Assembly (NCBI RefSeq): GCF_000025525.1 | Contig: NC_013887.1 | Location: 110,729 to 134,728 of the forward strand | DNA from: Methanocaldococcus sp. FS406-22 | Lineage (GTDB): Archaea; AGJL01; Methanococci; Methanococcales; Methanocaldococcaceae | Direction of reading: 5' to 3' | DNA: 24,000 bases | Part shown: piece after piece, positions 1-24,000 of the stretch | Layout of the letters: each line of letters begins with the position of its first letter | How positions within the stretch are numbered: the first letter of the stretch is position 1 | Notes under the pieces: generated by a model | Told to the model about the DNA's origin: nothing | Database searches by the model: none | The model's input: the letters and a program-made list of their open reading frames with translations, nothing else | Position numbers and translations under genes: made by a program

Positions 1-1138
1 AGTTAAAGAATTCGTGGATTCTTCTTTCTAACACTCCTTCTAAATCTTCCTCTAAGTTTTTACCACTAACCTCTACAATTATTGCGAATGGGTTTCTACT
101 CCCTTCCTCCATCTCATCGATATCCTTTCCAATAATTTCAACTTTATCATCTGCTTTATCGACTACTTTTACTAACTCAAAACCATAACTCTTCGGCCCT
201 GCAAGCTCAACATACATGTCAGGGCCTCTAACCCTCTCACCCTCATTCATCGGCCCAACAGAAACAGGAATATCAAATTCAACTACTTTAACCTCAACAC
301 CTTTCATTTTTAGGGCATTTTCAACTATGTTATCAATATCTGAGCTTTCTAAGGCTTTTTCTATAACTGGAACTTCATTGTTTGTTATAACTGGAACTCC
401 AGCCTTTATACATCCAGCTCCCGCTGCTAAGGTTATATTATCTAAAGGCCCTAAAGCCACAACAACTGCAGGAACTCTATTTTTTAAATAATCTATGATT
501 TCATCAGCTTTTCCAGGTTCAATTCCTCCAAATATTAATGGGGCTCTTATAGCTAAGTTTGCTGCATGTATTGCTGAAGTTATTTCCTCTCCAACAGGGA
601 CAAGGAGTTTATCTAAACCATACTCAATTCCAGCCTCATCCATCTCTTTAACTATATCTCCAACTAACAATGCCAAGATGTTTCTCTTCTTTATGTCATC
701 TATGAGCTTTTTTAGCTTCTCTTTATCACCAACTTTTCCAATAACAACCAAAATAGCTGGAATTTTCCCCTCTACGAGAGGGACTCCTAAACCTCTTAAG
801 ATATCATCTGGAATAAAGCCAACGTATGGCTCTTTGTAAGGTTTATCACTCTTTGCGTATTTTAACGCCTCAATTGTTTCTGCACATATCAATGTTACAA
901 CTCCAACATCTAAGGCATTTTCAAGGGTTTCTTCATCTTTTATTTCAAGTGAGTTGATTAATTCCTTCAAATCTTTAACTGTTTCTATCTTTTTTCCCAG
1001 GAGACCGTATATAATTGGCAGGTTGTAATTTGTTCCTGGATATGATACTTTTAAGTTCTCATCTTCTTTCTCTAGGATGTCTTTTGTTAATTTTAGAACT
1101 GTTTTTCCTCCTTCTATTATGTTGCTCACAACCATCAT
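1..1138 (-). CDS. cdhC: Acetyl-CoA decarbonylase/synthase beta subunit (CdhC/AcsB type), N-terminal ~379 codons; C-terminus lies outside the window
   Basis: Absent from the ORF track because it runs off the window. Minus-strand ATG at 1138 (second ATG at 1135) opens a stop-free frame to position 1: MMVVSNIIEGGKTVLKL...YPGTNYNLPIIYGLLGKK...CAETIEALKYAK...DIPVSVGPMNEGERVRGPDMYVELAGPKSYGFELV...LERRIHEFFN. It is collinear with bacterial AcsB motifs as I recall them from Moorella (YPDTAYYLPVI, AAEIIEALRYLKY, FEGESIRKGDMYVEMGG, LERRIHDFINY). The + ORFs 216-491 and 495-839 are antisense shadows. Confidence 0.85.
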   Translation of the reverse strand, partial: MMVVSNIIEGGKTVLKLTKDILEKEDENLKVSYPGTNYNLPIIYGLLGKKIETVKDLKELINSLEIKDEETLENALDVGVVTLICAETIEALKYAKSDKPYKEPYVGFIPDDILRGLGVPLVEGKIPAILVVIGKVGDKEKLKKLIDDIKKRNILALLVGDIVKEMDEAGIEYGLDKLLVPVGEEITSAIHAANLAIRAPLIFGGIEPGKADEIIDYLKNRVPAVVVALGPLDNITLAAGAGCIKAGVPVITNNEVPVIEKALESSDIDNIVENALKMKGVEVKVVEFDIPVSVGPMNEGERVRGPDMYVELAGPKSYGFELVKVVDKADDKVEIIGKDIDEMEEGSRNPFAIIVEVSGKNLEEDLEGVLERRIHEFFN

Positions 1139-1414
1139 TTCACCATATAAATGAATCTTCAAATATTCAAATGTATTACACATAGTGTTTAATTTTAAGT
1201 TTGTGCATTACTATATAATAGTGGTTACGCAATACGAAATTTTTATAGAGGGTATTTTCTAAAAATTATAAAGCGAGAAATGAAAATAGCAAAAACTTAA
1301 TTATTAATTAAAAATTTTTATGACTTGCAAAATAGAAAAAAGGGCTTTTTTAAATGTTTCTATTTGATTTTCTTAGTAATATTTAATTTTTTTATTTATT
1401 ATTTAGTAATAAAA

Positions 1415-1861
1415 TTATATTGGCATCTTACTACCATCTTTAAATGTTCTCAAAACGAGGGTTACTTTACACCCGTTAACATTAACTAATGGGTATATTT
1501 TTTCTGCTAAAAAGTTTCCTAAGCTTTCTATATCCTTTAAAATTGCTATACAAACGGCATCATATTCTCCAGTAGTTTGATAGAGTTCGACTATTTCGTC
1601 AAGCTCTTTTAATTTATCGAGGGTTTCTTCAACCTTAGATGGTTTAATATACAAGCCCAATATAGCGACTACTTCAAATCCCAAATTTTTTGGATTTATG
1701 GATGCATGGAAACCTGTTATAATTCCTTTTTCAGTTAATCTTTTTACTCTATTTCTTACTGTTCCCTCGCTAATTCCCAATTCTCTCCCGATTTCTCTAA
1801 ATGATTTTCTGGCATTTTCATTTAAAATCTTTAGGATTTTTAAATCAATCCTATCAAGCAT
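1415..1861 (-). CDS. Lrp/AsnC-family transcriptional regulator (HTH + RAM domain)
   Basis: 148 aa. N-terminal HTH LDRIDLKILKILNENARKSFREIGRELGISEGTVRNRVKRLTEKGII followed by an AsnC/RAM-type C-terminal domain. By position next to cdhC it is probably the ortholog of M. jannaschii Ptr1 (MJ0151), from memory. Confidence 0.9.
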   Translation of the reverse strand: MLDRIDLKILKILNENARKSFREIGRELGISEGTVRNRVKRLTEKGIITGFHASINPKNLGFEVVAILGLYIKPSKVEETLDKLKELDEIVELYQTTGEYDAVCIAILKDIESLGNFLAEKIYPLVNVNGCKVTLVLRTFKDGSKMPI

Positions 1862-1865
1862 TCAA

Positions 1866-2387
1866 TCACCAATACAACTTATCTTCAATTTTTACCAAAA
1901 ATTCACAGTATTCATCACCCTTACCACAACATTTTATTTCAATGACATTGACTTTTCTTCTTAGCTTTTTCTCTAAAGTTCCAGCTATCAGCCCAGCTTC
2001 AAAGTGGCAGAGGGTTGTGCCAACATTTGGGACATTGTGGCAAGATATACAGTCTCTTAAAATTAGTATCATTTCATCTTCTTCAACTTTTTTTACTTCT
2101 AAGATGCCAATCCTTGCTTTCTTTAATATCTCTGCAAAGCTTTCAAGTAAATTGGATTTATCAACATACCTTGATATAACCTCTCTACCAATATCTTTGC
2201 CAATATTGTAAATTATTGCCTCAATCCCACATCCAGCAGTTAAAACTCCTATTCTTACTGCTTGGAAGATGGATAGGGGGATTAAATTACCTAAAGCTCT
2301 CTCTGATGGATTATTGTTTATTAAATCTTCAATATCTTTTTTAATTTTTTTATGCAAAAGCTCTTTGTCCATTTTAACATCCCCCAT
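1866..2387 (-). CDS. V4R (4-vinyl reductase-like) domain protein
   Basis: 173 aa with a Cys-rich C-terminal half (DCISCH...LCHFEAGLIAGTLEKKL...KCCGKGDEYCEF) typical of V4R/hydrocarbon-binding domain proteins. The true start may be the ATG at 2372 (MDKELL...), because a TATA-like box lies at 2400-2407. Confidence 0.7.
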   Translation of the reverse strand: MGDVKMDKELLHKKIKKDIEDLINNNPSERALGNLIPLSIFQAVRIGVLTAGCGIEAIIYNIGKDIGREVISRYVDKSNLLESFAEILKKARIGILEVKKVEEDEMILILRDCISCHNVPNVGTTLCHFEAGLIAGTLEKKLRRKVNVIEIKCCGKGDEYCEFLVKIEDKLYW

Positions 2388-2399
2388 GCAGTCAAAGAA

Positions 2400-2407
2400 T
2401 TTATATA
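2400..2407. promoter_or_regulatory. TATA-like box (TTTATATA) in the divergent region between the V4R gene and the small ORF/cbf5 operon
   Basis: TTTATATAA at 2400-2408. It lies ~31 nt from the ATG at 2372 (minus) and ~50 nt from the ATG at 2454 (plus). Spacing is compatible with archaeal TATA at about -26, but AT-rich background makes this weak. Confidence 0.3.
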
Positions 2408-2453
2408 ATAAGATGGGGTTATTTCATTAATAAAACTTATTTAGTTTGATAAC

Positions 2454-2630
2454 ATGCTTAGAGATATCGCATTTGAATTTTTTATAATGATTGCCTTAGG
2501 TATTTTTATAGGTTACATCATAGCAGAATACACAGATAACAATTTATGGATAGTTGTATTTTTATTATTCGGTATTTTTTGCGCATTTGGGAGATTATTT
2601 AAGATGATTAAAGAGTATGAAAAAAGGTGA
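2454..2630 (+). CDS. Small membrane protein (58 aa, two predicted TM helices)
   Basis: ATG 2454 to TGA 2628-2630: MLRDIAFEFFIMIALGIFIGYIIAEYTDNNLWIVVFLLFGIFCAFGRLFKMIKEYEKR. Its stop overlaps the GTG start of cbf5 (GTGA). It falls below the length cut-off of the supplied track. Confidence 0.5.
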   Translation: MLRDIAFEFFIMIALGIFIGYIIAEYTDNNLWIVVFLLFGIFCAFGRLFKMIKEYEKR

Positions 2631-3637
2631 TTTTGTTGGAAAAAACACAGGAAAAAAAGGCAAATAAAGGAGAGGAGCTTATAGTTAAGGAAAAGGCTGA
2701 AACAAACTGGGATTATGGCTGTAATCCATATGAAAGAAAGATAGAGGATTTGATAAAATATGGTGTTGTTGTTATTGACAAGCCAAGAGGGCCTACCTCT
2801 CATGAGGTTTCAACATGGGTAAAGAAGATTTTAAAGTTGGATAAAGCTGGACATGGTGGAACATTAGACCCTAAGGTTACTGGTGTTTTGCCTGTTGCAT
2901 TAGAGAGAGCTACAAAAACAATACCAATGTGGCACATCCCACCTAAGGAATATATTTGCTTAATGCATCTACATAGGGATGCTTCCGAAGAAGATATATT
3001 GAGAGTTTTTAAAGAATTTACAGGAAGGATTTATCAAAGACCACCATTAAAAGCAGCTGTTAAAAGAAGATTGAGAATAAGGAAGATTCATGAGTTAGAG
3101 TTATTAGATAAAGAGGGTAAGGATGTTTTATTTAGAGTTAAATGTCAATCTGGGACTTATATAAGAAAGTTATGTGAAGATTTAGGGGAAGCGTTAGGGA
3201 CATCTGCCCACATGCAAGAGTTAAGGAGAGTTAAAAGTGGATGCTTTGAGGAAAAAGATGCCGTTTATTTGCAGGACTTAGTTGATGCTTATGTATTTTG
3301 GAAAGAGGATGGGGATGAGGAAGAGTTAAGGAGAGTTATAAAACCAATGGAGTATGGATTGAGTCATTTAAAAAAGGTTGTTGTTAAGGATTCTGCTGTT
3401 GATGCTATTTGCCACGGAGCAGATGTTTATGTTAGAGGAATAGCTAAATTGAGTAAGGGTATTGGTAAAGGGGAGACAGTTTTAGTTGAGACTTTGAAGG
3501 GAGAAGCTGTAGCTGTAGGAAAAGCTTTAATGAACACAAAAGAGATTTTAAATGCAGATAAAGGTATTGCTGTTGATGTTGAGAGGGTTTATATGGATAG
3601 AGGAACTTATCCAAGGATGTGGAAGAGGAAGAAGTAG
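2627..3637 (+). CDS. cbf5: H/ACA RNP pseudouridine synthase Cbf5 (TruB family with PUA domain)
   Basis: 336 aa, GTG start. TruB catalytic motif GHGGTLDPKVTGVLPV and a C-terminal PUA domain. Length and sequence are near-identical to my recollection of M. jannaschii Cbf5 (MJ0148). Confidence 0.97.
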   Translation: MILLEKTQEKKANKGEELIVKEKAETNWDYGCNPYERKIEDLIKYGVVVIDKPRGPTSHEVSTWVKKILKLDKAGHGGTLDPKVTGVLPVALERATKTIPMWHIPPKEYICLMHLHRDASEEDILRVFKEFTGRIYQRPPLKAAVKRRLRIRKIHELELLDKEGKDVLFRVKCQSGTYIRKLCEDLGEALGTSAHMQELRRVKSGCFEEKDAVYLQDLVDAYVFWKEDGDEEELRRVIKPMEYGLSHLKKVVVKDSAVDAICHGADVYVRGIAKLSKGIGKGETVLVETLKGEAVAVGKALMNTKEILNADKGIAVDVERVYMDRGTYPRMWKRKK

Positions 3638-3679
3638 TTTTTAGAATTACAGAAAATTTAACATAATTATTTTTTTGGT

Positions 3680-4618
3680 GTGATTATGAGAGTTGGGATC
3701 ACAGCAATAGTTCCACCTGAAATTATTTACTCAACCAATCATATTCCTTTGGATTTAAACAATTTTGTTCCCCAATCTAATGTACATCCTAAAAATAAAC
3801 TGTGTGCTTGGACTGCTTCATGGAGAGAGTTGATTTTAGAGGATAAAATTAAAATTAATAAATTAATTGTTGTTGCTGGAGGAGATTGTCAAAATTCCCT
3901 TGTTGATGCTGAAAAGATAGAATTGAAGAAAAAAATTCCTACGCATTATTTCTTTTATCAATTTGGAGATAAAGAACATTTTGAAAATGAAATAAAAAAA
4001 CTTATTGATTTTTTAGGAGGGGATGTTGATAAAGATATTTTAAGAGAAGTTTATAAAATAAAAAAACTTGCAAAAAAAGTTGATGAATTGTGCTATAAAG
4101 ATAAAATAAATGGGAAGGATGCATTTTATACCACAATTTCTGCAAGTGATTTAAAAGGAAACCCAAATGCATACAAAAAAGAGATTGAAAATTTATTAAA
4201 CAATGAGGAGAATGTTGAATATAGGTATAGAATTGCTTTAATTGGCATACCACCAATTTTTAGTGATTTTTATGAATATCTGAATGAAATAAATGTGCAT
4301 TGTGTTTATAACGAATTACCTTATGAGTTTGTGAGGATGGGAGGAGACTCAATAAAGAGTATAGTAGACACCTATTCAACATACACGTTTGCCAACCATA
4401 TAACTAAAAGAATAAAGATTATAAAGAGAGAATTAAAAAAGAGAAAGGTTGATGGAATAATCCACTATACACAAATGTGTTGTCATCATAAGTTAGAAGA
4501 TGAAATCCTCAGAGAATTTATTGATTACCCTATGCTGACAATAGAGGGAGATATTCCCCAAAAAACACCCGAACAAGTGAAGTTAAGAATAGAAGCATTT
4601 ATAGAGATGTTGGGATAG
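3680..4618 (+). CDS. 2-hydroxyacyl-CoA dehydratase (HgdB/HGD-D family)-like subunit, single copy
   Basis: 312 aa (GTG 3680 or ATG 3686). Overall HGD-D-like layout with conserved Cys positions (GGDCQNS; IHYTQMCCHHKLEDE). It is followed 2 nt later by a cognate-type activase gene. The family call is from motif recollection, not a search. Confidence 0.7.
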   Translation: MIMRVGITAIVPPEIIYSTNHIPLDLNNFVPQSNVHPKNKLCAWTASWRELILEDKIKINKLIVVAGGDCQNSLVDAEKIELKKKIPTHYFFYQFGDKEHFENEIKKLIDFLGGDVDKDILREVYKIKKLAKKVDELCYKDKINGKDAFYTTISASDLKGNPNAYKKEIENLLNNEENVEYRYRIALIGIPPIFSDFYEYLNEINVHCVYNELPYEFVRMGGDSIKSIVDTYSTYTFANHITKRIKIIKRELKKRKVDGIIHYTQMCCHHKLEDEILREFIDYPMLTIEGDIPQKTPEQVKLRIEAFIEMLG

Positions 4619-4620
4619 CT

Positions 4621-5301
4621 ATGATGGGTATTGACGTTGGCTCAACACACATAAAAATTGCGGATGGGAAAAGTTTTAAAAAATATCCAATAATTAAATT
4701 AAATGAAATATTAAAAAAGTACAATAACGATGATGTTTTTGCAACAGGATATTTTAGAAAGAGGTTTAAAAATCACATAACTGAAATTACTGCTGCTATA
4801 TATGGAGTTGATAAAGAAATTGATGTTATAATTGATGTTGGTGGGCAGGATACAAAGATAATAAACACAAAAACATTAGAGTTTGTGATGAATGATAAAT
4901 GTGGAGCGGGGACTGGATTATTTTTACAAACCATAGCTATGTATTTGAATGTCCCTATCGAAGATTTTGGTAAGTATTATTCAAAAGATCCCTTAAAGTT
5001 AAATAATACTTGTGCTGTTTTTTCGATTTCTGAAATCATCAATTATCTTGTAAATGGTTATAGCATTAAAGATATCATAGCATCTGTAAATTACACTATA
5101 GCAAAGAAAATAGCCAATATGAATCCATATGAATGTGAAACTATTGCTCTAATTGGTGGAGTAGCAGAGAATAAGGCATTTGTTAAGTATTTTAAAGAAG
5201 TTACTGAGAAAGACGTTTACATTCCTAAAAATCCACAGTTTATAAATGCAATAGGGGCGAGAAAATATGGAATTGAACACTCAGCAAAAAATAATCTTTG
5301 A
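4621..5301 (+). CDS. CoA-substrate-specific enzyme activase (HgdC/BcrAD_BadFG ATPase family)
   Basis: 226 aa. ASKHA phosphate motifs GIDVGSTHIKI and DVGGQDTKII, adenosine motif IGGVAEN, and the two cluster-bridging Cys contexts of HgdC-type activases (MNDKCGAGTG and NNTCAVFSISE). Confidence 0.85.
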   Translation: MMGIDVGSTHIKIADGKSFKKYPIIKLNEILKKYNNDDVFATGYFRKRFKNHITEITAAIYGVDKEIDVIIDVGGQDTKIINTKTLEFVMNDKCGAGTGLFLQTIAMYLNVPIEDFGKYYSKDPLKLNNTCAVFSISEIINYLVNGYSIKDIIASVNYTIAKKIANMNPYECETIALIGGVAENKAFVKYFKEVTEKDVYIPKNPQFINAIGARKYGIEHSAKNNL

Positions 5302-5839
5302 AATTTATGATTTGTATAAGAGATTTGAGTTGATGATAAATAACAATAGAAGCAAAACCAAAAAACAAATAGAAAAGATTAAAAATGAAATTATAGTTAA
5401 GGATATTAATGATGTTAGTTATGTTGATAGGGTTCAGGAAATTTTGTTGAATTATAGAGAGATTTGGGGTTTTGTTCATAAATCATCAATAAAACAGTGG
5501 ATTACAACTTCTAAAACTATAAGTGTAGCTGGAATGTTTCATAAAGACAATTTAATTGGGGTTATGGTTTATGGGGAAAAACCAAGTTACCTCAAAATTA
5601 ATTATATTGCAGTTAATAAAAGATTCAAAGACAATTCCCTTGGAGGATATTTTATCTCATTTTTAGAGAAAAAAGCTAAAAAATTACAAAAGAAGAAAAT
5701 ATATGCTGAAGTTCCAGGAGATAATGAGGGAGGATTGGGATTCTTCATAAAAAATGGATTTATAATTGAGGGTATTTTGAAAAATCATACAAGAGGTGGT
5801 AAAGATTTAGTATTAATGGCTAAATATTTAGAGGGATAA
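5267..5839 (+). CDS. GNAT-family N-acetyltransferase with ~70-aa N-terminal extension
   Basis: 190 aa. GNAT motif A region INYIAVNKRFKDNSLGGYFISFLEKKAKK and C-terminal FFIKNGF. The track start overlaps the activase by 35 nt, and the alternative ATG at 5333 (MINNNRS) would remove the overlap. The stop lies 2 nt before the next ATG. Confidence 0.7.
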   Translation: MELNTQQKIIFEIYDLYKRFELMINNNRSKTKKQIEKIKNEIIVKDINDVSYVDRVQEILLNYREIWGFVHKSSIKQWITTSKTISVAGMFHKDNLIGVMVYGEKPSYLKINYIAVNKRFKDNSLGGYFISFLEKKAKKLQKKKIYAEVPGDNEGGLGFFIKNGFIIEGILKNHTRGGKDLVLMAKYLEG

Positions 5840-5841
5840 AC

Positions 5842-6768
5842 ATGGTAGAATTTTTTGCATCATTAACGATTTCTGCAGGAGAAATTAAAAAAATGGTTGA
5901 ACTTTTAAAGAAACATGAACCAAAAAAATGGGTTTTTGAAAATGTGATTTTTACACCTTTGGTTTCATCGGAAAGTACTATAAAAGAAATTAGAAATTTA
6001 AAGAGAAAGTATAAAACCACTGTTATGTTTGATAGTGGAGGTTATTATGTTCAACAAGAAAAATTTGAAATATCTCAACTATTCTCGTTTTTAAGGGAAT
6101 TTTATAGAACTAATAAATGGGGAGATTGGTATGTCTTACCAGATTCTCCACCAGTTTCCTCTGATGCTGTAGATACTGCCTGGGGTAAAGTTTATGAAAC
6201 TGTATATTTTGCGAAAAGTTTTGCTGAAGAATTTAATGGGAAGATGGAGAAAAAGTTTATCCCTGTTGTTCAGGGCGTTAATAGGGATATGATTCATTAT
6301 TGTGTTAAAAATTATGCTGATTTAAATGTTAGAAGAATTGGCTTTGGAAGTTTTGGAACTTGTGGGAAAAGGAATCAAATTAATAGACTTACAAAAGACA
6401 GTTTAGAAAATCTAAGATATTTATCCAGGTTAGCAAAAGAATATGGATTCGAGTTGCATGCCTTTGGTATTGGTGGGGGAAGTTCTGTAAATAAAATTAG
6501 GGATTATGTAGATAGCTTCGATAGTAGTAGTTGGGATAAAGCAGGGGGATTTGGGGATATATTTTTCCCAAATTCAAGAACTATTAATATAACTGGAAAA
6601 TCTCCAAGAACTTCTTCAAAAAATTATATTGGATATAAGTACCTAATTGAAAAATTTAGAAATGGGCATAAATGTTACTTTTGTGAAGATTTAAGTAAGT
6701 TAAAAGAGTATAAAATATATAGATCTTTACATAATATTATAGTATTGTATGAAATGGTGAAAGAATGA
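5842..6768 (+). CDS. Minimal tRNA-guanine-transglycosylase-fold protein (DpdA-like candidate DNA/RNA base-exchange enzyme)
   Basis: 308 aa. TGT landmarks occur in the canonical order: MFDSGGYY (6025-6048; TGT DSGGFQ), VLPDSP, IPVVQGV (TGT GIVQGG), IGFGSFG, HAFGIGG, DSFDSSSW (Asp at 6520-6522 aligns with the catalytic MFDCV Asp), and HKCYFC...19 aa...LHN (6667-6684; TGT Zn site CxCxxC...H). There are no PUA or C-terminal tRNA-recognition domains. Confidence 0.75.
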   Translation: MVEFFASLTISAGEIKKMVELLKKHEPKKWVFENVIFTPLVSSESTIKEIRNLKRKYKTTVMFDSGGYYVQQEKFEISQLFSFLREFYRTNKWGDWYVLPDSPPVSSDAVDTAWGKVYETVYFAKSFAEEFNGKMEKKFIPVVQGVNRDMIHYCVKNYADLNVRRIGFGSFGTCGKRNQINRLTKDSLENLRYLSRLAKEYGFELHAFGIGGGSSVNKIRDYVDSFDSSSWDKAGGFGDIFFPNSRTINITGKSPRTSSKNYIGYKYLIEKFRNGHKCYFCEDLSKLKEYKIYRSLHNIIVLYEMVKE

Positions 6769-7505
6769 AAGGGAGTTACCATATTCAGCATAATGCTAAA
6801 CCAGAAATTATAAGGAAACTAATTGAATATAACCCAAATGCCAAAAAATCAGAACTAAAAAAAGCATTTCCTGAGATAAAATCAAGTATAATTGATGATA
6901 ATTATACAATTATGAACAAACTCATAAACGTTAAAGATAAAAATGAAATTGAAAATATTTTAAAGATGGATGATGAAATGTTCAATAACTACCTCCATTA
7001 TAAGCTTTACTCATCTAAACTACCAATTGGATGGTCTTACAGGTGCGTAATAAACATATTGTATGAAGAATATAATGGTAAAAAAATTAACTATAATGAT
7101 ATTGAACAAAAAGTTAAAGAAAAAGCGTTTGATGAAGAGCTAGGAGGAATATCATTTAGTAGTAATAGCGTTCGTGGGGCGATTAACTTTATAAGGTCTT
7201 TATCCCCTTCACCAATTGACGATAATAACGTTTTCAATCTTAGAGATTATTGTCAGCCACATCTATTATTGTGGGGGGTGGACTATCTTTATAAAAAACA
7301 GTGGGGAGAAGACTATGGATCATTAATGCTTTTGGATGAGGAGAAAGTTGAAGAACTTTCTAAATTTTGTTTAATTAAAGATGATATATTAGATGATTAC
7401 CTAAAAGAACTTGATTTTATGTATGATTTTGTCGAAATATCTATAAAAGCGTTTGGAAGATATGTGAGATTGAAAAGAACATGGAATTTTAGTGATATTT
7501 TATAA
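6765..7505 (+). CDS. Hypothetical protein (246 aa), no family recognised
   Basis: Its ATG overlaps the upstream stop (ATGA at 6765-6768), giving good coding continuity in the operon. I cannot place any motif with confidence. LPIGWSYR is only vaguely reminiscent of the FPLRYGW motif I associate with DUF4007. Confidence 0.55.
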   Translation: MKGSYHIQHNAKPEIIRKLIEYNPNAKKSELKKAFPEIKSSIIDDNYTIMNKLINVKDKNEIENILKMDDEMFNNYLHYKLYSSKLPIGWSYRCVINILYEEYNGKKINYNDIEQKVKEKAFDEELGGISFSSNSVRGAINFIRSLSPSPIDDNNVFNLRDYCQPHLLLWGVDYLYKKQWGEDYGSLMLLDEEKVEELSKFCLIKDDILDDYLKELDFMYDFVEISIKAFGRYVRLKRTWNFSDIL

Positions 7506-7518
7506 AAGGGGGAGGGGT

Positions 7519-8028
7519 ATGGATTACATTACACTAATAAATTACATAAAGAGAAATTATTCCTCTAAATTCTTAACTGATAGTCAAAAGGAAGCATATA
7601 ACAAATTAAAAAAATTTCTTTTATTTGATAATGTTGTAAATCTTTATGGAAAAAGTGGGGTTGGAAAAACGTTTTTAGGATGGGTGTTTGCAAAAGATAA
7701 TAACTTTATTTATTTTAAAACTGAAGAAGAGTTCAAAAAATACAAAACAACAAGAAAAATGAATGTAATTATTGATAATGGTGAACTAAATGATGGAAGA
7801 AATATTAGGAGGTTAATTTCTCTAAAGGCAAATAAGGCAATTTATATTTCAAAAGGAGAAACTTTAGATTACAGTGTAAAGCTAACATTGAACTGGCGTG
7901 ATGTTGAACATGTTTTAGAGAATATCTCTCCAATTATTGAGAAAAATAAAAATATATATATTGACAACTTTTTTGATAGTGATTTAAATTTATGGAAAGT
8001 ATTTAAGGTGATGACATATGGATATTAG
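7519..8028 (+). CDS. Small P-loop NTPase (169 aa)
   Basis: Walker A GKSGVGKT (7648-7671) and a Walker-B-like hhhhD in NVIIDNG. I prefer the ATG at 7519, preceded by GGGGGAGGGG (7508-7517), over the track start 7492, which overlaps the previous gene. Confidence 0.65.
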   Translation: MDYITLINYIKRNYSSKFLTDSQKEAYNKLKKFLLFDNVVNLYGKSGVGKTFLGWVFAKDNNFIYFKTEEEFKKYKTTRKMNVIIDNGELNDGRNIRRLISLKANKAIYISKGETLDYSVKLTLNWRDVEHVLENISPIIEKNKNIYIDNFFDSDLNLWKVFKVMTYGY

Positions 8029-11000
8029 CTTATTGGAATACATAATAAATAAGAGTCCTGTTATAGACACCTATTCTGCTGAAAACTTAATAAATGAACC
8101 AAATTTAGTTGTGGATAAATATGAAAGCCACTTAAAAACATATATAAAGGTTGATGATGAGGAATTTGATAAAAGATTTATAAGGGAAATTAAAAAAGGA
8201 AAAACAGTAAAAGGCTATATTTCAGCTCCTTATGGTTATGGAAAGACAAGTAAAGCCTTGAGTTTGTGGGATTATTGTAAGAAAAATAACATCCTTGCAA
8301 TTCCTCCATTTAAATTCGATGGAAAACTTGATACAATAATGGATGCAGTTTATGGTTGGACAAGATATGTTTACAAACTTAAATATCCTGAGTATTTAGA
8401 CAAAATTGAGAAAATTTATAGAAAATATAAGGGTCTAAGTATAGAAAAAGAAATTGAATATTTAATGAAAAATAGAAATTTAACGGAAAATGAAGCTAAA
8501 GAGATAGTTTATGATCTTTTAAATAGGGGGAAATTAATTGTATCAATTACACCAAAAGATCTAATGAATTTCTTAAAGGAAATGAATGAAATCATAAAAG
8601 AACATTTTGAAGGTATGGCAATTTTCGTTGATGAAGTTCAGGGAATAAAAAATATGGAAATTATAAATAACTTAAGAAACTTTATTTTTGAGTTAAGCAT
8701 TAACAACATAGGTTTAGGTATTTTGTTTATAATTCCTGATTATCAGGAGGAAGATTTAAACATAAGAGCTGGAGATCTAATTGATAGACTACGAAAAGAT
8801 GGATTTTATTTAAATTTAGTAAATATATATAGTGTCAATTTCGCAGAGGACTTATGGAAAAAATACGGAGAACTTTTACAATTTAACCCCTATGATATCA
8901 TAACAGAAGATTGTTTAAGAAGTATTGGAGAGATATCATCAAGAGAAGATTTAGGAAAAGGTCCAAGAACAGTTATAGGAGCGTTTAAATGTGCATGTAT
9001 GAAATATAAAGAGAAATTTGAACCATATACAGTGTTTGATTTTATTAATGATATCTTAAATGGAGAGATTAAGTTTATACACCAAAAGTTTTTAGATGCT
9101 TTAAATGAAGGACTATCATTAAAGAAAGTTGATTCAGACAAAAAGAGAAAGGTTATTAAACTTGTAGGAGCATTTCCAAGAGGAATTTCCGAAGAAAAAA
9201 TAAAAGATTATGGATTATATGATGAATACGAGGAATTGTCAAGATTTTACTATGGAACAGAAATCGTTTATGCACTTGAAGGATATACTCTAAAAGGTCT
9301 TCTAAAAGGTGAAACAGCTACATATGTTGAACAGCATATAAGAAAATTTAGAAGCATATTTAATGAGTCTTGGGAAGGAGAAATGATTGACGCATTCATA
9401 ACTTATATATTACCTGAGATATTTCCAAGGAAAAAAGGAAGTCAAATCATGGGTTGGAGAATAGATGAAAAGTATCCTATAGTTGGGGGGTATTATCACC
9501 AATTAACAGGAACATTTAATCCGAAATATCCATTTAGAACTATTGGAGTTTATTCCTTACGATATGATACTAACGAAAAGGAGAATACATTGGTAGATGT
9601 TGAATTTAGGTTTATATTAGATAAAAACTGTAAGAATAATGATTTAGTTATTGATTATAGAAATGGCGAAGTAATTTTTAGATTTAATGTTTTAAAGAAA
9701 GTTGGAGAAGATAAACTTCCAGGAGATCTGAAAAAACTCCAACAATATGTTAAACCGCAAGAAGTAACCCCAATGTTTATGCTATGTCTATTAAATTATT
9801 TTGACAAGATAAAAGAAAAAGAAGATGAATATGCAAAGCATGAAAGTGAGATTAATGCACTAAAATCAATTCTAATAAGATATTTGAAGAGATTTTTGTT
9901 TTCTGATGATTTGGTAGAGAAATATAATTTAAGAAAACGACAGGAAAAAATCGTTGAAGAAGTATTTAACAGAATTTGTGAATATAAATTTAGAGATTAC
10001 AGCACACTAATACATTCCCCTAACTGGCATAAAGATTTGGAGAGATATAGAATTTTATTAAATTCATTATCAATTTCGAAAAGAAGAGGAGAAGAATTTG
10101 AAACCACTAAAAAGAAATTGGTTTCTATATTAACAGGTAGTAAAAATCCAAATGTTGCAGGATTTAAAGAAGAATGTGAATACGGTAAGTGGAAGGATTT
10201 AATTAATTTAAAACATTGGGGAAAAGATGAAAAAATTAGAGTAGAGTTGAAGAAACATCCACTTGAAGAAATGATATTAAAAGAATTTATTGAAAAGTGG
10301 ATACAGCCAATAAGTGTTGATGAAATAGTTAGTTATGGAATGAGTTTAGGATACATCCCAGAAGAAGTTGAAGAAATTTTAAAAATCCTTGAGAGTAGAA
10401 GATACATTGAAATTAACAAGGGATATGTCTTCAAATCTAGAGAAATAACAAATACTGATGTTCTAAATAAATTTGATGAAGTAGAAAATCTTGCAAAAAA
10501 AGTAGTGACTCTCTATATGAAGTATGGGAAAAACGTTCCTAACATACTTGTTAAACATTCAAAAAGAGAAGAGATCAAACAACAAACTGATCCTGATTTG
10601 TTATATAAAGAGCTAGAAATTATTGAGAGTTGGGAGAAGTCATTAAAGGAATATCTTAAAACTATAGAGAATGAAATAAAAAATGATAAAGAAGAATTGA
10701 TAAATAAAGTGCTAAAAATAGGGGAAAAAATAGATGACCTGAAAAATAAAATAGATAACATAAAAGAAGAGATTATTAAAACTCACTATTCATTGGGAGG
10801 AATCGTCAGGCATTTGGAAGAGCAAATAAAAATAACAAAAAAGAAATGCAACAAAATATCAAAAGATCTACTAATACTGAAAGAAAAAATAAATTCTACA
10901 AGAGATCTTGAACCTCTTGCTGAATGTCTAAATGAAGCAAAGAAAACATTTAAAAATCTGAATTATGAGTATGAGGATGTTCTTACAAAATACAATAAAT

Positions 11001-11818
11001 TTAAATCATGGTTAGGGATTTTAAGAAAATTGGAAGAATTATATGAAAAAATTGATGTTTATAGAGATTATATTGACATCAAAGAAGAACATGATAAATT
11101 CAATGAATTGATAGAAGATATAATCCAAGGATTTGCAAGAGAAGGGGCAGATTATTTAGATATGGATAGAGACGTAGAAGAGGACATAAAGTTAATAGAC
11201 GAGAATATAAAGAAAAAAGAAAGAAATCTAAGAAATGAATTTAATAAGATACAAGAAGAAATAAGAACGAAAATGAATATATTAGCTCAAACGTTAAAAC
11301 CATTGAACATTCAGCATTATTCATATAGGGAAGCATTCAGTATTGAAGATAGAGAGACAGCATATCAAAATCTAGTAAGAAATGTAAAATCATATATAAA
11401 AGAAGTTGTAGATAAGTTAAATGATCAAGTTAATCATCTAAAAGCAGAAGTTGAACTTAGATTAAATAATAATGAAAACTATATCTCTAAATTGAAAGCA
11501 ATAGGAGAAGAAGTAGAGAATATAGATATCGAAGTTATAGATAAAGACAACTTAATGGAATCTGTTGAAGAAATAAAATCCAAAATACTTGATATTTGGG
11601 AAAATTTAGAAAAAGTTAGAAAAGAAATAAAAAGAGAGATCATTGAAAGAAGTAAATCAGAAAAATCTGAGGAAGAAATAAAAATAATTGAAATATTAAA
11701 CAAATATGGTGAGATACCAATTGAAAAACTCTCAAAATATTTAAATATGGATATTGAGGGGACTTTAAAATGGTTATTAAAAATGGAAAATGTAGAAATA
11801 ATTGTAAGGAAGAAATAA
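8018..11818 (+). CDS. Large P-loop ATPase, BrxC/PglY (DUF499)-like, with C-terminal coiled coil and putative winged-helix modules
   Basis: 1266 aa. Walker A APYGYGKTS (8225-8251) and Walker B IFVDE (8621-8635). Size and N-terminal ATPase placement match BrxC/PglY. About 10590-11650 is extremely K/E/I/N/L-rich with a heptad-like pattern. wHTH-like stretches are PISVDEIVSYGMSLGYIPEEVEEILKILESRRYIEINKGYVF and the C-terminal IIEILNKYGEIPIEKLSKYLNMDIEGTLKWLLKMENVEII. The ATG is preceded by GGTGAT. The family call is inferred. Confidence 0.6.
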   Translation: MDISLLEYIINKSPVIDTYSAENLINEPNLVVDKYESHLKTYIKVDDEEFDKRFIREIKKGKTVKGYISAPYGYGKTSKALSLWDYCKKNNILAIPPFKFDGKLDTIMDAVYGWTRYVYKLKYPEYLDKIEKIYRKYKGLSIEKEIEYLMKNRNLTENEAKEIVYDLLNRGKLIVSITPKDLMNFLKEMNEIIKEHFEGMAIFVDEVQGIKNMEIINNLRNFIFELSINNIGLGILFIIPDYQEEDLNIRAGDLIDRLRKDGFYLNLVNIYSVNFAEDLWKKYGELLQFNPYDIITEDCLRSIGEISSREDLGKGPRTVIGAFKCACMKYKEKFEPYTVFDFINDILNGEIKFIHQKFLDALNEGLSLKKVDSDKKRKVIKLVGAFPRGISEEKIKDYGLYDEYEELSRFYYGTEIVYALEGYTLKGLLKGETATYVEQHIRKFRSIFNESWEGEMIDAFITYILPEIFPRKKGSQIMGWRIDEKYPIVGGYYHQLTGTFNPKYPFRTIGVYSLRYDTNEKENTLVDVEFRFILDKNCKNNDLVIDYRNGEVIFRFNVLKKVGEDKLPGDLKKLQQYVKPQEVTPMFMLCLLNYFDKIKEKEDEYAKHESEINALKSILIRYLKRFLFSDDLVEKYNLRKRQEKIVEEVFNRICEYKFRDYSTLIHSPNWHKDLERYRILLNSLSISKRRGEEFETTKKKLVSILTGSKNPNVAGFKEECEYGKWKDLINLKHWGKDEKIRVELKKHPLEEMILKEFIEKWIQPISVDEIVSYGMSLGYIPEEVEEILKILESRRYIEINKGYVFKSREITNTDVLNKFDEVENLAKKVVTLYMKYGKNVPNILVKHSKREEIKQQTDPDLLYKELEIIESWEKSLKEYLKTIENEIKNDKEELINKVLKIGEKIDDLKNKIDNIKEEIIKTHYSLGGIVRHLEEQIKITKKKCNKISKDLLILKEKINSTRDLEPLAECLNEAKKTFKNLNYEYEDVLTKYNKFKSWLGILRKLEELYEKIDVYRDYIDIKEEHDKFNELIEDIIQGFAREGADYLDMDRDVEEDIKLIDENIKKKERNLRNEFNKIQEEIRTKMNILAQTLKPLNIQHYSYREAFSIEDRETAYQNLVRNVKSYIKEVVDKLNDQVNHLKAEVELRLNNNENYISKLKAIGEEVENIDIEVIDKDNLMESVEEIKSKILDIWENLEKVRKEIKREIIERSKSEKSEEEIKIIEILNKYGEIPIEKLSKYLNMDIEGTLKWLLKMENVEIIVRKK

Positions 11819-12720
11819 AGAAAATAAAAACTCCTTGTTACTTGAAAATAAAACATAAACTTTCTCTTCTATTTTTTGATTTTGAAGAAATATCTTATGA
11901 TGATTTTTGGAGTATGATTGATGATCCAAATATTGAAATTGAATATAAGAAGTACGTAATATTGGACAAATTTGATGATCGACTACCAATTTATGAAATA
12001 GATCATAATCCTTTTACAGGGGAATTAAATAAAATCTTGAAAGAAAAATATCATCTAATTGAAAATTATATCAAGACACAAAAAGATGTTAAAGAGATTA
12101 TAATCTCTAAAGTAAACAAAAGAACTCCAAAAACAGTTGTTTTATATTTAATAGATGGGTTATCTTATGTTGATTATGTCGAAGCACAAATTCCTTATGA
12201 AGGAGAACCAATATTCGTTAATGGAGAAACATCAACTAAAAATGGTTTAATGAATATCATTTATGGAAAAAATAACATTCCAATTGCAAAAGAGCTCCAA
12301 AAATTTGGATATAGGTGCTTTGGACAGACATATTGGAATAGGAAAAATGAACTAACAGATATTTTGTTTAGATATTTTAATGAAAAATACATTTTTCACA
12401 GTGATGAAGAAATCTACAATGTAATAAATAAATACAGATCATCAAAAAAATATATCCAGATATATAGGGGAGGGTTGGATGAGTATGCACATAAATTGAG
12501 AGACATTAGTAAAAAATCCATAATTAACAAAATAAAAGAGATATTTGAAGATATAAATAAGCTAAATGATATTTTAAATAACATAAAAGAACCATATTTA
12601 GTCGTAATTACTTCAGATCATGGTATAAAGTGGAATTTTGAAGATCCTCATAAAAAAGGCAACCATAAAGAACTTACATTTGAAACGTGTTTTGTGCCTT
12701 TAATTATAATTGAGGGATAG
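11770..12720 (+). CDS. PglZ-type alkaline-phosphatase-superfamily protein
   Basis: Metal and nucleophile landmarks occur in PglZ order: VVLYLIDGLSY (Asp 12154-12156), ETSTKNGLMNIIYG, GGLDEYAH, VVITSDHG (12610-12624). The track start 11770 overlaps the previous ORF by 49 nt. An in-frame TTG at 11842 (MKIKHKL...) is the more likely start. Confidence 0.7.
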   Translation: MVIKNGKCRNNCKEEIKKIKTPCYLKIKHKLSLLFFDFEEISYDDFWSMIDDPNIEIEYKKYVILDKFDDRLPIYEIDHNPFTGELNKILKEKYHLIENYIKTQKDVKEIIISKVNKRTPKTVVLYLIDGLSYVDYVEAQIPYEGEPIFVNGETSTKNGLMNIIYGKNNIPIAKELQKFGYRCFGQTYWNRKNELTDILFRYFNEKYIFHSDEEIYNVINKYRSSKKYIQIYRGGLDEYAHKLRDISKKSIINKIKEIFEDINKLNDILNNIKEPYLVVITSDHGIKWNFEDPHKKGNHKELTFETCFVPLIIIEG

Positions 12721-12721
12721 T

Positions 12722-13882
12722 ATGCTATTCATAGGAAGAGAAAAGCTAAAAGACAGATTAGGCAATGATATTTATATAGATGCCTCAAAATCCCATGCAA
12801 TTTTTATTTGTGGTAAAAGAGGTAGTGGGAAGAGTTACACATTGGGAGTTTTAGTCGAAGAACTTCAAGAAAAGTATCCAGATTATTTAAAAATTATTAT
12901 CGATCCAATGGGGATATTTTGGACTATGGTAGAACCAAATGAAGAACAAGAAGAAGAACTTTGGGATTGGAATTTGTATGCTGAAGGATATCCAGTTAAA
13001 CTAATAGTTCCCGGAGAAATAGAGGAAAGGTTTGATGAAGATGTTATAAGAGAGTTAGAAAATAGGGGAATAGAGTTTAAAAAACTTCTTTTAAATCCTT
13101 CTGATATCTCAGCAGAGGGGTGGTGTGATTTATTCAATTTAAATATAAACGAAATGATGGGAATAGCCTTGTATAGAGCAATTGATAATATTGAGAAAGA
13201 TTTTTTCACAATAGACGATATTATTTATGAGGTTGAAAGAGATACAAAATCAAAGGAATCTACAAAAGAAGCATTAATAAATCGTCTAAACATGGCAAAA
13301 AAATGGGGAATTTTTTCAGATGAATACATCCCAATAGAAGATATTTTTGAAAGAAATGCAATAAATGTAATTGATTTAAGTGTTATTGAAAGCGGAAGAT
13401 ATGGACTGAGAGATTTAATAGTATCGATAATTGCAAAATATTTATTTAATCAACGATTGAAAGCAAGAAAAAAAGAAATGCTAAATTTACAATCAAAAAT
13501 GCCAAAAGTTTGGTTATTTATTGATGAAGCCCATAATTTCATCCCTTCTGGGAAATCAACATTATCAAAAGAGATTCTAATAAGATGGGCAAAGGAGGGA
13601 AGACAACCAGGATTGAACTTAGTTATAGCTACTCAACAACCATCAGCAATAGATAATGAAGTTTTAAGCCAATGCGACATCATCTTTGCACATAAAGTAA
13701 CAAATAGAGAGGATATAAATGCATTAAATAAGCTCAATCAAGAGTATATGGGAAAAGAGTTAAAAGTATATATTAAAGATCTAAATAAAGGAGAGTGTGT
13801 TTTTATTGATGATGAAAAAGAATTCTTAAAAATTATAAAAATAAGGCCAAGAAAAAGTAAACATGGAGGAGGAGAGAAGTAA
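12722..13882 (+). CDS. HerA/FtsK-superfamily ATPase (DUF87-like core)
   Basis: Walker A GKRGSGKSYT (12812-12841), Walker B VWLFIDEAHNF (13508-13540), then GLNLVIATQQPSAIDNEVLSQCD, typical of HerA/VirB4-like ATPases. The ATG at 12722 is preceded by GAGGGA and lies 1 nt after the upstream stop. The track start is a TTG at 12710. Confidence 0.8.
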   Translation: MLFIGREKLKDRLGNDIYIDASKSHAIFICGKRGSGKSYTLGVLVEELQEKYPDYLKIIIDPMGIFWTMVEPNEEQEEELWDWNLYAEGYPVKLIVPGEIEERFDEDVIRELENRGIEFKKLLLNPSDISAEGWCDLFNLNINEMMGIALYRAIDNIEKDFFTIDDIIYEVERDTKSKESTKEALINRLNMAKKWGIFSDEYIPIEDIFERNAINVIDLSVIESGRYGLRDLIVSIIAKYLFNQRLKARKKEMLNLQSKMPKVWLFIDEAHNFIPSGKSTLSKEILIRWAKEGRQPGLNLVIATQQPSAIDNEVLSQCDIIFAHKVTNREDINALNKLNQEYMGKELKVYIKDLNKGECVFIDDEKEFLKIIKIRPRKSKHGGGEK

Positions 13883-13938
13883 AATATATCGGAATTTCTA
13901 TGAAAAATGCTATTATGTATTATATATGGTGATTAATA

Positions 13939-15033
13939 ATGAAATTCTTCAATAGAGAGAAAGAAATCAAAGAAATTTTATCAATCTTAGAGGGAGAGCC
14001 AAATTTAATTTATTTTATCTACGGCTCTATAAATTCTGGTAAAACTACATTAATAAAACATATCATAGAAAATAGACTAAATGATAATTACAAAGTTTTC
14101 TACATTAATTTCAGAACCTACTTAATATCAGAAAAGAGGGAGTTTATTGAAGCTATTTTCACCACTAAAAAAGATGATTTCTTTGAAAAAATAAAGGATA
14201 AATCAGAGGTTTTAAATTTGATAACCAAAGGAGCTAAGATTCTAACTGGTATTCCAATTCCTGAGATTGAATTTGATAAGTTATTTGAAGAGAAGATAAA
14301 CGATGTTTTTCAGTATTTAAACAGTTTATTGTTAGCGGTTAAAAAGAGTGGGAAAAAGCCAATCCTAATATTAGATGAATTACAAATGATTAAAGATGTT
14401 GTGTTAAATGGGCAGAAATATTTATTAAAAGAGCTATTTCAATTTTTAGTATCTTTAACAAAGGAACAACATCTATGCCATGTTTTTTGTCTAAGTTCTG
14501 ATAGCTTGTTTATTGAGTATGTTTATAACGCTGGAGAGTTAGAAGGAAGAGCTGATTATATTTTAGTGGATGATTTTGATAAACAAACTGCTTTAAAGTT
14601 TATTGATTTCTTAGCAAGGGAGAATAATATGGAACTTTCTGATGAGGATAAGGAATTAATCTACTCTTATGTTGGTGGAAAGCCAATTTTAATAATAAAG
14701 GTATTTGATAAGCTAAAAACAGAAAGAAAATTAAAAGATATTTTAGATACTATACTTAAAGAAGAAGCACAAAAATTAAGATACTTTTTAAAAGATCTGG
14801 ACTATATAAAACCAAAAGTTAATATTGAAGATGAAGTTATTGAAATTAAAAAAGAAGACATAATTGAGGCGTTAAGATTGTTTAAAGATAACTATGAAAT
14901 TAGCGATGATAAAATTCCAAAACCAGTTTATATTTATTTAATTAAAAGAAACATTTTATTCTTAGACCCTATTGAAGGGACTCTAAAACCGCAATCATTT
15001 TTAATCTGGAATGCGATAAAAAGGATTTTATAA
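13939..15033 (+). CDS. Archaeal ATPase family protein (Arch_ATPase/PF01637-like)
   Basis: 364 aa. [12 protein letters not shown]... N-terminus, Walker [10 protein letters not shown] (14023-14049) and Walker B ILILDELQ. It resembles the multi-copy M. jannaschii archaeal ATPase paralog family, and by position is probably the MJ0147 counterpart (from memory). GGTGAT precedes the ATG. Confidence 0.85.
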
Positions 15034-15118
15034 TCTTAGAATAACTGAGAGGCATTGCCGAGCAAAGCGAGGCAATGCATCGGGAGTATAACAATAGAGG
15101 GTTTCCCTCTATGCCTGC
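15034..15118. repeat. GC-rich double-hairpin insert E1 (candidate structured sRNA or miniature mobile element)
   Basis: Hairpin A: GCATTGCC(15052-15059)-GAGCAAAGCGA-GGCAATGC(15071-15078). Hairpin B: TAGAGGG-TTT-CCCTCTA (15095-15111). It shares the core CCGAGCRAAGCGAGG plus GTATAA with the insert at 22651-22716. It is flanked by two versions of the ATPase gene tail. Confidence 0.5.
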
Positions 15119-15143
15119 GAATGCTATAAAAAGAGTGCTATAA
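15119..15143 (+). pseudogene. Orphan duplicate of the last 7 codons + stop of the upstream archaeal-ATPase gene
   Basis: 15120-15143 AAT GCT ATA AAA AGA GTG CTA TAA (NAIKRVL*) versus 15010-15033 AAT GCG ATA AAA AGG ATT TTA TAA (NAIKRIL*). 20/25 nt are identical; three differences are synonymous and the other two produce I->V. Confidence 0.6.
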
Positions 15144-15173
15144 TATATCAAAAACGGTTATGGAGGGATAACA

Positions 15174-15374
15174 ATGAAGATAGAAATAAATGAAAACTTC
15201 TGTAAGGGATGTGATATATGTATTGTAGTATGTCCAAGAGGAGTGTTTGAGAAATCAAAAAAGTTGAATAAAAAAGGTGTCTATCCTCCAATCCCAGTGA
15301 ATGCTGAAAAATGCACAAAATGCAACCTCTGTATATTACAATGTCCAGACCAAGCTATATCTATAGAGGAGTAA
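15174..15374 (+). CDS. 2x[4Fe-4S] ferredoxin
   Basis: 66 aa with two CxxCxxCxxxCP motifs (CKGCDICIVVCP, CTKCNLCILQCP). GGAGGG SD at 15162-15167. Confidence 0.9.
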   Translation: MKIEINENFCKGCDICIVVCPRGVFEKSKKLNKKGVYPPIPVNAEKCTKCNLCILQCPDQAISIEE

Positions 15375-15452
15375 TTAAATTTTTTAATACCCACTACACA
15401 AACTTTTTAATGGATAATAATAAATAAAACCATACTGAAGTTAATTATTTAC

Positions 15453-15470
15453 TATACTACTTATACTACT
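15453..15470. repeat. Perfect tandem 9-mer TATACTACT x2 upstream of gch3
   Basis: 15453-15461 and 15462-15470 are identical, 30-47 nt upstream of the ATG at 15500. Possible promoter or operator element, function unknown. Confidence 0.3.
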
Positions 15471-15499
15471 TTTACATAAATTTTGGAAGAGATGGGAAA

Positions 15500-16306
15500 A
15501 TGATTCAAATAACAGTAATTCAAATAGACAATTACGGACCTTGGACAGTTACACCAAATCCAAGGAGAGAGAGTGATTTACAAGCTCTGCAGAGCAGATT
15601 ATATGCTGATTTAAATCTCATGTTTGGGGCTCATAAGGGATTGGTGTTTTATACAAGATTTGATAATTTAATAGCAATAACAAATGGTATTGATTTAATT
15701 ACACACAAAAGAATTCAGGAGAGTATAAGGAATAGGTATCCATTTACAGTTAGTATGGTTATTGCCTCTGCTGAAACACCTTATGAAGCTCAAAAATTAG
15801 CTACTGAAACACTTCAAGAGTATGGAAGTGCCCAGGATGAGAATAGGAAAGAGGTTTTAGATGTTGCCAATGAGTTAGTTGTTGATGGATACGTTCAGAT
15901 TGCCCACATTGATATAAACAACATTACAGGAACTCTTACAGATATAGTGAGTGCCTATGACACCTATCTAAATGTAAATAAAGTTAAATTAGCATTGATG
16001 GAAGAGCTTTTAAAACATAATGCTTTGTTGTTTTTTATAGGTGGAGATAACTTCATGTCTCCATCAAATGGAATGAATGAGGAAGATTTCTTGGATATTT
16101 TCAACAGAATCAATAAAAAGTATAAGATAGAGCTAAAAGCAGGAATTGGGATAGGAAGAACTGCTGAAGATGCCTCAAACTTAGCAGATATTGGATTAGA
16201 AAAAATTAGAGGAAAGTTGGTTGATAAGAATGTATGCACTTTAAAGCAGGATGACTTTTTAGAGCAAAATATAACAACTGGAAGATTATGTGGATTACAA
16301 AGGTGA
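15500..16306 (+). CDS. gch3: GTP cyclohydrolase III (riboflavin/F420 branch)
   Basis: 268 aa. [38 protein letters not shown]... matches my recollection of M. jannaschii MJ0145, the characterised GTP cyclohydrolase III. Confidence 0.92.
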
Positions 16307-16315
16307 TTACATACT

Positions 16316-17092
16316 ATGAACAAAAAAATAGAAGAATTAAATGAGTTAGATAAAAAAGTTGTCTTAGCTCCAATGGCAGGCATTACTGATGGGGATTTCT
16401 GCAAAAAATTTAAGGATTTGTTTGCCATTGTTACCATTGGTGGTTATAATTTAGATACTGCAACTTATAAAGCAAGTAGGGAGATAGAGAAAAGGGGAAG
16501 AAAGGAATTTTCTATAAATTTGGAGGAGTTCAACAACTATATAATTGAGCAAATAAAAAAGGCAAGAGAAAGCAATGCCTTAGTTTCAGTTAATGTTAGA
16601 TTTGTTAATGTTGAAGAAGCTTATGATAAATTATTAACCATTGCCAAACATGCTGATGTCATTGAACTTAACTGCCATTGTAGGCAGAAGGAAATAACTT
16701 CATTAGGTATAGGGCAAGAGTTAATGAAAAATAAAAATCTTCTGAAAGAATTTTTGACTAAAATGAAAGAGTTAAATAAACCAATTTTTTTAAAAATAAG
16801 GTTAAATTACATCCCATTAAAAGAGTTAATAGATAATTTAAACTATGTGAGAGATTATTTTGATGGATTGCACGTTGATTGTTTTTATCCAGGAAAACCT
16901 TATGCTGATTTAAACTCATTAAAAACCTTAGCAGAAGAATTTAGTGATAAGGTAATAATTGGAAACAACTCAATCGATTCATTAGAAAAAGCTAAGGAAA
17001 TGCTAAGATACTCTGATTTTGTATCTGTTGCAAGGACTGTTTTAAAAGGTAATGTTAAATGGATAAAAGAGCTAAATGAAAGAGACATTTAA
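16316..17092 (+). CDS. Dus/NifR3-related TIM-barrel flavoprotein (archaeal nifR3_rel type)
   Basis: 258 aa. N-terminal VLAPMAGITDGDFCKKF is the Dus-family FMN-barrel signature. ELNCHC resembles the Dus catalytic Cys region. It converges on and overlaps the hemA stop by 4 nt. Confidence 0.75.
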   Translation: MNKKIEELNELDKKVVLAPMAGITDGDFCKKFKDLFAIVTIGGYNLDTATYKASREIEKRGRKEFSINLEEFNNYIIEQIKKARESNALVSVNVRFVNVEEAYDKLLTIAKHADVIELNCHCRQKEITSLGIGQELMKNKNLLKEFLTKMKELNKPIFLKIRLNYIPLKELIDNLNYVRDYFDGLHVDCFYPGKPYADLNSLKTLAEEFSDKVIIGNNSIDSLEKAKEMLRYSDFVSVARTVLKGNVKWIKELNERDI

Positions 17093-18267
17093 TTTTTATT
17101 TTTACTACCGAGTTTTTTAAATTCTTTGGCTAAGCACTCAAAAACCTCTTTATCTTCCACATTCTCAAATATCTTTATTATATCGTAAATTATCCTTTTA
17201 CACAATGCCTTTGAAAAATCTTCTAAAACTTCCTCAACAGATTTATTTTTATTCTTTAATATCTTTTTCGCTTTTTCAACTTCCTTTTTTCTTACATTTT
17301 CAATATACTGCCCAAGTTCTTTTATTGCAGTCTCAAATTTCATTTTATCAAGAAGTTCTTTTAACTGCTCCATCTCCTCACAAATAATCATCTCAACCTT
17401 TGGAATTTCTCCTTTCCTCTTCTTTAAATTTTCCTCAGCAACTAACTTCAAATCATCGATTGTAAATAAAAAAATATCTGGCAACTCTCTAATATCATCA
17501 GTTGTATCTCTTGGATTGGCTATATCTATAATAATTGTCTTTCCAGCATTTTTTAATCGCTCTTTATTTAAAATTGGGTGTGGGGCCCCTGTTGCTGATA
17601 TAACTATATCGGCATATCTTAAGGCTTCTTCCAATTTATCAAACTTTATAGCCATTCCACCAAGTTCTTTAGCCAATTTTTCAGCTTTTTCATAAGTTCT
17701 GTTTGCTACAATAATTGCTTTAATGTTCTTTTCTTTTAATGCCTTTATAACTAAATTTGCCATCTCTCCAGCTCCAATTAATAAGACATTTTTCCCTTCT
17801 AATCCAAAAATCTTCTCTGCCAATTCAACTGCCGCAGAGCCAATTGAAACTCCCCCCTCATTAATCTTTGTTTCAACTCTTGCCCTTTGTCCAGTATGTA
17901 TTGCTTTTAAAATAATCTTCTCCAATTTCTTAGAAATTTTCCCTTTCTCTTTTGCTTTTAGATAGGCATTTTTTAACTGCCCAAGTATTTGGTTTTCTCC
18001 AACAATCATTGATTCCAAGCCAGAGGCAACTCTAAAAAGATGTTCTATTGCTTCATCTCCAAATAGAATATCAAACTTTTCTAAATCTATATTTTCAATT
18101 CCTTTAATCTCTTCTAAGCTATCTGCATCAAAGATTATCTCAACTCTGTTACATGTTTGTAATAATATGGCATTGTCAAATGTCTCATAAAATTTTTCTT
18201 CATCCATTCTAAGCTTTTCTAATTCAGAAACGTTGTATTTCTTATAATCAGCTTTTAGTATTATCAT
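17089..18267 (-). CDS. hemA: Glutamyl-tRNA reductase
   Basis: 392 aa. LQTCNRVEI catalytic Cys motif, GLESMIVGENQILGQLK, and NADPH Rossmann motif LLIGAGEMA. Confidence 0.95.
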   Translation of the reverse strand: MIILKADYKKYNVSELEKLRMDEEKFYETFDNAILLQTCNRVEIIFDADSLEEIKGIENIDLEKFDILFGDEAIEHLFRVASGLESMIVGENQILGQLKNAYLKAKEKGKISKKLEKIILKAIHTGQRARVETKINEGGVSIGSAAVELAEKIFGLEGKNVLLIGAGEMANLVIKALKEKNIKAIIVANRTYEKAEKLAKELGGMAIKFDKLEEALRYADIVISATGAPHPILNKERLKNAGKTIIIDIANPRDTTDDIRELPDIFLFTIDDLKLVAEENLKKRKGEIPKVEMIICEEMEQLKELLDKMKFETAIKELGQYIENVRKKEVEKAKKILKNKNKSVEEVLEDFSKALCKRIIYDIIKIFENVEDKEVFECLAKEFKKLGSKNKN

Positions 18268-18672
18268 TCTCTCCCTTTAGTATATTTTTTAAATATTTTT
18301 TGGTTTCGCTTAAAAATATATGTCCTTTGTGAAGTAAATCTTCAGCTTCTTCTTTCTTTATTTCAATGGTTGCGTCATAATCAGCAGTTTGCCCTATAAT
18401 CATACGCTTCGGTTATATATTCGAACAATTCGACACTTAACTCATTAGTTTTTATAAATTCTTTTGCAAACATTTTTAAAATTCCACTATGTTTTTTAGG
18501 GCTAATTTCTTTTGTTAATAATAAAGCCTTAGCACAATAAAACATTGAGTAATATATTCTTGAAACAGCAAAATCATAAAATTCGCATATTATAAAGATT
18601 TTCTGATGCTTTTATGGATTTTTCTGCTTTTTCTATCAATTTTTTAATCTCTTTTTTATATTTCAATTCCAT
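18248..18672 (-). pseudogene. HEPN-domain protein gene (partner of the MNT nucleotidyltransferase) disrupted by two frameshifts
   Basis: Minus-strand ATG at 18672 gives MELKYKKEIKKLIEKAEKSIKASENLYNMRIL* (stop 18574-18576). The next frame reads CEFYDFAVSRIYYSMFYCAKALLLTKEISPKKHSGILKMFAKEFIKTNELSVELFEYITEAYDYRANC* (stop 18381-18383). The third frame reads QTADYDATIEIKKEEAEDLLHKGHIFLSETKKYLKNILKGENDNTKS* (stop 18248-18250). Joined, these form a ~140-aa HEPN-like protein. The second shift sits at the GGG run 18392-18394. Confidence 0.7.
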
Positions 18673-18955
18673 AACTTTCAACCTCATCAATAAAAGATGT
18701 TCTTATAGTTTTTTTGTAAATTATTGGGCTAATTAAAATATCATATTTTAACGAATATCTTGAAGCAATTTTAATAATTTTTTCTTTTTCTTTAAGAGTA
18801 GGCATTTCTTTAACCAAAATTAAAATATCAACGTCACTCTCTTCATCATAATCTCCTCTTGCATAACTTCCAAATAAAATGACTCTATCCAATTTATCTT
18901 TTAAAATGGTTAATATATCCTTTTTAAACTCCTTTATAATTTCAATGATTTCCAT
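18656..18955 (-). CDS. Minimal nucleotidyltransferase (MNT; antitoxin-type partner of HEPN)
   Basis: 99 aa. Pol-beta NTase signature LFGSYARGDYDEESDVDILILV. Its 3' end overlaps the HEPN pseudogene start. Confidence 0.85.
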   Translation of the reverse strand: MEIIEIIKEFKKDILTILKDKLDRVILFGSYARGDYDEESDVDILILVKEMPTLKEKEKIIKIASRYSLKYDILISPIIYKKTIRTSFIDEVESYGIEI

Positions 18956-19571
18956 TTTCCCACTTCTCTATTAATCTTTTTAATTCTTCTCTAAATTTCT
19001 TATCTTCAAAAATCTTTTTTAATATTTTTTCTCGGTCTCTCTGTTTAGGAATTGTCTCTTTTAAAAACTCTCTCATATATGCCATCATATTTATGTCAGT
19101 TGATTTTAGATAGTTTTCAACAAAAATTCTTATATGCTTAGCTATTAAAGGGCTTTTTCCTTTTGTGTATATGCTAAATATTACCTCATCAACTTCTGTA
19201 TAGGCAGGGATGATAAAATTAACTCCTTCTGTCTTTGTTGAGGAATTTACAAATTTGTTTAACTCTTTAGCTAATCTAACTATCCTTTTATTAATTTTAT
19301 CATTGATGGCCGTTACTATGAAATCATAGCCCATTATAATATTTTTTAACTCTTCATCGTCTAAGCTTTCAACATCAATTTCAATTAAATTTAGGTTTTT
19401 ATTATTTTCTTTTAATTTTTTTATTTCTTCATCAAATTCCTTAGAGTAGATATCAACAATTCCCCCACTTTTTAATATTTTCTTAGCCCTTCTCTTTCCT
19501 ACACTTCCACAACCAAATACTGCAACTTTTTTTCCTTCAAAAGATAACAAAACAGGAAGCAAATTAATCAC
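18942..19571 (-). CDS. Precorrin-2 dehydrogenase / sirohydrochlorin ferrochelatase (CysG N-terminal-type, SirC-like)
   Basis: 209 aa. N-terminal Rossmann motif KKVAVFGCGSVGKRRAKKIL with domain size typical of the siroheme synthase N-terminal domain. It lies in the same minus-strand string as hemA. Confidence 0.8.
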   Translation of the reverse strand: MINLLPVLLSFEGKKVAVFGCGSVGKRRAKKILKSGGIVDIYSKEFDEEIKKLKENNKNLNLIEIDVESLDDEELKNIIMGYDFIVTAINDKINKRIVRLAKELNKFVNSSTKTEGVNFIIPAYTEVDEVIFSIYTKGKSPLIAKHIRIFVENYLKSTDINMMAYMREFLKETIPKQRDREKILKKIFEDKKFREELKRLIEKWENGNH

Positions 19572-21108
19572 CTATAATTTTTCCTTCTAAATACTTTTCA
19601 TAAGCTTTAATTATTTTAACTTTCTTTGTTTTTCCAATAAATTTAGCTCCATCTTTAACAACAACCATTAATCCGCTATCTGGAAGATAGCCAATAGCAT
19701 CTCTTTTATTTCTAAAGTGTCTTTCTGATATTATAACTTCTAAAACTTTTCCTACATATTTTTTCTTTATCTCTAAATTTATTTTATTGGCTGTTTCTCT
19801 AATTAGTAAAGAATGCTTGGTAATATTTGGCTTAAAATTTTGAAATGCAGACATCGGCAGAGGTCTAAATTTATAGACAGTTATTTTGTCAATATATGGT
19901 TTAATCTTATGCATAAAATTAACTGTGTTTTTTGCAGTATCTTTATTTTCTCCAGGTAATCCATAAATTAAATAGACCTGAGCTTTTAAATTATATTTTT
20001 TTGCTATTTTAACAGCTTTTAAGACATCATCTGGTGTTGCAGGTCTTCCTAATAATCTGCAATGCTCTTTATCCCCACTCTCACAACCAATATAGATTGG
20101 GGTTTTTAGATATTTGCTAAATATCTCTGCCACTCTTTCATCAAACAAATTTGCCTTTATATTCTCAATTAATATGTTTGCATTATATTTATCAGCCAAA
20201 TCTTTGCAATTTGATAATAAAGATTCAATTGCTTCATAGTTTGGTTCTGGGAAGTTAGGATTTATTAATCTCTCCCCTCTTTCATAATCTAAAAAATCTG
20301 GGGCAGAAAGAACTATTCTTTTAACTCCTTCCTCTAATAAAGATTCAACTTCTTTTAATATATCTTCTTCATCTCTACTTCTTGCATATCCAAAGACAGA
20401 AGGGACGGAGCAGAAACCACAACCAGGATTTATATTTAAAGGGCATTTTAATGTTCCATTTTCACATAAGTTACATTTTTTGTTAGTGCATAGTAATAGG
20501 GGTCTTTTAAAATTGCTACAACCTCTAACAACCTCAACATAAACTCTCGCAGAGAAGTAATTTTTATAGTCTTTAATTTCTGTTGATGGAGTTATTAGCT
20601 TTAAATCAGTTAAAATCTCTCTCAAAGGGTTTATTTTTAATTCATCTTCATTATAATCCCAATATGTTGTTCCTTTAACATCTTCAGCATCAAAGTCCTT
20701 TTTTATCAATTCCCTTATTGTTATCTCCCCCTCTCCAACTATGCTTATATCTGCCTCTACTTTTTCTAAAAGGTTTATATCATTAGCTATTGGCCCTCCG
20801 ACAATTATTTTACTGTTAGTTTTTAATCTAATTCTTTCAACTAATTTTTTAACACATTTAAAGTCAGAAGTCATTGCACTAATAAAAATTAGATTGTATT
20901 TTTTAGCATCTTTAATATCTAAATCTTCTACTGGTGTTATCTTAGCTTCAACTCCCTCATTCTGCAAAATACCTTTAACTGTTCTCGGCCCAGCTCCAAT
21001 AACGTCCCTTGCTAAAATTCTTTTTCCATCACCAGAAGCTAAACAATCAATAATTAATGCTTTCATTTTCTCACTTATAAAAAATCTAAGATTTTTTAGA
21101 GATAACAA
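19564..21108 (-). CDS. Radical SAM protein with N-terminal B12-binding-like domain and C-terminal TRAM-like domain
   Basis: 514 aa. Flavodoxin/B12-like N-terminus (MKALIIDCLASGDG...IVGGP), cluster region VVRGCSNF...GCGFCSVP, and a C-terminal beta-rich YVGKVLEVIISE...VKIIKA. The ATG at 21066 (MKALII) is a plausible alternative start. Confidence 0.75.
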   Translation of the reverse strand: MLSLKNLRFFISEKMKALIIDCLASGDGKRILARDVIGAGPRTVKGILQNEGVEAKITPVEDLDIKDAKKYNLIFISAMTSDFKCVKKLVERIRLKTNSKIIVGGPIANDINLLEKVEADISIVGEGEITIRELIKKDFDAEDVKGTTYWDYNEDELKINPLREILTDLKLITPSTEIKDYKNYFSARVYVEVVRGCSNFKRPLLLCTNKKCNLCENGTLKCPLNINPGCGFCSVPSVFGYARSRDEEDILKEVESLLEEGVKRIVLSAPDFLDYERGERLINPNFPEPNYEAIESLLSNCKDLADKYNANILIENIKANLFDERVAEIFSKYLKTPIYIGCESGDKEHCRLLGRPATPDDVLKAVKIAKKYNLKAQVYLIYGLPGENKDTAKNTVNFMHKIKPYIDKITVYKFRPLPMSAFQNFKPNITKHSLLIRETANKINLEIKKKYVGKVLEVIISERHFRNKRDAIGYLPDSGLMVVVKDGAKFIGKTKKVKIIKAYEKYLEGKIIGD

Positions 21109-21161
21109 TTCATAAATATTCTAACTAACAGAAAATATTATGTAGGCAATATTTAAAATGA

Positions 21162-21887
<726 letters not shown>

Positions 21888-21905
21888 AAATTACATCAAA
21901 TTAGG

Positions 21906-22286
21906 ATGGTAACCATGAAAATAATAAAAACTGAATATGACAAAATTAAGCCCTACATTACCAAAGATGGCTCAATAATTAGAGAATTAATGCATCCAAA
22001 CATTTATAAAAATGTAAAACAAAGTTTAGCGGAGGCAATAGTTCCTGTAGGTTCTAAAACTTTATTACATAAACATCACAAATCTGAAGAGATATATTAT
22101 ATCTTAGAGGGAAAGGGATTAATGACATTGGGTAATGAAAAATTTGAAGTTAAAAAAGGAGATGCCATATTAATTCCTCCTGAAACTCCCCATAAAATTG
22201 AAAATATTGGTAATGTCCCTTTAAAGATATTGTGTTGCAGTTTTCCACCATATTCTCATGAAGATACTGAAATATTAGAAAAATAA
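21906..22286 (+). CDS. Cupin-domain protein
   Basis: 126 aa. Cupin motifs HKHHKSEEIYYILEGKG and GDAILIPPETPHKIEN. The start may be the ATG at 21915 (MKIIKTEY). Confidence 0.8.
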   Translation: MVTMKIIKTEYDKIKPYITKDGSIIRELMHPNIYKNVKQSLAEAIVPVGSKTLLHKHHKSEEIYYILEGKGLMTLGNEKFEVKKGDAILIPPETPHKIENIGNVPLKILCCSFPPYSHEDTEILEK

Positions 22287-22289
22287 TTT

Positions 22290-22565
22290 TTATTTTATTC
22301 TTATTCCAAAAGCAAATAAAAACATCCAAACAATCATCAATATTGCTATTAATACAGAAAGAATCATCAAACCTGGGGAATTTCCAAAGACTATAGGAAT
22401 TGGCCCAATCATTATAATCCCAGAATATTCAACATTATTCTCCTCAGTTTCTTGTTTTTTATAATTTTCTTGAGAACTTGGCAGAATCATTCCTAAAGTT
22501 ATCATAAAAAATCCAATAAACATCAAAATAATGCCTAAAAATATTAATATTGGCTTCATAACCAT
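22290..22565 (-). CDS. Small integral membrane protein (DUF131/TIGR00304-like)
   Basis: 91 aa with three hydrophobic segments. The IMIGPIPIVFGNSP motif is what I associate with the archaeal DUF131 family. Confidence 0.65.
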   Translation of the reverse strand: MVMKPILIFLGIILMFIGFFMITLGMILPSSQENYKKQETEENNVEYSGIIMIGPIPIVFGNSPGLMILSVLIAILMIVWMFLFAFGIRIK

Positions 22566-22584
22566 CCCTTTTAAAAAATAAATA

Positions 22585-22650
22585 TTATTTTCCTAAAGGA
22601 TAGTTAGGGGGTTCATTGGTAATAATGATGTCATGTGGATGGCTTTCAAC
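22585..22650 (-). pseudogene. Orphan second copy of the last 21 codons + stop of guaB
   Basis: The reverse complement reads GTT GAA AGC CAT CCA CAT GAC ATC ATT ATT ACC AAT GAA CCC CCT AAC TAT CCT TTA GGA AAA TAA ([21 protein letters not shown]). The functional tail 22717-22782 encodes [21 protein letters not shown]. 53/66 nt are identical, and 12 of the 13 differences are synonymous. Confidence 0.8.
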
Positions 22651-22716
22651 GAAAGGGCTTCTCCCCTTTTCAAACCCCAAGGATATCTCCGAGCGAAGCG
22701 AGGAGGTATAAAGAAG
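22651..22716. repeat. GC-rich double-hairpin insert E2 (related to 15034-15118)
   Basis: Hairpin 1: AAAGGG(22652-22657)-CTTCTC-CCCTTT(22664-22669). Hairpin 2: CTCC(22687-22690)-GAGCGAAGCGA-GGAG(22702-22705). It lies between the two guaB tails and is much more GC-rich than the surrounding spacer DNA. Confidence 0.5.

Positions 22717-24000
<1,284 letters not shown>

Follow-up and report, generated by a model that had tools for sequence, protein, structure and literature searches.

Two adjacent genes at the 5' end of a predicted defence island in the window (the whole stretch of 24,000 nucleotides analysed here) would encode an Fe-S reductase driven by ATP that takes the place of QueF, converts 7-cyano-7-deazaguanine (preQ0) into 7-aminomethyl-7-deazaguanine (preQ1) and feeds a DNA-marking module composed of a GNAT acetyltransferase and a TGT-like transglycosylase, a reading to which we assign a probability of about 0.55. 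A reduced base is the probable product because the protein family involved, HGD-D with its activase, is found elsewhere together with queuosine genes in genomes that have no QueF. The fuller proposal is more tentative, and we would expect it to fail in some part sooner than to hold entirely: the pair would be a novel Fe-S nitrile reductase, the missing archaeal counterpart of QueF, captured by the island and writing, with the GNAT and the DpdA-like enzyme, N-acetyl-7-aminomethyl-7-deazaguanine in DNA. What is new is the interpretation of the HGD-D/activase pair; the remainder of the island corresponds to the BRC (BREX-Related Capture) system, a published predicted system whose GNAT and TGT have already been described (Rakesh and Krishnan, Nucleic Acids Res 2026, PMC12839542).

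The island was described by its gene families, folds, conserved motifs, synteny and phylogenetic profiles, and its features are collected in Table 1. The open reading frames from HGD-D (open from 3680 to 4618) to the TGT-like gene are all on the + strand, with 2 nt between HGD-D and the activase, 35 nt shared by the activase and GNAT genes, and again 2 nt between GNAT and the TGT-like gene, which bears out the tight packing of HGD-D, HgdC-type activase and GNAT ahead of a TGT-fold gene noticed in the preliminary description. Equally, the GNAT stop codon (5837-5839) does end 2 nt ahead of the TGT-like ATG (5842), as had been stated. A GAGGG Shine-Dalgarno-like motif lies inside the 3' end of the GNAT gene, before this ATG, and no terminator-like hairpin was seen between the two genes; judged by gene spacing, the whole block may be one continuous operon. 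At the 5' end of the island, the short region between cbf5 and HGD-D may hold both the promoter of the island and the terminator of cbf5. In fact, the island must be able to drive its own transcription, since in one relative (G008) cbf5 does not adjoin it.

Table 1. Features of the island and of the region preceding it (positions refer to the whole window)
Feature	Position	Strand	Basis or remark
cbf5 stop/HGD-D start intergenic region	3638..3685	+	A/T-rich, oligo-T runs, GGTG Shine-Dalgarno-like motif at 3678-3681
HGD-D family Fe-S protein, ~310 aa	3686..4618	+	PF06050; putative catalytic partner in an ATP-driven reduction of preQ0
HgdC/HadI/DCCP-R-type ATP-dependent electron-transfer activase, 226 aa	4621..5301	+	TIGR00241, cluster cysteines
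GNAT acetyltransferase (BRC GNAT component), 190 aa, extra ~45-aa N-terminal extension	5267..5839	+	PF00583
Stand-alone TGT-fold transglycosylase (DpdA-like), BRC TGT component	5842..6768	+	Motifs, Foldseek, profiles
BrxA-like/DUF4007-type BRC component, 246 aa	6765..7505	+	Directly 3' of TGT in 61/80 metagenome loci
Small P-loop (STAND/BrxB-like) NTPase	7492..8028	+	Weak P-loop Pfam matches; position kept in 52/80 loci
BrxC-like (DUF6079-type) ATPase, 1266 aa	8018..11818	+	Position kept in 49/80 loci
Short PglZ-like protein	11770..12720	+	Weak STM4013/PglZ-type match; position kept in 33/80 loci
HerA/FtsK-type ATPase, last gene of the block	12710..13882	+	PF01935, 1.4e-13

By Pfam score, predicted fold and conserved cysteines, the product of the first gene belongs to the HGD-D superfamily. 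It scores 111.3 bits against PF06050 (cut-off 28.4; residues 10-311 in the Pfam scan), and its AF2 model (pLDDT 93.9, pTM 0.91) adopts the fold of two Rossmann-like domains common to the solved members of the superfamily, with Foldseek TMq values of 0.82 to 3o3m_B, 0.81 to 8s02_B and 0.80 to 6eno. C42, C70, C268, H269 and H270 are invariant in an alignment of 18 homologues, and alignment with HadC and DCCP puts C268 at their FC(D/Q)P cluster cysteine; C42, C70 and C268 are the predicted ligands of an Fe-S cluster. The family assigned in the preliminary description was thus upheld, while the length of 312 aa counted from the GTG at 3680 probably needs a small correction: since the homologues begin with M(K/R)VGIT and are ~310 aa long, the true start is probably the ATG at 3686, with GGTG ahead of it. 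Two better known identities were considered for this protein and rejected. A canonical 2-hydroxyacyl-CoA dehydratase (HgdAB/HadBC) does not match the single HGD-D gene, with no side-by-side paralogue, seen both in the island and at 81 related loci; the sole other HGD-D gene of the genome is ~90 kb away and shares ~30-34% identity. A double-cubane cluster protein (DCCP) does not match the three invariant cysteines, nor the score of 46 bits against NF040772 (cut-off 350); in the 7-Cys motif of DCCP, six cysteines ligate the [8Fe-9S] cluster (PMC7317905).

The second gene encodes an activase of the HgdC type with both cluster Cys contexts (CGAGTG and CAVF), in agreement with the preliminary description. 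The protein scores 137.6 bits against TIGR00241 (cut-off 125.4), carries the N-terminal GIDVGST motif (ASKHA phosphate-1) at residues 3-9 and matches HadI (4eht, 5.5e-29) and DCCP-R (7yyl_E, 4e-24), with both cysteines of the bridging [4Fe-4S] cluster conserved; family model, phosphate-1 motif and cysteines all place it in the activase family. Owing to a reduced N-domain, it falls 20-40 aa short of the length of HadI and HgdC. Taken together, the modelled fold and the motifs of HGD-D, and the motifs of the activase, fit an activase-dependent reductase.

The two genes that follow form a unit of their own. The GNAT (28.4 bits against PF00583, cut-off 20.7) can be aligned with its counterparts in M. 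barkeri and in bacterial BRC loci; in the region of the acetyl-CoA motif R/Q-x-x-G-x-G/A it reads K-D-N-S-L-G-G, of which the last glycine alone is invariant across BRC GNATs. In every locus inspected, whether archaeal, bacterial or viral, the GNAT adjoins or is fused to the TGT family. The TGT-like protein gives a Pfam TGT match of 19 bits, below threshold. Its membership of the TGT/DpdA superfamily is indicated by a predicted TIM-barrel TGT fold (AF2 model, pLDDT 86.9), by catalytic Asp motifs and by a zinc site: the protein contains FDSGGY, FDSSSW and an HxCxxC...H site, D64, D227, C278, C281 and H297 are invariant, profile searches match 1iq8 and 7ui4, and all 50 Foldseek matches listed are TGT-family structures, DpdA (7ui4) included.

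BRC is defined by co-located PglZ, BrxC-like DUF6079, STAND NTPase, DUF4007 and HerA, with GNAT and TGT as optional components (PMC12839542, from which the BrxA-like/DUF4007-type naming in Table 1 is also taken). On gene content and order, the genes at 5267-13882 are a BRC system with these seven components, and M. barkeri as well as dozens of bacterial-type metagenome loci show the same order from TGT to HerA. The homologue of the BrxC-like ATPase in one locus (L190) has a faint BrxC_BrxD Pfam match. In PADLOC, the HerA gene alone was recognised (HerA 2e-28, mad8 6.5e-26), with no match for the trio of HGD-D, activase and GNAT; the HerA protein is 85-96% identical in four other Methanococcales islands. 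A Dpd system, by comparison, consists of DpdA with DpdB, DpdC and the Dpd helicase/nuclease genes. The published account proposes dPreQ0 as the likely BRC mark, reports that homologues of DpdB and DpdC are absent from BRC loci, and does not mention HGD-D or the activase (PMC12839542).

The nine-gene block is kept together in five Methanococcales genomes, that of the window and four others (G008, G011, G012, G023), where its proteins are 60-96% identical, and it occupies at least three chromosomal sites. Among 41 Methanococcales genomes, those with an intact HGD-D gene and those with the TGT-like gene are the identical five (5/5 versus 0/36). Strains with the island include M. indicus SL43, Methanocaldococcus sp. 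16A and M. barkeri 3, and M. jannaschii and M. barkeri Fusaro are relatives that lack it. The co-occurrence check suggested in the preliminary description therefore ties the trio to the TGT-like and PglZ genes of a mobile block. Compared with the published BRC system, the archaeal islands add the two-gene module, which in Methanococcales stands at the 5' end and in Methanosarcina at the opposite, 3' end, where the pair follows HerA. Moreover, the BRC-linked HGD-D proteins form two separate well-supported clades in the tree, which argues for recruitment of HGD-D to BRC at least twice. In bacterial-type BRC loci the pair was not found (0/10 loci informative on both sides, 0/27 upstream, 0/17 downstream), and there GNAT and TGT are still together or fused. 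The idea that the trio is one base-tailoring module has for these reasons to be divided: the tie between GNAT and TGT stands, whereas the pair is a separate two-gene module and not part of a single unit with the GNAT.

An indication of what the pair may do comes from its relatives outside BRC. The ~310-aa HGD-D proteins are an archaeal family, with the activase directly downstream in 69/81 loci (two Thermoplasmata genomes, G041 and G042, are without a close activase orthologue), and 76/81 loci have no BRC. In 14 loci from three classes (Methanosarcinales/ANME-2, Methanocellales and Thermoplasmata), the HGD-D gene is divergently adjoined by a bacterial-type Tgt (TIGR00430 equivalog, 460 bits) and/or by QueA (NF001140, 434 bits). 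Another apparent link, a "FolE2" beside the pair in Methanoperedens, was discarded, the protein being the methanopterin enzyme MptA (NCBIfam), a frequent upstream neighbour of the pair in that group and not specific evidence. Other recurrent neighbours are small membrane proteins and a PNPOx-like protein, which are uninformative.

Phylogenetic profiles agree with this neighbourhood, with the limit that genomes within a class are kin and that the counts overstate their independence. Across 201 Methanosarcinia genomes, HGD-D is present in 14 and QueA in 13, and the two sets differ only by M. barkeri 3, the sole one with a BRC TGT, which has no QueA. The 13 QueA-positive genomes all carry QueH, and QueF accompanies HGD-D in just one Methanosarcinia genome, the MAG G243. 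Of 39 Thermoplasmata with a full-length QueA, 8 have HGD-D only, 23 QueF only, none both and 8 neither, an exclusion with a one-sided Fisher p of 2e-4 in which related genomes are not independent; the 8 genomes with neither gene imply that preQ1 salvage or another route exists. QueF and QueG were sought in five pair-carrying genomes with QueH, and neither was found. QueA requires the aminomethyl group of preQ1, and with QueF absent the conversion of preQ0 into preQ1 is the only queuosine step left unaccounted for. QueF (PF14489) was likewise found in none of the 41 Methanococcales genomes, nor in M. barkeri 3, Methanosarcina UBA7 or Methanothermococcus Ax23. BRC hosts carrying the pair have neither QueF nor QueA, the genome of the window (QueC present, QueA absent) being one of them, and the island holds their only copy of the pair.

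As regards substrate, direction of the chemistry, acetyl acceptor and role as a self mark, we infer the following sequence of events. Low-potential electrons would pass from the HgdC-type activase to the ~310-aa HGD-D protein, which would carry a three-cysteine [4Fe-4S] site, and the pair would reduce the nitrile of preQ0 to give preQ1, the HGD-D family thus acting as a non-orthologous substitute of QueF. The pair would contribute to queuosine synthesis of the bacterial type (Tgt, QueA, QueH) in ANME-2, Methanoperedens, Methanocellales and some of the Thermoplasmata. In Methanocaldococcus, Methanothermococcus and Methanosarcina, where preQ0 is made for archaeosine and both QueF and a queuosine pathway are absent, the pair would have been built into the BRC island to supply preQ1 to the modification module. 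There, acetylation of the preQ1 aminomethyl group would fall to the GNAT and could precede or follow insertion, the TGT-like enzyme would swap the preQ1-derived base for guanine in DNA, and dPreQ1 or N-acetyl-dPreQ1 would be the self mark for the restriction part (BrxC/PglZ/HerA). The earlier suggestion of a reduced and/or acetylated 7-deazaguanine is consistent with the comparative evidence. We know of no precedent for the reduction of a nitrile by a cluster of the HGD-D type, and full-text searching of the literature gave no paper connecting this HGD-D subfamily with 7-deazaguanines.

Among the other explanations, the one that fares best, unlikely as we consider it, keeps the chemistry and moves it onto the polymer: the TGT would insert preQ0, the pair would reduce it within DNA (BRC hosts) or at position 34 of tRNA (queuosine archaea), and the GNAT would acetylate it in situ. 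The GNAT::TGT fusions suit a modification on DNA, and the phylogenetic profiles accommodate it as well as they do reduction of the free base; furthermore, preQ0 is the base inserted by every bacterial DpdA characterised, and the proposed target of DpdM is preQ1 that has already entered DNA (PMC10516641). On the other hand, the Tgt beside the pair is of the normal bacterial type (TIGR00430), whose usual substrate is preQ1, and neither the Pfam scan nor the model of HGD-D, a compact protein of two domains, reveals a recognisable nucleic-acid-binding domain.

It seems less probable still that the pair catalyses another 7-deazaguanine step, as a third type of epoxyqueuosine reductase or on a different derivative, the base of the island being tailored in some other way. 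Proximity to Tgt and QueA and co-occurrence with them indicate membership of the pathway and not the step, and the known chemistry of the family includes the removal of oxygen functions, as in the 2-hydroxyacyl-CoA dehydratases recovered among the Foldseek matches. Yet the epoxide step is already covered by QueH in the pair-carrying queuosine genomes (5/5 and 13/13), the pair being mutually exclusive with QueF and not with QueH, and BRC hosts, having no QueA, would have no epoxyqueuosine; with QueH in every genome checked, the role of epoxyqueuosine reductase was set aside.

We regard as equally doubtful the view that the pair serves the defence machinery apart from the base, activating an Fe-S or redox component or sensing the redox state, with the queuosine link reflecting a different use. 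Activase-type ATPases are general electron injectors (PMC7317905), and most BRC loci work without the pair. This view, however, leaves unexplained both the exact complementarity with QueF and the confinement of the pair, where BRC is concerned, to islands of QueF-less hosts, and Pfam scans of the other BRC components gave no recognisable Fe-S motifs. Finally, the alternative raised in the preliminary description, a passenger metabolic cassette that shares the insertion and is functionally unconnected to the TGT and PglZ genes, could draw on the many family loci without BRC and BRC loci without the pair, but is highly improbable in view of the perfect Methanococcales co-occurrence, the tight or overlapping spacing, the opposite position and different HGD-D clade of the Methanosarcina pair, the lack of a copy outside the island, and the fact that no relative was found with an intact trio beside cbf5 and without the rest of the block, only HGD-D remnants of 45-64 aa being left beside cbf5.

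If the pair is indeed a preQ0 reductase, it would share with QueF (PF14489) both the reaction and a position ahead of Tgt and QueA in the pathway, with a complementary distribution among QueA-positive Thermoplasmata. QueF is a T-fold enzyme that depends on NADPH and forms a covalent thioimide. The pair has no sequence or fold relation to it, so that a functional analogue and not a family member is proposed; it consists of an Fe-S protein and an electron injector that hydrolyses ATP, and would consume ATP and be sensitive to oxygen. Its structural relatives are instead HadBC/HadI, HgdAB/HgdC, the class I benzoyl-CoA reductases and DCCP/DCCP-R, with which the modelled HGD-D fold is shared (TM 0.80-0.82 to HadC, BzdO and DCCP); the activase of the pair, with both bridging-cluster cysteines, is of the same type as HadI, HgdC and DCCP-R, and the two-gene arrangement of DCCP/DCCP-R is similar. 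The differences are that the pair has one HGD-D gene of ~310 aa, in place of proteins of 370-420 aa, and no alpha/beta pair, that it does not show the 6-7-Cys double-cubane motif of DCCP, and that, unlike for the enzymes acting on CoA thioesters, its gene context points to a nucleobase.

The preQ0 reductase reading, if true, would provide a physiological substrate for one branch of the HGD-D plus activase pairs, which are widespread, and a second, unrelated biological route from nitrile to amine. It would also fill the queuosine gap in many archaeal genomes that have Tgt, QueA and QueH without QueF, and a bacterial-type queuosine pathway working with the pair would then be widespread in ANME, Methanoperedens, Methanocellales and Thermoplasmata. 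For BRC, the predicted mark would no longer be dPreQ0 but a base derived from preQ1, probably in acetylated form, and the constant company of the GNAT with the BRC TGT family would be explained. The profile of this TGT family gave no match in 151 Thermoplasmata genomes.

The proposed module follows the same three-part logic as phage 7-deazaguanine pathways, from a reductase to a DpdA-type transglycosylase and a transferase that decorates the aminomethyl group: phages combine QueF, a preQ1-inserting DpdA2 and, for decoration of that same amine, either DpdM (methyl) or DpdN (formyl), with no mention of an acetyl decoration (PMC10516641). It differs from them in that the reductase would be HGD-D/activase and not QueF, in that the transferase is a GNAT with a predicted acetyl group, and in its location in a cellular defence island and not in a phage anti-restriction kit. 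The HGD-D subfamily was not found in viral contigs, including the three that carry the TGT family, and the GNAT is adjacent or fused to the TGT in both of those that were scanned (L192 and L194).

The pair formed by an HGD-D gene and an HgdC-type activase gene, which opens the island of nine genes, most likely encodes, judging from sequence comparisons, a reductase of preQ0 (7-cyano-7-deazaguanine) to preQ1 (7-aminomethyl-7-deazaguanine) that replaces the usual enzyme, QueF. In this genome, a Methanocaldococcus of 1.77 Mb and ~29% G+C, the tight packing of the HGD-D, activase and GNAT genes onto a TGT-like gene, described beforehand, is confirmed by ORF coordinates, family matches and spacing, the first and last junctions being 2-nt gaps and the middle one a 35-nt overlap. 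The TGT-like ATG, 2 nt after the GNAT stop codon, has a GAGGG motif just upstream, and no terminator-like hairpin is present at this junction. Since the HGD-D homologues are ~310 aa long and start with M(K/R)VGIT, the true HGD-D start is probably ATG 3686. The activase carries GIDVGST at its N-terminus and keeps both cysteines of the bridging [4Fe-4S] cluster of HadI and DCCP-R.

Genes of the trio and the adjoining TGT-like gene
Feature	Coordinates	Strand	Assignment
HGD-D protein	3680-4618	+	PF06050, 111 bits
HgdC-type activase	4621-5301	+	TIGR00241, 137.6 bits (cut-off 125.4)
GNAT	5267-5839	+	weak family match, above threshold
TGT-like gene	5842-6768	+	TGT fold in predicted model

BREX-Related Capture (BRC) is a predicted system, reported from 45 taxa (Rakesh & Krishnan, PMC12839542). 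Of its seven components, GNAT and TGT belong to a subset of the systems; the other five are PglZ, a BrxC-like DUF6079 ATPase, a STAND NTPase, DUF4007 and HerA. Genes 5267-13882 fit this description, and the gene order from TGT to HerA was recovered in dozens of metagenome loci with the proteins of the window as queries. The predicted model of the TGT-like protein matches only structures of the TGT family, including DpdA. GNAT and TGT are the known modification core of BRC, whereas the HGD-D and activase genes are an undescribed add-on, given that the text and supplementary material of the BRC paper contain no mention of HGD-D, activase or hydroxyglutaryl. GNAT is adjacent or fused to the BRC-type TGT family in every context inspected, including a viral contig without BRC genes. 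The pair was absent from bacterial-type BRC loci (0/10 informative on both sides, 0/27 upstream, 0/17 downstream) and from six annotated bacterial BRC loci. The base-tailoring module proposed in the preliminary description is largely supported by comparative genomics, but not the trio as a unit, since GNAT goes with TGT and the pair is separate.

The trio is nevertheless tied to the island, on four counts. First, the nine genes are kept as a single block in G008, G011, G012 and Methanothermococcus sp. Ax23 (G023), the last of a different genus, and the block adjoins cbf5 in some genomes and lies elsewhere in others. Second, co-occurrence with the TGT-like gene is strict, intact HGD-D and TGT-like genes being found in exactly the same 5 of 41 Methanococcales genomes. 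Third, none of these relatives has an intact trio without the remaining island genes; directly after cbf5, two genomes of different families have only a 5' HGD-D remnant of 45-64 aa (L019, G013:C1, ~10453-10624; L020, G019:C69, 5901-6092), which looks like the scar of island loss at an ancestral cbf5 site. One remnant has an in-frame TGA; the other ends at a contig edge, in an assembly without a TGT-like gene elsewhere. Fourth, the islands of Methanosarcina barkeri 3 and Methanosarcina sp. UBA7 have the order GNAT-TGT-...-HerA-HGD-D-activase, and hence the pair at the opposite end. HGD-D proteins linked to BRC fall into two separate clades of a maximum-likelihood tree, on which the BRC label needs at least two changes; the Methanosarcina clade is nested among queuosine-linked sequences, in a group with good support.

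As a family, the ~310-aa HGD-D proteins are tight, with a mean column identity of 61% and invariant C42, C70, C268, H269 and H270, on which a literature search returned nothing. More than 600 database matches come from Methanosarcinales, ANME-2, Methanoperedens, Methanocellales, Hydrothermarchaeota and Thermoplasmata. In 69 of 81 loci the next gene downstream is the orthologous activase, and BRC genes occur in just five of the 81. When the neighbours of the HGD-D loci other than these five were clustered, 14 loci, spread over three classes, had divergent genes for genuine bacterial-type Tgt (TIGR00430, 460 bits) and/or QueA (NF001140, 434 bits) directly adjoining HGD-D.

The phylogenetic profiles show the pattern expected of a non-orthologous replacement of QueF. 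Five pair-carrying genomes, from Thermoplasmata, Methanomassiliicoccales, Methanocellales, ANME-2 and Methanoperedens, all have QueH, and QueF or full QueG is found in none of them. Because QueA works on the aminomethyl group that preQ1 carries, the step from preQ0 to preQ1 is the only one without an enzyme in the pair-carrying queuosine genomes. Among 201 Methanosarcinia genomes, the family is present in 14 and QueA in 13 (QueH in 13/13 of the latter, QueF in 1/13), and the two sets differ solely by M. barkeri 3, the only genome of the 201 with a BRC TGT. Among 151 Thermoplasmata genomes, all nine HGD-D-positive ones have a QueA match; the 39 with full-length QueA comprise 8 with HGD-D only, 23 with QueF only, none with both and 8 with neither (one-sided Fisher p = 2e-4, to be read as a guide because related genomes are not independent). 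In the samples searched, the pair always accompanies a QueF-less queuosine pathway or a BRC island in a QueF-less host, the sole exception being a MAG (G243) with both HGD-D and QueF. The genome of the window has QueC (238 bits) and thus makes preQ0; QueA was not found in it, and a search for QueF gave no match in any of the 41 Methanococcales genomes, nor in Methanothermococcus sp. Ax23 or the two Methanosarcina island hosts.

The predicted HGD-D model (pLDDT 93.9) superposes on HadC, BzdO and DCCP with TM 0.80-0.82, and C268 aligns with their cluster cysteine. Two defining traits of known HGD-D subfamilies are missing: the six or seven cysteines typical of double-cubane proteins, and a paralogous partner subunit. 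The protein is therefore expected to be a homodimer in which three cysteines hold a [4Fe-4S] cluster, one iron site stays open, and the activase carries out the reduction by spending ATP. To our knowledge, nitrile reduction at such a site is without precedent.

In the simplest reading, the pair would reduce preQ0 to preQ1, so that the island would bring its own preQ1 supply. preQ1 carries a primary amine, which preQ0 lacks, and GNATs acylate amines. In phages, once QueF has worked and a DpdA has inserted preQ1, this amine is methylated or formylated (PMC10516641). By these analogies, the GNAT would acetylate the aminomethyl amine (reduction and acetylation may each act on either the free base or the polymer), and acetylated preQ1 is the natural prediction for the mark of the BRC island.

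Several minor observations concern the same families. About 18 Methanoperedens-type loci (within L045-L101) have GTP cyclohydrolase MptA (TIGR00294, 459 bits) on the strand of the pair, ~1.0-1.9 kb upstream of HGD-D, and in eight loci a class II Asp/Asn-type tRNA synthetase (AspRS) lies downstream. The two genes of the pair are split in M. nitroreducens, whose activase gene is on another contig, and two Thermoplasmata (G041, G042) have no close activase orthologue. Queuosine genes of the bacterial type occur commonly among archaea, with QueA matches in 62/151 Thermoplasmata and 13/201 Methanosarcinia; Thermoplasmata also have a second, divergent QueA-like group (~200-240 bits), and several genomes with it show sub-threshold QueF-like matches (~22 bits, ORFs of ~190 aa). 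Outside the window, at G000:C1:203738-204751, the same genome has a second HGD-D gene of canonical length (380-aa frame, PF06050, 411 bits), present in most Methanococcales and ~30-34% identical to the island copy.

Minimal GNAT and TGT-family pairs occur outside BRC in L194 (IMG/VR contig, 3953-5130), L186 (10001-14396) and L188 (9525-10999): one is part of a viral replication module that also encodes a DNA polymerase III beta subunit, an SNF2 helicase and a Cas4-like nuclease, another adjoins an HNH/ScoMcrA-type nuclease, and the third is beside a family-B DNA polymerase. In L108 (metagenome contig Ga0256840_1002973) a TGT-like gene (7771-8709, 71% identical to that of the window) stands alone, without GNAT, HGD-D or BRC genes; a 691-aa HTH protein and a phage-integrase-like fragment are encoded nearby, so that it may belong to a mobile element. 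In Methanothermococcus sp. Ax23, four extra same-strand ORFs of 749, 215, 195 and 290 aa (L018, 8513-12857, minus strand) sit between the BrxA-like and P-loop genes, the 290-aa one belonging to the RAMP superfamily (PF03787, 70.7 bits). Finally, the gene that separates the island from GTP cyclohydrolase III encodes an archaeal ATPase resembling MJ1010 (PF01637, 238 bits; window 13939-15033), and is represented at the equivalent position of G011 by short fragments only.

What the first reader, a model, noticed from the sequence alone, without database searches (positions are those of the whole stretch)
5842..13882. BREX-like core (BrxC/PglY-like ATPase + PglZ) wired to a TGT/DpdA-like transglycosylase instead of a methyltransferase: candidate undescribed archaeal DNA-modification/defence operon
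Seen: six same-strand ORFs with 1-23 nt gaps or short overlaps (ATGA overlap at 6765-6768; 8018/8028; 12720/12722). The order is TGT-fold enzyme (308 aa), 246-aa orphan, 169-aa mini P-loop, 1266-aa P-loop/coiled-coil protein, PglZ-type phosphatase-fold protein, HerA/FtsK-type ATPase. Established: BREX systems are defined by the BrxC/PglY (large DUF499 P-loop ATPase) + PglZ pair joined to a DNA-modification module. That module is PglX methyltransferase in most types and PAPS-reductase-like BrxP in type 4; the related haloarchaeal PbeABCD works with Dnd phosphorothioation. DpdA-type TGT paralogs insert preQ0 into DNA in bacterial dpd islands and phages. Inference: here the modification slot appears to be filled by a base-exchange enzyme. 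I see no methyltransferase, PAPS reductase, Lon-like BrxL or obvious nuclease in the operon. A methanogen host already makes preQ0 for tRNA archaeosine, so no dedicated 7-deazaguanine biosynthesis genes would be needed. I know of no described BREX type or dpd variant with this gene combination.
Basis: partly seen in the sequence, partly recalled or inferred. Interest (0 to 1): 0.92.

Follow-up and report, generated by a model that had tools for sequence, protein, structure and literature searches.

The report
BREX-like defence operon with base-exchange enzyme
This is a real, widely conserved gene cassette that joins BREX-like defence proteins and a HerA motor to a guanine-exchange enzyme and an acetyltransferase, but this type of system was already described by computer analysis in 2025/26 ("BRC system") and has never been tested experimentally.

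Summary
The ORFs exist as described. The window is Methanocaldococcus sp. FS406-22, genes MFS40622_0126-0134. The BREX-like-plus-TGT reading holds, but "undescribed" and "archaeal" do not.

Rakesh & Krishnan (NAR 2026; bioRxiv Oct 2025) defined the seven-component "BREX-Related Capture" (BRC) system: GNAT, TGT, DUF4007/BrxA-like, small NTPase, BrxC-like ATPase, short PglZ and HerA. Their alignments include a Methanosarcina barkeri locus. Six window genes are collinear orthologues of that locus.

Of 63 loci with enough flank, 44 carry all seven parts; most are bacterial.

The TGT fold and catalytic motifs are well supported. PglZ and BrxC assignments rest mainly on weak-to-moderate HMM hits to orthologues. 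The BrxA and BrxB assignments could not be reproduced by sequence.

New here:
- In methanogens only, a 2-hydroxyacyl-CoA-dehydratase/double-cubane-like reductase and its activase (3686-5301) travel with the cassette.
- A four-gene short form (GNAT, TGT, BrxA-like, BrxC-like) exists.
- Many bacterial loci add a sigma-70-domain protein.

Function remains wholly inferred. Verdict: new member of a known, predicted-only kind.

The parts
3686..4618 (+). 2-hydroxyacyl-CoA dehydratase D-component / double-cubane-cluster reductase-like protein (MFS40622_0126). Candidate methanogen-specific accessory gene of the island.
   Evidence: NCBIfam double_cubane E 2.8e-12, below cut-off. Three invariant Cys residues. 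Adjacent to the cassette in all six methanogen genome loci, two of which have unrelated flanks. Cassette-linked subclades A and B are distinct from cassette-less group C. Its 90% cluster lacks the Methanocaldococcus species that share the flanking core genes.
4621..5301 (+). Acyl-CoA dehydratase activase (BcrAD/BadFG-type ATPase, MFS40622_0127), partner of the previous gene. Candidate accessory.
   Evidence: TIGR00241 E 5e-40, above cut-off. Same linkage evidence as the previous gene. Its end overlaps the GNAT start by 35 nt.
5267..5839 (+). GNAT N-acetyltransferase (MFS40622_0128), BRC component.
   Evidence: Pfam Acetyltransf_1 E 2.2e-6. Matches an HMM built from 62 cassette GNATs of other lineages at E 6.5e-14 over almost the full length. 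Fused N-terminally to the TGT in many homologues of 460-520 aa.
5842..6768 (+). TGT-superfamily base-exchange enzyme (MFS40622_0129): catalytic barrel plus Zn subdomain only.
   Evidence: AF2 pLDDT 90.5. Foldseek hits to bacterial TGT (E 3.7e-10, TM 0.64-0.66) and to arcTGT. Invariant D64-S-G-G, D101, Q144-G145 (Q144 conserved in at least 90% of sequences, G145 invariant), D227, H276/C278/C281/H297. The catalytic FDS Asp and the CxxC...HN motif align with arcTGT 1iq8 and DpdA 7ui4. The Pfam TGT hit is only E 7.4e-4, below the gathering threshold.
6765..7505 (+). 246-aa protein (MFS40622_0130), orthologue of the component that the BRC paper calls DUF4007/BrxA-like DNA-binding protein.
   Evidence: Always directly follows the TGT gene (78 orthologues). 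No Pfam hit in any of the 78. Only a faint N-terminal wHTH-like match (ArgR, E 0.19). hhalign against E. coli BrxA is not significant.
7519..8028 (+). 169-aa P-loop NTPase (MFS40622_0131) with intact Walker A and B motifs. The BRC paper calls it an active STAND NTPase/BrxB counterpart.
   Evidence: Invariant G44..G49-K50-T51 and D86. Weak AAA/nSTAND3 hits. PDB profile matches are confined to the P-loop region. hhalign against E. coli BrxB is not significant.
8018..11818 (+). 1266-aa BrxC-like P-loop ATPase with a long C-terminal coiled coil (MFS40622_0132).
   Evidence: 100% identical to P0121. Invariant G73-Y-G-K-T77 and D205-E206. 10 of 37 orthologues hit PF10923 BrxC_BrxD, best E 6e-8. Residues from about 830 onward give only coiled-coil matches. 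The window protein itself has no significant family hit.
11770..12720 (+). 316-aa short PglZ-like (alkaline-phosphatase-superfamily) protein (MFS40622_0133).
   Evidence: Pfam PglZ E 0.012 for the window protein. 16 of 51 orthologues hit PF08665. 32 of 51 hit PADLOC PglZ models, best E 6.1e-7, and no other family is hit. Invariant D129, T156, D237, H241, D283-H284, H299. hhalign against E. coli HS PglZ gives E 5e-5 over the C-terminal HGG..E..VP motif. The structure search was inconclusive.
12722..13882 (+). HerA/FtsK-type ATPase (MFS40622_0134).
   Evidence: Pfam DUF87 E 1.4e-13. PADLOC HerA E 2.1e-28 and mad8 E 6.5e-26 over the full length. It is the most conserved cassette protein: 95% identity to other Methanocaldococcus and 58% to M. 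barkeri.

Best explanation
The locus is a member of the computationally defined BREX-Related Capture (BRC) system, carried on a horizontally mobile island in Methanocaldococcus sp. FS406-22.

Shown here: seven tightly packed, co-oriented genes encode a GNAT acetyltransferase, a TGT-fold enzyme with an intact transglycosylase active site, a small protein that always follows the TGT, a small active P-loop NTPase, a BrxC-like giant ATPase with a coiled-coil tail, a short PglZ-like metallo-phosphoesterase and a HerA ATPase. The set is co-inherited across archaea and bacteria.

Inferred mechanism:
1. The TGT exchanges guanine in host DNA for a 7-deazaguanine base. The host already makes preQ0 for archaeosine.
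2. The GNAT, often fused to the TGT, adds to or tunes that mark.
3. The BrxC-like, 246-aa and small-NTPase proteins form a BREX-like DNA-surveillance complex that checks the mark.
4. HerA translocates unmarked invader DNA to the PglZ-like effector.

None of the functional steps has been tested in any organism.
For: Orthology and synteny with a published BRC locus. The M. barkeri 3 GNAT and PglZ are listed in the paper's BRC alignments. Window genes from TGT to HerA are collinear with that locus at 30-58% identity.

All seven components are present. The cassette recurs: 44 of 63 informative loci have all seven, and the TGT is almost never without the GNAT and the 246-aa protein.

The TGT fold and catalytic residues are supported. 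The PglZ and BrxC links come through orthologues. HerA is supported directly.

Accessory, defence-like behaviour:
- The distribution is patchy. In M. indicus and Methanothermococcus the island sits between different flanking genes.
- Between close relatives the NTPase (62%), BrxC-like (71-78%) and PglZ-like (70-72%) proteins diverge much faster than HerA (95%) or the flanking core genes (89-95%).
- The PglZ-like family is rare: 121 clusters among 1.84 billion representatives.

The published model is in PMC12839542, section 36. DpdA sets the precedent for TGT-type enzymes that insert preQ0 into DNA with ATPase help (PMC10164549).
Against: There is no experimental evidence for defence, for DNA modification or for any enzymatic activity.

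The TGT family is as far from DpdA (E 0.03) as from tRNA TGTs (E 0.0011), so a DNA substrate is an assumption. No DpdB or DpdC homologue is present.

The window's own BrxC-like and PglZ-like proteins do not reach significance against any library. The PglZ model found no significant structural match. A profile built from Methanococci did not reach canonical long PglZ proteins. The BrxA and BrxB assignments were not reproducible by sequence or profile methods.

No nuclease is recognisable. The window neighbourhood is housekeeping rather than a defence island.
Confidence: 0.6

Rival explanations
1. The GNAT-TGT pair is a tRNA-directed effector rather than a DNA self-marking module. On activation by the BREX-like/HerA sensor, it alters or acetylates (aminoacyl-)tRNA and stops translation, giving abortive infection.
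For: The ancestral substrate of the TGT superfamily is tRNA, and the best profile hit is archaeosine tRNA-guanine transglycosylase (E 0.0011, against 0.03 for DpdA). From my own knowledge, GNAT toxins such as TacT and AtaT acetylate charged tRNA. No DpdB-like partner is present. The family is almost absent from viral contigs, unlike DpdA.
Against: The protein is only the catalytic barrel plus Zn subdomain (308 aa). It has no PUA or other tRNA-binding C-terminal domains. It is invariably followed by the 246-aa protein and a BrxC-like protein, even in the four-gene short form that lacks PglZ and HerA. That looks like a modification-plus-recognition unit. An effector kept constitutively fused to a GNAT would need an unseen inhibitor.
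Confidence: 0.12
2. The TGT-fold enzyme is itself the restriction effector. It removes guanine, or a modified guanine, from invading DNA and leaves abasic sites or covalent adducts. HerA feeds the DNA in, and PglZ processes the ends.
For: No nuclease is recognisable in the operon. From my own knowledge, the TGT mechanism passes through a covalent enzyme-ribose intermediate that could be hydrolysed. Both catalytic Asp residues are conserved.
Against: The conserved Q144-G145, D101 and G167-G169 motifs look like a base-binding pocket retained for an incoming base (inferred at motif level). Conserved linkage or fusion to a GNAT is not explained. All characterised TGT-family enzymes are exchangers, not glycosylases (own knowledge).
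Confidence: 0.1
3. The cassette is not an immune system. It could be a DNA-maintenance or epigenetic system, for example a chromosome-marking and repair system, or a mobile element's own maintenance module.
For: In the window it sits among housekeeping genes, with no integrase, tRNA or att repeats. Defence is inferred only from homology to BREX and HerA components.
Against: The distribution across domains is patchy, the island is flanked by different genes in different genomes, and the putative sensor proteins evolve fast. Some loci have PLD, HNH-SBD, DndE, toxin-antitoxin or SNF2 helicase neighbours. HerA matches anti-phage HerA models best.
Confidence: 0.08

Closest known systems
BREX-Related Capture (BRC) system (Rakesh & Krishnan, Nucleic Acids Res 2026, PMC12839542; bioRxiv 10.1101/2025.10.09.681413)
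   Same: It has the same seven components: GNAT, TGT, DUF4007/BrxA-like, small active NTPase, BrxC-like ATPase, short PglZ and HerA. It shows the same occasional GNAT-TGT fusion. The window genes are collinear orthologues of the M. barkeri locus used in that paper.
   Different: [quoted passage not shown] Methanocaldococcus does not occur in the supplements held here, so Methanococci appear to be an added class. The paper started from PglZ and states that HerA is universal and TGT/GNAT occur in a subset. Starting from the TGT, I find 13 of 63 loci with only GNAT, TGT, the 246-aa protein and a BrxC-like protein. I also find a reductase/activase pair linked in methanogens and a sigma-70-domain protein in about 46 bacterial loci. 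The paper mentions none of these.
Canonical BREX (types 1-6; Goldfarb et al. 2015)
   Same: A large BrxC-type P-loop ATPase is paired with a PglZ-family protein and small accessory proteins, and the logic is modification-dependent.
   Different: There is no PglX methyltransferase, BrxP or BrxL. The PglZ is only about 316-370 aa, against about 865 aa in E. coli HS. HerA is added. Similarity to E. coli HS BrxA, BrxB and BrxC is undetectable by hhalign against single sequences.
Dpd 7-deazaguanine restriction-modification system (DpdA/B/C plus DpdD-K; Thiaville 2016; Gedara 2023, PMC10164549)
   Same: A TGT-superfamily enzyme lacking tRNA-binding domains sits in a multi-ATPase defence-like cluster. 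The catalytic Asp and Zn-site regions align with DpdA 7ui4.
   Different: There is no ParB-like DpdB, no DUF328 DpdC and no DpdD-K. The TGT is a separate clade (E 0.03 to DpdA). A GNAT partner is present, and the family is virtually absent from phage contigs.
HerA/FtsK-anchored capture systems (DndFGH-like) and MADS Mad8
   Same: A stand-alone HerA-type ATPase is the most conserved member. It matches anti-phage HerA models, and it matches the PADLOC mad8 model over its full length (E 6.5e-26).
   Different: No DndF, DndG or DndH, no nuclease domain, and no other MADS component was detected. The MADS primary paper could not be read here.

Membership tests
BRC system (PMC12839542) | HerA/FtsK translocase present (stated to be universal) | tested here: met
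   12722-13882: DUF87 E 1.4e-13, PADLOC HerA E 2.1e-28.
BRC system (PMC12839542) | Short PglZ lacking the C-terminal extensions of BREX PglZ | tested here: met
   The protein is 316 aa. 32 of 51 orthologues hit only PglZ models (best E 6.1e-7). The metal-ligand pattern is invariant. hhalign gives E 5e-5 to the E. coli PglZ C-terminal motif. The window protein alone scores only E 0.012, and the structure search was inconclusive.
BRC system (PMC12839542) | BrxC-like ('DUF6079') ORC/Cdc6-type ATPase | tested here: inconclusive
   Walker A and B are invariant. 10 of 37 orthologues hit PF10923 BrxC_BrxD, best E 6e-8. No orthologue produced any other BrxC-type or DUF family hit at E <= 0.01. hhalign against E. 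coli BrxC gives E 0.16. The four-domain architecture was not tested.
BRC system (PMC12839542) | DUF4007/BrxA-like tripartite DNA-binding protein | tested here: inconclusive
   The window gene is a positional orthologue of the M. barkeri gene. However, 0 of 78 orthologues hit any relevant Pfam family, no PDB match to 6lb9 was found, and hhalign against BrxA gives E 0.13.
BRC system (PMC12839542) | Small enzymatically active STAND-type NTPase (BrxB counterpart) | tested here: inconclusive
   An active P-loop is confirmed (invariant GKT and D86). The STAND class and the relation to BrxB are not shown.
BRC system (PMC12839542) | GNAT and TGT modification module (present in a subset, sometimes fused) | tested here: met
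   GNAT at 5267-5839. TGT at 5842-6768. Fusions occur in homologues.
BRC system (PMC12839542) | Orthology and collinearity with a locus listed by the authors | tested here: met
   The M. barkeri 3 GNAT WP_048108637 and PglZ WP_048108644 are in the paper's alignments. L001 is that locus, and six window proteins are collinear with it.
Canonical BREX | DNA methyltransferase PglX (or BrxP in type 4) | tested here: not met
   No methyltransferase or PAPS-reductase hit in any ORF from 3680 to 15033.
Canonical BREX | BrxC/PglY plus long PglZ pair | tested here: inconclusive
   Distant HMM-level links only. The PglZ is about one third of the canonical length.
Dpd system | DpdA-clade DNA-guanine transglycosylase | tested here: inconclusive
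   The protein has the TGT fold and catalytic residues. It is not specifically closer to DpdA: E 0.03 against 0.0011 for arcTGT.
Dpd system | ParB-like ATPase DpdB and DUF328 DpdC | tested here: not met
   No such hits in the operon. The BRC paper reports the same.
TGT superfamily (PF01702) | TIM-barrel fold, two catalytic Asp residues and a Zn site | tested here: met
   pLDDT 90.5. Foldseek E 3.7e-10, TM about 0.65. D64, D227 and H276/C278/C281/H297 are invariant. The Pfam score is 19.1 bits, below the 26.3-bit cut-off.
TGT superfamily (PF01702) | Base-exchange activity and the nature of the substrate (DNA or tRNA; which base) | not testable with these tools
   Requires biochemistry and nucleoside mass spectrometry.

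The most novel reading that the evidence does not exclude
In methanogens the cassette is really a nine-gene island. The extra double-cubane/2-hydroxyacyl-CoA-dehydratase-like protein and its ATP-dependent activase (3686-5301) would tailor the exchanged base. One route is low-potential reduction of the nitrile of preQ0 to the amine preQ1, which archaea lacking QueF cannot otherwise make. The GNAT would then N-acetylate that amine. The self-mark would be an acylated aminomethyl-7-deazaguanine, a DNA modification not yet described, read by a BREX-like/HerA machine. Bacterial hosts would use their own QueF, which would explain why the pair is methanogen-specific.
Probability: 0.08. Interest if true: 0.85.

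Novelty: new member of a known kind. Interest (0 to 1): 0.5.

Why it matters
If BRC systems work as predicted, BREX-type immunity can use base exchange, and possibly acylation, instead of methylation or phosphorothioation as its self-mark. It would also put 7-deazaguanine in the chromosomal DNA of archaea.

This locus supplies a complete copy in a cultured, fully sequenced hyperthermophilic methanogen that already makes preQ0. It is a practical starting point for nucleoside mass spectrometry and biochemistry.

The TGT-centred survey adds to the published description:
- a wider host range, with 120 species-level genomes carrying the TGT;
- a minimal four-gene form;
- lineage-specific partners, a reductase/activase pair in methanogens and a sigma-domain protein in bacteria.

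These additions narrow down which genes form the modification core and which form the exchangeable effector arm.

Tried and rejected
- **Single-sequence PDB searches.** Searches with the TGT, BrxC-like and PglZ-like proteins returned nothing useful.
- **BrxC-like profile against PDB.** The matches were dominated by coiled-coil artefacts.
- **hhalign against single E. coli HS proteins.** BrxA, BrxB and BrxC gave nothing significant. A single-sequence template is weak, so this does not exclude homology.
- **PglZ profile from Methanococci.** A search of 1.84 billion representatives reached only the short BRC-type family, not canonical PglZ.
- **MADS.** Only HerA matches a MADS model (mad8). No other Mad protein is detectable, and the primary paper was not available.
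- **Integration signatures.** There are no tRNA genes, no integrase and no convincing flanking repeats. The 30-nt, 77% identical pair at 3721 and 15443 is most likely chance in AT-rich DNA.
- **ScoMcrA-SBD/HNH neighbour.** It occurs in only one organism and is not a recurring part.
- **Cassette-less relatives of the reductase pair.** They share no conserved neighbours, so they give no clue to function.
- **Phage carriage of the TGT.** Only 2 of 2.9 million viral contigs carry it, and both look like host flanks.
- **Archaeal ATPase at 13939-15033.** It is absent from the same site in Methanocaldococcus sp. 16A, so it is not counted as part of the system.

Full report
**Observation**

The window has low GC content (0.25-0.33) and a uniform positive GC skew from about 3 kb to 17 kb. 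It is Methanocaldococcus sp. FS406-22. The 1266-aa and 316-aa products are 100% identical to MFS40622_0132 and MFS40622_0133. Exact look-ups place 3686-6768 at MFS40622_0126-0129.

Junctions:
- ATGA overlap at 6765-6768;
- a 13-nt gap before the ATG at 7519, which is where orthologues of the small P-loop protein start;
- an 11-nt overlap at 8018/8028;
- a 1-nt gap before the HerA ATG at 12722, which is preceded by GAGGGA.

The PglZ-like gene starts at ATG 11770, not at the TTG at 11842. Residues encoded upstream of 11842 are invariant in eight orthologues, and the deposited protein is 316 aa.

A GNAT gene (5267-5839) ends 2 nt before the TGT gene. It is overlapped by 35 nt by the gene at 4621-5301, which follows 3686-4618 after 2 nt.

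**What each gene is**

- **TGT-like protein.** It scores below Pfam's threshold (E 7.4e-4) and has no PDB match by sequence. A 64-sequence alignment shows these invariant residues: D64-S-G-G, D101, G145, G167-F-G-S-F, D227 and H276/C278/C281/H297. V143 and Q144 are conserved in at least 90% of sequences. The AlphaFold model has pLDDT 90.5. It matches bacterial TGT at Foldseek E 3.7e-10 (TM 0.64-0.66) and also matches archaeosine TGT. In profile alignments the FDS aspartate and the CxxC...HN zinc motif line up with arcTGT 1iq8 and with the DNA enzyme DpdA 7ui4. The E-values are 0.0011 and 0.03. The family is therefore its own TGT clade, not a DpdA subfamily.
- **GNAT.** It matches Pfam Acetyltransf_1 (E 2.2e-6). 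It also matches an HMM built from 62 cassette GNATs of other lineages (E 6.5e-14).
- **HerA.** The assignment is unambiguous (DUF87 E 1.4e-13; PADLOC HerA E 2.1e-28).
- **1266-aa protein.** It has invariant Walker A and B motifs and a coiled-coil C-terminal third. It has no family hit of its own, but 10 of 37 orthologues match PF10923 BrxC_BrxD, with a best E of 6e-8.
- **316-aa protein.** It scores E 0.012 against Pfam PglZ. 16 of 51 orthologues hit PF08665. 32 of 51 hit PADLOC PglZ models and nothing else, with a best E of 6.1e-7. The family keeps an alkaline-phosphatase-type ligand set (D129, T156, D237, H241, D283-H284, H299). Its C-terminal HGG..E..VP motif aligns with E. coli HS PglZ (hhalign E 5e-5). 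The structure model, built from a shallow alignment (pLDDT 76), gave no significant Foldseek match. A profile from Methanococci found only 121 short relatives among 1.84 billion representatives.
- **169-aa protein.** It is an active P-loop NTPase. Its class was not resolved here.
- **246-aa protein.** It has no detectable family.

**Conservation**

Homologues of the TGT number more than 400, and many are fused to an N-terminal GNAT. Neighbourhoods in M. barkeri 3, an Ardenticatenaceae genome and a metagenome show the same gene series. Six of the window proteins are collinear with these.

A scan of one genome per species found 120 genomes that carry the family. They include Methanococci, Methanosarcina, a haloarchaeon, Chloroflexota, Poribacteria, Latescibacterota, Acidobacteriota, Gemmatimonadota, Armatimonadota and a Desulfovirgula.

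Of 63 loci with at least 8.5 kb downstream of the TGT gene, 44 hold all seven components. A further 13 hold only GNAT, TGT, the 246-aa protein and a BrxC-like protein.

**Comparison with what is known**

A full-text search found Rakesh & Krishnan, NAR 2026 (PMC12839542; bioRxiv 10 Oct 2025). That paper defines the "BREX-Related Capture" system with exactly these seven components. It notes the occasional GNAT-TGT fusion and the absence of DpdB and DpdC. It proposes the same model: GNAT/TGT self-marking, a BREX-like sensing complex, and HerA feeding DNA to PglZ.

The paper's alignments include M. barkeri WP_048108637 (GNAT) and WP_048108644 (PglZ). The translated GNAT of my locus L001 matches the printed sequence. 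The window locus is therefore an orthologue of a published BRC locus.

The paper is purely computational. It reports 45 taxa, and Methanocaldococcus does not occur in the supplements held here.

The labels "DUF6079", "DUF4007/BrxA" and "STAND/BrxB" could not be reproduced with sequence or profile tools. They rest on the authors' structural comparisons.

**Beyond the paper**

1. **Reductase and activase linked in methanogens.**
   - The two genes upstream of the GNAT encode a double-cubane/2-hydroxyacyl-CoA-dehydratase-like protein and its activase.
   - They abut the cassette in every methanogen locus. They lie upstream in three Methanocaldococcus genomes and one Methanothermococcus, and downstream of HerA in two Methanosarcina.
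   - M. indicus and Methanothermococcus have unrelated flanking genes, so the pair moves with the cassette.
   - A reverse scan of metagenomes splits the family into two cassette-linked clades and a larger cassette-less clade. The cassette-less clade is 44-58% identical to the window and M. barkeri 3 proteins and has no conserved neighbours.
   - The 90% clusters of the pair contain only cassette-bearing organisms. Clusters of the flanking core genes include M. jannaschii, M. fervens, M. bathoardescens or many Methanosarcina species.
   - The paper does not mention these genes.
   - Functional linkage is plausible but not proven.
2. **Sigma-70-domain protein in bacteria.** About 46 bacterial loci encode a 580-1140-aa protein with sigma-70 regions 2 and 4, directly upstream of the TGT gene on the same strand. 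The paper does not list it among the BRC components.
3. **Four-gene short form.** It is sometimes followed by an SNF2 helicase, or carries a second copy of the 246-aa and BrxC-like genes. This suggests that GNAT, TGT, the 246-aa protein and the BrxC-like protein form the core. PglZ, HerA and the small NTPase would then be an exchangeable arm.
4. **Uneven divergence.** Between close relatives the small NTPase, the BrxC-like protein and PglZ diverge far faster than HerA.
5. **Rare in viruses.** The TGT family is almost absent from viral contigs.

**Context**

The island lies between cbf5 and arfA among housekeeping genes. There is no tRNA gene, integrase or convincing att repeat. The archaeal ATPase at 13939-15033 is missing from the same site in strain 16A and is not part of the system.

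**Verdict**

The locus is a new member of a predicted, experimentally untested kind.

How it works is inference. The main rivals are a tRNA-directed GNAT/TGT effector, a base-excising effector, and a non-immune role.

Noticed in passing
window 3686-5301; L001 18900-20596; L006-L009; L088-L091, L097, L115: A double-cubane/2-hydroxyacyl-CoA-dehydratase-like protein and its activase are attached to the cassette in all methanogen loci. They lie upstream in Methanococci and downstream in Methanosarcina, including in genomes with different flanks. Cassette-less relatives (44-58% identity) form a separate group. The BRC paper does not mention them.
   Followed up: partly
L003/L017 7116-9977, L024 7884-9995 and about 44 other bacterial loci: A large (580-1140 aa) protein with sigma-70 region 2 and 4 domains is encoded directly upstream of, and co-oriented with, the TGT gene in most Chloroflexota, Latescibacterota and Acidobacteriota loci. 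It is absent from archaea and Poribacteria.
   Followed up: partly
L015, L024, L025, L033, L043, L050, L052, L054, L055, L069; duplicated in L028, L065, L072, L082: A four-gene short form (GNAT, TGT, 246-aa protein, BrxC-like) lacks PglZ, HerA and the small NTPase. It accounts for 13 of 63 informative loci. Some are followed by an SNF2 helicase, and some carry a second 246-aa plus BrxC-like pair.
   Followed up: partly
window 7519-12720 compared with L006/L007: Divergence within the island is uneven between Methanocaldococcus strains. HerA is 95% identical and TGT 84-85%. The small NTPase is 62%, the BrxC-like protein 71-78% and PglZ 70-72%. The flanking core genes are 89-95%.
   Followed up: no
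window 13939-15033: An MJ1010-type archaeal ATPase (ATPase_2, E 2e-70) sits between HerA and arfA. It is absent from the same site in Methanocaldococcus sp. 16A (L006), so it is a strain-specific extra gene. It gives weak PADLOC hits (PDC-S27).
   Followed up: partly
L008 11684-16028: In Methanothermococcus sp. Ax23, four co-oriented ORFs (749, 215, 195 and 290 aa) are inserted between the 246-aa gene and the small NTPase gene. The 749-aa protein has no PDB match by sequence.
   Followed up: no
L002 compared with L003: A metagenome contig carries the identical TGT and sigma-like genes, but the small NTPase, BrxC-like and PglZ genes are deleted and HerA is truncated at its N-terminus. This is a natural deletion derivative or an assembly artefact.
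   Followed up: partly
window 12722-13882: The HerA protein matches the PADLOC mad8 (MADS system) model over its full length (E 6.5e-26). General HerA models cover only its C-terminal half. No other MADS component is detectable.
   Followed up: partly
window 18656-18955 (- strand); L001 8226-8576: Small minimal nucleotidyltransferase (NTP_transf_2) genes, typical of HEPN/MNT toxin-antitoxin pairs, lie within a few kb of the cassette in both FS406-22 and M. barkeri 3. This is probably coincidental.
   Followed up: no
L003 19503-20480 and 20845-20979: In one Ardenticatenaceae genome the cassette is followed by a ScoMcrA-type sulfur-binding-domain HNH nuclease and a DndE fragment. This association occurs only in that organism.
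   Followed up: yes

What the first reader, a model, noticed from the sequence alone, without database searches (positions are those of the whole stretch)
5842..6768. Stand-alone 308-aa TGT barrel with an HxCxxC...H variant of the zinc site and no tRNA-recognition domains
Seen: TGT landmarks occur in canonical order: FDSGGYY, VLPDSP, VVQGV, GFGSFG, HAFGIGG, and SFDSSSW (Asp codon 6520-6522 in the position of the covalent-intermediate Asp of MFDCV). HKCYFC is then followed 19 residues later by SLHNI, where TGT has CxCxxC...HN. Established: archaeal ArcTGT is roughly twice this size and carries C-terminal and PUA domains for tRNA binding, whereas DNA-acting DpdA proteins are minimal TGT barrels. 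Inference: the substrate is more likely DNA, or another non-tRNA nucleic acid, than tRNA G15. The first Zn ligand being His instead of Cys is a distinguishing family trait.
Basis: partly seen in the sequence, partly recalled or inferred. Interest (0 to 1): 0.8.

Follow-up and report, generated by a model that had tools for sequence, protein, structure and literature searches.

The report
DNA-type transglycosylase in a BREX-related island
The gene encodes a stripped-down relative of the enzymes that swap guanine for 7-deazaguanine in tRNA, and it sits, paired with an acetyltransferase, inside a recently described but untested nine-gene anti-virus island of a methanogen, where it most likely marks the cell's own DNA.

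Summary
ORF 5842-6768 (+) encodes a 308-aa single-domain TGT barrel. It keeps both catalytic Asp, the base-binding Asp and Gln, and an invariant HxCxxC...HN zinc motif in place of CxCxxC...HN.

It is not stand-alone. It is the partner of the upstream GNAT acetyltransferase, and the two are fused in many bacteria. Both lie in a conserved cassette: GNAT, TGT, BrxA-like, BrxB-like NTPase, BrxC-like, PglZ-like, HerA. This is the BREX-Related Capture (BRC) system, predicted by computation only in NAR 2026 (gkag035).

I add support: a hyperthermophilic phage carries only the GNAT+TGT pair, in its replication module.

New here:
- Methanococcales members of the system.
- A methanogen-only add-on, an HGD-D [4Fe-4S] protein plus its BcrAD ATPase activator, that moves with the cassette.
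- The same pair lies beside bacterial-type queA-tgt in 13 metagenome loci. In one copy of another deazaguanine defence cassette it lies at the upstream end, where another copy has QueF.

This suggests a QueF-like preQ0 reductase and an N-acetyl-preQ1 DNA mark (speculative). No biochemistry exists, and a Cap10-like protein-linked role is not excluded.

The parts
3680..4618 (+). HGD-D family [4Fe-4S] protein (2-hydroxyacyl-CoA dehydratase / double-cubane reductase superfamily). The likely true start is ATG 3686. Three conserved Cys lie in NKLCAW, GGDCxN and xCHH.
   Evidence: Pfam HGD-D E 9e-32. Cys conservation. 51% identical to the copy in the M. barkeri BRC locus. It is the first gene of the block 3671-13907 that is colinear with M. 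indicus, where the flanks are unrelated.
4621..5301 (+). BcrAD/BadFG-type ATPase activator ('archerase') with the two cluster-bridging Cys (NDKCGAGTG, NNTCAVF). It overlaps the GNAT gene by 35 nt.
   Evidence: Pfam BcrAD_BadFG E 3.5e-24 and TIGR00241 E 5e-40. Alignment.
5267..5839 (+). GNAT N-acetyltransferase, the conserved partner of the TGT-like protein. It is fused to the TGT N-terminus in 24 of 83 loci.
   Evidence: Pfam Acetyltransf_1 E 2e-6. Family HMM hit and synteny. The family profile matches amine N-acetyltransferases in the PDB.
5842..6768 (+). The TGT-superfamily barrel of the finding, 308 aa and a single domain.
6031..6033 (+). Asp64 codon (FDSGG). Position of the general acid/base: Z. 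mobilis D102 (my recollection), E. coli D89 (residue count), DpdA D95 (PMC10164549).
   Evidence: Invariant in A1. hhalign against E. coli TGT.
6142..6144 (+). Asp101 codon (LPD). Proposed base-recognition Asp, equivalent to ArcTGT/DpdA D130 and E. coli D143.
   Evidence: Invariant and present in 85/85 copies. The equivalence rests on spacing and on the strand-then-Asp pattern, not on a confident alignment.
6271..6273 (+). Gln144 codon (VVQG). Position of TGT Gln203 and DpdA His181. The family uses Q (39 copies) or H (25 copies).
6520..6522 (+). Asp227 codon (SFDSSSW). Position of the covalent nucleophile: ArcTGT D249 and E. coli D264 by alignment here; DpdA D256 per PMC10164549.
6667..6735 (+). 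Zinc-site variant H276-x-C278-x-x-C281 ... H297-N298.
   Evidence: Invariant. H297 aligns with ArcTGT H307. H276/C278/C281 align with E. coli C302/C304/C307. The motif is specific to the clade.
6765..7505 (+). BrxA-like (DUF4007-like) predicted DNA-binding protein. Its start overlaps the TGT stop. A gene of this family follows TGT within 200 nt in 78 of 83 loci.
   Evidence: Homology to L001 and L002 proteins. HMM annotation. Role assigned by PMC12839542.
7492..8028 (+). BrxB-like small STAND NTPase with an intact Walker A motif (GKSGVGKT).
   Evidence: It fits the consensus NLYG..GVGKTFL of the paper's alignment.
8018..11818 (+). BrxC-like (DUF6079-type) large protein, 1266 aa.
   Evidence: 30% identical over its full length to the M. 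barkeri protein, E 8e-143. A bacterial orthologue gives a weak BrxC_BrxD Pfam hit, E 0.0075.
11770..12720 (+). PglZ-like alkaline-phosphatase-fold protein, the predicted effector. Near-invariant residues: D51, D129, T156, D237, H241, D283, H284.
   Evidence: Weak Pfam hits to PglZ, Sulfatase and Phosphodiest. 41% identical to the M. barkeri protein. Conservation.
12710..13882 (+). HerA/FtsK-type translocase ATPase, 390 aa, Walker A GKRGSGKS. It is the last gene of the colinear block.
   Evidence: Pfam DUF87 and PADLOC HerA E 2e-28. 58% identical to the M. barkeri HerA. Block end.

Best explanation
The ORF encodes the base-exchange subunit of a DNA-marking module inside a BREX-Related Capture (BRC) defence island.

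Proposed mechanism:
- The protein is a one-domain TGT barrel. Asp227 attacks C1' of a target guanine nucleotide, Asp64 acts as general acid/base, and Asp101 and Gln144 read the Watson-Crick edge. An incoming 7-deazaguanine base then resolves the covalent intermediate. The chemistry is the same as in tRNA TGTs and the DNA enzyme DpdA.
- The barrel is held by a zinc site with His2Cys2 ligands (H276, C278, C281, H297) in place of Cys3His.
- It works with the adjacent GNAT acetyltransferase, which is fused to it in many bacteria. It is probably brought to DNA by the BrxA-like protein that always follows it.
- The resulting mark would let the BrxB/BrxC/PglZ/HerA machinery spare host DNA.
- In methanogens the cassette also carries an HGD-D [4Fe-4S] enzyme and its ATP-driven activator. 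I propose these tailor the base precursor, most likely by reducing preQ0 to preQ1 in organisms without QueF. The GNAT could then acetylate the aminomethyl group.

Status of each step:
- Shown here: fold, conserved catalytic residues, operon membership, conservation across phyla.
- Inferred: DNA as substrate, 7-deazaguanine as the base, and the self-marking role.
- Speculative: preQ1 and acetylation.
For: Fold and residues:
- AF2 model with pLDDT 88.5. All top-50 PDB matches are TGT, ArcTGT or DpdA.
- Invariant D64, D101, D227, H276, C278, C281, H297 and N298; Q144 is nearly invariant.
- D227 aligns with ArcTGT D249 and H297 with ArcTGT H307. Motif-level alignment to E. coli TGT.
- DpdA uses the equivalent D95 and D256, shown by mutagenesis (PMC10164549).

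System membership:
- Every cassette protein is homologous to the M. barkeri 3 locus. The GNAT of that locus is printed, and a Methanosarcina barkeri PglZ is listed, in the BRC paper's supplement.
- The paper predicts DNA modification by GNAT and TGT.

Conservation:
- The same gene order occurs in 47 full loci from Methanococcales, Methanosarcina, Halorientalis, Chloroflexota, Poribacteria, Latescibacterota, Gemmatimonadota and Desulfovirgula; truncated Armatimonadota and Acidobacteriota contigs carry its first genes.
- TGT is followed by BrxA-like within 200 nt in 78 of 83 loci.
- GNAT is fused in 24 loci, upstream in 17 and downstream in 25.

Phage copy:
- Thermocrinis Great Boiling Spring virus encodes only GNAT+TGT of this family, with HxCxxC...HN kept. 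The genes lie beside its sliding clamp, helicase, nuclease and PolA genes. This parallels phage DpdA.

HGD-D/BcrAD pair:
- Present in all 12 methanogen BRC loci fetched, in two different arrangements.
- The block colinear between the window and M. indicus is exactly HGD-D to HerA.
- The pair lies divergently next to bacterial-type queA-tgt in 13 of 80 metagenome loci.
- In the SLATT-TGT-Ogg-QueC-TIR cassette, L094 has HGD-D+BcrAD at the upstream end, where L178 has QueF.

GNAT:
- Its profile matches primary-amine N-acetyltransferases.
- Formyl- and methyl-dPreQ1 are known DNA bases (PMC10516641).
Against: - No experiment exists for any member. The BRC paper is purely computational.
- The window protein is below Pfam's TGT cut-off and has no DpdA (PF23859) hit.
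- The cassette has no DpdB, DpdC, QueC, QueD or QueE.
- The equivalence of D101 rests on spacing only.
- Cap10 shows that a TGT-like defence protein with a conserved active site can hold a protein-linked base instead.
- The HGD-D family is widespread as an apparently housekeeping pair in Methanosarcinales, ANME and Methanoperedens. BRC-linked copies from Methanococcales and Methanosarcina are not sister groups in a crude NJ tree.
- Halorientalis and all bacterial loci lack the pair.
- The QueF/HGD-D positional swap rests on one locus each.
- The queA-tgt adjacency would equally fit an epoxyqueuosine reductase.
Confidence: 0.6

Rival explanations
1. Cap10-like role. The TGT-like protein does not modify DNA as its primary job. 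It binds, or transfers from, a 7-deazaguanine that is covalently attached to a partner protein of the system, as Cap10 does with the NDG-modified CD-NTase in type IV CBASS. That would regulate the Brx/PglZ/HerA machinery.
For: Cap10 is a TGT-fold defence protein of similar size. Its conserved base-reading residues (D73, S74, D122, K154) and catalytic D248 occupy the same motif positions. A second minimal-TGT family sits in SLATT-TGT-Ogg-QueC-TIR cassettes. Defence-linked TGTs are therefore not all DNA enzymes.
Against: The conjugating enzyme in CBASS is the QueC-like Cap9. No QueC-family gene occurs in the window cassette or was seen in the other BRC loci annotated (not searched for there). 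The partner here is a GNAT, not a CD-NTase or TIR. A phage carries GNAT+TGT alone among replication genes, with no candidate target protein of the system. Short forms keep only the DNA-binding BrxA-like and BrxC-like proteins.
Confidence: 0.13
2. Effector glycosylase. The enzyme forms the covalent Asp-C1' intermediate on DNA, foreign or at specific sites, but resolves it by hydrolysis. This creates abasic sites, so the protein acts as a restriction effector and not as a self-marking enzyme.
For: The catalytic Asp pair is all that base excision needs. No dedicated base-synthesis genes are present in most loci. PglZ is only a nicking-type effector according to the literature cited.
Against: The base-recognition residues for an incoming purine and the GNAT fusion are conserved. 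A lytic-type phage would not carry an enzyme that depurinates DNA in its own replication module. The methanogen loci add a reductase pair that is elsewhere linked to deazaguanine genes.
Confidence: 0.1
3. tRNA enzyme. It is a diverged ArcTGT/QTGT paralogue that modifies tRNA or another RNA, and the defence-like neighbourhood is incidental.
For: The best PDB matches by E-value are ArcTGT and QTGT, marginally ahead of DpdA. Some database sources name homologues 'queuine/archaeosine tRNA-ribosyltransferase'.
Against: It lacks the C-terminal and PUA domains of ArcTGT. The operon structure is strictly conserved with Brx, PglZ and HerA genes across 2 domains and at least 8 phyla. The cassette sits at different chromosomal sites in related Methanocaldococcus. 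The family is rare: 120 of 185,579 species genomes and 108 clusters at E<=1e-30. That rarity does not fit a housekeeping tRNA enzyme.
Confidence: 0.05
4. For the add-on only. HGD-D/BcrAD is an epoxyqueuosine reductase (a QueG/QueH analogue) or an unrelated housekeeping reductase. Its presence in methanogen BRC cassettes would then say nothing about the base inserted.
For: The divergent adjacency to queA-tgt fits the missing last step of queuosine synthesis as well as it fits QueF. Many copies lie in housekeeping-looking contexts.
Against: BRC and SLATT-TGT-Ogg-QueC-TIR cassettes contain no QueA, so they would have no epoxide substrate. The pair moves with the BRC block in Methanococcales. It also appears downstream of HerA in Methanosarcina-type loci (L001, L008, L130, L166). 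In L178, QueF lies at the upstream end of the cassette, where L094 has the pair.
Confidence: 0.3

Closest known systems
TGT component of the BREX-Related Capture (BRC) system (Nucleic Acids Res 2026;54(3):gkag035, PMC12839542)
   Same: The same seven components occur in the window: GNAT, TGT, a DUF4007/BrxA-like protein, a STAND NTPase/BrxB-like protein, a DUF6079/BrxC-like protein, PglZ and HerA. All are homologous to the M. barkeri locus used in that paper.
   Different: - The window's organism group (Methanococcales) does not appear among the BRC sequences in the text and supplements held (the only Methanococcus entry is not in a BRC list).
- The methanogen form has two extra genes, HGD-D and BcrAD, that the paper does not mention.
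- Seen from the TGT side, 17 of 64 loci with enough downstream sequence show no PglZ+HerA (a few, such as L007, are ambiguous), whereas the paper treats HerA as universal.
- The system has not been tested experimentally.
Bacterial DpdA (DNA preQ0 insertase, PDB 7UI4; PF23859) and phage DpdA1-4
   Same: TGT barrel with equivalent general-acid Asp, base-binding Asp, His/Gln position and nucleophile Asp. Defence or anti-defence context. A phage-encoded copy exists.
   Different: - No PF23859 hit for the window protein. A bacterial homologue scores 27.6 bits, just at threshold.
- No DpdB or DpdC.
- 308 aa against 436 aa for the 7UI4 chain.
- The zinc motif starts with His.
- An obligate GNAT partner.
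- Structural similarity to DpdA (TMq 0.66) is no higher than to tRNA TGTs.
Archaeosine tRNA-guanine transglycosylase (ArcTGT, PDB 1IQ8)
   Same: Best sequence-profile and Foldseek match. The spacing of catalytic residues is nearly identical: 64/101/144/227 here against 95/130/169/249 (positions 95, 130 and 169 are from my recollection of the ArcTGT literature).
   Different: ArcTGT is 582 aa with three C-terminal domains, including PUA, for tRNA recognition. Here there are none. ArcTGT has CxCxxC. ArcTGT is a universal housekeeping gene, whereas this family is rare and island-borne.
Cap10 of type IV CBASS (bioRxiv 2025.04.06.647259; Science 2025)
   Same: A minimal TGT-fold protein in an anti-phage operon with a conserved deazaguanine-binding pocket.
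   Different: Cap10 works with the QueC-like Cap9 and a CD-NTase. Neither is present here. The Cap10-like family found in passing (L094 type) has CxCxxC and only marginal similarity to the window protein.

Membership tests
TGT superfamily (PF01702) | (beta/alpha)8 TGT barrel fold | tested here: met
   AF2 pLDDT 88.5. All top-50 Foldseek PDB matches are TGT, ArcTGT or DpdA, with probability 1.00.
TGT superfamily (PF01702) | Pfam model score above the gathering threshold | tested here: not met
   19.1 bits against 26.3 for the window protein. Bacterial family members pass: P0044 scores 42.7 bits.
TGT superfamily (PF01702) | Nucleophile Asp and general acid/base Asp | tested here: met
   D227 aligns with ArcTGT D249 and E. 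coli D264. D64 aligns with E. coli D89. Both are invariant.
TGT superfamily (PF01702) | Zinc site CxCxxC...H | tested here: not met
   The first ligand is His (H276-x-C-xx-C...H297) in 85/85 family copies. The position aligns with E. coli C302. Metal binding itself cannot be tested here.
TGT superfamily (PF01702) | Guanine / 7-deazaguanine base-exchange activity | not testable with these tools
   Needs an enzyme assay.
ArcTGT (tRNA G15) | C-terminal C1-C3/PUA tRNA-binding domains | tested here: not met
   The protein ends 11 residues after the HN motif, and the model is a single domain.
Bacterial Dpd system (DpdA) | Match to the DpdA model PF23859 | tested here: not met
   No hit at E<=10. PADLOC gives only a weak 'TGT' hit, E 0.023.
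Bacterial Dpd system (DpdA) | Neighbouring DpdB (ParB-like ATPase) and DpdC (DUF328) | tested here: not met
   No such domains in any window ORF.
BRC (BREX-Related Capture) system | All seven components (PglZ, BrxC-like DUF6079, BrxB-like STAND NTPase, BrxA-like DUF4007, HerA, GNAT, TGT) in one operon | tested here: met
   Window genes 5267-13882 lie on one strand and overlap or abut. Each except the GNAT is homologous by BLASTP to the M. barkeri BRC locus. Pfam gives only weak direct hits to PglZ (E 0.012) and BrxC (E 0.0075 in an orthologue).
BRC (BREX-Related Capture) system | Identity of the reference locus with the published set | tested here: met
   The L001 GNAT translation matches WP_048108637.1 as printed in the paper's supplement. 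A Methanosarcina barkeri PglZ, WP_048108644.1, is listed there.
BRC (BREX-Related Capture) system | Anti-phage or anti-plasmid activity | not testable with these tools
   No experimental data are reported in PMC12839542.
Type IV CBASS Cap10 | Operon partner Cap9 (QueC-like) and a CD-NTase with a Gly-rich N-terminus | tested here: not met
   No QueC or nucleotidyltransferase domain in the window cassette.

The most novel reading that the evidence does not exclude
The HGD-D/BcrAD pair is a previously unrecognised ATP-driven iron-sulfur preQ0 (nitrile) reductase, a non-orthologous replacement of QueF in anaerobic archaea. With it, the GNAT-TGT pair of the methanogen BRC island writes a new DNA base into the chromosome as a self mark: 7-(acetylamino)methyl-7-deazaguanine, or N-acetyl-dPreQ1. 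This would be the first 7-deazaguanine DNA modification of a cellular archaeon. It would also be a ninth natural deazaguanine DNA base.
Probability: 0.2. Interest if true: 0.85.

Novelty: new variant of a known kind. Interest (0 to 1): 0.6.

Why it matters
- 7-Deazaguanine DNA modification has so far been demonstrated in bacteria (Dpd) and in viruses. A chromosomal, defence-linked version in cultured hyperthermophilic methanogens (Methanocaldococcus sp. 16A, M. indicus SL43) and in Methanosarcina barkeri 3 would extend it to cellular archaea. It would also make the computationally proposed BRC system directly testable in available strains.
- The clade-specific His2Cys2 zinc site and the obligate GNAT partner define a TGT lineage distinct from bDpdA and DpdA1-4. 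They point to chemistry beyond preQ0 insertion.
- The recurrent linkage of an HGD-D/activator pair with three different deazaguanine gene sets nominates a function for a widespread archaeal 'hypothetical dehydratase' family. It also nominates a candidate for the missing preQ1-forming or queuosine-finishing step in organisms without QueF, QueG or QueH.

Tried and rejected
- Direct library look-ups were nearly uninformative for the window protein. Pfam TGT was sub-threshold, NCBIfam gave nothing, PADLOC gave E 0.023, and a PDB sequence search gave nothing. Only the family profile and the structure model gave clear answers.
- hhalign of the family against a single E. coli TGT sequence gave low probability. 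I use it only at motif level.
- I looked for island boundaries. There is no tRNA gene in the window. No integrase domain was found among the window ORFs scanned. The block is delimited only by colinearity with M. indicus.
- I tested whether BRC-linked HGD-D proteins form one clade. They do not in a crude NJ tree. The pair was therefore either recruited twice or the tree is unresolved.
- I considered that HGD-D/BcrAD is merely a housekeeping neighbour of cbf5. I rejected this for Methanococcales, because the pair moves with the cassette to a different site in M. indicus and Methanothermococcus.
- I considered that the pair supplies an unusual acyl-CoA for the GNAT. This is not excluded, but its links to queA-tgt and QueC cassettes favour deazaguanine chemistry.
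- A literature search for any link between queuosine and 2-hydroxyacyl-CoA dehydratase-type enzymes found nothing relevant.
- The supplement alignment of the BRC TGT was illegible in the held text. I could not check whether its authors noted the His ligand.
Full report
**1. The observation**

ORF 5842-6768 (+) is real and encodes 308 aa. Codon 6520-6522 is GAT, which is Asp227.

On sequence alone the link to TGT is weak:
- Pfam PF01702 gives E 7e-4 and 19.1 bits, below the 26.3-bit threshold.
- NCBIfam gives no hit.
- PADLOC gives E 0.023.
- A PDB sequence search gives no hit.

The link becomes firm with relatives. 426 homologues were found. A 32-sequence alignment (A1) has these invariant residues: D64 (FDSGG), D101 (PD), G145, GFGSF, H206, F226-D227, W231, H276, C278, C281, H297 and N298. 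Q144 is nearly invariant.

The A1 profile aligns HxFG...SFDSSSW with HLFG...DLFDSASY of P. horikoshii ArcTGT. This places D227 on the nucleophile D249. It also places the family's HN on H307-N308, the fourth zinc ligand.

hhalign against E. coli TGT has low overall probability, so I use it at motif level only. It places D64 on D89, VVQG on IIQG, FD227 on FD264, H276/C278/C281 on C302/C304/C307, and HN on H333-N.

The AlphaFold2 model (pLDDT 88.5, pTM 0.89) is a single barrel with no extra domain. All of its top 50 PDB matches are ArcTGT, bacterial or eukaryotic QTGT, or the DNA enzyme DpdA (E 4e-9 to 2e-7, TMq 0.57-0.69).

The D101 equivalence (ArcTGT/DpdA D130) rests on spacing and is an inference. 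The spacing is 64/101/144/227 here against 95/130/169/249 in ArcTGT; the ArcTGT positions 95, 130 and 169 are from my recollection of the literature.

**2. The zinc-site variant is a clade trait**

HxCxxC is present in 85 of 85 family copies of at least 300 aa in the fetched loci, and CxCxxC in none.

I searched 1.84 billion cluster representatives with the family profile. HxCxxC persists through the core family and a sister group of about 355-387 aa ('HRCPFC'). Canonical CxCxxC returns only at about E 1e-20.

The family is rare:
- 108 clusters at E<=1e-30.
- 120 of 185,579 species-representative genomes.

**3. What surrounds it**

The window is archaeal. It encodes Cbf5, has about 29% G+C, and its best homologues are from Methanocaldococcus at 81-87% identity.

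Nine genes on one strand overlap or nearly abut from 3680 to 13882:
- HGD-D
- BcrAD activator
- GNAT
- TGT-like
- a 246-aa protein
- a 178-aa P-loop protein
- a 1266-aa protein
- a 316-aa protein
- a HerA-type ATPase

Methanosarcina barkeri 3 and bacterial metagenome contigs have the same order from GNAT to HerA. In the bacteria GNAT and TGT are one polypeptide.

This is the 'BREX-Related Capture (BRC)' system described by comparative genomics alone in Nucleic Acids Res 2026;54(3):gkag035. Its components are PglZ, DUF6079 (BrxC-like), an active STAND NTPase (BrxB-like), DUF4007 (BrxA-like), HerA, GNAT and TGT. It was reported in 45 taxa, with a proposed GNAT/TGT self-DNA modification.

Evidence that the window locus belongs to it:
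- The M. barkeri GNAT I fetched is the sequence printed in that paper's supplement. A Methanosarcina barkeri PglZ is listed there too.
- Every window protein from TGT to HerA is homologous to its M. barkeri counterpart, with E from 5e-18 to 1e-174. The GNAT is too diverged for BLASTP but is recovered by the family HMM.
- The 178-aa protein fits the paper's NLYG..GVGKTFL consensus.
- The 316-aa protein gives weak PglZ and alkaline-phosphatase Pfam hits. It keeps near-invariant D51, D129, T156, D237, H241 and D283-H284.

**4. Conservation seen from the TGT side**

I annotated 83 loci with HMMs built from the cassette proteins.
- TGT is followed within 200 nt by the BrxA-like gene in 78 of 83 loci.
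- Of the 64 loci with enough downstream sequence, 47 have PglZ+HerA and 17 show none. These short forms are TGT-BrxA-BrxC-GNAT, or GNAT-TGT-BrxA-BrxC with other neighbours. A few, such as L007, are ambiguous.
- GNAT is fused in 24 loci, directly upstream in 17 and downstream of HerA in 25.

The tight, nearly constant unit is therefore GNAT plus TGT plus the BrxA-like and BrxC-like proteins.

**5. Evidence that the GNAT+TGT pair is a self-sufficient nucleic-acid module**

Thermocrinis Great Boiling Spring virus (BK013347.1) encodes a 135-aa GNAT and a TGT of this family. The TGT is 38% identical over 99% of the query. FDSGG, LPD, GFGSF, SFDSTGW and GHVCLFC...MHN are all kept, and a frameshift in the assembled sequence splits the ORF.

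These two genes lie immediately upstream of the virus's sliding clamp, helicase, PD-(D/E)XK nuclease and PolA genes. No Brx genes are present. The corresponding BFVD model is by far the best viral structural match (E 4e-22, rmsd 1.7 A). The paper describing the virus does not discuss the gene.

This mirrors phage DpdA enzymes, which modify phage DNA after replication (PMC10516641). It is my strongest argument for DNA as the substrate. It remains an inference.

**6. A methanogen-specific add-on**

All methanogen BRC loci carry an HGD-D protein of about 311 aa with three conserved Cys, consistent with a [4Fe-4S] site with an open coordination position. They also carry a BcrAD-type activator with the two cluster-bridging Cys.
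- In Methanococcales the pair lies upstream of GNAT: window, L005-L007 and metagenome loci L097-L100.
- In Methanosarcina-type loci it lies downstream of HerA: L001, L008, L130 and L166.
- Halorientalis and all bacterial loci lack it.

blastn colinearity between the window and M. indicus runs exactly from 3671 to 13907, with unrelated flanks. In Methanothermococcus it also starts at 3675. The pair therefore belongs to the transferable block.

The BRC paper and its held supplements do not mention the pair.

**7. What the add-on may do**

The HGD-D family has 613 hits at E<=1e-10. It is common in Methanosarcinales, ANME-2, Methanoperedens and Thermoplasmata. There it often appears as a lone HGD-D+BcrAD pair in housekeeping-looking surroundings.

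Three other associations all involve 7-deazaguanine genes:

(i) In 13 of 80 metagenome loci retrieved with the family, spanning four diverged groups, HGD-D(+BcrAD) lies divergently next to queA and a bacterial-type tgt of about 370 aa. One NCBI genome, L091, shows the same arrangement.

(ii) A conserved cassette SLATT, TGT-like (about 327 aa, CxCxxC), Ogg-HhH, QueC, TIR occurs in several loci. It is evidently a TIR/SLATT counterpart of the Cap9/Cap10/Cap11 ancillary genes of type IV CBASS. It carries variable deazaguanine-supply genes at its ends:
- QueF directly upstream in L178.
- HGD-D+BcrAD at the same upstream end in L094.
- A second TGT plus a Vut_1 (YhhQ-type) transporter in L180.
- Nothing in L177 or L179.

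(iii) The BRC loci themselves.

The function common to all three settings is most simply supply of preQ1, that is, a QueF-like reduction of the preQ0 nitrile. From my own knowledge, ATP-driven relatives of this superfamily (double-cubane cluster proteins) reduce small triple-bonded substrates, which makes the chemistry plausible.

If this is right, the GNAT would acetylate the aminomethyl group. Its profile matches primary-amine N-acetyltransferases. The parallel is the known formyl (DpdN) and methyl (DpdM) derivatives of dPreQ1.

This chain is speculative:
- The QueF/HGD-D swap rests on one locus each.
- Association (i) also fits an epoxyqueuosine reductase.
- The BRC-linked HGD-D copies of the two methanogen orders are not sisters in a crude NJ tree.
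- The haloarchaeal locus has no such pair.
- I found no literature linking this enzyme class to queuosine.

**8. Rivals**

*tRNA role.* This is unlikely. The protein has no PUA or C-terminal domains, the family is rare and island-borne, and its operon is strictly conserved.

*Cap10-like role.* Cap10 of type IV CBASS is a TGT-fold protein that holds a protein-linked 7-amido-7-deazaguanine. A protein-conjugate role therefore cannot be excluded. However, BRC lacks the QueC-like conjugating enzyme, and the phage copy has no candidate target.

*Glycosylase-effector role.* This is possible but fits the phage copy and the GNAT fusion poorly.

**9. Comparison and novelty**

The protein works like DpdA and ArcTGT in its predicted chemistry. 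It fails membership tests for ArcTGT (no tRNA-binding domains) and for bDpdA (no PF23859 hit, no DpdB or DpdC). It departs from the canonical TGT zinc motif.

It is a member of the TGT lineage already noted, without detail, in the BRC paper. The finding is therefore not categorically new.

What is new:
- The Methanococcales representatives, including cultured strains.
- The nine-gene variant with an iron-sulfur reductase and its activator.
- The phage copy.
- The short forms.
- The clade-defining His ligand.

**10. Verdict**

I class the finding as a new variant of a known kind and rate interest at about 0.6.

Noticed in passing
Metagenome loci L101-L103, L110-L113, L128, L132, L169, L172, L174; NCBI locus L091: Homologues of the window's HGD-D (45-53% identity), usually with the BcrAD activator, lie divergently next to queA and a bacterial-type tgt of about 370 aa. 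This occurs in 13 of 80 retrieved metagenome loci from four diverged groups, plus L091. It suggests a role in queuosine or preQ1 metabolism, as a QueF or a QueG/H analogue.
   Followed up: partly
L094:274-6382; L177:6116-9871; L178:5975-9798; L179:6562-9861; L180:4945-10280: A conserved cassette SLATT, minimal TGT-like (about 327 aa, CxCxxC), Ogg-HhH, QueC, TIR. It looks like the Cap9/Cap10/Cap11 ancillary set of type IV CBASS placed in a TIR/SLATT (Thoeris-like) system. The genes at its ends vary: QueF (L178), HGD-D+BcrAD (L094), a second TGT plus a Vut_1 transporter (L180), or none. The TGT-like family has 534 homologues.
   Followed up: partly
L086 (BK013347.1) 3953-5243: Thermocrinis Great Boiling Spring virus encodes a GNAT plus a TGT of the window's family, directly upstream of its sliding clamp, helicase, nuclease and PolA genes. 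The TGT reading frame is split by a frameshift in the assembled genome. The paper describing the virus does not discuss these genes.
   Followed up: yes
e.g. L034:6550-9972, and 47 further mostly Chloroflexota-type loci: A protein of about 1140 aa with an RNA polymerase alpha-CTD-like domain and sigma-70 regions 2 and 4 recurs in 48 loci; in L034 it lies immediately upstream of the TGT gene. A 794-aa alpha-CTD protein recurs in the short-form loci. Neither is mentioned in the BRC paper text held.
   Followed up: partly
L014, L023, L024, L027, L032, L042, L049, L053, L054, L064, L068, L071, L081; IMG/VR contig L087: Short forms of the system lack PglZ, HerA and usually BrxB. They are TGT-BrxA-BrxC-GNAT, or GNAT-TGT-BrxA-BrxC (about 1160 aa), sometimes followed by a second BrxA-BrxC pair. 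Other conserved neighbours include an 1893-aa DEAD-box helicase and a 662-aa STAND/UvrD-like protein.
   Followed up: partly
L007:11684-16028 (Methanothermococcus sp. Ax23): A 4.4-kb insertion encoding four proteins, one of them RAMP-superfamily (CRISPR-associated type), sits between the BrxA-like and BrxB-like genes of an otherwise colinear cassette.
   Followed up: no
window 13939-15033: An MJ1010-like archaeal ATPase (PF01637 + PF21690) follows HerA in the window. It is absent from the otherwise syntenic Methanocaldococcus sp. 16A locus. That locus has instead a 383-bp segment homologous to window 21898-22280.
   Followed up: partly
window 3680-3688: The mechanical GTG start of the HGD-D ORF (3680) is probably wrong. 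Homologues begin at the ATG at 3686 (MRVGITA...). That leaves a gap of about 48 nt after the cbf5 stop.
   Followed up: yes
Representatives P0434-P0483: A sister group of TGT-like proteins of about 355-387 aa shares the HxCxxC motif (mostly HRCPFC) but lacks GFGSF.
   Followed up: no
Residue 144 of the family (window 6271-6273): The base-reading position is Gln in 39 family copies and His in 25, including the phage copy. tRNA TGTs use Gln and bacterial DpdA uses His181. This may reflect different base or substrate preferences within the family.
   Followed up: no

What the first reader, a model, noticed from the sequence alone, without database searches (positions are those of the whole stretch)
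8018..11818. 1266-aa P-loop protein: BrxC-like head, two winged-helix-like inserts and a ~350-aa coiled-coil tail
Seen: Walker A APYGYGKTS (8225-8251) and Walker B IFVDE (8621-8635) lie in the first 210 aa. A long K/E/I/N/L-rich heptad-like region spans about 10590-11650. wHTH-like segments occur near 10305-10430 and at the extreme C-terminus (11670-11815). Inference: the architecture (ATPase head + long coiled coil + DNA-binding modules) suggests an SMC/Rad50-like or BrxC-like DNA-scanning component. The coiled-coil tail is not something I associate with canonical BrxC, so this may be a distinct archaeal subfamily.
Basis: partly seen in the sequence, partly recalled or inferred. Interest (0 to 1): 0.6.

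Follow-up and report, generated by a model that had tools for sequence, protein, structure and literature searches.

The report
Divergent BrxC-like ATPase, BREX-related island
This 1266-residue gene encodes a very divergent relative of BrxC, the central DNA-binding ATPase of BREX anti-virus systems, inside a gene cluster that was described by computer analysis in 2026 but never tested; its long coiled-coil tail is normal for BrxC, not a new feature.

Summary
The ORF, both Walker motifs, the roughly 350-aa heptad tail and the winged-helix segments are at the stated coordinates. They are conserved in 58 homologues.

What it is: a BrxC-type AAA+ ATPase of the ORC/Cdc6 clade. Its domain order matches published BrxC: AAA+ with lid, wHTH, alpha+beta domain, two wHTH, a coiled coil of about 400 aa, and a small C-terminal domain. 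The best solved-structure match is Acinetobacter BrxC (9zdx).

The gene sits in a cassette of GNAT, TGT/DpdA-like, BrxA-like, small P-loop, this ATPase, short PglZ and HerA. That is the "BREX-Related Capture" (BRC) system of Rakesh & Krishnan (NAR 2026, in silico only).

- Canonical BrxC also has a 250-500-aa coiled coil.
- The family is mostly bacterial (Chloroflexota), not archaeal.

The family is nevertheless discrete and rare, with about 270 clusters among 1.8 billion representatives. HMMER cannot link it to DUF6079, although the same genome carries a canonical DUF6079 BrxC elsewhere.

New here:
- Methanococcales members.
- The same ATPase in loci with PglX, PglZ and BrxL.
- Minimal GNAT-TGT loci that lack PglZ, HerA and the small NTPase.

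This scan had already noted this island in the same genome.

The parts
8018..11818 (+). 1266-aa BrxC-like AAA+ ATPase (the finding)
   Evidence: Open frame. There are 63 full-length homologues. Foldseek top hit is BrxC 9zdx_C.
8195..8827 (+). P-loop alpha/beta core (aa ~60-270): Walker A at aa 70-78, Walker B at aa 202-206, candidate arginine finger D253/R257
   Evidence: AF2 strands 64-70, 93-99, 200-205, 233-240 and 263-266. The motif residues are invariant. The arginine-finger assignment is inference.
8840..9058 (+). Helical lid (aa 275-347) with invariant G315-P316-R317, a candidate sensor 2
   Evidence: The sensor-2 assignment is inference.
9083..9292 (+). First winged helix (aa 356-425)
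   Evidence: AF2 secondary structure.
9323..9988 (+). alpha+beta domain (aa 436-657): two connector helices, six strands at 479-557, long helices at 569-657
   Evidence: It matches the BrxC alpha+beta domain described in PMC12839542 section 16.
10025..10435 (+).
   Evidence: hhalign places aa 728-804 on the wHTH at 706-780 of canonical BrxC, but weakly (Prob 43%).
10451..11659 (+). Coiled-coil / long-helix tail (aa 812-1214)
   Evidence: AF2 pLDDT 91.8. Heptad periodicity z = 13.5. The tail is retained in all context classes and is about 100 aa shorter in 'giantA'.
11669..11815 (+). Small C-terminal three-helix (HTH-like) domain (aa 1218-1266), in the position of BrxC's dimerisation domain
   Evidence: L1253 is nearly invariant. 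The dimerisation role is inference from PMC13326643.
7492..8028 (+). Small P-loop NTPase, 178 aa (BrxB counterpart); overlaps the ATPase start by 11 nt
   Evidence: Weak AAA_24/nSTAND3 hits. It is syntenic in 20 loci.
6765..7505 (+). 246-aa protein of unknown family, at the position of the paper's DUF4007/BrxA counterpart
   Evidence: Syntenic in nearly all loci. No Pfam hit.
5842..6768 (+). TGT/DpdA-like transglycosylase
   Evidence: PF01702 matches 10 of 10 homologues and PF23859 DpdA matches 5 of 10. DSGG, VLPD and HxCxxC...H are invariant.
5267..5839 (+). GNAT acetyltransferase
11770..12720 (+). Short PglZ-like phosphoesterase
   Evidence: DGL and DHG motifs and a conserved His are invariant. 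PF08665 matches 4 of 9 homologues weakly.
12710..13882 (+). HerA/FtsK-type ATPase
   Evidence: DUF87 E = 1.4e-13. PADLOC HerA E = 2e-28 and mad8 E = 6e-26.
3680..5301 (+). HGD-D-like subunit and BcrAD/BadFG-type activase; Methanococcales-specific companions of the cassette
   Evidence: Pfam hits. The full-length gene occurs in exactly the same 5 of 40 genomes as the ATPase.

Best explanation
The gene encodes the BrxC-equivalent of a BREX-Related Capture (BRC) defence cassette.

Shown:
- It has an ORC/Cdc6-type AAA+ head with intact Walker A and Walker B motifs.
- Downstream it has the BrxC domain series: wHTH, alpha+beta domain, two wHTH, a coiled coil of about 400 aa and a small terminal domain.
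- It is conserved in an operon-like order with BrxA-like, BrxB-like, PglZ-like, HerA and TGT genes.

Inferred from experiments on Acinetobacter and E. fergusonii BrxC (PMC13326643):
- It forms a constitutive dimer through its C-terminal end.
- Its N-terminal heads associate reversibly on ATP binding and can build larger rings on DNA.
- The head docks the small P-loop protein together with the PglZ-like nuclease/phosphoesterase.

On this reading it is the ATP-gated DNA-bound scaffold. It couples self-marking (here probably 7-deazaguanine insertion by the TGT-like enzyme instead of methylation) to restriction by PglZ, with HerA supplying DNA translocation.
For: Structure:
- AF2 of aa 1-830 has pLDDT 89.6. 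Foldseek against the PDB ranks Acinetobacter BrxC 9zdx_C first (E = 6.3e-5, prob 1.0, 562 aligned columns). Orc1/Cdc6 2qby_A, 1fnn_A and ORC subunits follow.
- The domain order and 55 matches the BrxC description in PMC12839542 section 16 and PMC13326643.

Sequence:
- Walker A, Walker B, D253/R257 and G315-P316-R317 are kept in every context class.
- PF10923 BrxC_BrxD is above its cut-off in three members, over the Walker B region.

Context:
- The cassette TGT, 246-aa protein, small P-loop, ATPase, PglZ-like, HerA recurs in Methanococcales, Halobacteria and Chloroflexota.
- The homologue P0042 lies in such a cassette in Halogeometricum sp. S1BR25-6, a strain the BRC paper lists.
- In L017 and L020 the same family sits between a BrxA-like/small P-loop pair and a long PglZ plus BrxL, with a PglX-like methylase upstream. 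That is the BrxC slot of a classical BREX layout.
Against: - No HMMER-level link to canonical BrxC. Pfam DUF6079 matches 0 of 31 members. Reciprocal family profiles do not cross-hit. BLASTP against the genome's own canonical BrxC finds nothing. hhalign is weak (Prob 43-73%, E = 3e-5 to 2e-4).
- TM-scores to 9zdx are modest (0.30 and 0.42), because it is a multi-domain comparison.
- The Cys-containing apex subdomain of the canonical coiled coil is absent.
- No experiment exists for any BRC component. Dimerisation, DNA binding and partner docking are all by analogy.
- PADLOC has no model that matches.
Confidence: 0.75

Rival explanations
1. The protein is chiefly a loader for the DNA transglycosylase. 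On this reading the BrxC-like ATPase, not the small NTPase, supplies the ATP-dependent step that lets the TGT/DpdA-like enzyme exchange guanine in duplex DNA. It would replace DpdB of Dpd systems, and restriction would be a secondary, optional add-on.
For: Eight loci carry GNAT, TGT, the BrxA-like protein and this ATPase (single or in tandem pairs) with no small P-loop, PglZ or HerA gene: L015, L016, L018, L019, L021, L022, L026 and L030. In type 1 BREX, BrxC is required for methylation as well as restriction (PMC13326643, Discussion).
Against: Other loci carry the ATPase without any TGT: L008, L010, L012, L013, L017, L020, L023 and L024. The family therefore does not depend on TGT. The loci were found through the ATPase, so co-occurrence counts are biased. 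There is no biochemical evidence.
Confidence: 0.12
2. The protein is a STAND-like sensor switch. It would recognise a viral protein or nucleic acid through its variable middle and tail domains, oligomerise, and activate effectors, as Avs or RADAR RdrA do, rather than scaffolding on DNA.
For: Foldseek also lists RdrA (ranks 9, 14, 18) and Apaf-1/Dark (ranks 29, 40). AAA_16 gives weak hits in one member. The middle and tail evolve much faster than the head: identity to distant homologues is about 30% for aa 1-830 against about 14% for aa 781-1266.
Against: BrxC and ORC/Cdc6 rank above every STAND hit. The partners (BrxA-like, BrxB-like, PglZ, BrxL, PglX-like) are BREX partners.
Confidence: 0.07
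3. The protein is an SMC/Rad50-like DNA-tethering or loop-extruding ABC ATPase.
For: It has a long coiled coil and a terminal domain that could act as a hinge. BrxC itself is described as having a C-terminal 'hinge' with ATP-regulated heads (PMC13326643).
Against: Both Walker motifs lie in the first 210 aa. The head is AAA+ by fold search, with no SMC or Rad50 entry among the 50 matches listed. No Pfam SMC_N hit was found.
Confidence: 0.02
4. The protein is a housekeeping DNA-metabolism factor (replication, repair or segregation) unrelated to defence.
For: It is ORC/Cdc6-like and lies next to a HerA-type translocase.
Against: The distribution is patchy: 5 of 40 Methanococcales genomes. It is rare, with 270 clusters among 1.8 billion representatives. 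It spreads across distant phyla with a conserved cassette. Its neighbours are McrBC-like genes, BrxL, a reverse transcriptase, type I R-M genes and an integrase.
Confidence: 0.04

Closest known systems
BrxC-counterpart ATPase ('DUF6079') of BREX-Related Capture (BRC) systems, Rakesh & Krishnan, Nucleic Acids Res 2026;54(3):gkag035 (PMC12839542)
   Same: It is the same gene family and the same cassette: PglZ, large ORC/Cdc6-type ATPase, small STAND-type NTPase, BrxA-like protein, HerA, GNAT and TGT. The homologue P0042 comes from Halogeometricum sp. S1BR25-6, a strain listed in that paper.
   Different: - Methanocaldococcus and Methanothermococcus are not named in the supplements held as text.
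- The Pfam DUF6079 model does not detect this family with HMMER.
- The paper reports HerA as universal, but here the family also occurs without HerA.
- The Methanococcales copies carry an extra HGD-D-like/activase pair.
Canonical BrxC of type 1 BREX (Pfam DUF6079; Acinetobacter BrxC, PDB 9zdx; Kaiser et al., Nucleic Acids Res 2026, PMC13326643)
   Same: Best structural match for the first 550 or so residues. Similar size (1210-1300 aa) and the same domain order, including a coiled coil and a small C-terminal domain. The partners are BrxA-like, BrxB-like and PglZ proteins.
   Different: - No detectable sequence similarity by BLASTP or HMMER.
- The coiled coil shows stronger heptad periodicity (z 13.5 against 6.2 for the genome's own canonical BrxC) and lacks the canonical family's Cys-containing motif.
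- The C-terminal domain is HTH-like.
- The modification partner is a TGT rather than the PglX methylase in most loci.
Pfam PF10923 BrxC_BrxD (BrxD/PglY-type BREX ATPases)
   Same: It is the only curated family that matches. It hits 7 of 31 members, three above the cut-off, over the Walker B region.
   Different: The match covers only about 40-90 residues. The window's own protein does not match.
Orc1/Cdc6 replication initiators (2qby, 1fnn)
   Same: AAA+ core, helical lid and C-terminal winged helix.
   Different: They are about 400 aa long, with no alpha+beta domain and no coiled coil. Their genomic context is housekeeping.
DUF499 ATPases of BREX-related (BR) systems
   Same: An N-terminal ORC/Cdc6-type AAA+ domain followed by the wHTH/alpha+beta/wHTH triad (PMC12839542 section 29).
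   Different: According to that paper, DUF499 proteins replace the coiled coil with extra wHTH and RRM-like domains. This protein keeps the coiled coil.
SMC/Rad50
   Same: A long coiled coil and a possible terminal dimerisation element.
   Different: Those have an ABC head split between the two termini. Here there is a single AAA+ head at the N-terminus.

Membership tests
BrxC (architecture and role) | N-terminal ORC/Cdc6-clade AAA+ ATPase with Walker A, Walker B and an arginine finger | tested here: met
   AF2 model. Foldseek top hits are BrxC 9zdx_C and then Orc1/Cdc6. GYGKT, DE, D253/R257 and GPR317 are invariant. Naming R257 as the arginine finger is inference.
BrxC (architecture and role) | wHTH, then an alpha+beta domain of about 200 aa, then one or more wHTH, all after the ATPase | tested here: met
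   wHTH 356-425; connector, six strands and long helices 436-657; wHTH 670-744 and 748-806.
BrxC (architecture and role) | C-terminal extended coiled coil of about 250-500 residues | tested here: met
   Long helices from 812 to 1214, pLDDT 91.8. Heptad periodicity z = 13.5.
BrxC (architecture and role) | Small distal subdomain on the coiled coil (two antiparallel strands with intervening helices) | tested here: inconclusive
   No strands were modelled within 859-1214; there is only a loop with a short helix at 1093-1108. The Cys-containing motif of the canonical family consensus has no counterpart in this family's consensus.
BrxC (architecture and role) | C-terminal domain of about 80 aa that dimerises the protein | not testable with these tools
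   A conserved three-helix domain is present at 1218-1266. No multimer prediction or experiment was possible.
BrxC (architecture and role) | Encoded with PglZ and with BrxA-like and BrxB-like proteins | tested here: met
   Window genes at 6765-7505, 7492-8028 and 11770-12720. PglZ follows directly in 12 of 27 informative loci, and BrxL is also present in L017.
Pfam DUF6079 (PF19557), sequence membership | Match to the family HMM above its 23-bit cut-off | tested here: not met
   No hit for the window protein or for any of 31 members at E <= 0.01. A scan of the genome with PF19557 finds only the other locus, at E = 2e-188. Reciprocal profiles do not cross-hit.
Pfam PF10923 BrxC_BrxD | Match above the 22.2-bit cut-off | tested here: inconclusive
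   7 of 31 members match at E <= 0.01, three of them above the cut-off (26-32 bits). The window protein does not match.
BREX-Related Capture (BRC) system | Cassette of PglZ, large BrxC-like ATPase, small STAND-type NTPase, DUF4007/BrxA-like protein and HerA/FtsK, with optional GNAT and TGT | tested here: met
   All seven positions are filled in the window. The same order occurs in a strain cited by the paper. Caveat: the 246-aa protein has no Pfam DUF4007 hit, and the PglZ and small-NTPase matches are weak.
SMC/Rad50 | ABC-type head formed from N- and C-terminal halves, joined by an antiparallel coiled coil with a hinge or zinc hook | tested here: not met
   Walker A and B both lie within aa 70-206. 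The C-terminus is a small HTH-like domain. The fold search gives AAA+ proteins only.
STAND/NACHT, KAP | A STAND-type or KAP-type NTPase core as the best structural or profile match | tested here: not met
   The first STAND-type match is RdrA at rank 9, and Dark and Apaf-1 come at ranks 29 and 40, all below BrxC and ORC/Cdc6. No NACHT, NB-ARC or KAP Pfam hit was found for the family.

The most novel reading that the evidence does not exclude
This discrete BrxC-like family may be the universal partner, and the ATP-dependent DNA loader, of a DNA-type TGT. The support is its occurrence in minimal loci of GNAT, TGT, a BrxA-like protein and the ATPase (single or tandem-paired) that lack PglZ, HerA and the small NTPase.

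On this reading an ORC-like scaffold replaces DpdB. The loci would define a 7-deazaguanine DNA-modification module, to which PglZ/HerA or PglZ/BrxL restriction modules are added interchangeably.
Probability: 0.25. Interest if true: 0.65.

Novelty: new member of a known kind. Interest (0 to 1): 0.4.

Why it matters
BrxC is the least understood core part of BREX. This family keeps the BrxC architecture with almost no sequence similarity, so its few invariant residues point to what is mechanistically essential. Those residues are Walker A and B, D253/R257, G315-P316-R317, W84, P96-P97 and W114.

The family links one scaffold to three different self-marking or restriction set-ups:
- TGT with PglZ and HerA;
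- TGT alone;
- a PglX-like methylase with PglZ and BrxL.

That is a natural experiment on how BREX-like systems couple modification to restriction.

The genome also carries a canonical BREX-like locus. A single small hyperthermophile therefore offers both versions side by side. No component of the BRC system has been tested experimentally.

Tried and rejected
- Pfam, NCBIfam, PADLOC and PDB sequence searches with the protein itself gave nothing meaningful. The only hits were compositional matches of the helical tail to apolipoproteins and designed helical bundles.
- BLASTP against the genome's own canonical BrxC gave no similarity.
- Reciprocal HMMER profiles gave no cross-hit.
- hhalign of the two family alignments was suggestive only (Prob 43-73%), so I did not rest homology on it.
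- Foldseek of the tail model found no match below E = 0.5, as expected for long helices.
- The small P-loop protein and the 246-aa protein were compared with the small ORFs of the canonical locus. No similarity was found.
- Pfam on five homologues of the 246-aa protein gave no DUF4007 hit.
- Model coordinates could not be inspected. It therefore remains open whether the tail is one long antiparallel hairpin or a folded bundle.
- SMC/Rad50, KAP and NACHT readings were considered and rejected on motif placement and fold search.

Full report
**Observation.** The frame 8018-11818 (+) is open and encodes 1266 residues. The Walker A motif APYGYGKTS lies at nt 8225-8251 (aa 70-78). Both are invariant in alignments of 31 and of 58 homologues. 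So are W84, P96-P97, W114, D253, R257 and G315-P316-R317.

The head gives z = 1.0 and the middle z = 1.3. An AlphaFold2 model of aa 781-1266, built on 58 sequences, has mean pLDDT 91.8. It consists of helices of 37-71 residues from about aa 859 to 1214, followed by three short helices at 1218-1255.

A model of aa 1-830 (pLDDT 89.6) shows these parts:
- a five-stranded P-loop core (aa ~60-270);
- a helical lid (275-347);
- a winged helix (356-425);
- two connector helices, a six-stranded sheet and long helices (436-657);
- two further winged-helix-like units (670-744 and 748-806).

The C-terminal segment is HTH-like, but no wing strands were called. The only error is that there are more than two winged helices.

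**What the protein resembles.** The sequence alone gives no curated match:
- Pfam, NCBIfam and PADLOC return nothing meaningful.
- PDB sequence searches return only compositional matches of the tail.

Structure is informative. Foldseek of the N-terminal model against the PDB ranks first the cryo-EM structure of Acinetobacter BrxC, 9zdx_C (E = 6.3e-5, probability 1.0, 562 aligned columns). Archaeal Orc1/Cdc6 and eukaryotic ORC/Cdc6 subunits follow. The first STAND-type match, RdrA, comes at rank 9, with Dark and Apaf-1 at ranks 29 and 40. No SMC or Rad50 entry appears among the 50 matches listed.

Among 31 family members scanned one by one, 7 match Pfam PF10923 (BrxC_BrxD). Three of these are above the curated cut-off, over the Walker B region. 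None matches DUF6079.

**Comparison with canonical BrxC in the same genome.** A scan of the window's own genome with the DUF6079 model finds a different gene about 780 kb away (E = 2e-188, 1210 aa). It sits in a compact BREX-like locus with an N6 methylase of 826 aa and a PglZ of 451 aa.

The two large ATPases share no BLASTP similarity. Profiles built from each family do not hit the other. hhalign of the two family alignments gives only weak, roughly collinear matches. The best local one places aa 728-804 on the winged helix at 706-780 of the canonical protein (Prob 43%; up to 73% with a greedy setting).

The finding is therefore a discrete family. Its tie to BrxC rests on fold, domain order and gene context, not on sequence.

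**Is the coiled coil unusual?** No.
- Rakesh & Krishnan (PMC12839542, section 16) describe the BrxC C-terminus as an extended coiled coil of about 250-500 residues with a small distal subdomain.
- Kaiser et al. (PMC13326643) describe a coiled-coil region and a final 80-residue dimerisation domain in Acinetobacter BrxC.
- The genome's own canonical BrxC shows significant heptad periodicity over aa 800-1130 (z = 6.2, 0 of 500 shuffles).

There are differences. The periodicity here is stronger. The canonical family's Cys-containing motif in the tail is absent. The terminal domain looks like an HTH.

**Context.** The gene is the seventh of nine tightly packed, same-strand genes:
1. HGD-D-like subunit
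2. BcrAD/BadFG-type activase
3. GNAT
4. TGT-like
5. a 246-aa protein
6. a 178-aa P-loop protein
7. this ATPase
8. a 316-aa PglZ-like protein
9. a HerA-type ATPase

The evidence for the partners is as follows:
- The TGT-like family matches PF01702 in 10 of 10 homologues and DpdA (PF23859) in 5 of 10. It keeps the DSGG, VLPD and HxCxxC...H motifs.
- The PglZ-like family keeps the DGL and DHG motifs and a conserved His. It matches PF08665 weakly in 4 of 9.
- HerA is clear.

A scan of one genome per species found 30 loci. I sorted them by profile searches of their six-frame ORFs.

| Class | Gene content | Loci |
|---|---|---|
| 1 | TGT, 246-aa protein, small P-loop, ATPase, short PglZ, HerA | The window; three other Methanococcales (L001-L003); two haloarchaea (L009, L028); five Chloroflexota (L004, L006, L007, L011, L014) |
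| 2 | No TGT or PglZ; a longer P-loop protein; HerA kept | L008, L010, L012, L013, L025 |
| 3 | GNAT, TGT, 246-aa-like protein and a shorter ATPase, often followed by a second 246-aa-like protein and a second ATPase; no small P-loop, PglZ or HerA | L015, L016, L018, L019, L021, L022, L026, L030 |
| 4 | PglX-like methylase, McrB-like, McrC-like, 246-aa-like protein, small P-loop, ATPase, long PglZ (BrxL follows in L017; the L020 contig ends inside PglZ) | L017, L020 (truncated versions in L023 and L024) |

A PglZ gene follows directly in 12 of 27 informative loci. Every class keeps the catalytic motifs, the coiled coil and the terminal domain.

**Relation to the literature.** Class 1 is the 'BREX-Related Capture' system of Rakesh & Krishnan (PMC12839542, section 36; found, read). 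That paper reports seven components in 45 taxa. It calls the large ATPase a DUF6079 protein with all BrxC domains. It is purely computational.

The homologue P0042 comes from Halogeometricum sp. S1BR25-6, a strain listed in that paper's supplement. It lies in a cassette of TGT, a 281-aa protein, a 147-aa protein, the ATPase, PglZ, HerA and GNAT, here followed by QueF.

Methanocaldococcus and Methanothermococcus do not occur in the supplementary files held as text. The taxon table may not be among those files. The paper reports HerA as universal. Classes 3 and 4 here show the ATPase family without HerA.

This scan had noted the same island in this genome earlier. I checked those notes against the paper and against my own tests.

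**Distribution.** phmmer of aa 1-830 against 1.84 billion cluster representatives finds 270 proteins at E <= 1e-3, 239 at 1e-10 and 188 at 1e-30. Nearly all of the 150 best listed are 1150-1370 aa or fragments. The family is rare and sharply bounded.

Within the window's phylum-level set, 5 of 40 genomes carry it. The HGD-D-like gene is full-length in exactly those five. Kinship makes this a small number of independent events.

**Mechanism.**

Shown here:
- an AAA+ head of the ORC/Cdc6-BrxC type with intact nucleotide-binding motifs;
- the BrxC domain series;
- conserved operon partners.

Inferred from experiments on Acinetobacter and E. fergusonii BrxC (PMC13326643):
- a constitutive dimer held by the C-terminal domain;
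- ATP-regulated association of the heads, and larger rings on DNA;
- ATP-dependent DNA binding that needs the alpha+beta and second wHTH region;
- docking of BrxB:PglZ on the head, which stimulates ATPase activity and DNA binding;
- inhibition of DNA binding by BrxA.

Transferred to this cassette, the large ATPase would be the DNA-bound scaffold. It would recruit the small P-loop protein with the PglZ-like enzyme. The TGT-like enzyme would mark self DNA, probably with a 7-deazaguanine whose precursor preQ0 archaea already make for archaeosine (established knowledge). HerA would move DNA. This follows the proposal of PMC12839542.

Class 3 loci suggest a variant idea: the large ATPase itself, rather than the small NTPase, is what the DNA transglycosylase needs.

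**Verdict.** The BrxC-like reading is supported. The SMC-like reading and the novelty argument are not.

The protein is a new (Methanococcales) member of a recently described but untested family. That family is deeply diverged from canonical BrxC. The additional contexts found here modestly extend what is published.

Noticed in passing
L034:8163-16899 (own genome, G000:C1, about 892-901 kb): The genome has a second, canonical BREX-like locus. It holds a 184-aa ORF, a DUF6079 BrxC (1210 aa, E = 2e-188), an N6 methylase (826 aa), a PglZ (451 aa) and a 243-aa ORF. It therefore carries both a canonical and a divergent BrxC system.
   Followed up: partly
L018:7601-18254; also L015, L019, L021, L022, L026 (tandem) and L016, L030 (single): These Chloroflexota loci carry GNAT, TGT, a BrxA-like protein, a shorter ATPase (about 1165 aa) and often a second BrxA-like protein plus a second ATPase (about 1350 aa). 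They have no PglZ, HerA or small P-loop gene. I did not find this layout in the main text of the BRC paper, which reports HerA as universal.
   Followed up: partly
L017:2318-18286 and L020:2-15714: Here the same ATPase family sits in a BREX-type layout: PglX-like methylase, McrB-like and McrC-like genes, BrxA-like protein, small P-loop, ATPase, long PglZ; BrxL follows PglZ in L017, and the L020 contig ends inside PglZ. L020 also has an 807-aa reverse-transcriptase ORF at 2771-5191.
   Followed up: partly
L040:13286-14247 (Halogeometricum sp. S1BR25-6): A QueF gene (preQ0 reductase family) follows GNAT at the end of the haloarchaeal cassette. This hints that the DNA mark there could be preQ1-derived rather than preQ0. 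An integrase lies about 2.3 kb further on.
   Followed up: no
L002:5142-9486 (Methanothermococcus sp. Ax23): Four extra genes are inserted between the BrxA-like and small P-loop genes of the cassette. They encode proteins of 749, 215, 195 and 290 aa, and the last is a RAMP-superfamily protein (E = 3e-19).
   Followed up: partly
window 3680-5301: The HGD-D-like subunit and the BcrAD/BadFG-type activase upstream of GNAT occur full-length in exactly the 5 of 40 related genomes that carry the large ATPase, always next to the cassette. Two other genomes hold only fragments. No counterpart was found in the bacterial or haloarchaeal loci.
   Followed up: partly
window 13939-15033: An ATPase_2 / MJ1010-like archaeal ATPase gene (E = 2e-70) follows HerA after a 56-nt gap. 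It is absent from the cassettes of other lineages and is probably a separate gene.
   Followed up: no
L025:9977-13028: The ATPase homologue is split into three overlapping or adjacent frames. This is either a decayed copy or an assembly error in this metagenome bin.
   Followed up: no
L008:8562-9992, L010:3419-5065, L012:8421-9992, L013:1597-3042: In loci without TGT and PglZ, the small P-loop protein is replaced by a protein of 480-550 aa. Its P-loop lies near residue 420 in L010, and its N-terminal roughly 380 aa have no Pfam match in the two copies scanned (L010, L012). L008 also has a radical-SAM gene upstream, at 5648-6670.
   Followed up: no

Follow-up and report, generated by a model that had tools for sequence, protein, structure and literature searches.

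The window analysed here is a 24,000-nt stretch of the genome of Methanocaldococcus sp. FS406-22. Its plus strand carries a gene for an ATPase of the MJ1010-like family (positions 13939 to 15033), the ortholog of MJ0147, with Pfam matches to PF01637 and PF21690 and a product that is 100% identical to protein P0001 of the same strain. According to the sequence reading and the comparison loci, the gene ends in a working tail, ...W-NAIKRIL-stop (15009 to 15034, plus strand), which is followed by a spacer of 86 nt (85 counting a shared G) and then by a second version of the same tail (15119 to 15144, plus strand). As the initial annotation had described, these are near-copies of the last seven codons plus the stop codon: T1 (15010-15033) reads AATGCGATAAAAAGGATTTTATAA and T2 (15120-15143) reads AATGCTATAAAAAGAGTGCTATAA, with identity at 19 of 24 positions, or at 20 of 25 when the preceding G is counted. 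Three codons differ synonymously (GCG/GCT, AGG/AGA and TTA/CTA), and the remaining one, ATT/GTG, changes isoleucine to valine. The second copy is untranslated, lies in a different frame from the ATPase gene (offset 110 nt) and abuts the upstream region of a gene for a 2x[4Fe-4S] ferredoxin (15174 to 15374, plus strand) with a ribosome-binding site, GGAGG, at 15163-15167. The ferredoxin ATG (15174) does follow soon after the second TAA, 30 nt on.

The spacer was also correctly described as carrying two hairpins and as being GC-rich: its GC content is 48.8%, against 29.9% for the window, and places it within the top 0.5% of 86-nt windows. The stems of hairpin 1 lie at 15052-15059 and 15071-15078, with inner GC/GC pairs and tandem G.A, and those of hairpin 2 at 15094-15101 and 15105-15112. 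When the insert was folded, z was -2.9 as RNA and -4.2 as DNA, and none of 200 shuffles was equally stable in the latter case. On the basis of folding, of other loci, of their alignment and of covarying stems, we distinguish a module A (15046 to 15084, plus strand), which consists of the 5' flank GAGAG, hairpin 1 with the loop AAA, and the 3' flank ATCG. Folding and stem variants define a module B (15085 to 15118, plus strand), with the composition GGAGTATAA-CAATAG-AGGG-TTT-CCCT-CTATG and hairpin 2 at 15094-15112; 5-6 nt (CCTGCG) separate it from the second tail. The 86-nt insert contains neither an ORF nor an integrase remnant, and BLAST against the window returned only the insert itself and a 15-nt core match that points to a second instance, behind guaB. 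Several known kinds of element were sought and rejected. There are no sites in 14800-15500 where a hairpin is directly followed by a T-run, as in an intrinsic terminator; no C or D boxes of a C/D-box sRNA are visible on either strand; and Rfam 15 (including SscA, Hgc RNAs and C/D-box sRNAs) has no match in the window at the gathering threshold. A permissive Rfam scan of 14900-15250 gave at best snoR69Y (21.6 of the 45 bits required) and SscA (17.2 of 60), and the element copies in seven other loci had no Rfam matches. No matches pointing to a virus or plasmid origin were found.

The orthologous ATPase-ferredoxin junctions, whose alignment had been suggested as a check, reveal the nature of the second copy. 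The functional end of the ATPase gene of M. bathoardescens is identical to T2 at 25 of 25 positions; M. jannaschii has a relic that agrees with T2 at 24 of 25, within a 50-nt relic that sits behind a different hairpin insert; and T2 recurs unchanged in locus L004. The second copy is thus the tail of the resident gene, as had been proposed, and this relic keeps the native upstream context of the ferredoxin gene. The junctions of M. bathoardescens and of loci L029 and L030 lack the hairpin element; in M. bathoardescens a MITE lies between the ATPase tail and the ferredoxin gene. The relic contains TATAAAAA and, by eye, a putative TATA-like sequence, GCTATAAAAAG; a plausible start would follow it some 22 nt further on, 19 nt before the ATG. 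A role of the relic as ferredoxin promoter, a candidate that was likewise recognised by eye, is not general, since M. bathoardescens and L019 differ. The sole ATG of the 86-nt insert (15111) opens a 10-codon frame that runs into the relic, and an ATG in frame with the relic was not reproduced at other loci. Read-through into an in-frame relic was also discarded: no more than 3-4 of 10 loci have an offset between the copies that is divisible by 3, as expected by chance.

The two ends of the ATPase protein have different closest relatives. Over the N-terminal 200 aa, identity to the M. bathoardescens ortholog is 95.5%, whereas over the C-terminal 164 aa it is 67%, and there another paralog lineage reaches 84%; the best matches of the C-terminal part belong to the P0062-65 lineage, and the paralog lineage likewise ends in KRIL. 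At the DNA level, identity to the orthologs of M. bathoardescens and M. jannaschii falls from about 0.85 to about 0.68-0.72 from gene position ~600 onwards. This drop, together with the C-terminal best matches and with L029/L030, delimits a 3' block of different ancestry at 14540 (an approximate left limit) to 15048 on the plus strand, which takes in the final ~490 nt of the ATPase gene, the working tail with its stop codon, and a 12-15-nt trailer of its own. Judged by these matches, the ATPase is a mosaic that owes its 3' half and its working tail to a different lineage of paralogs, in agreement with the earlier view of the working tail as a foreign allele.

The element is flanked on its left and right by DNA of different ancestry: identity to M. 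bathoardescens is 96-100% downstream of the relic and about 86% in the upstream flank. The close relatives L029 and L030, which agree with the window at 98% to either side, share its working tail and the 12-15 nt trailer but have neither hairpins nor relic. The 3' block that they share reaches the trailer TC(G/T)TAGAATAAC, and there the working tail and trailer are joined to a MITE remnant instead, so that the left and right blocks are separable units. It should be noted that L029 and L030 are independent assemblies and L027 and L033 single contigs, and that some of the loci compared are metagenome contigs, which may be chimeric at repeats. In L005-L007, the donor-type loci that come closest, which belong to a glycogen gene cluster, the junction measures 27 nt and no hairpin lies downstream, and therefore this lineage is not the donor of the insert. 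No donor with the working tail and the hairpin but without the relic was found. The initial annotation had the hairpin pasted in together with the foreign tail; this part is not supported: L029/L030 carry the same tail without hairpins, and L005-L007 have none downstream.

The 70-nt core of the insert (A plus B) belongs to a family of GC-rich repeats with two hairpins and no ORF, dispersed in Methanocaldococcus genomes, that was defined in this analysis. The pattern of module A is AAGAG, an 8-bp stem GCATTGCC, then GAGCGNAGCGA, GGCAATGC and ATCC, and it is found in the window at 15046-15084 with the loop AAA and the flank GAGAG. That of module B is GG(G)TATnC-CAATAG, a variable complementary stem, a loop and CTATG(G), found at 15085-15113; the identical variant occurs in L008 and L011. 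The exact module A core was located at seven loci of a genome collection from which the FS406-22 genome is absent (three times in Methanocaldococcus sp. 28A, the others in MAGs) and at eight metagenome loci. The alignments show conserved flanks, AAGAG...ATCC and CAATAG...CTATGG. Between them the stems change in a compensatory manner (GCATTGCC/GGCAATGC against GCACTACC/GGTAGTGC against GCATTTGCCTCT/AGAGGTAAATGC), and at least eight different, perfectly complementary inner stems of module B occur among the copies. Folds of five A+B copies gave z = -3.5 to -6.9. A-type copies at gene ends are oriented as the upstream gene and most lie between co-directional genes; the relic of L019 lies within an apparently convergent gene pair. 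Two copies have no flanking duplication, one inside CobN (L018) and one in a promoter region (L011, 5780-6050). The CobN copy, as well as the NGH-stop tail of MJ0147, resembles in-coding repeats that leave the frame intact.

The arrangement of working tail, hairpin repeat and old tail is found behind at least 10 unrelated housekeeping genes, with a second copy of 24-66 nt, and the one-off event implied at first has to give way to a dispersed repeat with a family-wide layout. A second tail copy after the element is present in the window at 15119-15144 and at ten other loci. The genes concerned are those for the ATPase and guaB in the window, MJ0147 (L002), an FAA hydrolase (L009/L012), POR gamma (L010/L013), a GCD14-type methyltransferase (L011), an M50 peptidase (L015), TrpB (L017/L022), a carbamoyltransferase (L019), LysRS and one unknown gene (L010). 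The duplicated lengths are 24, 26, 29, 39, 40-50, 50, 52, 56, 57, 61 and 66 nt, and the intervening hairpin DNA measures 66-350 nt and contains no ORF. Nearly all the gene-end copies observed carry a relic, leaving aside L016 and L021, where the contigs end.

The second instance in the window lies on the minus strand behind guaB (IMP dehydrogenase). Its working tail (22717 to 22782), recognised from repeat D2 and by comparison, is followed by an insert of 66 nt (22651 to 22716; GC content 50%) that forms two short hairpins, the first of which has the CCGAGCGAAGCGAGG core as in module A, flipped, and by a 66-nt tail relic (22585 to 22650) that is identical to the working copy at 53 of 66 positions. 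As DNA this insert folds no more stably than shuffles. Of the 13 codon differences between the two copies, 12 are synonymous. Downstream of the relic comes a DUF131 gene (22290-22565, minus strand). The same layout is present in L023, and the site is empty in L024/L025. A four-way comparison at guaB is star-like; in porG and guaB the grouping follows the genome at some sites and the type of copy at others, which points to later exchange.

To evaluate the tail match at the ATPase gene, 191 ORF tails were compared with their own downstream 465 nt, with the reversed sequence as null. The T1/T2 pair scored 27, the 99th percentile of a null whose maximum is 30, and the other tail-duplication loci scored 33-99. 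The significance of seven codons alone is only borderline, so the early worry that they might be too few was justified; the ATPase match is certain because of the relatives' junctions and not because of its own statistics.

The two tail copies differ as two functional alleles would, and the relics of different lineages differ likewise among themselves. Pooled over nine loci, T1 and T2 show 64 nucleotide differences, distributed 14/2/48 over the codon positions, with 45 synonymous against 13 nonsynonymous codon differences, a pattern that none of 5000 random-substitution runs reaches. The codon-structured divergence claimed at first from the ATPase tails is thus highly significant once the loci are pooled. 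Between lineages, relic against relic, the distribution is 4/4/17 (p = 4e-4), and in M. jannaschii there is a switch of serine codons, TCA/AGT. At L009 the copies are nearly identical, with one internal mismatch in 51. Relics seem to evolve about as slowly as coding DNA. Gene conversion from T1 to T2 alone was rejected, since it predicts about 46% of the differences at third positions and 75% were observed.

We put the chances at about even that the ATPase locus represents a recombination joint formed out of register, with a mobile hairpin repeat sitting in it. Under such a model the hairpins would act as stopping points for copying or strand exchange between homologous DNA molecules; the partner could be another genome copy within the same polyploid archaeon, a different strain or a paralog. 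Having passed the gene end and the element, a strand would resume on a homologous partner some 24-66 nt upstream of the equivalent point, through copy-choice or else through one-sided homologous recombination closed by a microhomology joint; we infer this overlap-creating step. The left partner would supply an intact gene with its stop codon, and the right partner the downstream gene with its native upstream sequence. Only overlapping joints would persist, because they alone should be harmless in very tight gene junctions. If the partner were an identical genome copy, the tails would start out identical, as at L009; with a diverged allele they would show mostly synonymous differences from birth. 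The joint model also faces difficulties. The near-identity at L009 fits a target-site duplication just as well, and near-universal relics would be expected if duplication were intrinsic to insertion, so that the model requires relic-less gene-end copies to be rare or selected against. Furthermore, given the slow evolution of the relics, one past joint is insufficient and continuing exchange would be needed. We tentatively extend the proposal to the genus, with less confidence: Methanocaldococcus may possess ORF-less hairpin elements that are joints splicing homologous DNA out of register, where gene ends are systematically duplicated, the left copy working and the right one a relic continually refreshed from functional alleles.

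The best-surviving alternative, which we regard as possible if somewhat unlikely, has two steps. Transposition would duplicate tens of bp of target and would survive where a gene end was spanned; later recombination with element-free alleles or paralogs would overwrite each copy independently, and since its tracts could not cross the heterologous insert, codon-structured differences and an ancestry break would result. The initial annotation had dismissed target-site duplication because of the codon-wise divergence; that divergence stands, but a duplication followed by recombinational re-sampling on each side is still viable. Near-identical copies at L009/L020, a relic at virtually every gene-end copy, reproducible element ends (AAGAG...CTATGG), the shift of ancestry across the element and the porG/guaB sites that group partly by genome and partly by copy type all fit this course of events. 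It accounts poorly for a duplicated length that varies between 24 and 66 nt, and for the CobN and promoter-region copies, which have no flanking repeat. At the ATPase locus, moreover, the working tail is separated from the element by a foreign trailer of 12-15 nt that is collinear with the L029 haplotype; because of this trailer the duplicated target does not adjoin the element. The loci compared showed neither a transposase nor an autonomous partner, and a classical TIR MITE at the tail of the neighbouring ferredoxin gene, which in relatives lies at a distance of 220 nt, has a duplication of the ordinary kind, 7-8 bp long.

Quite improbable, in our estimation, is a functional RNA or DNA structure at operon junctions (3'-end protection or processing, an insulator or a small RNA), with the relic kept as promoter or translation start context. 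Stems maintained through compensatory changes would agree with it, as would the orientation of A-type gene-end copies along the upstream gene, mostly between co-directional genes, and the putative TATA-like GCTATAAAAAG of the relic. Yet no Rfam family reaches its curated threshold (SscA has 17 bits against a required 60), there is no T-run terminator, and the junction manages without the element in M. bathoardescens, L029/L030 and L024/L025. Since in M. bathoardescens the MITE parts the ATPase tail from the ferredoxin gene, this tail is not an indispensable promoter; the L019 relic, besides, lies in an apparently convergent gene pair, and the synonymous-type divergence of the relics would go unexplained. 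A function of this kind would be compatible with the other explanations.

Integration by archaeal integrases typically produces direct repeats of 40-60 bp, by which the 3' end of a gene is restored. Repeats of this type, and a strain-specific 10.3-kb island directly upstream of the ATPase gene, could suggest that the direct repeats are attachment-site scars of a larger integrative element, such as the island itself, which would have entered the 3' end of the gene bringing a tail copy of its own and then been lost except for 86 nt. We hold this for very improbable. L004 has the identical tail-hairpin-relic layout without the island and no repeats were found at the island borders, on which grounds the island scar was rejected; the small insert family stands behind many genes, each with its own gene's tail, and the 86-nt insert shows no integrase remnant and no viral or plasmid matches. 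That T1 and T2 resemble each other by chance in an AT-rich genome has a negligible probability: the pair reaches only the 99th percentile of the null, but the true gene end of M. bathoardescens is collinear with the second copy and identical to it, the match extends to the 50-nt relic in M. jannaschii and ten more loci have the same layout with far higher scores. The orthologous junctions already refute this reading.

The closest parallel is found in fungal mitochondria, where gene hybrids are created by mobile endonuclease ORFs (Allomyces macrogynus atp6; Glomus atp6, atp9, cox2 and nad3; PMC3630166). As at the ATPase locus, an inserted foreign C-terminal end works and the native end remains downstream as a relic; the relic matches a close relative, and the inserted copy differs mostly synonymously. 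In the fungal hybrids, however, the two copies are separated by an endonuclease gene of the LAGLIDADG or GIY-YIG type, which drives the process at one particular gene, whereas the Methanocaldococcus repeats have none, in keeping with the absence of a homing-endonuclease ORF from the 86-nt insert, and stand behind many genes. The duplicated stretch is 24-66 nt in Methanocaldococcus against 50-280 nt in the fungal hybrids. To our knowledge, the endonuclease ORFs of fungal mitochondria are so far the only mobile elements for which such a gene-end exchange has been described.

Hairpin repeats are also known from organelles, namely the double-hairpin elements of Allomyces mtDNA (Paquin et al. 2000, as summarised in PMC3787672), the repetitive hairpin-forming elements of sponges (PMC2800124) and the GC clusters of yeast mitochondria (PMC4478555). 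Like the element described here, they are short, ORF-less and GC-rich, have one or two hairpins, are scattered in AT-rich compact genomes in intergenic and sometimes coding positions, and are associated with rearrangement and recombination breakpoints; they differ in belonging to another domain of life and in having no sequence relation to it. We know of no description of a systematic duplication of the adjacent gene's tail for these organelle repeats. Within the same genus, M. jannaschii has about 141 palindromic, mostly extragenic repeats, MJRE1-3, some of which are inserted in coding regions whose frame is not destroyed (Suyama, Lathe & Bork 2005, cited in PMC2229807). The comparison with MJRE1-3 is at the level of the abstract, which makes no mention of tail duplications with coding-type divergence; in the collection scan, the exact module A core was not found in the M. 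jannaschii genome. Bacterial REP/BIME elements and classical MITEs are likewise dispersed non-coding hairpin repeats after stop codons in operons, and the present family is modular and mosaic like BIMEs. The GTAG or CGTC tag at the hairpin foot of REP/BIME is not present in the element alignments. A classical MITE does not fit either: terminal inverted repeats are lacking, as the ends AAGAG... and ...CTATGG are not complementary; there are two independent hairpins; and the flanking repeats are variable in length (24-66 nt), with none at L018 or around the second copy in L011. Homology-facilitated illegitimate recombination and copy-choice (template-switch) joints, known from bacteria and from experimental transformation, are similar in that one side is anchored by homology and the other joins out of register at a few matching bases, which yields duplications or deletions. 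As far as we know, such joints have not been described as a recurrent natural architecture of one repeat family, nor have they been shown in archaea.

In practical terms, the relics are easily misannotated as frameshifted or duplicated gene ends, and the repeats are a likely source of chimeric contigs in metagenome assemblies. If the proposal is true, the elements would divide the chromosome into blocks, each with an ancestry independent of the others, and 3' ends or whole downstream blocks could be swapped between strains or paralogs with the tightly packed operons unharmed. The breakpoints would have a searchable signature, namely a stop codon, GC-rich hairpins and a synonymously diverged copy of the last 8-22 codons. 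This would provide a handle on the spread of small hairpin repeats without an obvious transposase, on the shuffling of C-terminal domains in MJ1010-type ATPases, and on the extent and the sites of DNA exchange in polyploid hyperthermophilic vent methanogens.

The ATPase gene (13939-15033, + strand; 100% identical to the FS406-22 protein P0001) ends at 15010-15033 (+) with the working tail AAT GCG ATA AAA AGG ATT TTA TAA. A second, untranslated copy, the relic AAT GCT ATA AAA AGA GTG CTA TAA (15120-15143, +), lies beyond an 86-nt insert, with its TAA 30 nt before the ferredoxin ATG (15174). The two copies are identical at 19/24 nt; of the four codon differences, three are synonymous and one is I>V. 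The insert has 48.8% GC against 29.9% for the window (top 0.5% of 86-nt windows), and folding reproduces both of its perfect hairpins (z = -2.9 for RNA, z = -4.2 for DNA). The tail copies, the hairpins and the GC-rich insert described in the initial annotation are all present in the sequence. Taken alone, the tail repeat is statistically weak: when 191 ORF tails were each scanned against their own downstream DNA, its score of 27 reached the 99th percentile of a reversed-sequence null whose maximum was 30. An ATG at 15111, at the end of the second hairpin, opens a 10-codon frame in register with the relic (MPANAIKRVL*, 15111-15143); this is probably a coincidence, since its counterpart at other loci is out of frame or soon stopped.

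The orthologous junctions, whose alignment had been proposed as a search for empty and filled sites, provided both. The intact ATPase gene of M. bathoardescens (L001) ends exactly as the relic does (25/25), and with respect to the tail split its junction is an empty site; in a metagenome relative 95-97% identical to the window (L004) the site is filled, with the same layout, an identical relic and one base different in the insert. In M. jannaschii (L002), the MJ0147 protein ends in ...NAIKKLLNGH*, and its gene is followed by GC-rich hairpin modules of other types (~230 nt) and then by a ~50-nt relic, AAACCACAGAGTTTTTTAATCTGGAATGCTATAAAAAGAGTGTTATAA, which directly adjoins the ferredoxin gene. 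The orthologous junctions show that the second copy is the old ATPase gene end, as expected from its earlier reading as the resident tail. Ancestry switches across the hairpin element: the window shares 96-100% identity with M. bathoardescens downstream of the relic, and the flank upstream of a strain-specific 10.3-kb island (3636-13918) is ~86% identical and slightly nearer M. jannaschii.

By gene order, the ATPase is the positional ortholog of MJ0147: the window, M. jannaschii and M. bathoardescens share cdhC, an AsnC-type regulator, a V4R protein, a small ORF, cbf5, the ATPase, the ferredoxin, GTP cyclohydrolase III, a Dus-like gene and hemA. The protein matches PF01637 and an MJ1010-like C-terminal domain in Pfam, in a family with many paralogs, nearly all of which end in ...WNAIK(R/K)(I/L/V)(L/V/I). 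Its first 200 aa (window 13939-14540) share 95.5% identity with the M. bathoardescens ortholog and 98.5%, above any ortholog, with P0012, a paralog in the same genome; over the last 164 aa, identity to P0012 is only 59%, a contrast that suggests recent conversion among paralogs. These last 164 aa share only 67% identity with the M. bathoardescens ortholog and 84% with the paralog lineage P0062-65, whose C-terminal end is KRIL as in the window, and DNA identity to both orthologs falls from gene position ~600 on. The gene is a mosaic of two ancestries, and the proposal that the working tail came from a foreign allele is borne out by this similarity. The 10.3-kb island, placed between cbf5 and the ATPase, is missing in M. 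bathoardescens, M. jannaschii and L004, and no repeat was seen at its borders. Its ORFs encode HGD-D-like, BcrAD/BadFG-type ATPase and GNAT proteins, a weak TGT-like protein, a 1266-aa protein without Pfam match and a HerA/DUF87-like ATPase.

Alignments show the same arrangement behind unrelated genes, where the last 24-66 nt of a gene are repeated beyond an element that follows its stop codon. In addition to MJ0147 (L002), such tail duplications were found at FAA hydrolase (L009/L020, L012), pyruvate:ferredoxin oxidoreductase gamma (L010, L013), a GCD14-type methyltransferase (L011), an M50 peptidase (L015), TrpB before TrpA (L017/L022), a carbamoyltransferase (L019), and class-I lysyl-tRNA synthetase and one unknown gene (L010); several of the loci compared are metagenome contigs, possibly chimeric at repeats. 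The homology of the two MAGs L009 and L012 stops exactly at the end of the FAA-hydrolase relic; in L009, synteny is regained only after ~1.4 kb of additional DNA. A second case in the window (22585-22782, minus) is guaB, which ends at 22717 and is followed by a 66-nt insert with hairpins and 50% GC (22651-22716, minus), a 66-nt relic (22585-22650, minus; 53/66 identical to the working copy) and a DUF131 gene. The layout is also present in the metagenome relative L023, and in Methanocaldococcus genomes that are more distant (L024/L025) the site is empty, with a plain junction of 14 nt. The first hairpin of the guaB insert differs between the window (22651-22716) and L023 (1582-1648): its interior is reverse-complemented (TCGCTTCGCTC versus GAGTGAAGCGA) and its stem is kept, which indicates a flip-flop inversion within the hairpin.

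Comparison of each working copy with its relic at nine independent loci (402 coding nt) gives 64 differing positions, distributed 14/2/48 over codon positions 1/2/3, with 45 synonymous and 13 nonsynonymous codon differences. Random substitution would give 21 third-position and 9 synonymous changes, and the observed values were reached in 0/5000 runs. At guaB 12/13 codon differences are synonymous, and the M. jannaschii copies show a TCA/AGT serine switch. If one copy of a target-site duplication decayed neutrally, roughly 46% of the differences would lie at third positions, which does not fit the 75% observed. With the nine loci pooled, the key argument of the initial annotation, that divergence is codon-structured and not that of a decaying duplication, holds across the family, and these alignments show a coding-type pattern. 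Relics of two lineages that share an insertion also differ mainly at third positions (4/4/17, p = 4e-4); the relics themselves have an apparent coding-like constraint. In the ATPase relic, GCTATAAAAAG is a candidate TATA box for the ferredoxin gene.

The insert proved to belong, by its sequence, to a dispersed repeat family. A scan with GCATTGCCGAGCNNNGCGAGGCAATGC gave 7 places in species-representative genomes other than FS406-22 itself (3 in Methanocaldococcus sp. 28A, the others in MAGs) and 8 in metagenomes; none was found in viral contigs, and the insert had no match among plasmids. Module A consists of AAGAG, a hairpin and ATCC, and module B of GGGTAT(A/C)C-CAATAG, a variable stem, loop, stem and CTATGG. 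Module A stems occur as GCATTGCC/GGCAATGC, GCACTACC/GGTAGTGC, GCATTACC/GGTAATGC and GCATTTGCCTCT/AGAGGTAAATGC, and at least 8 different inner stems of module B are each perfectly complementary; compensatory change has maintained the stems of both. Module A also combines with further modules (e.g. GTTTTGATGAAAC...CTAAAAGTTTC), and modules are nested within one another's loops. In L018, an A+B element (3180-3250, minus strand) is translated in frame within a CobN/Mg-chelatase gene, adding ~25 aa (...RRGIAERSEAMHPGYTNRGFPPME...) with no flanking duplication; a promoter-region copy in L011 also lacks a flanking repeat. L011 carries a ~190-nt composite of five hairpins with covarying stems (A, inverted B, a CACCTCTGCC...GGCAGAGGTG hairpin, B, B), twice and in opposite orientations (3050-3230, +; 5780-5985, -), the second copy adjoining a GC-rich RNA-like stretch (about 5520-5650) without Rfam hit. 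In L010 (~4060-4400, minus strand), the loop of hairpin B holds a nested GC-rich insert of ~290 nt that has no Rfam match and separates the working tail of POR-gamma from its relic.

Readings of the insert as a classical MITE, REP/BIME, terminator, Rfam RNA or integrase-att site each lack a defining feature; there is no terminator-like T-run at the insert, and neither it nor the element copies at 7 other loci matched a curated Rfam family. A genuine TIR MITE provides a contrast: 95 nt long (AACTTTCGCAG...CTGCGAAAGTT) with a 7-8-bp duplication (TCAATAG), it lies in the ferredoxin tail of M. bathoardescens (L001 ~4400-4500) and M. jannaschii (L002 ~4595-4690), where it supplies the last ferredoxin codons (69 aa versus 66 aa), and the window (~15360-15372, ferredoxin 3' end) and L004 have the empty site. 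The closest element types are the GC-rich double-hairpin elements of mitochondria and, going by their description, the MJRE. MJRE are reportedly palindromic repeats of M. jannaschii, a description attributed to Suyama et al. 2005. GC-rich double-hairpin elements are known from AT-rich mitochondrial genomes (cited in PMC3787672, PMC2800124). For the duplication, the nearest analogue is the mitochondrial gene hybrids made by mobile endonuclease ORFs, in which the working C-terminal end is an inserted foreign one and the native end stays downstream as a relic identical to a close relative, with mostly synonymous differences (PMC3630166); here the copies have no ORF between them, and the arrangement occurs at many genes.

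Directly after its ATPase stop, M. bathoardescens has its own ~80-nt TIR element (L001 4096-4175; ATAGGACTTTCACAG...CTGTGAGTCCTAT), of which the right part alone is left in the contigs L029/L030 (L029 240-300) and L033 (~440-513). Contigs with the identical ferredoxin protein present three junction haplotypes amid otherwise ~98%-identical DNA. Seven contigs are of the window type; L029/L030, two independent assemblies, have the same working tail plus a 12-15 nt trailer joined to the MITE remnant, without hairpins or relic; in L033 a different gene adjoins the MITE. Since its remnant borders different left-hand contexts, this MITE also acts as a breakpoint. From the three haplotypes, it follows that a block of foreign 3' half, working tail and trailer is separable from a block of resident tail and ferredoxin. 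Another contig, L027 (1-1188 / 1141-1700), matches the window at 99.6% identity from 14814 on, but upstream a histidine-kinase-like gene on the opposite strand takes the place of the remaining ATPase sequence; this reflects either a genuine rearrangement or a chimeric assembly.

We give about even chances to the locus being an out-of-register joint of two homologous DNA molecules with a hairpin repeat at the joint, where the left molecule would supply the intact gene end and the right one would begin 25 nt before the equivalent stop codon. The main rival, a long target duplication on insertion with each side then overwritten independently by recombination tracts that stop at the insert, would explain the near-identical tail copies in L009 and the relic present with nearly all gene-end element copies; we hold it to be possible, though less likely. 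An RNA-level role of the hairpins is compatible with either model and needed by neither. For the out-of-register joint, we favor an overlap made by copy-choice or one-sided homologous recombination ending at the hairpins, because the duplicated length varies (24-66 nt), the CobN (L018) and promoter-region (L011) copies have no flanking repeat, a foreign trailer parts the working tail from the element in the window, and left and right blocks are found separately in relatives. The two blocks are joined in differing ways, always at a repeat element.
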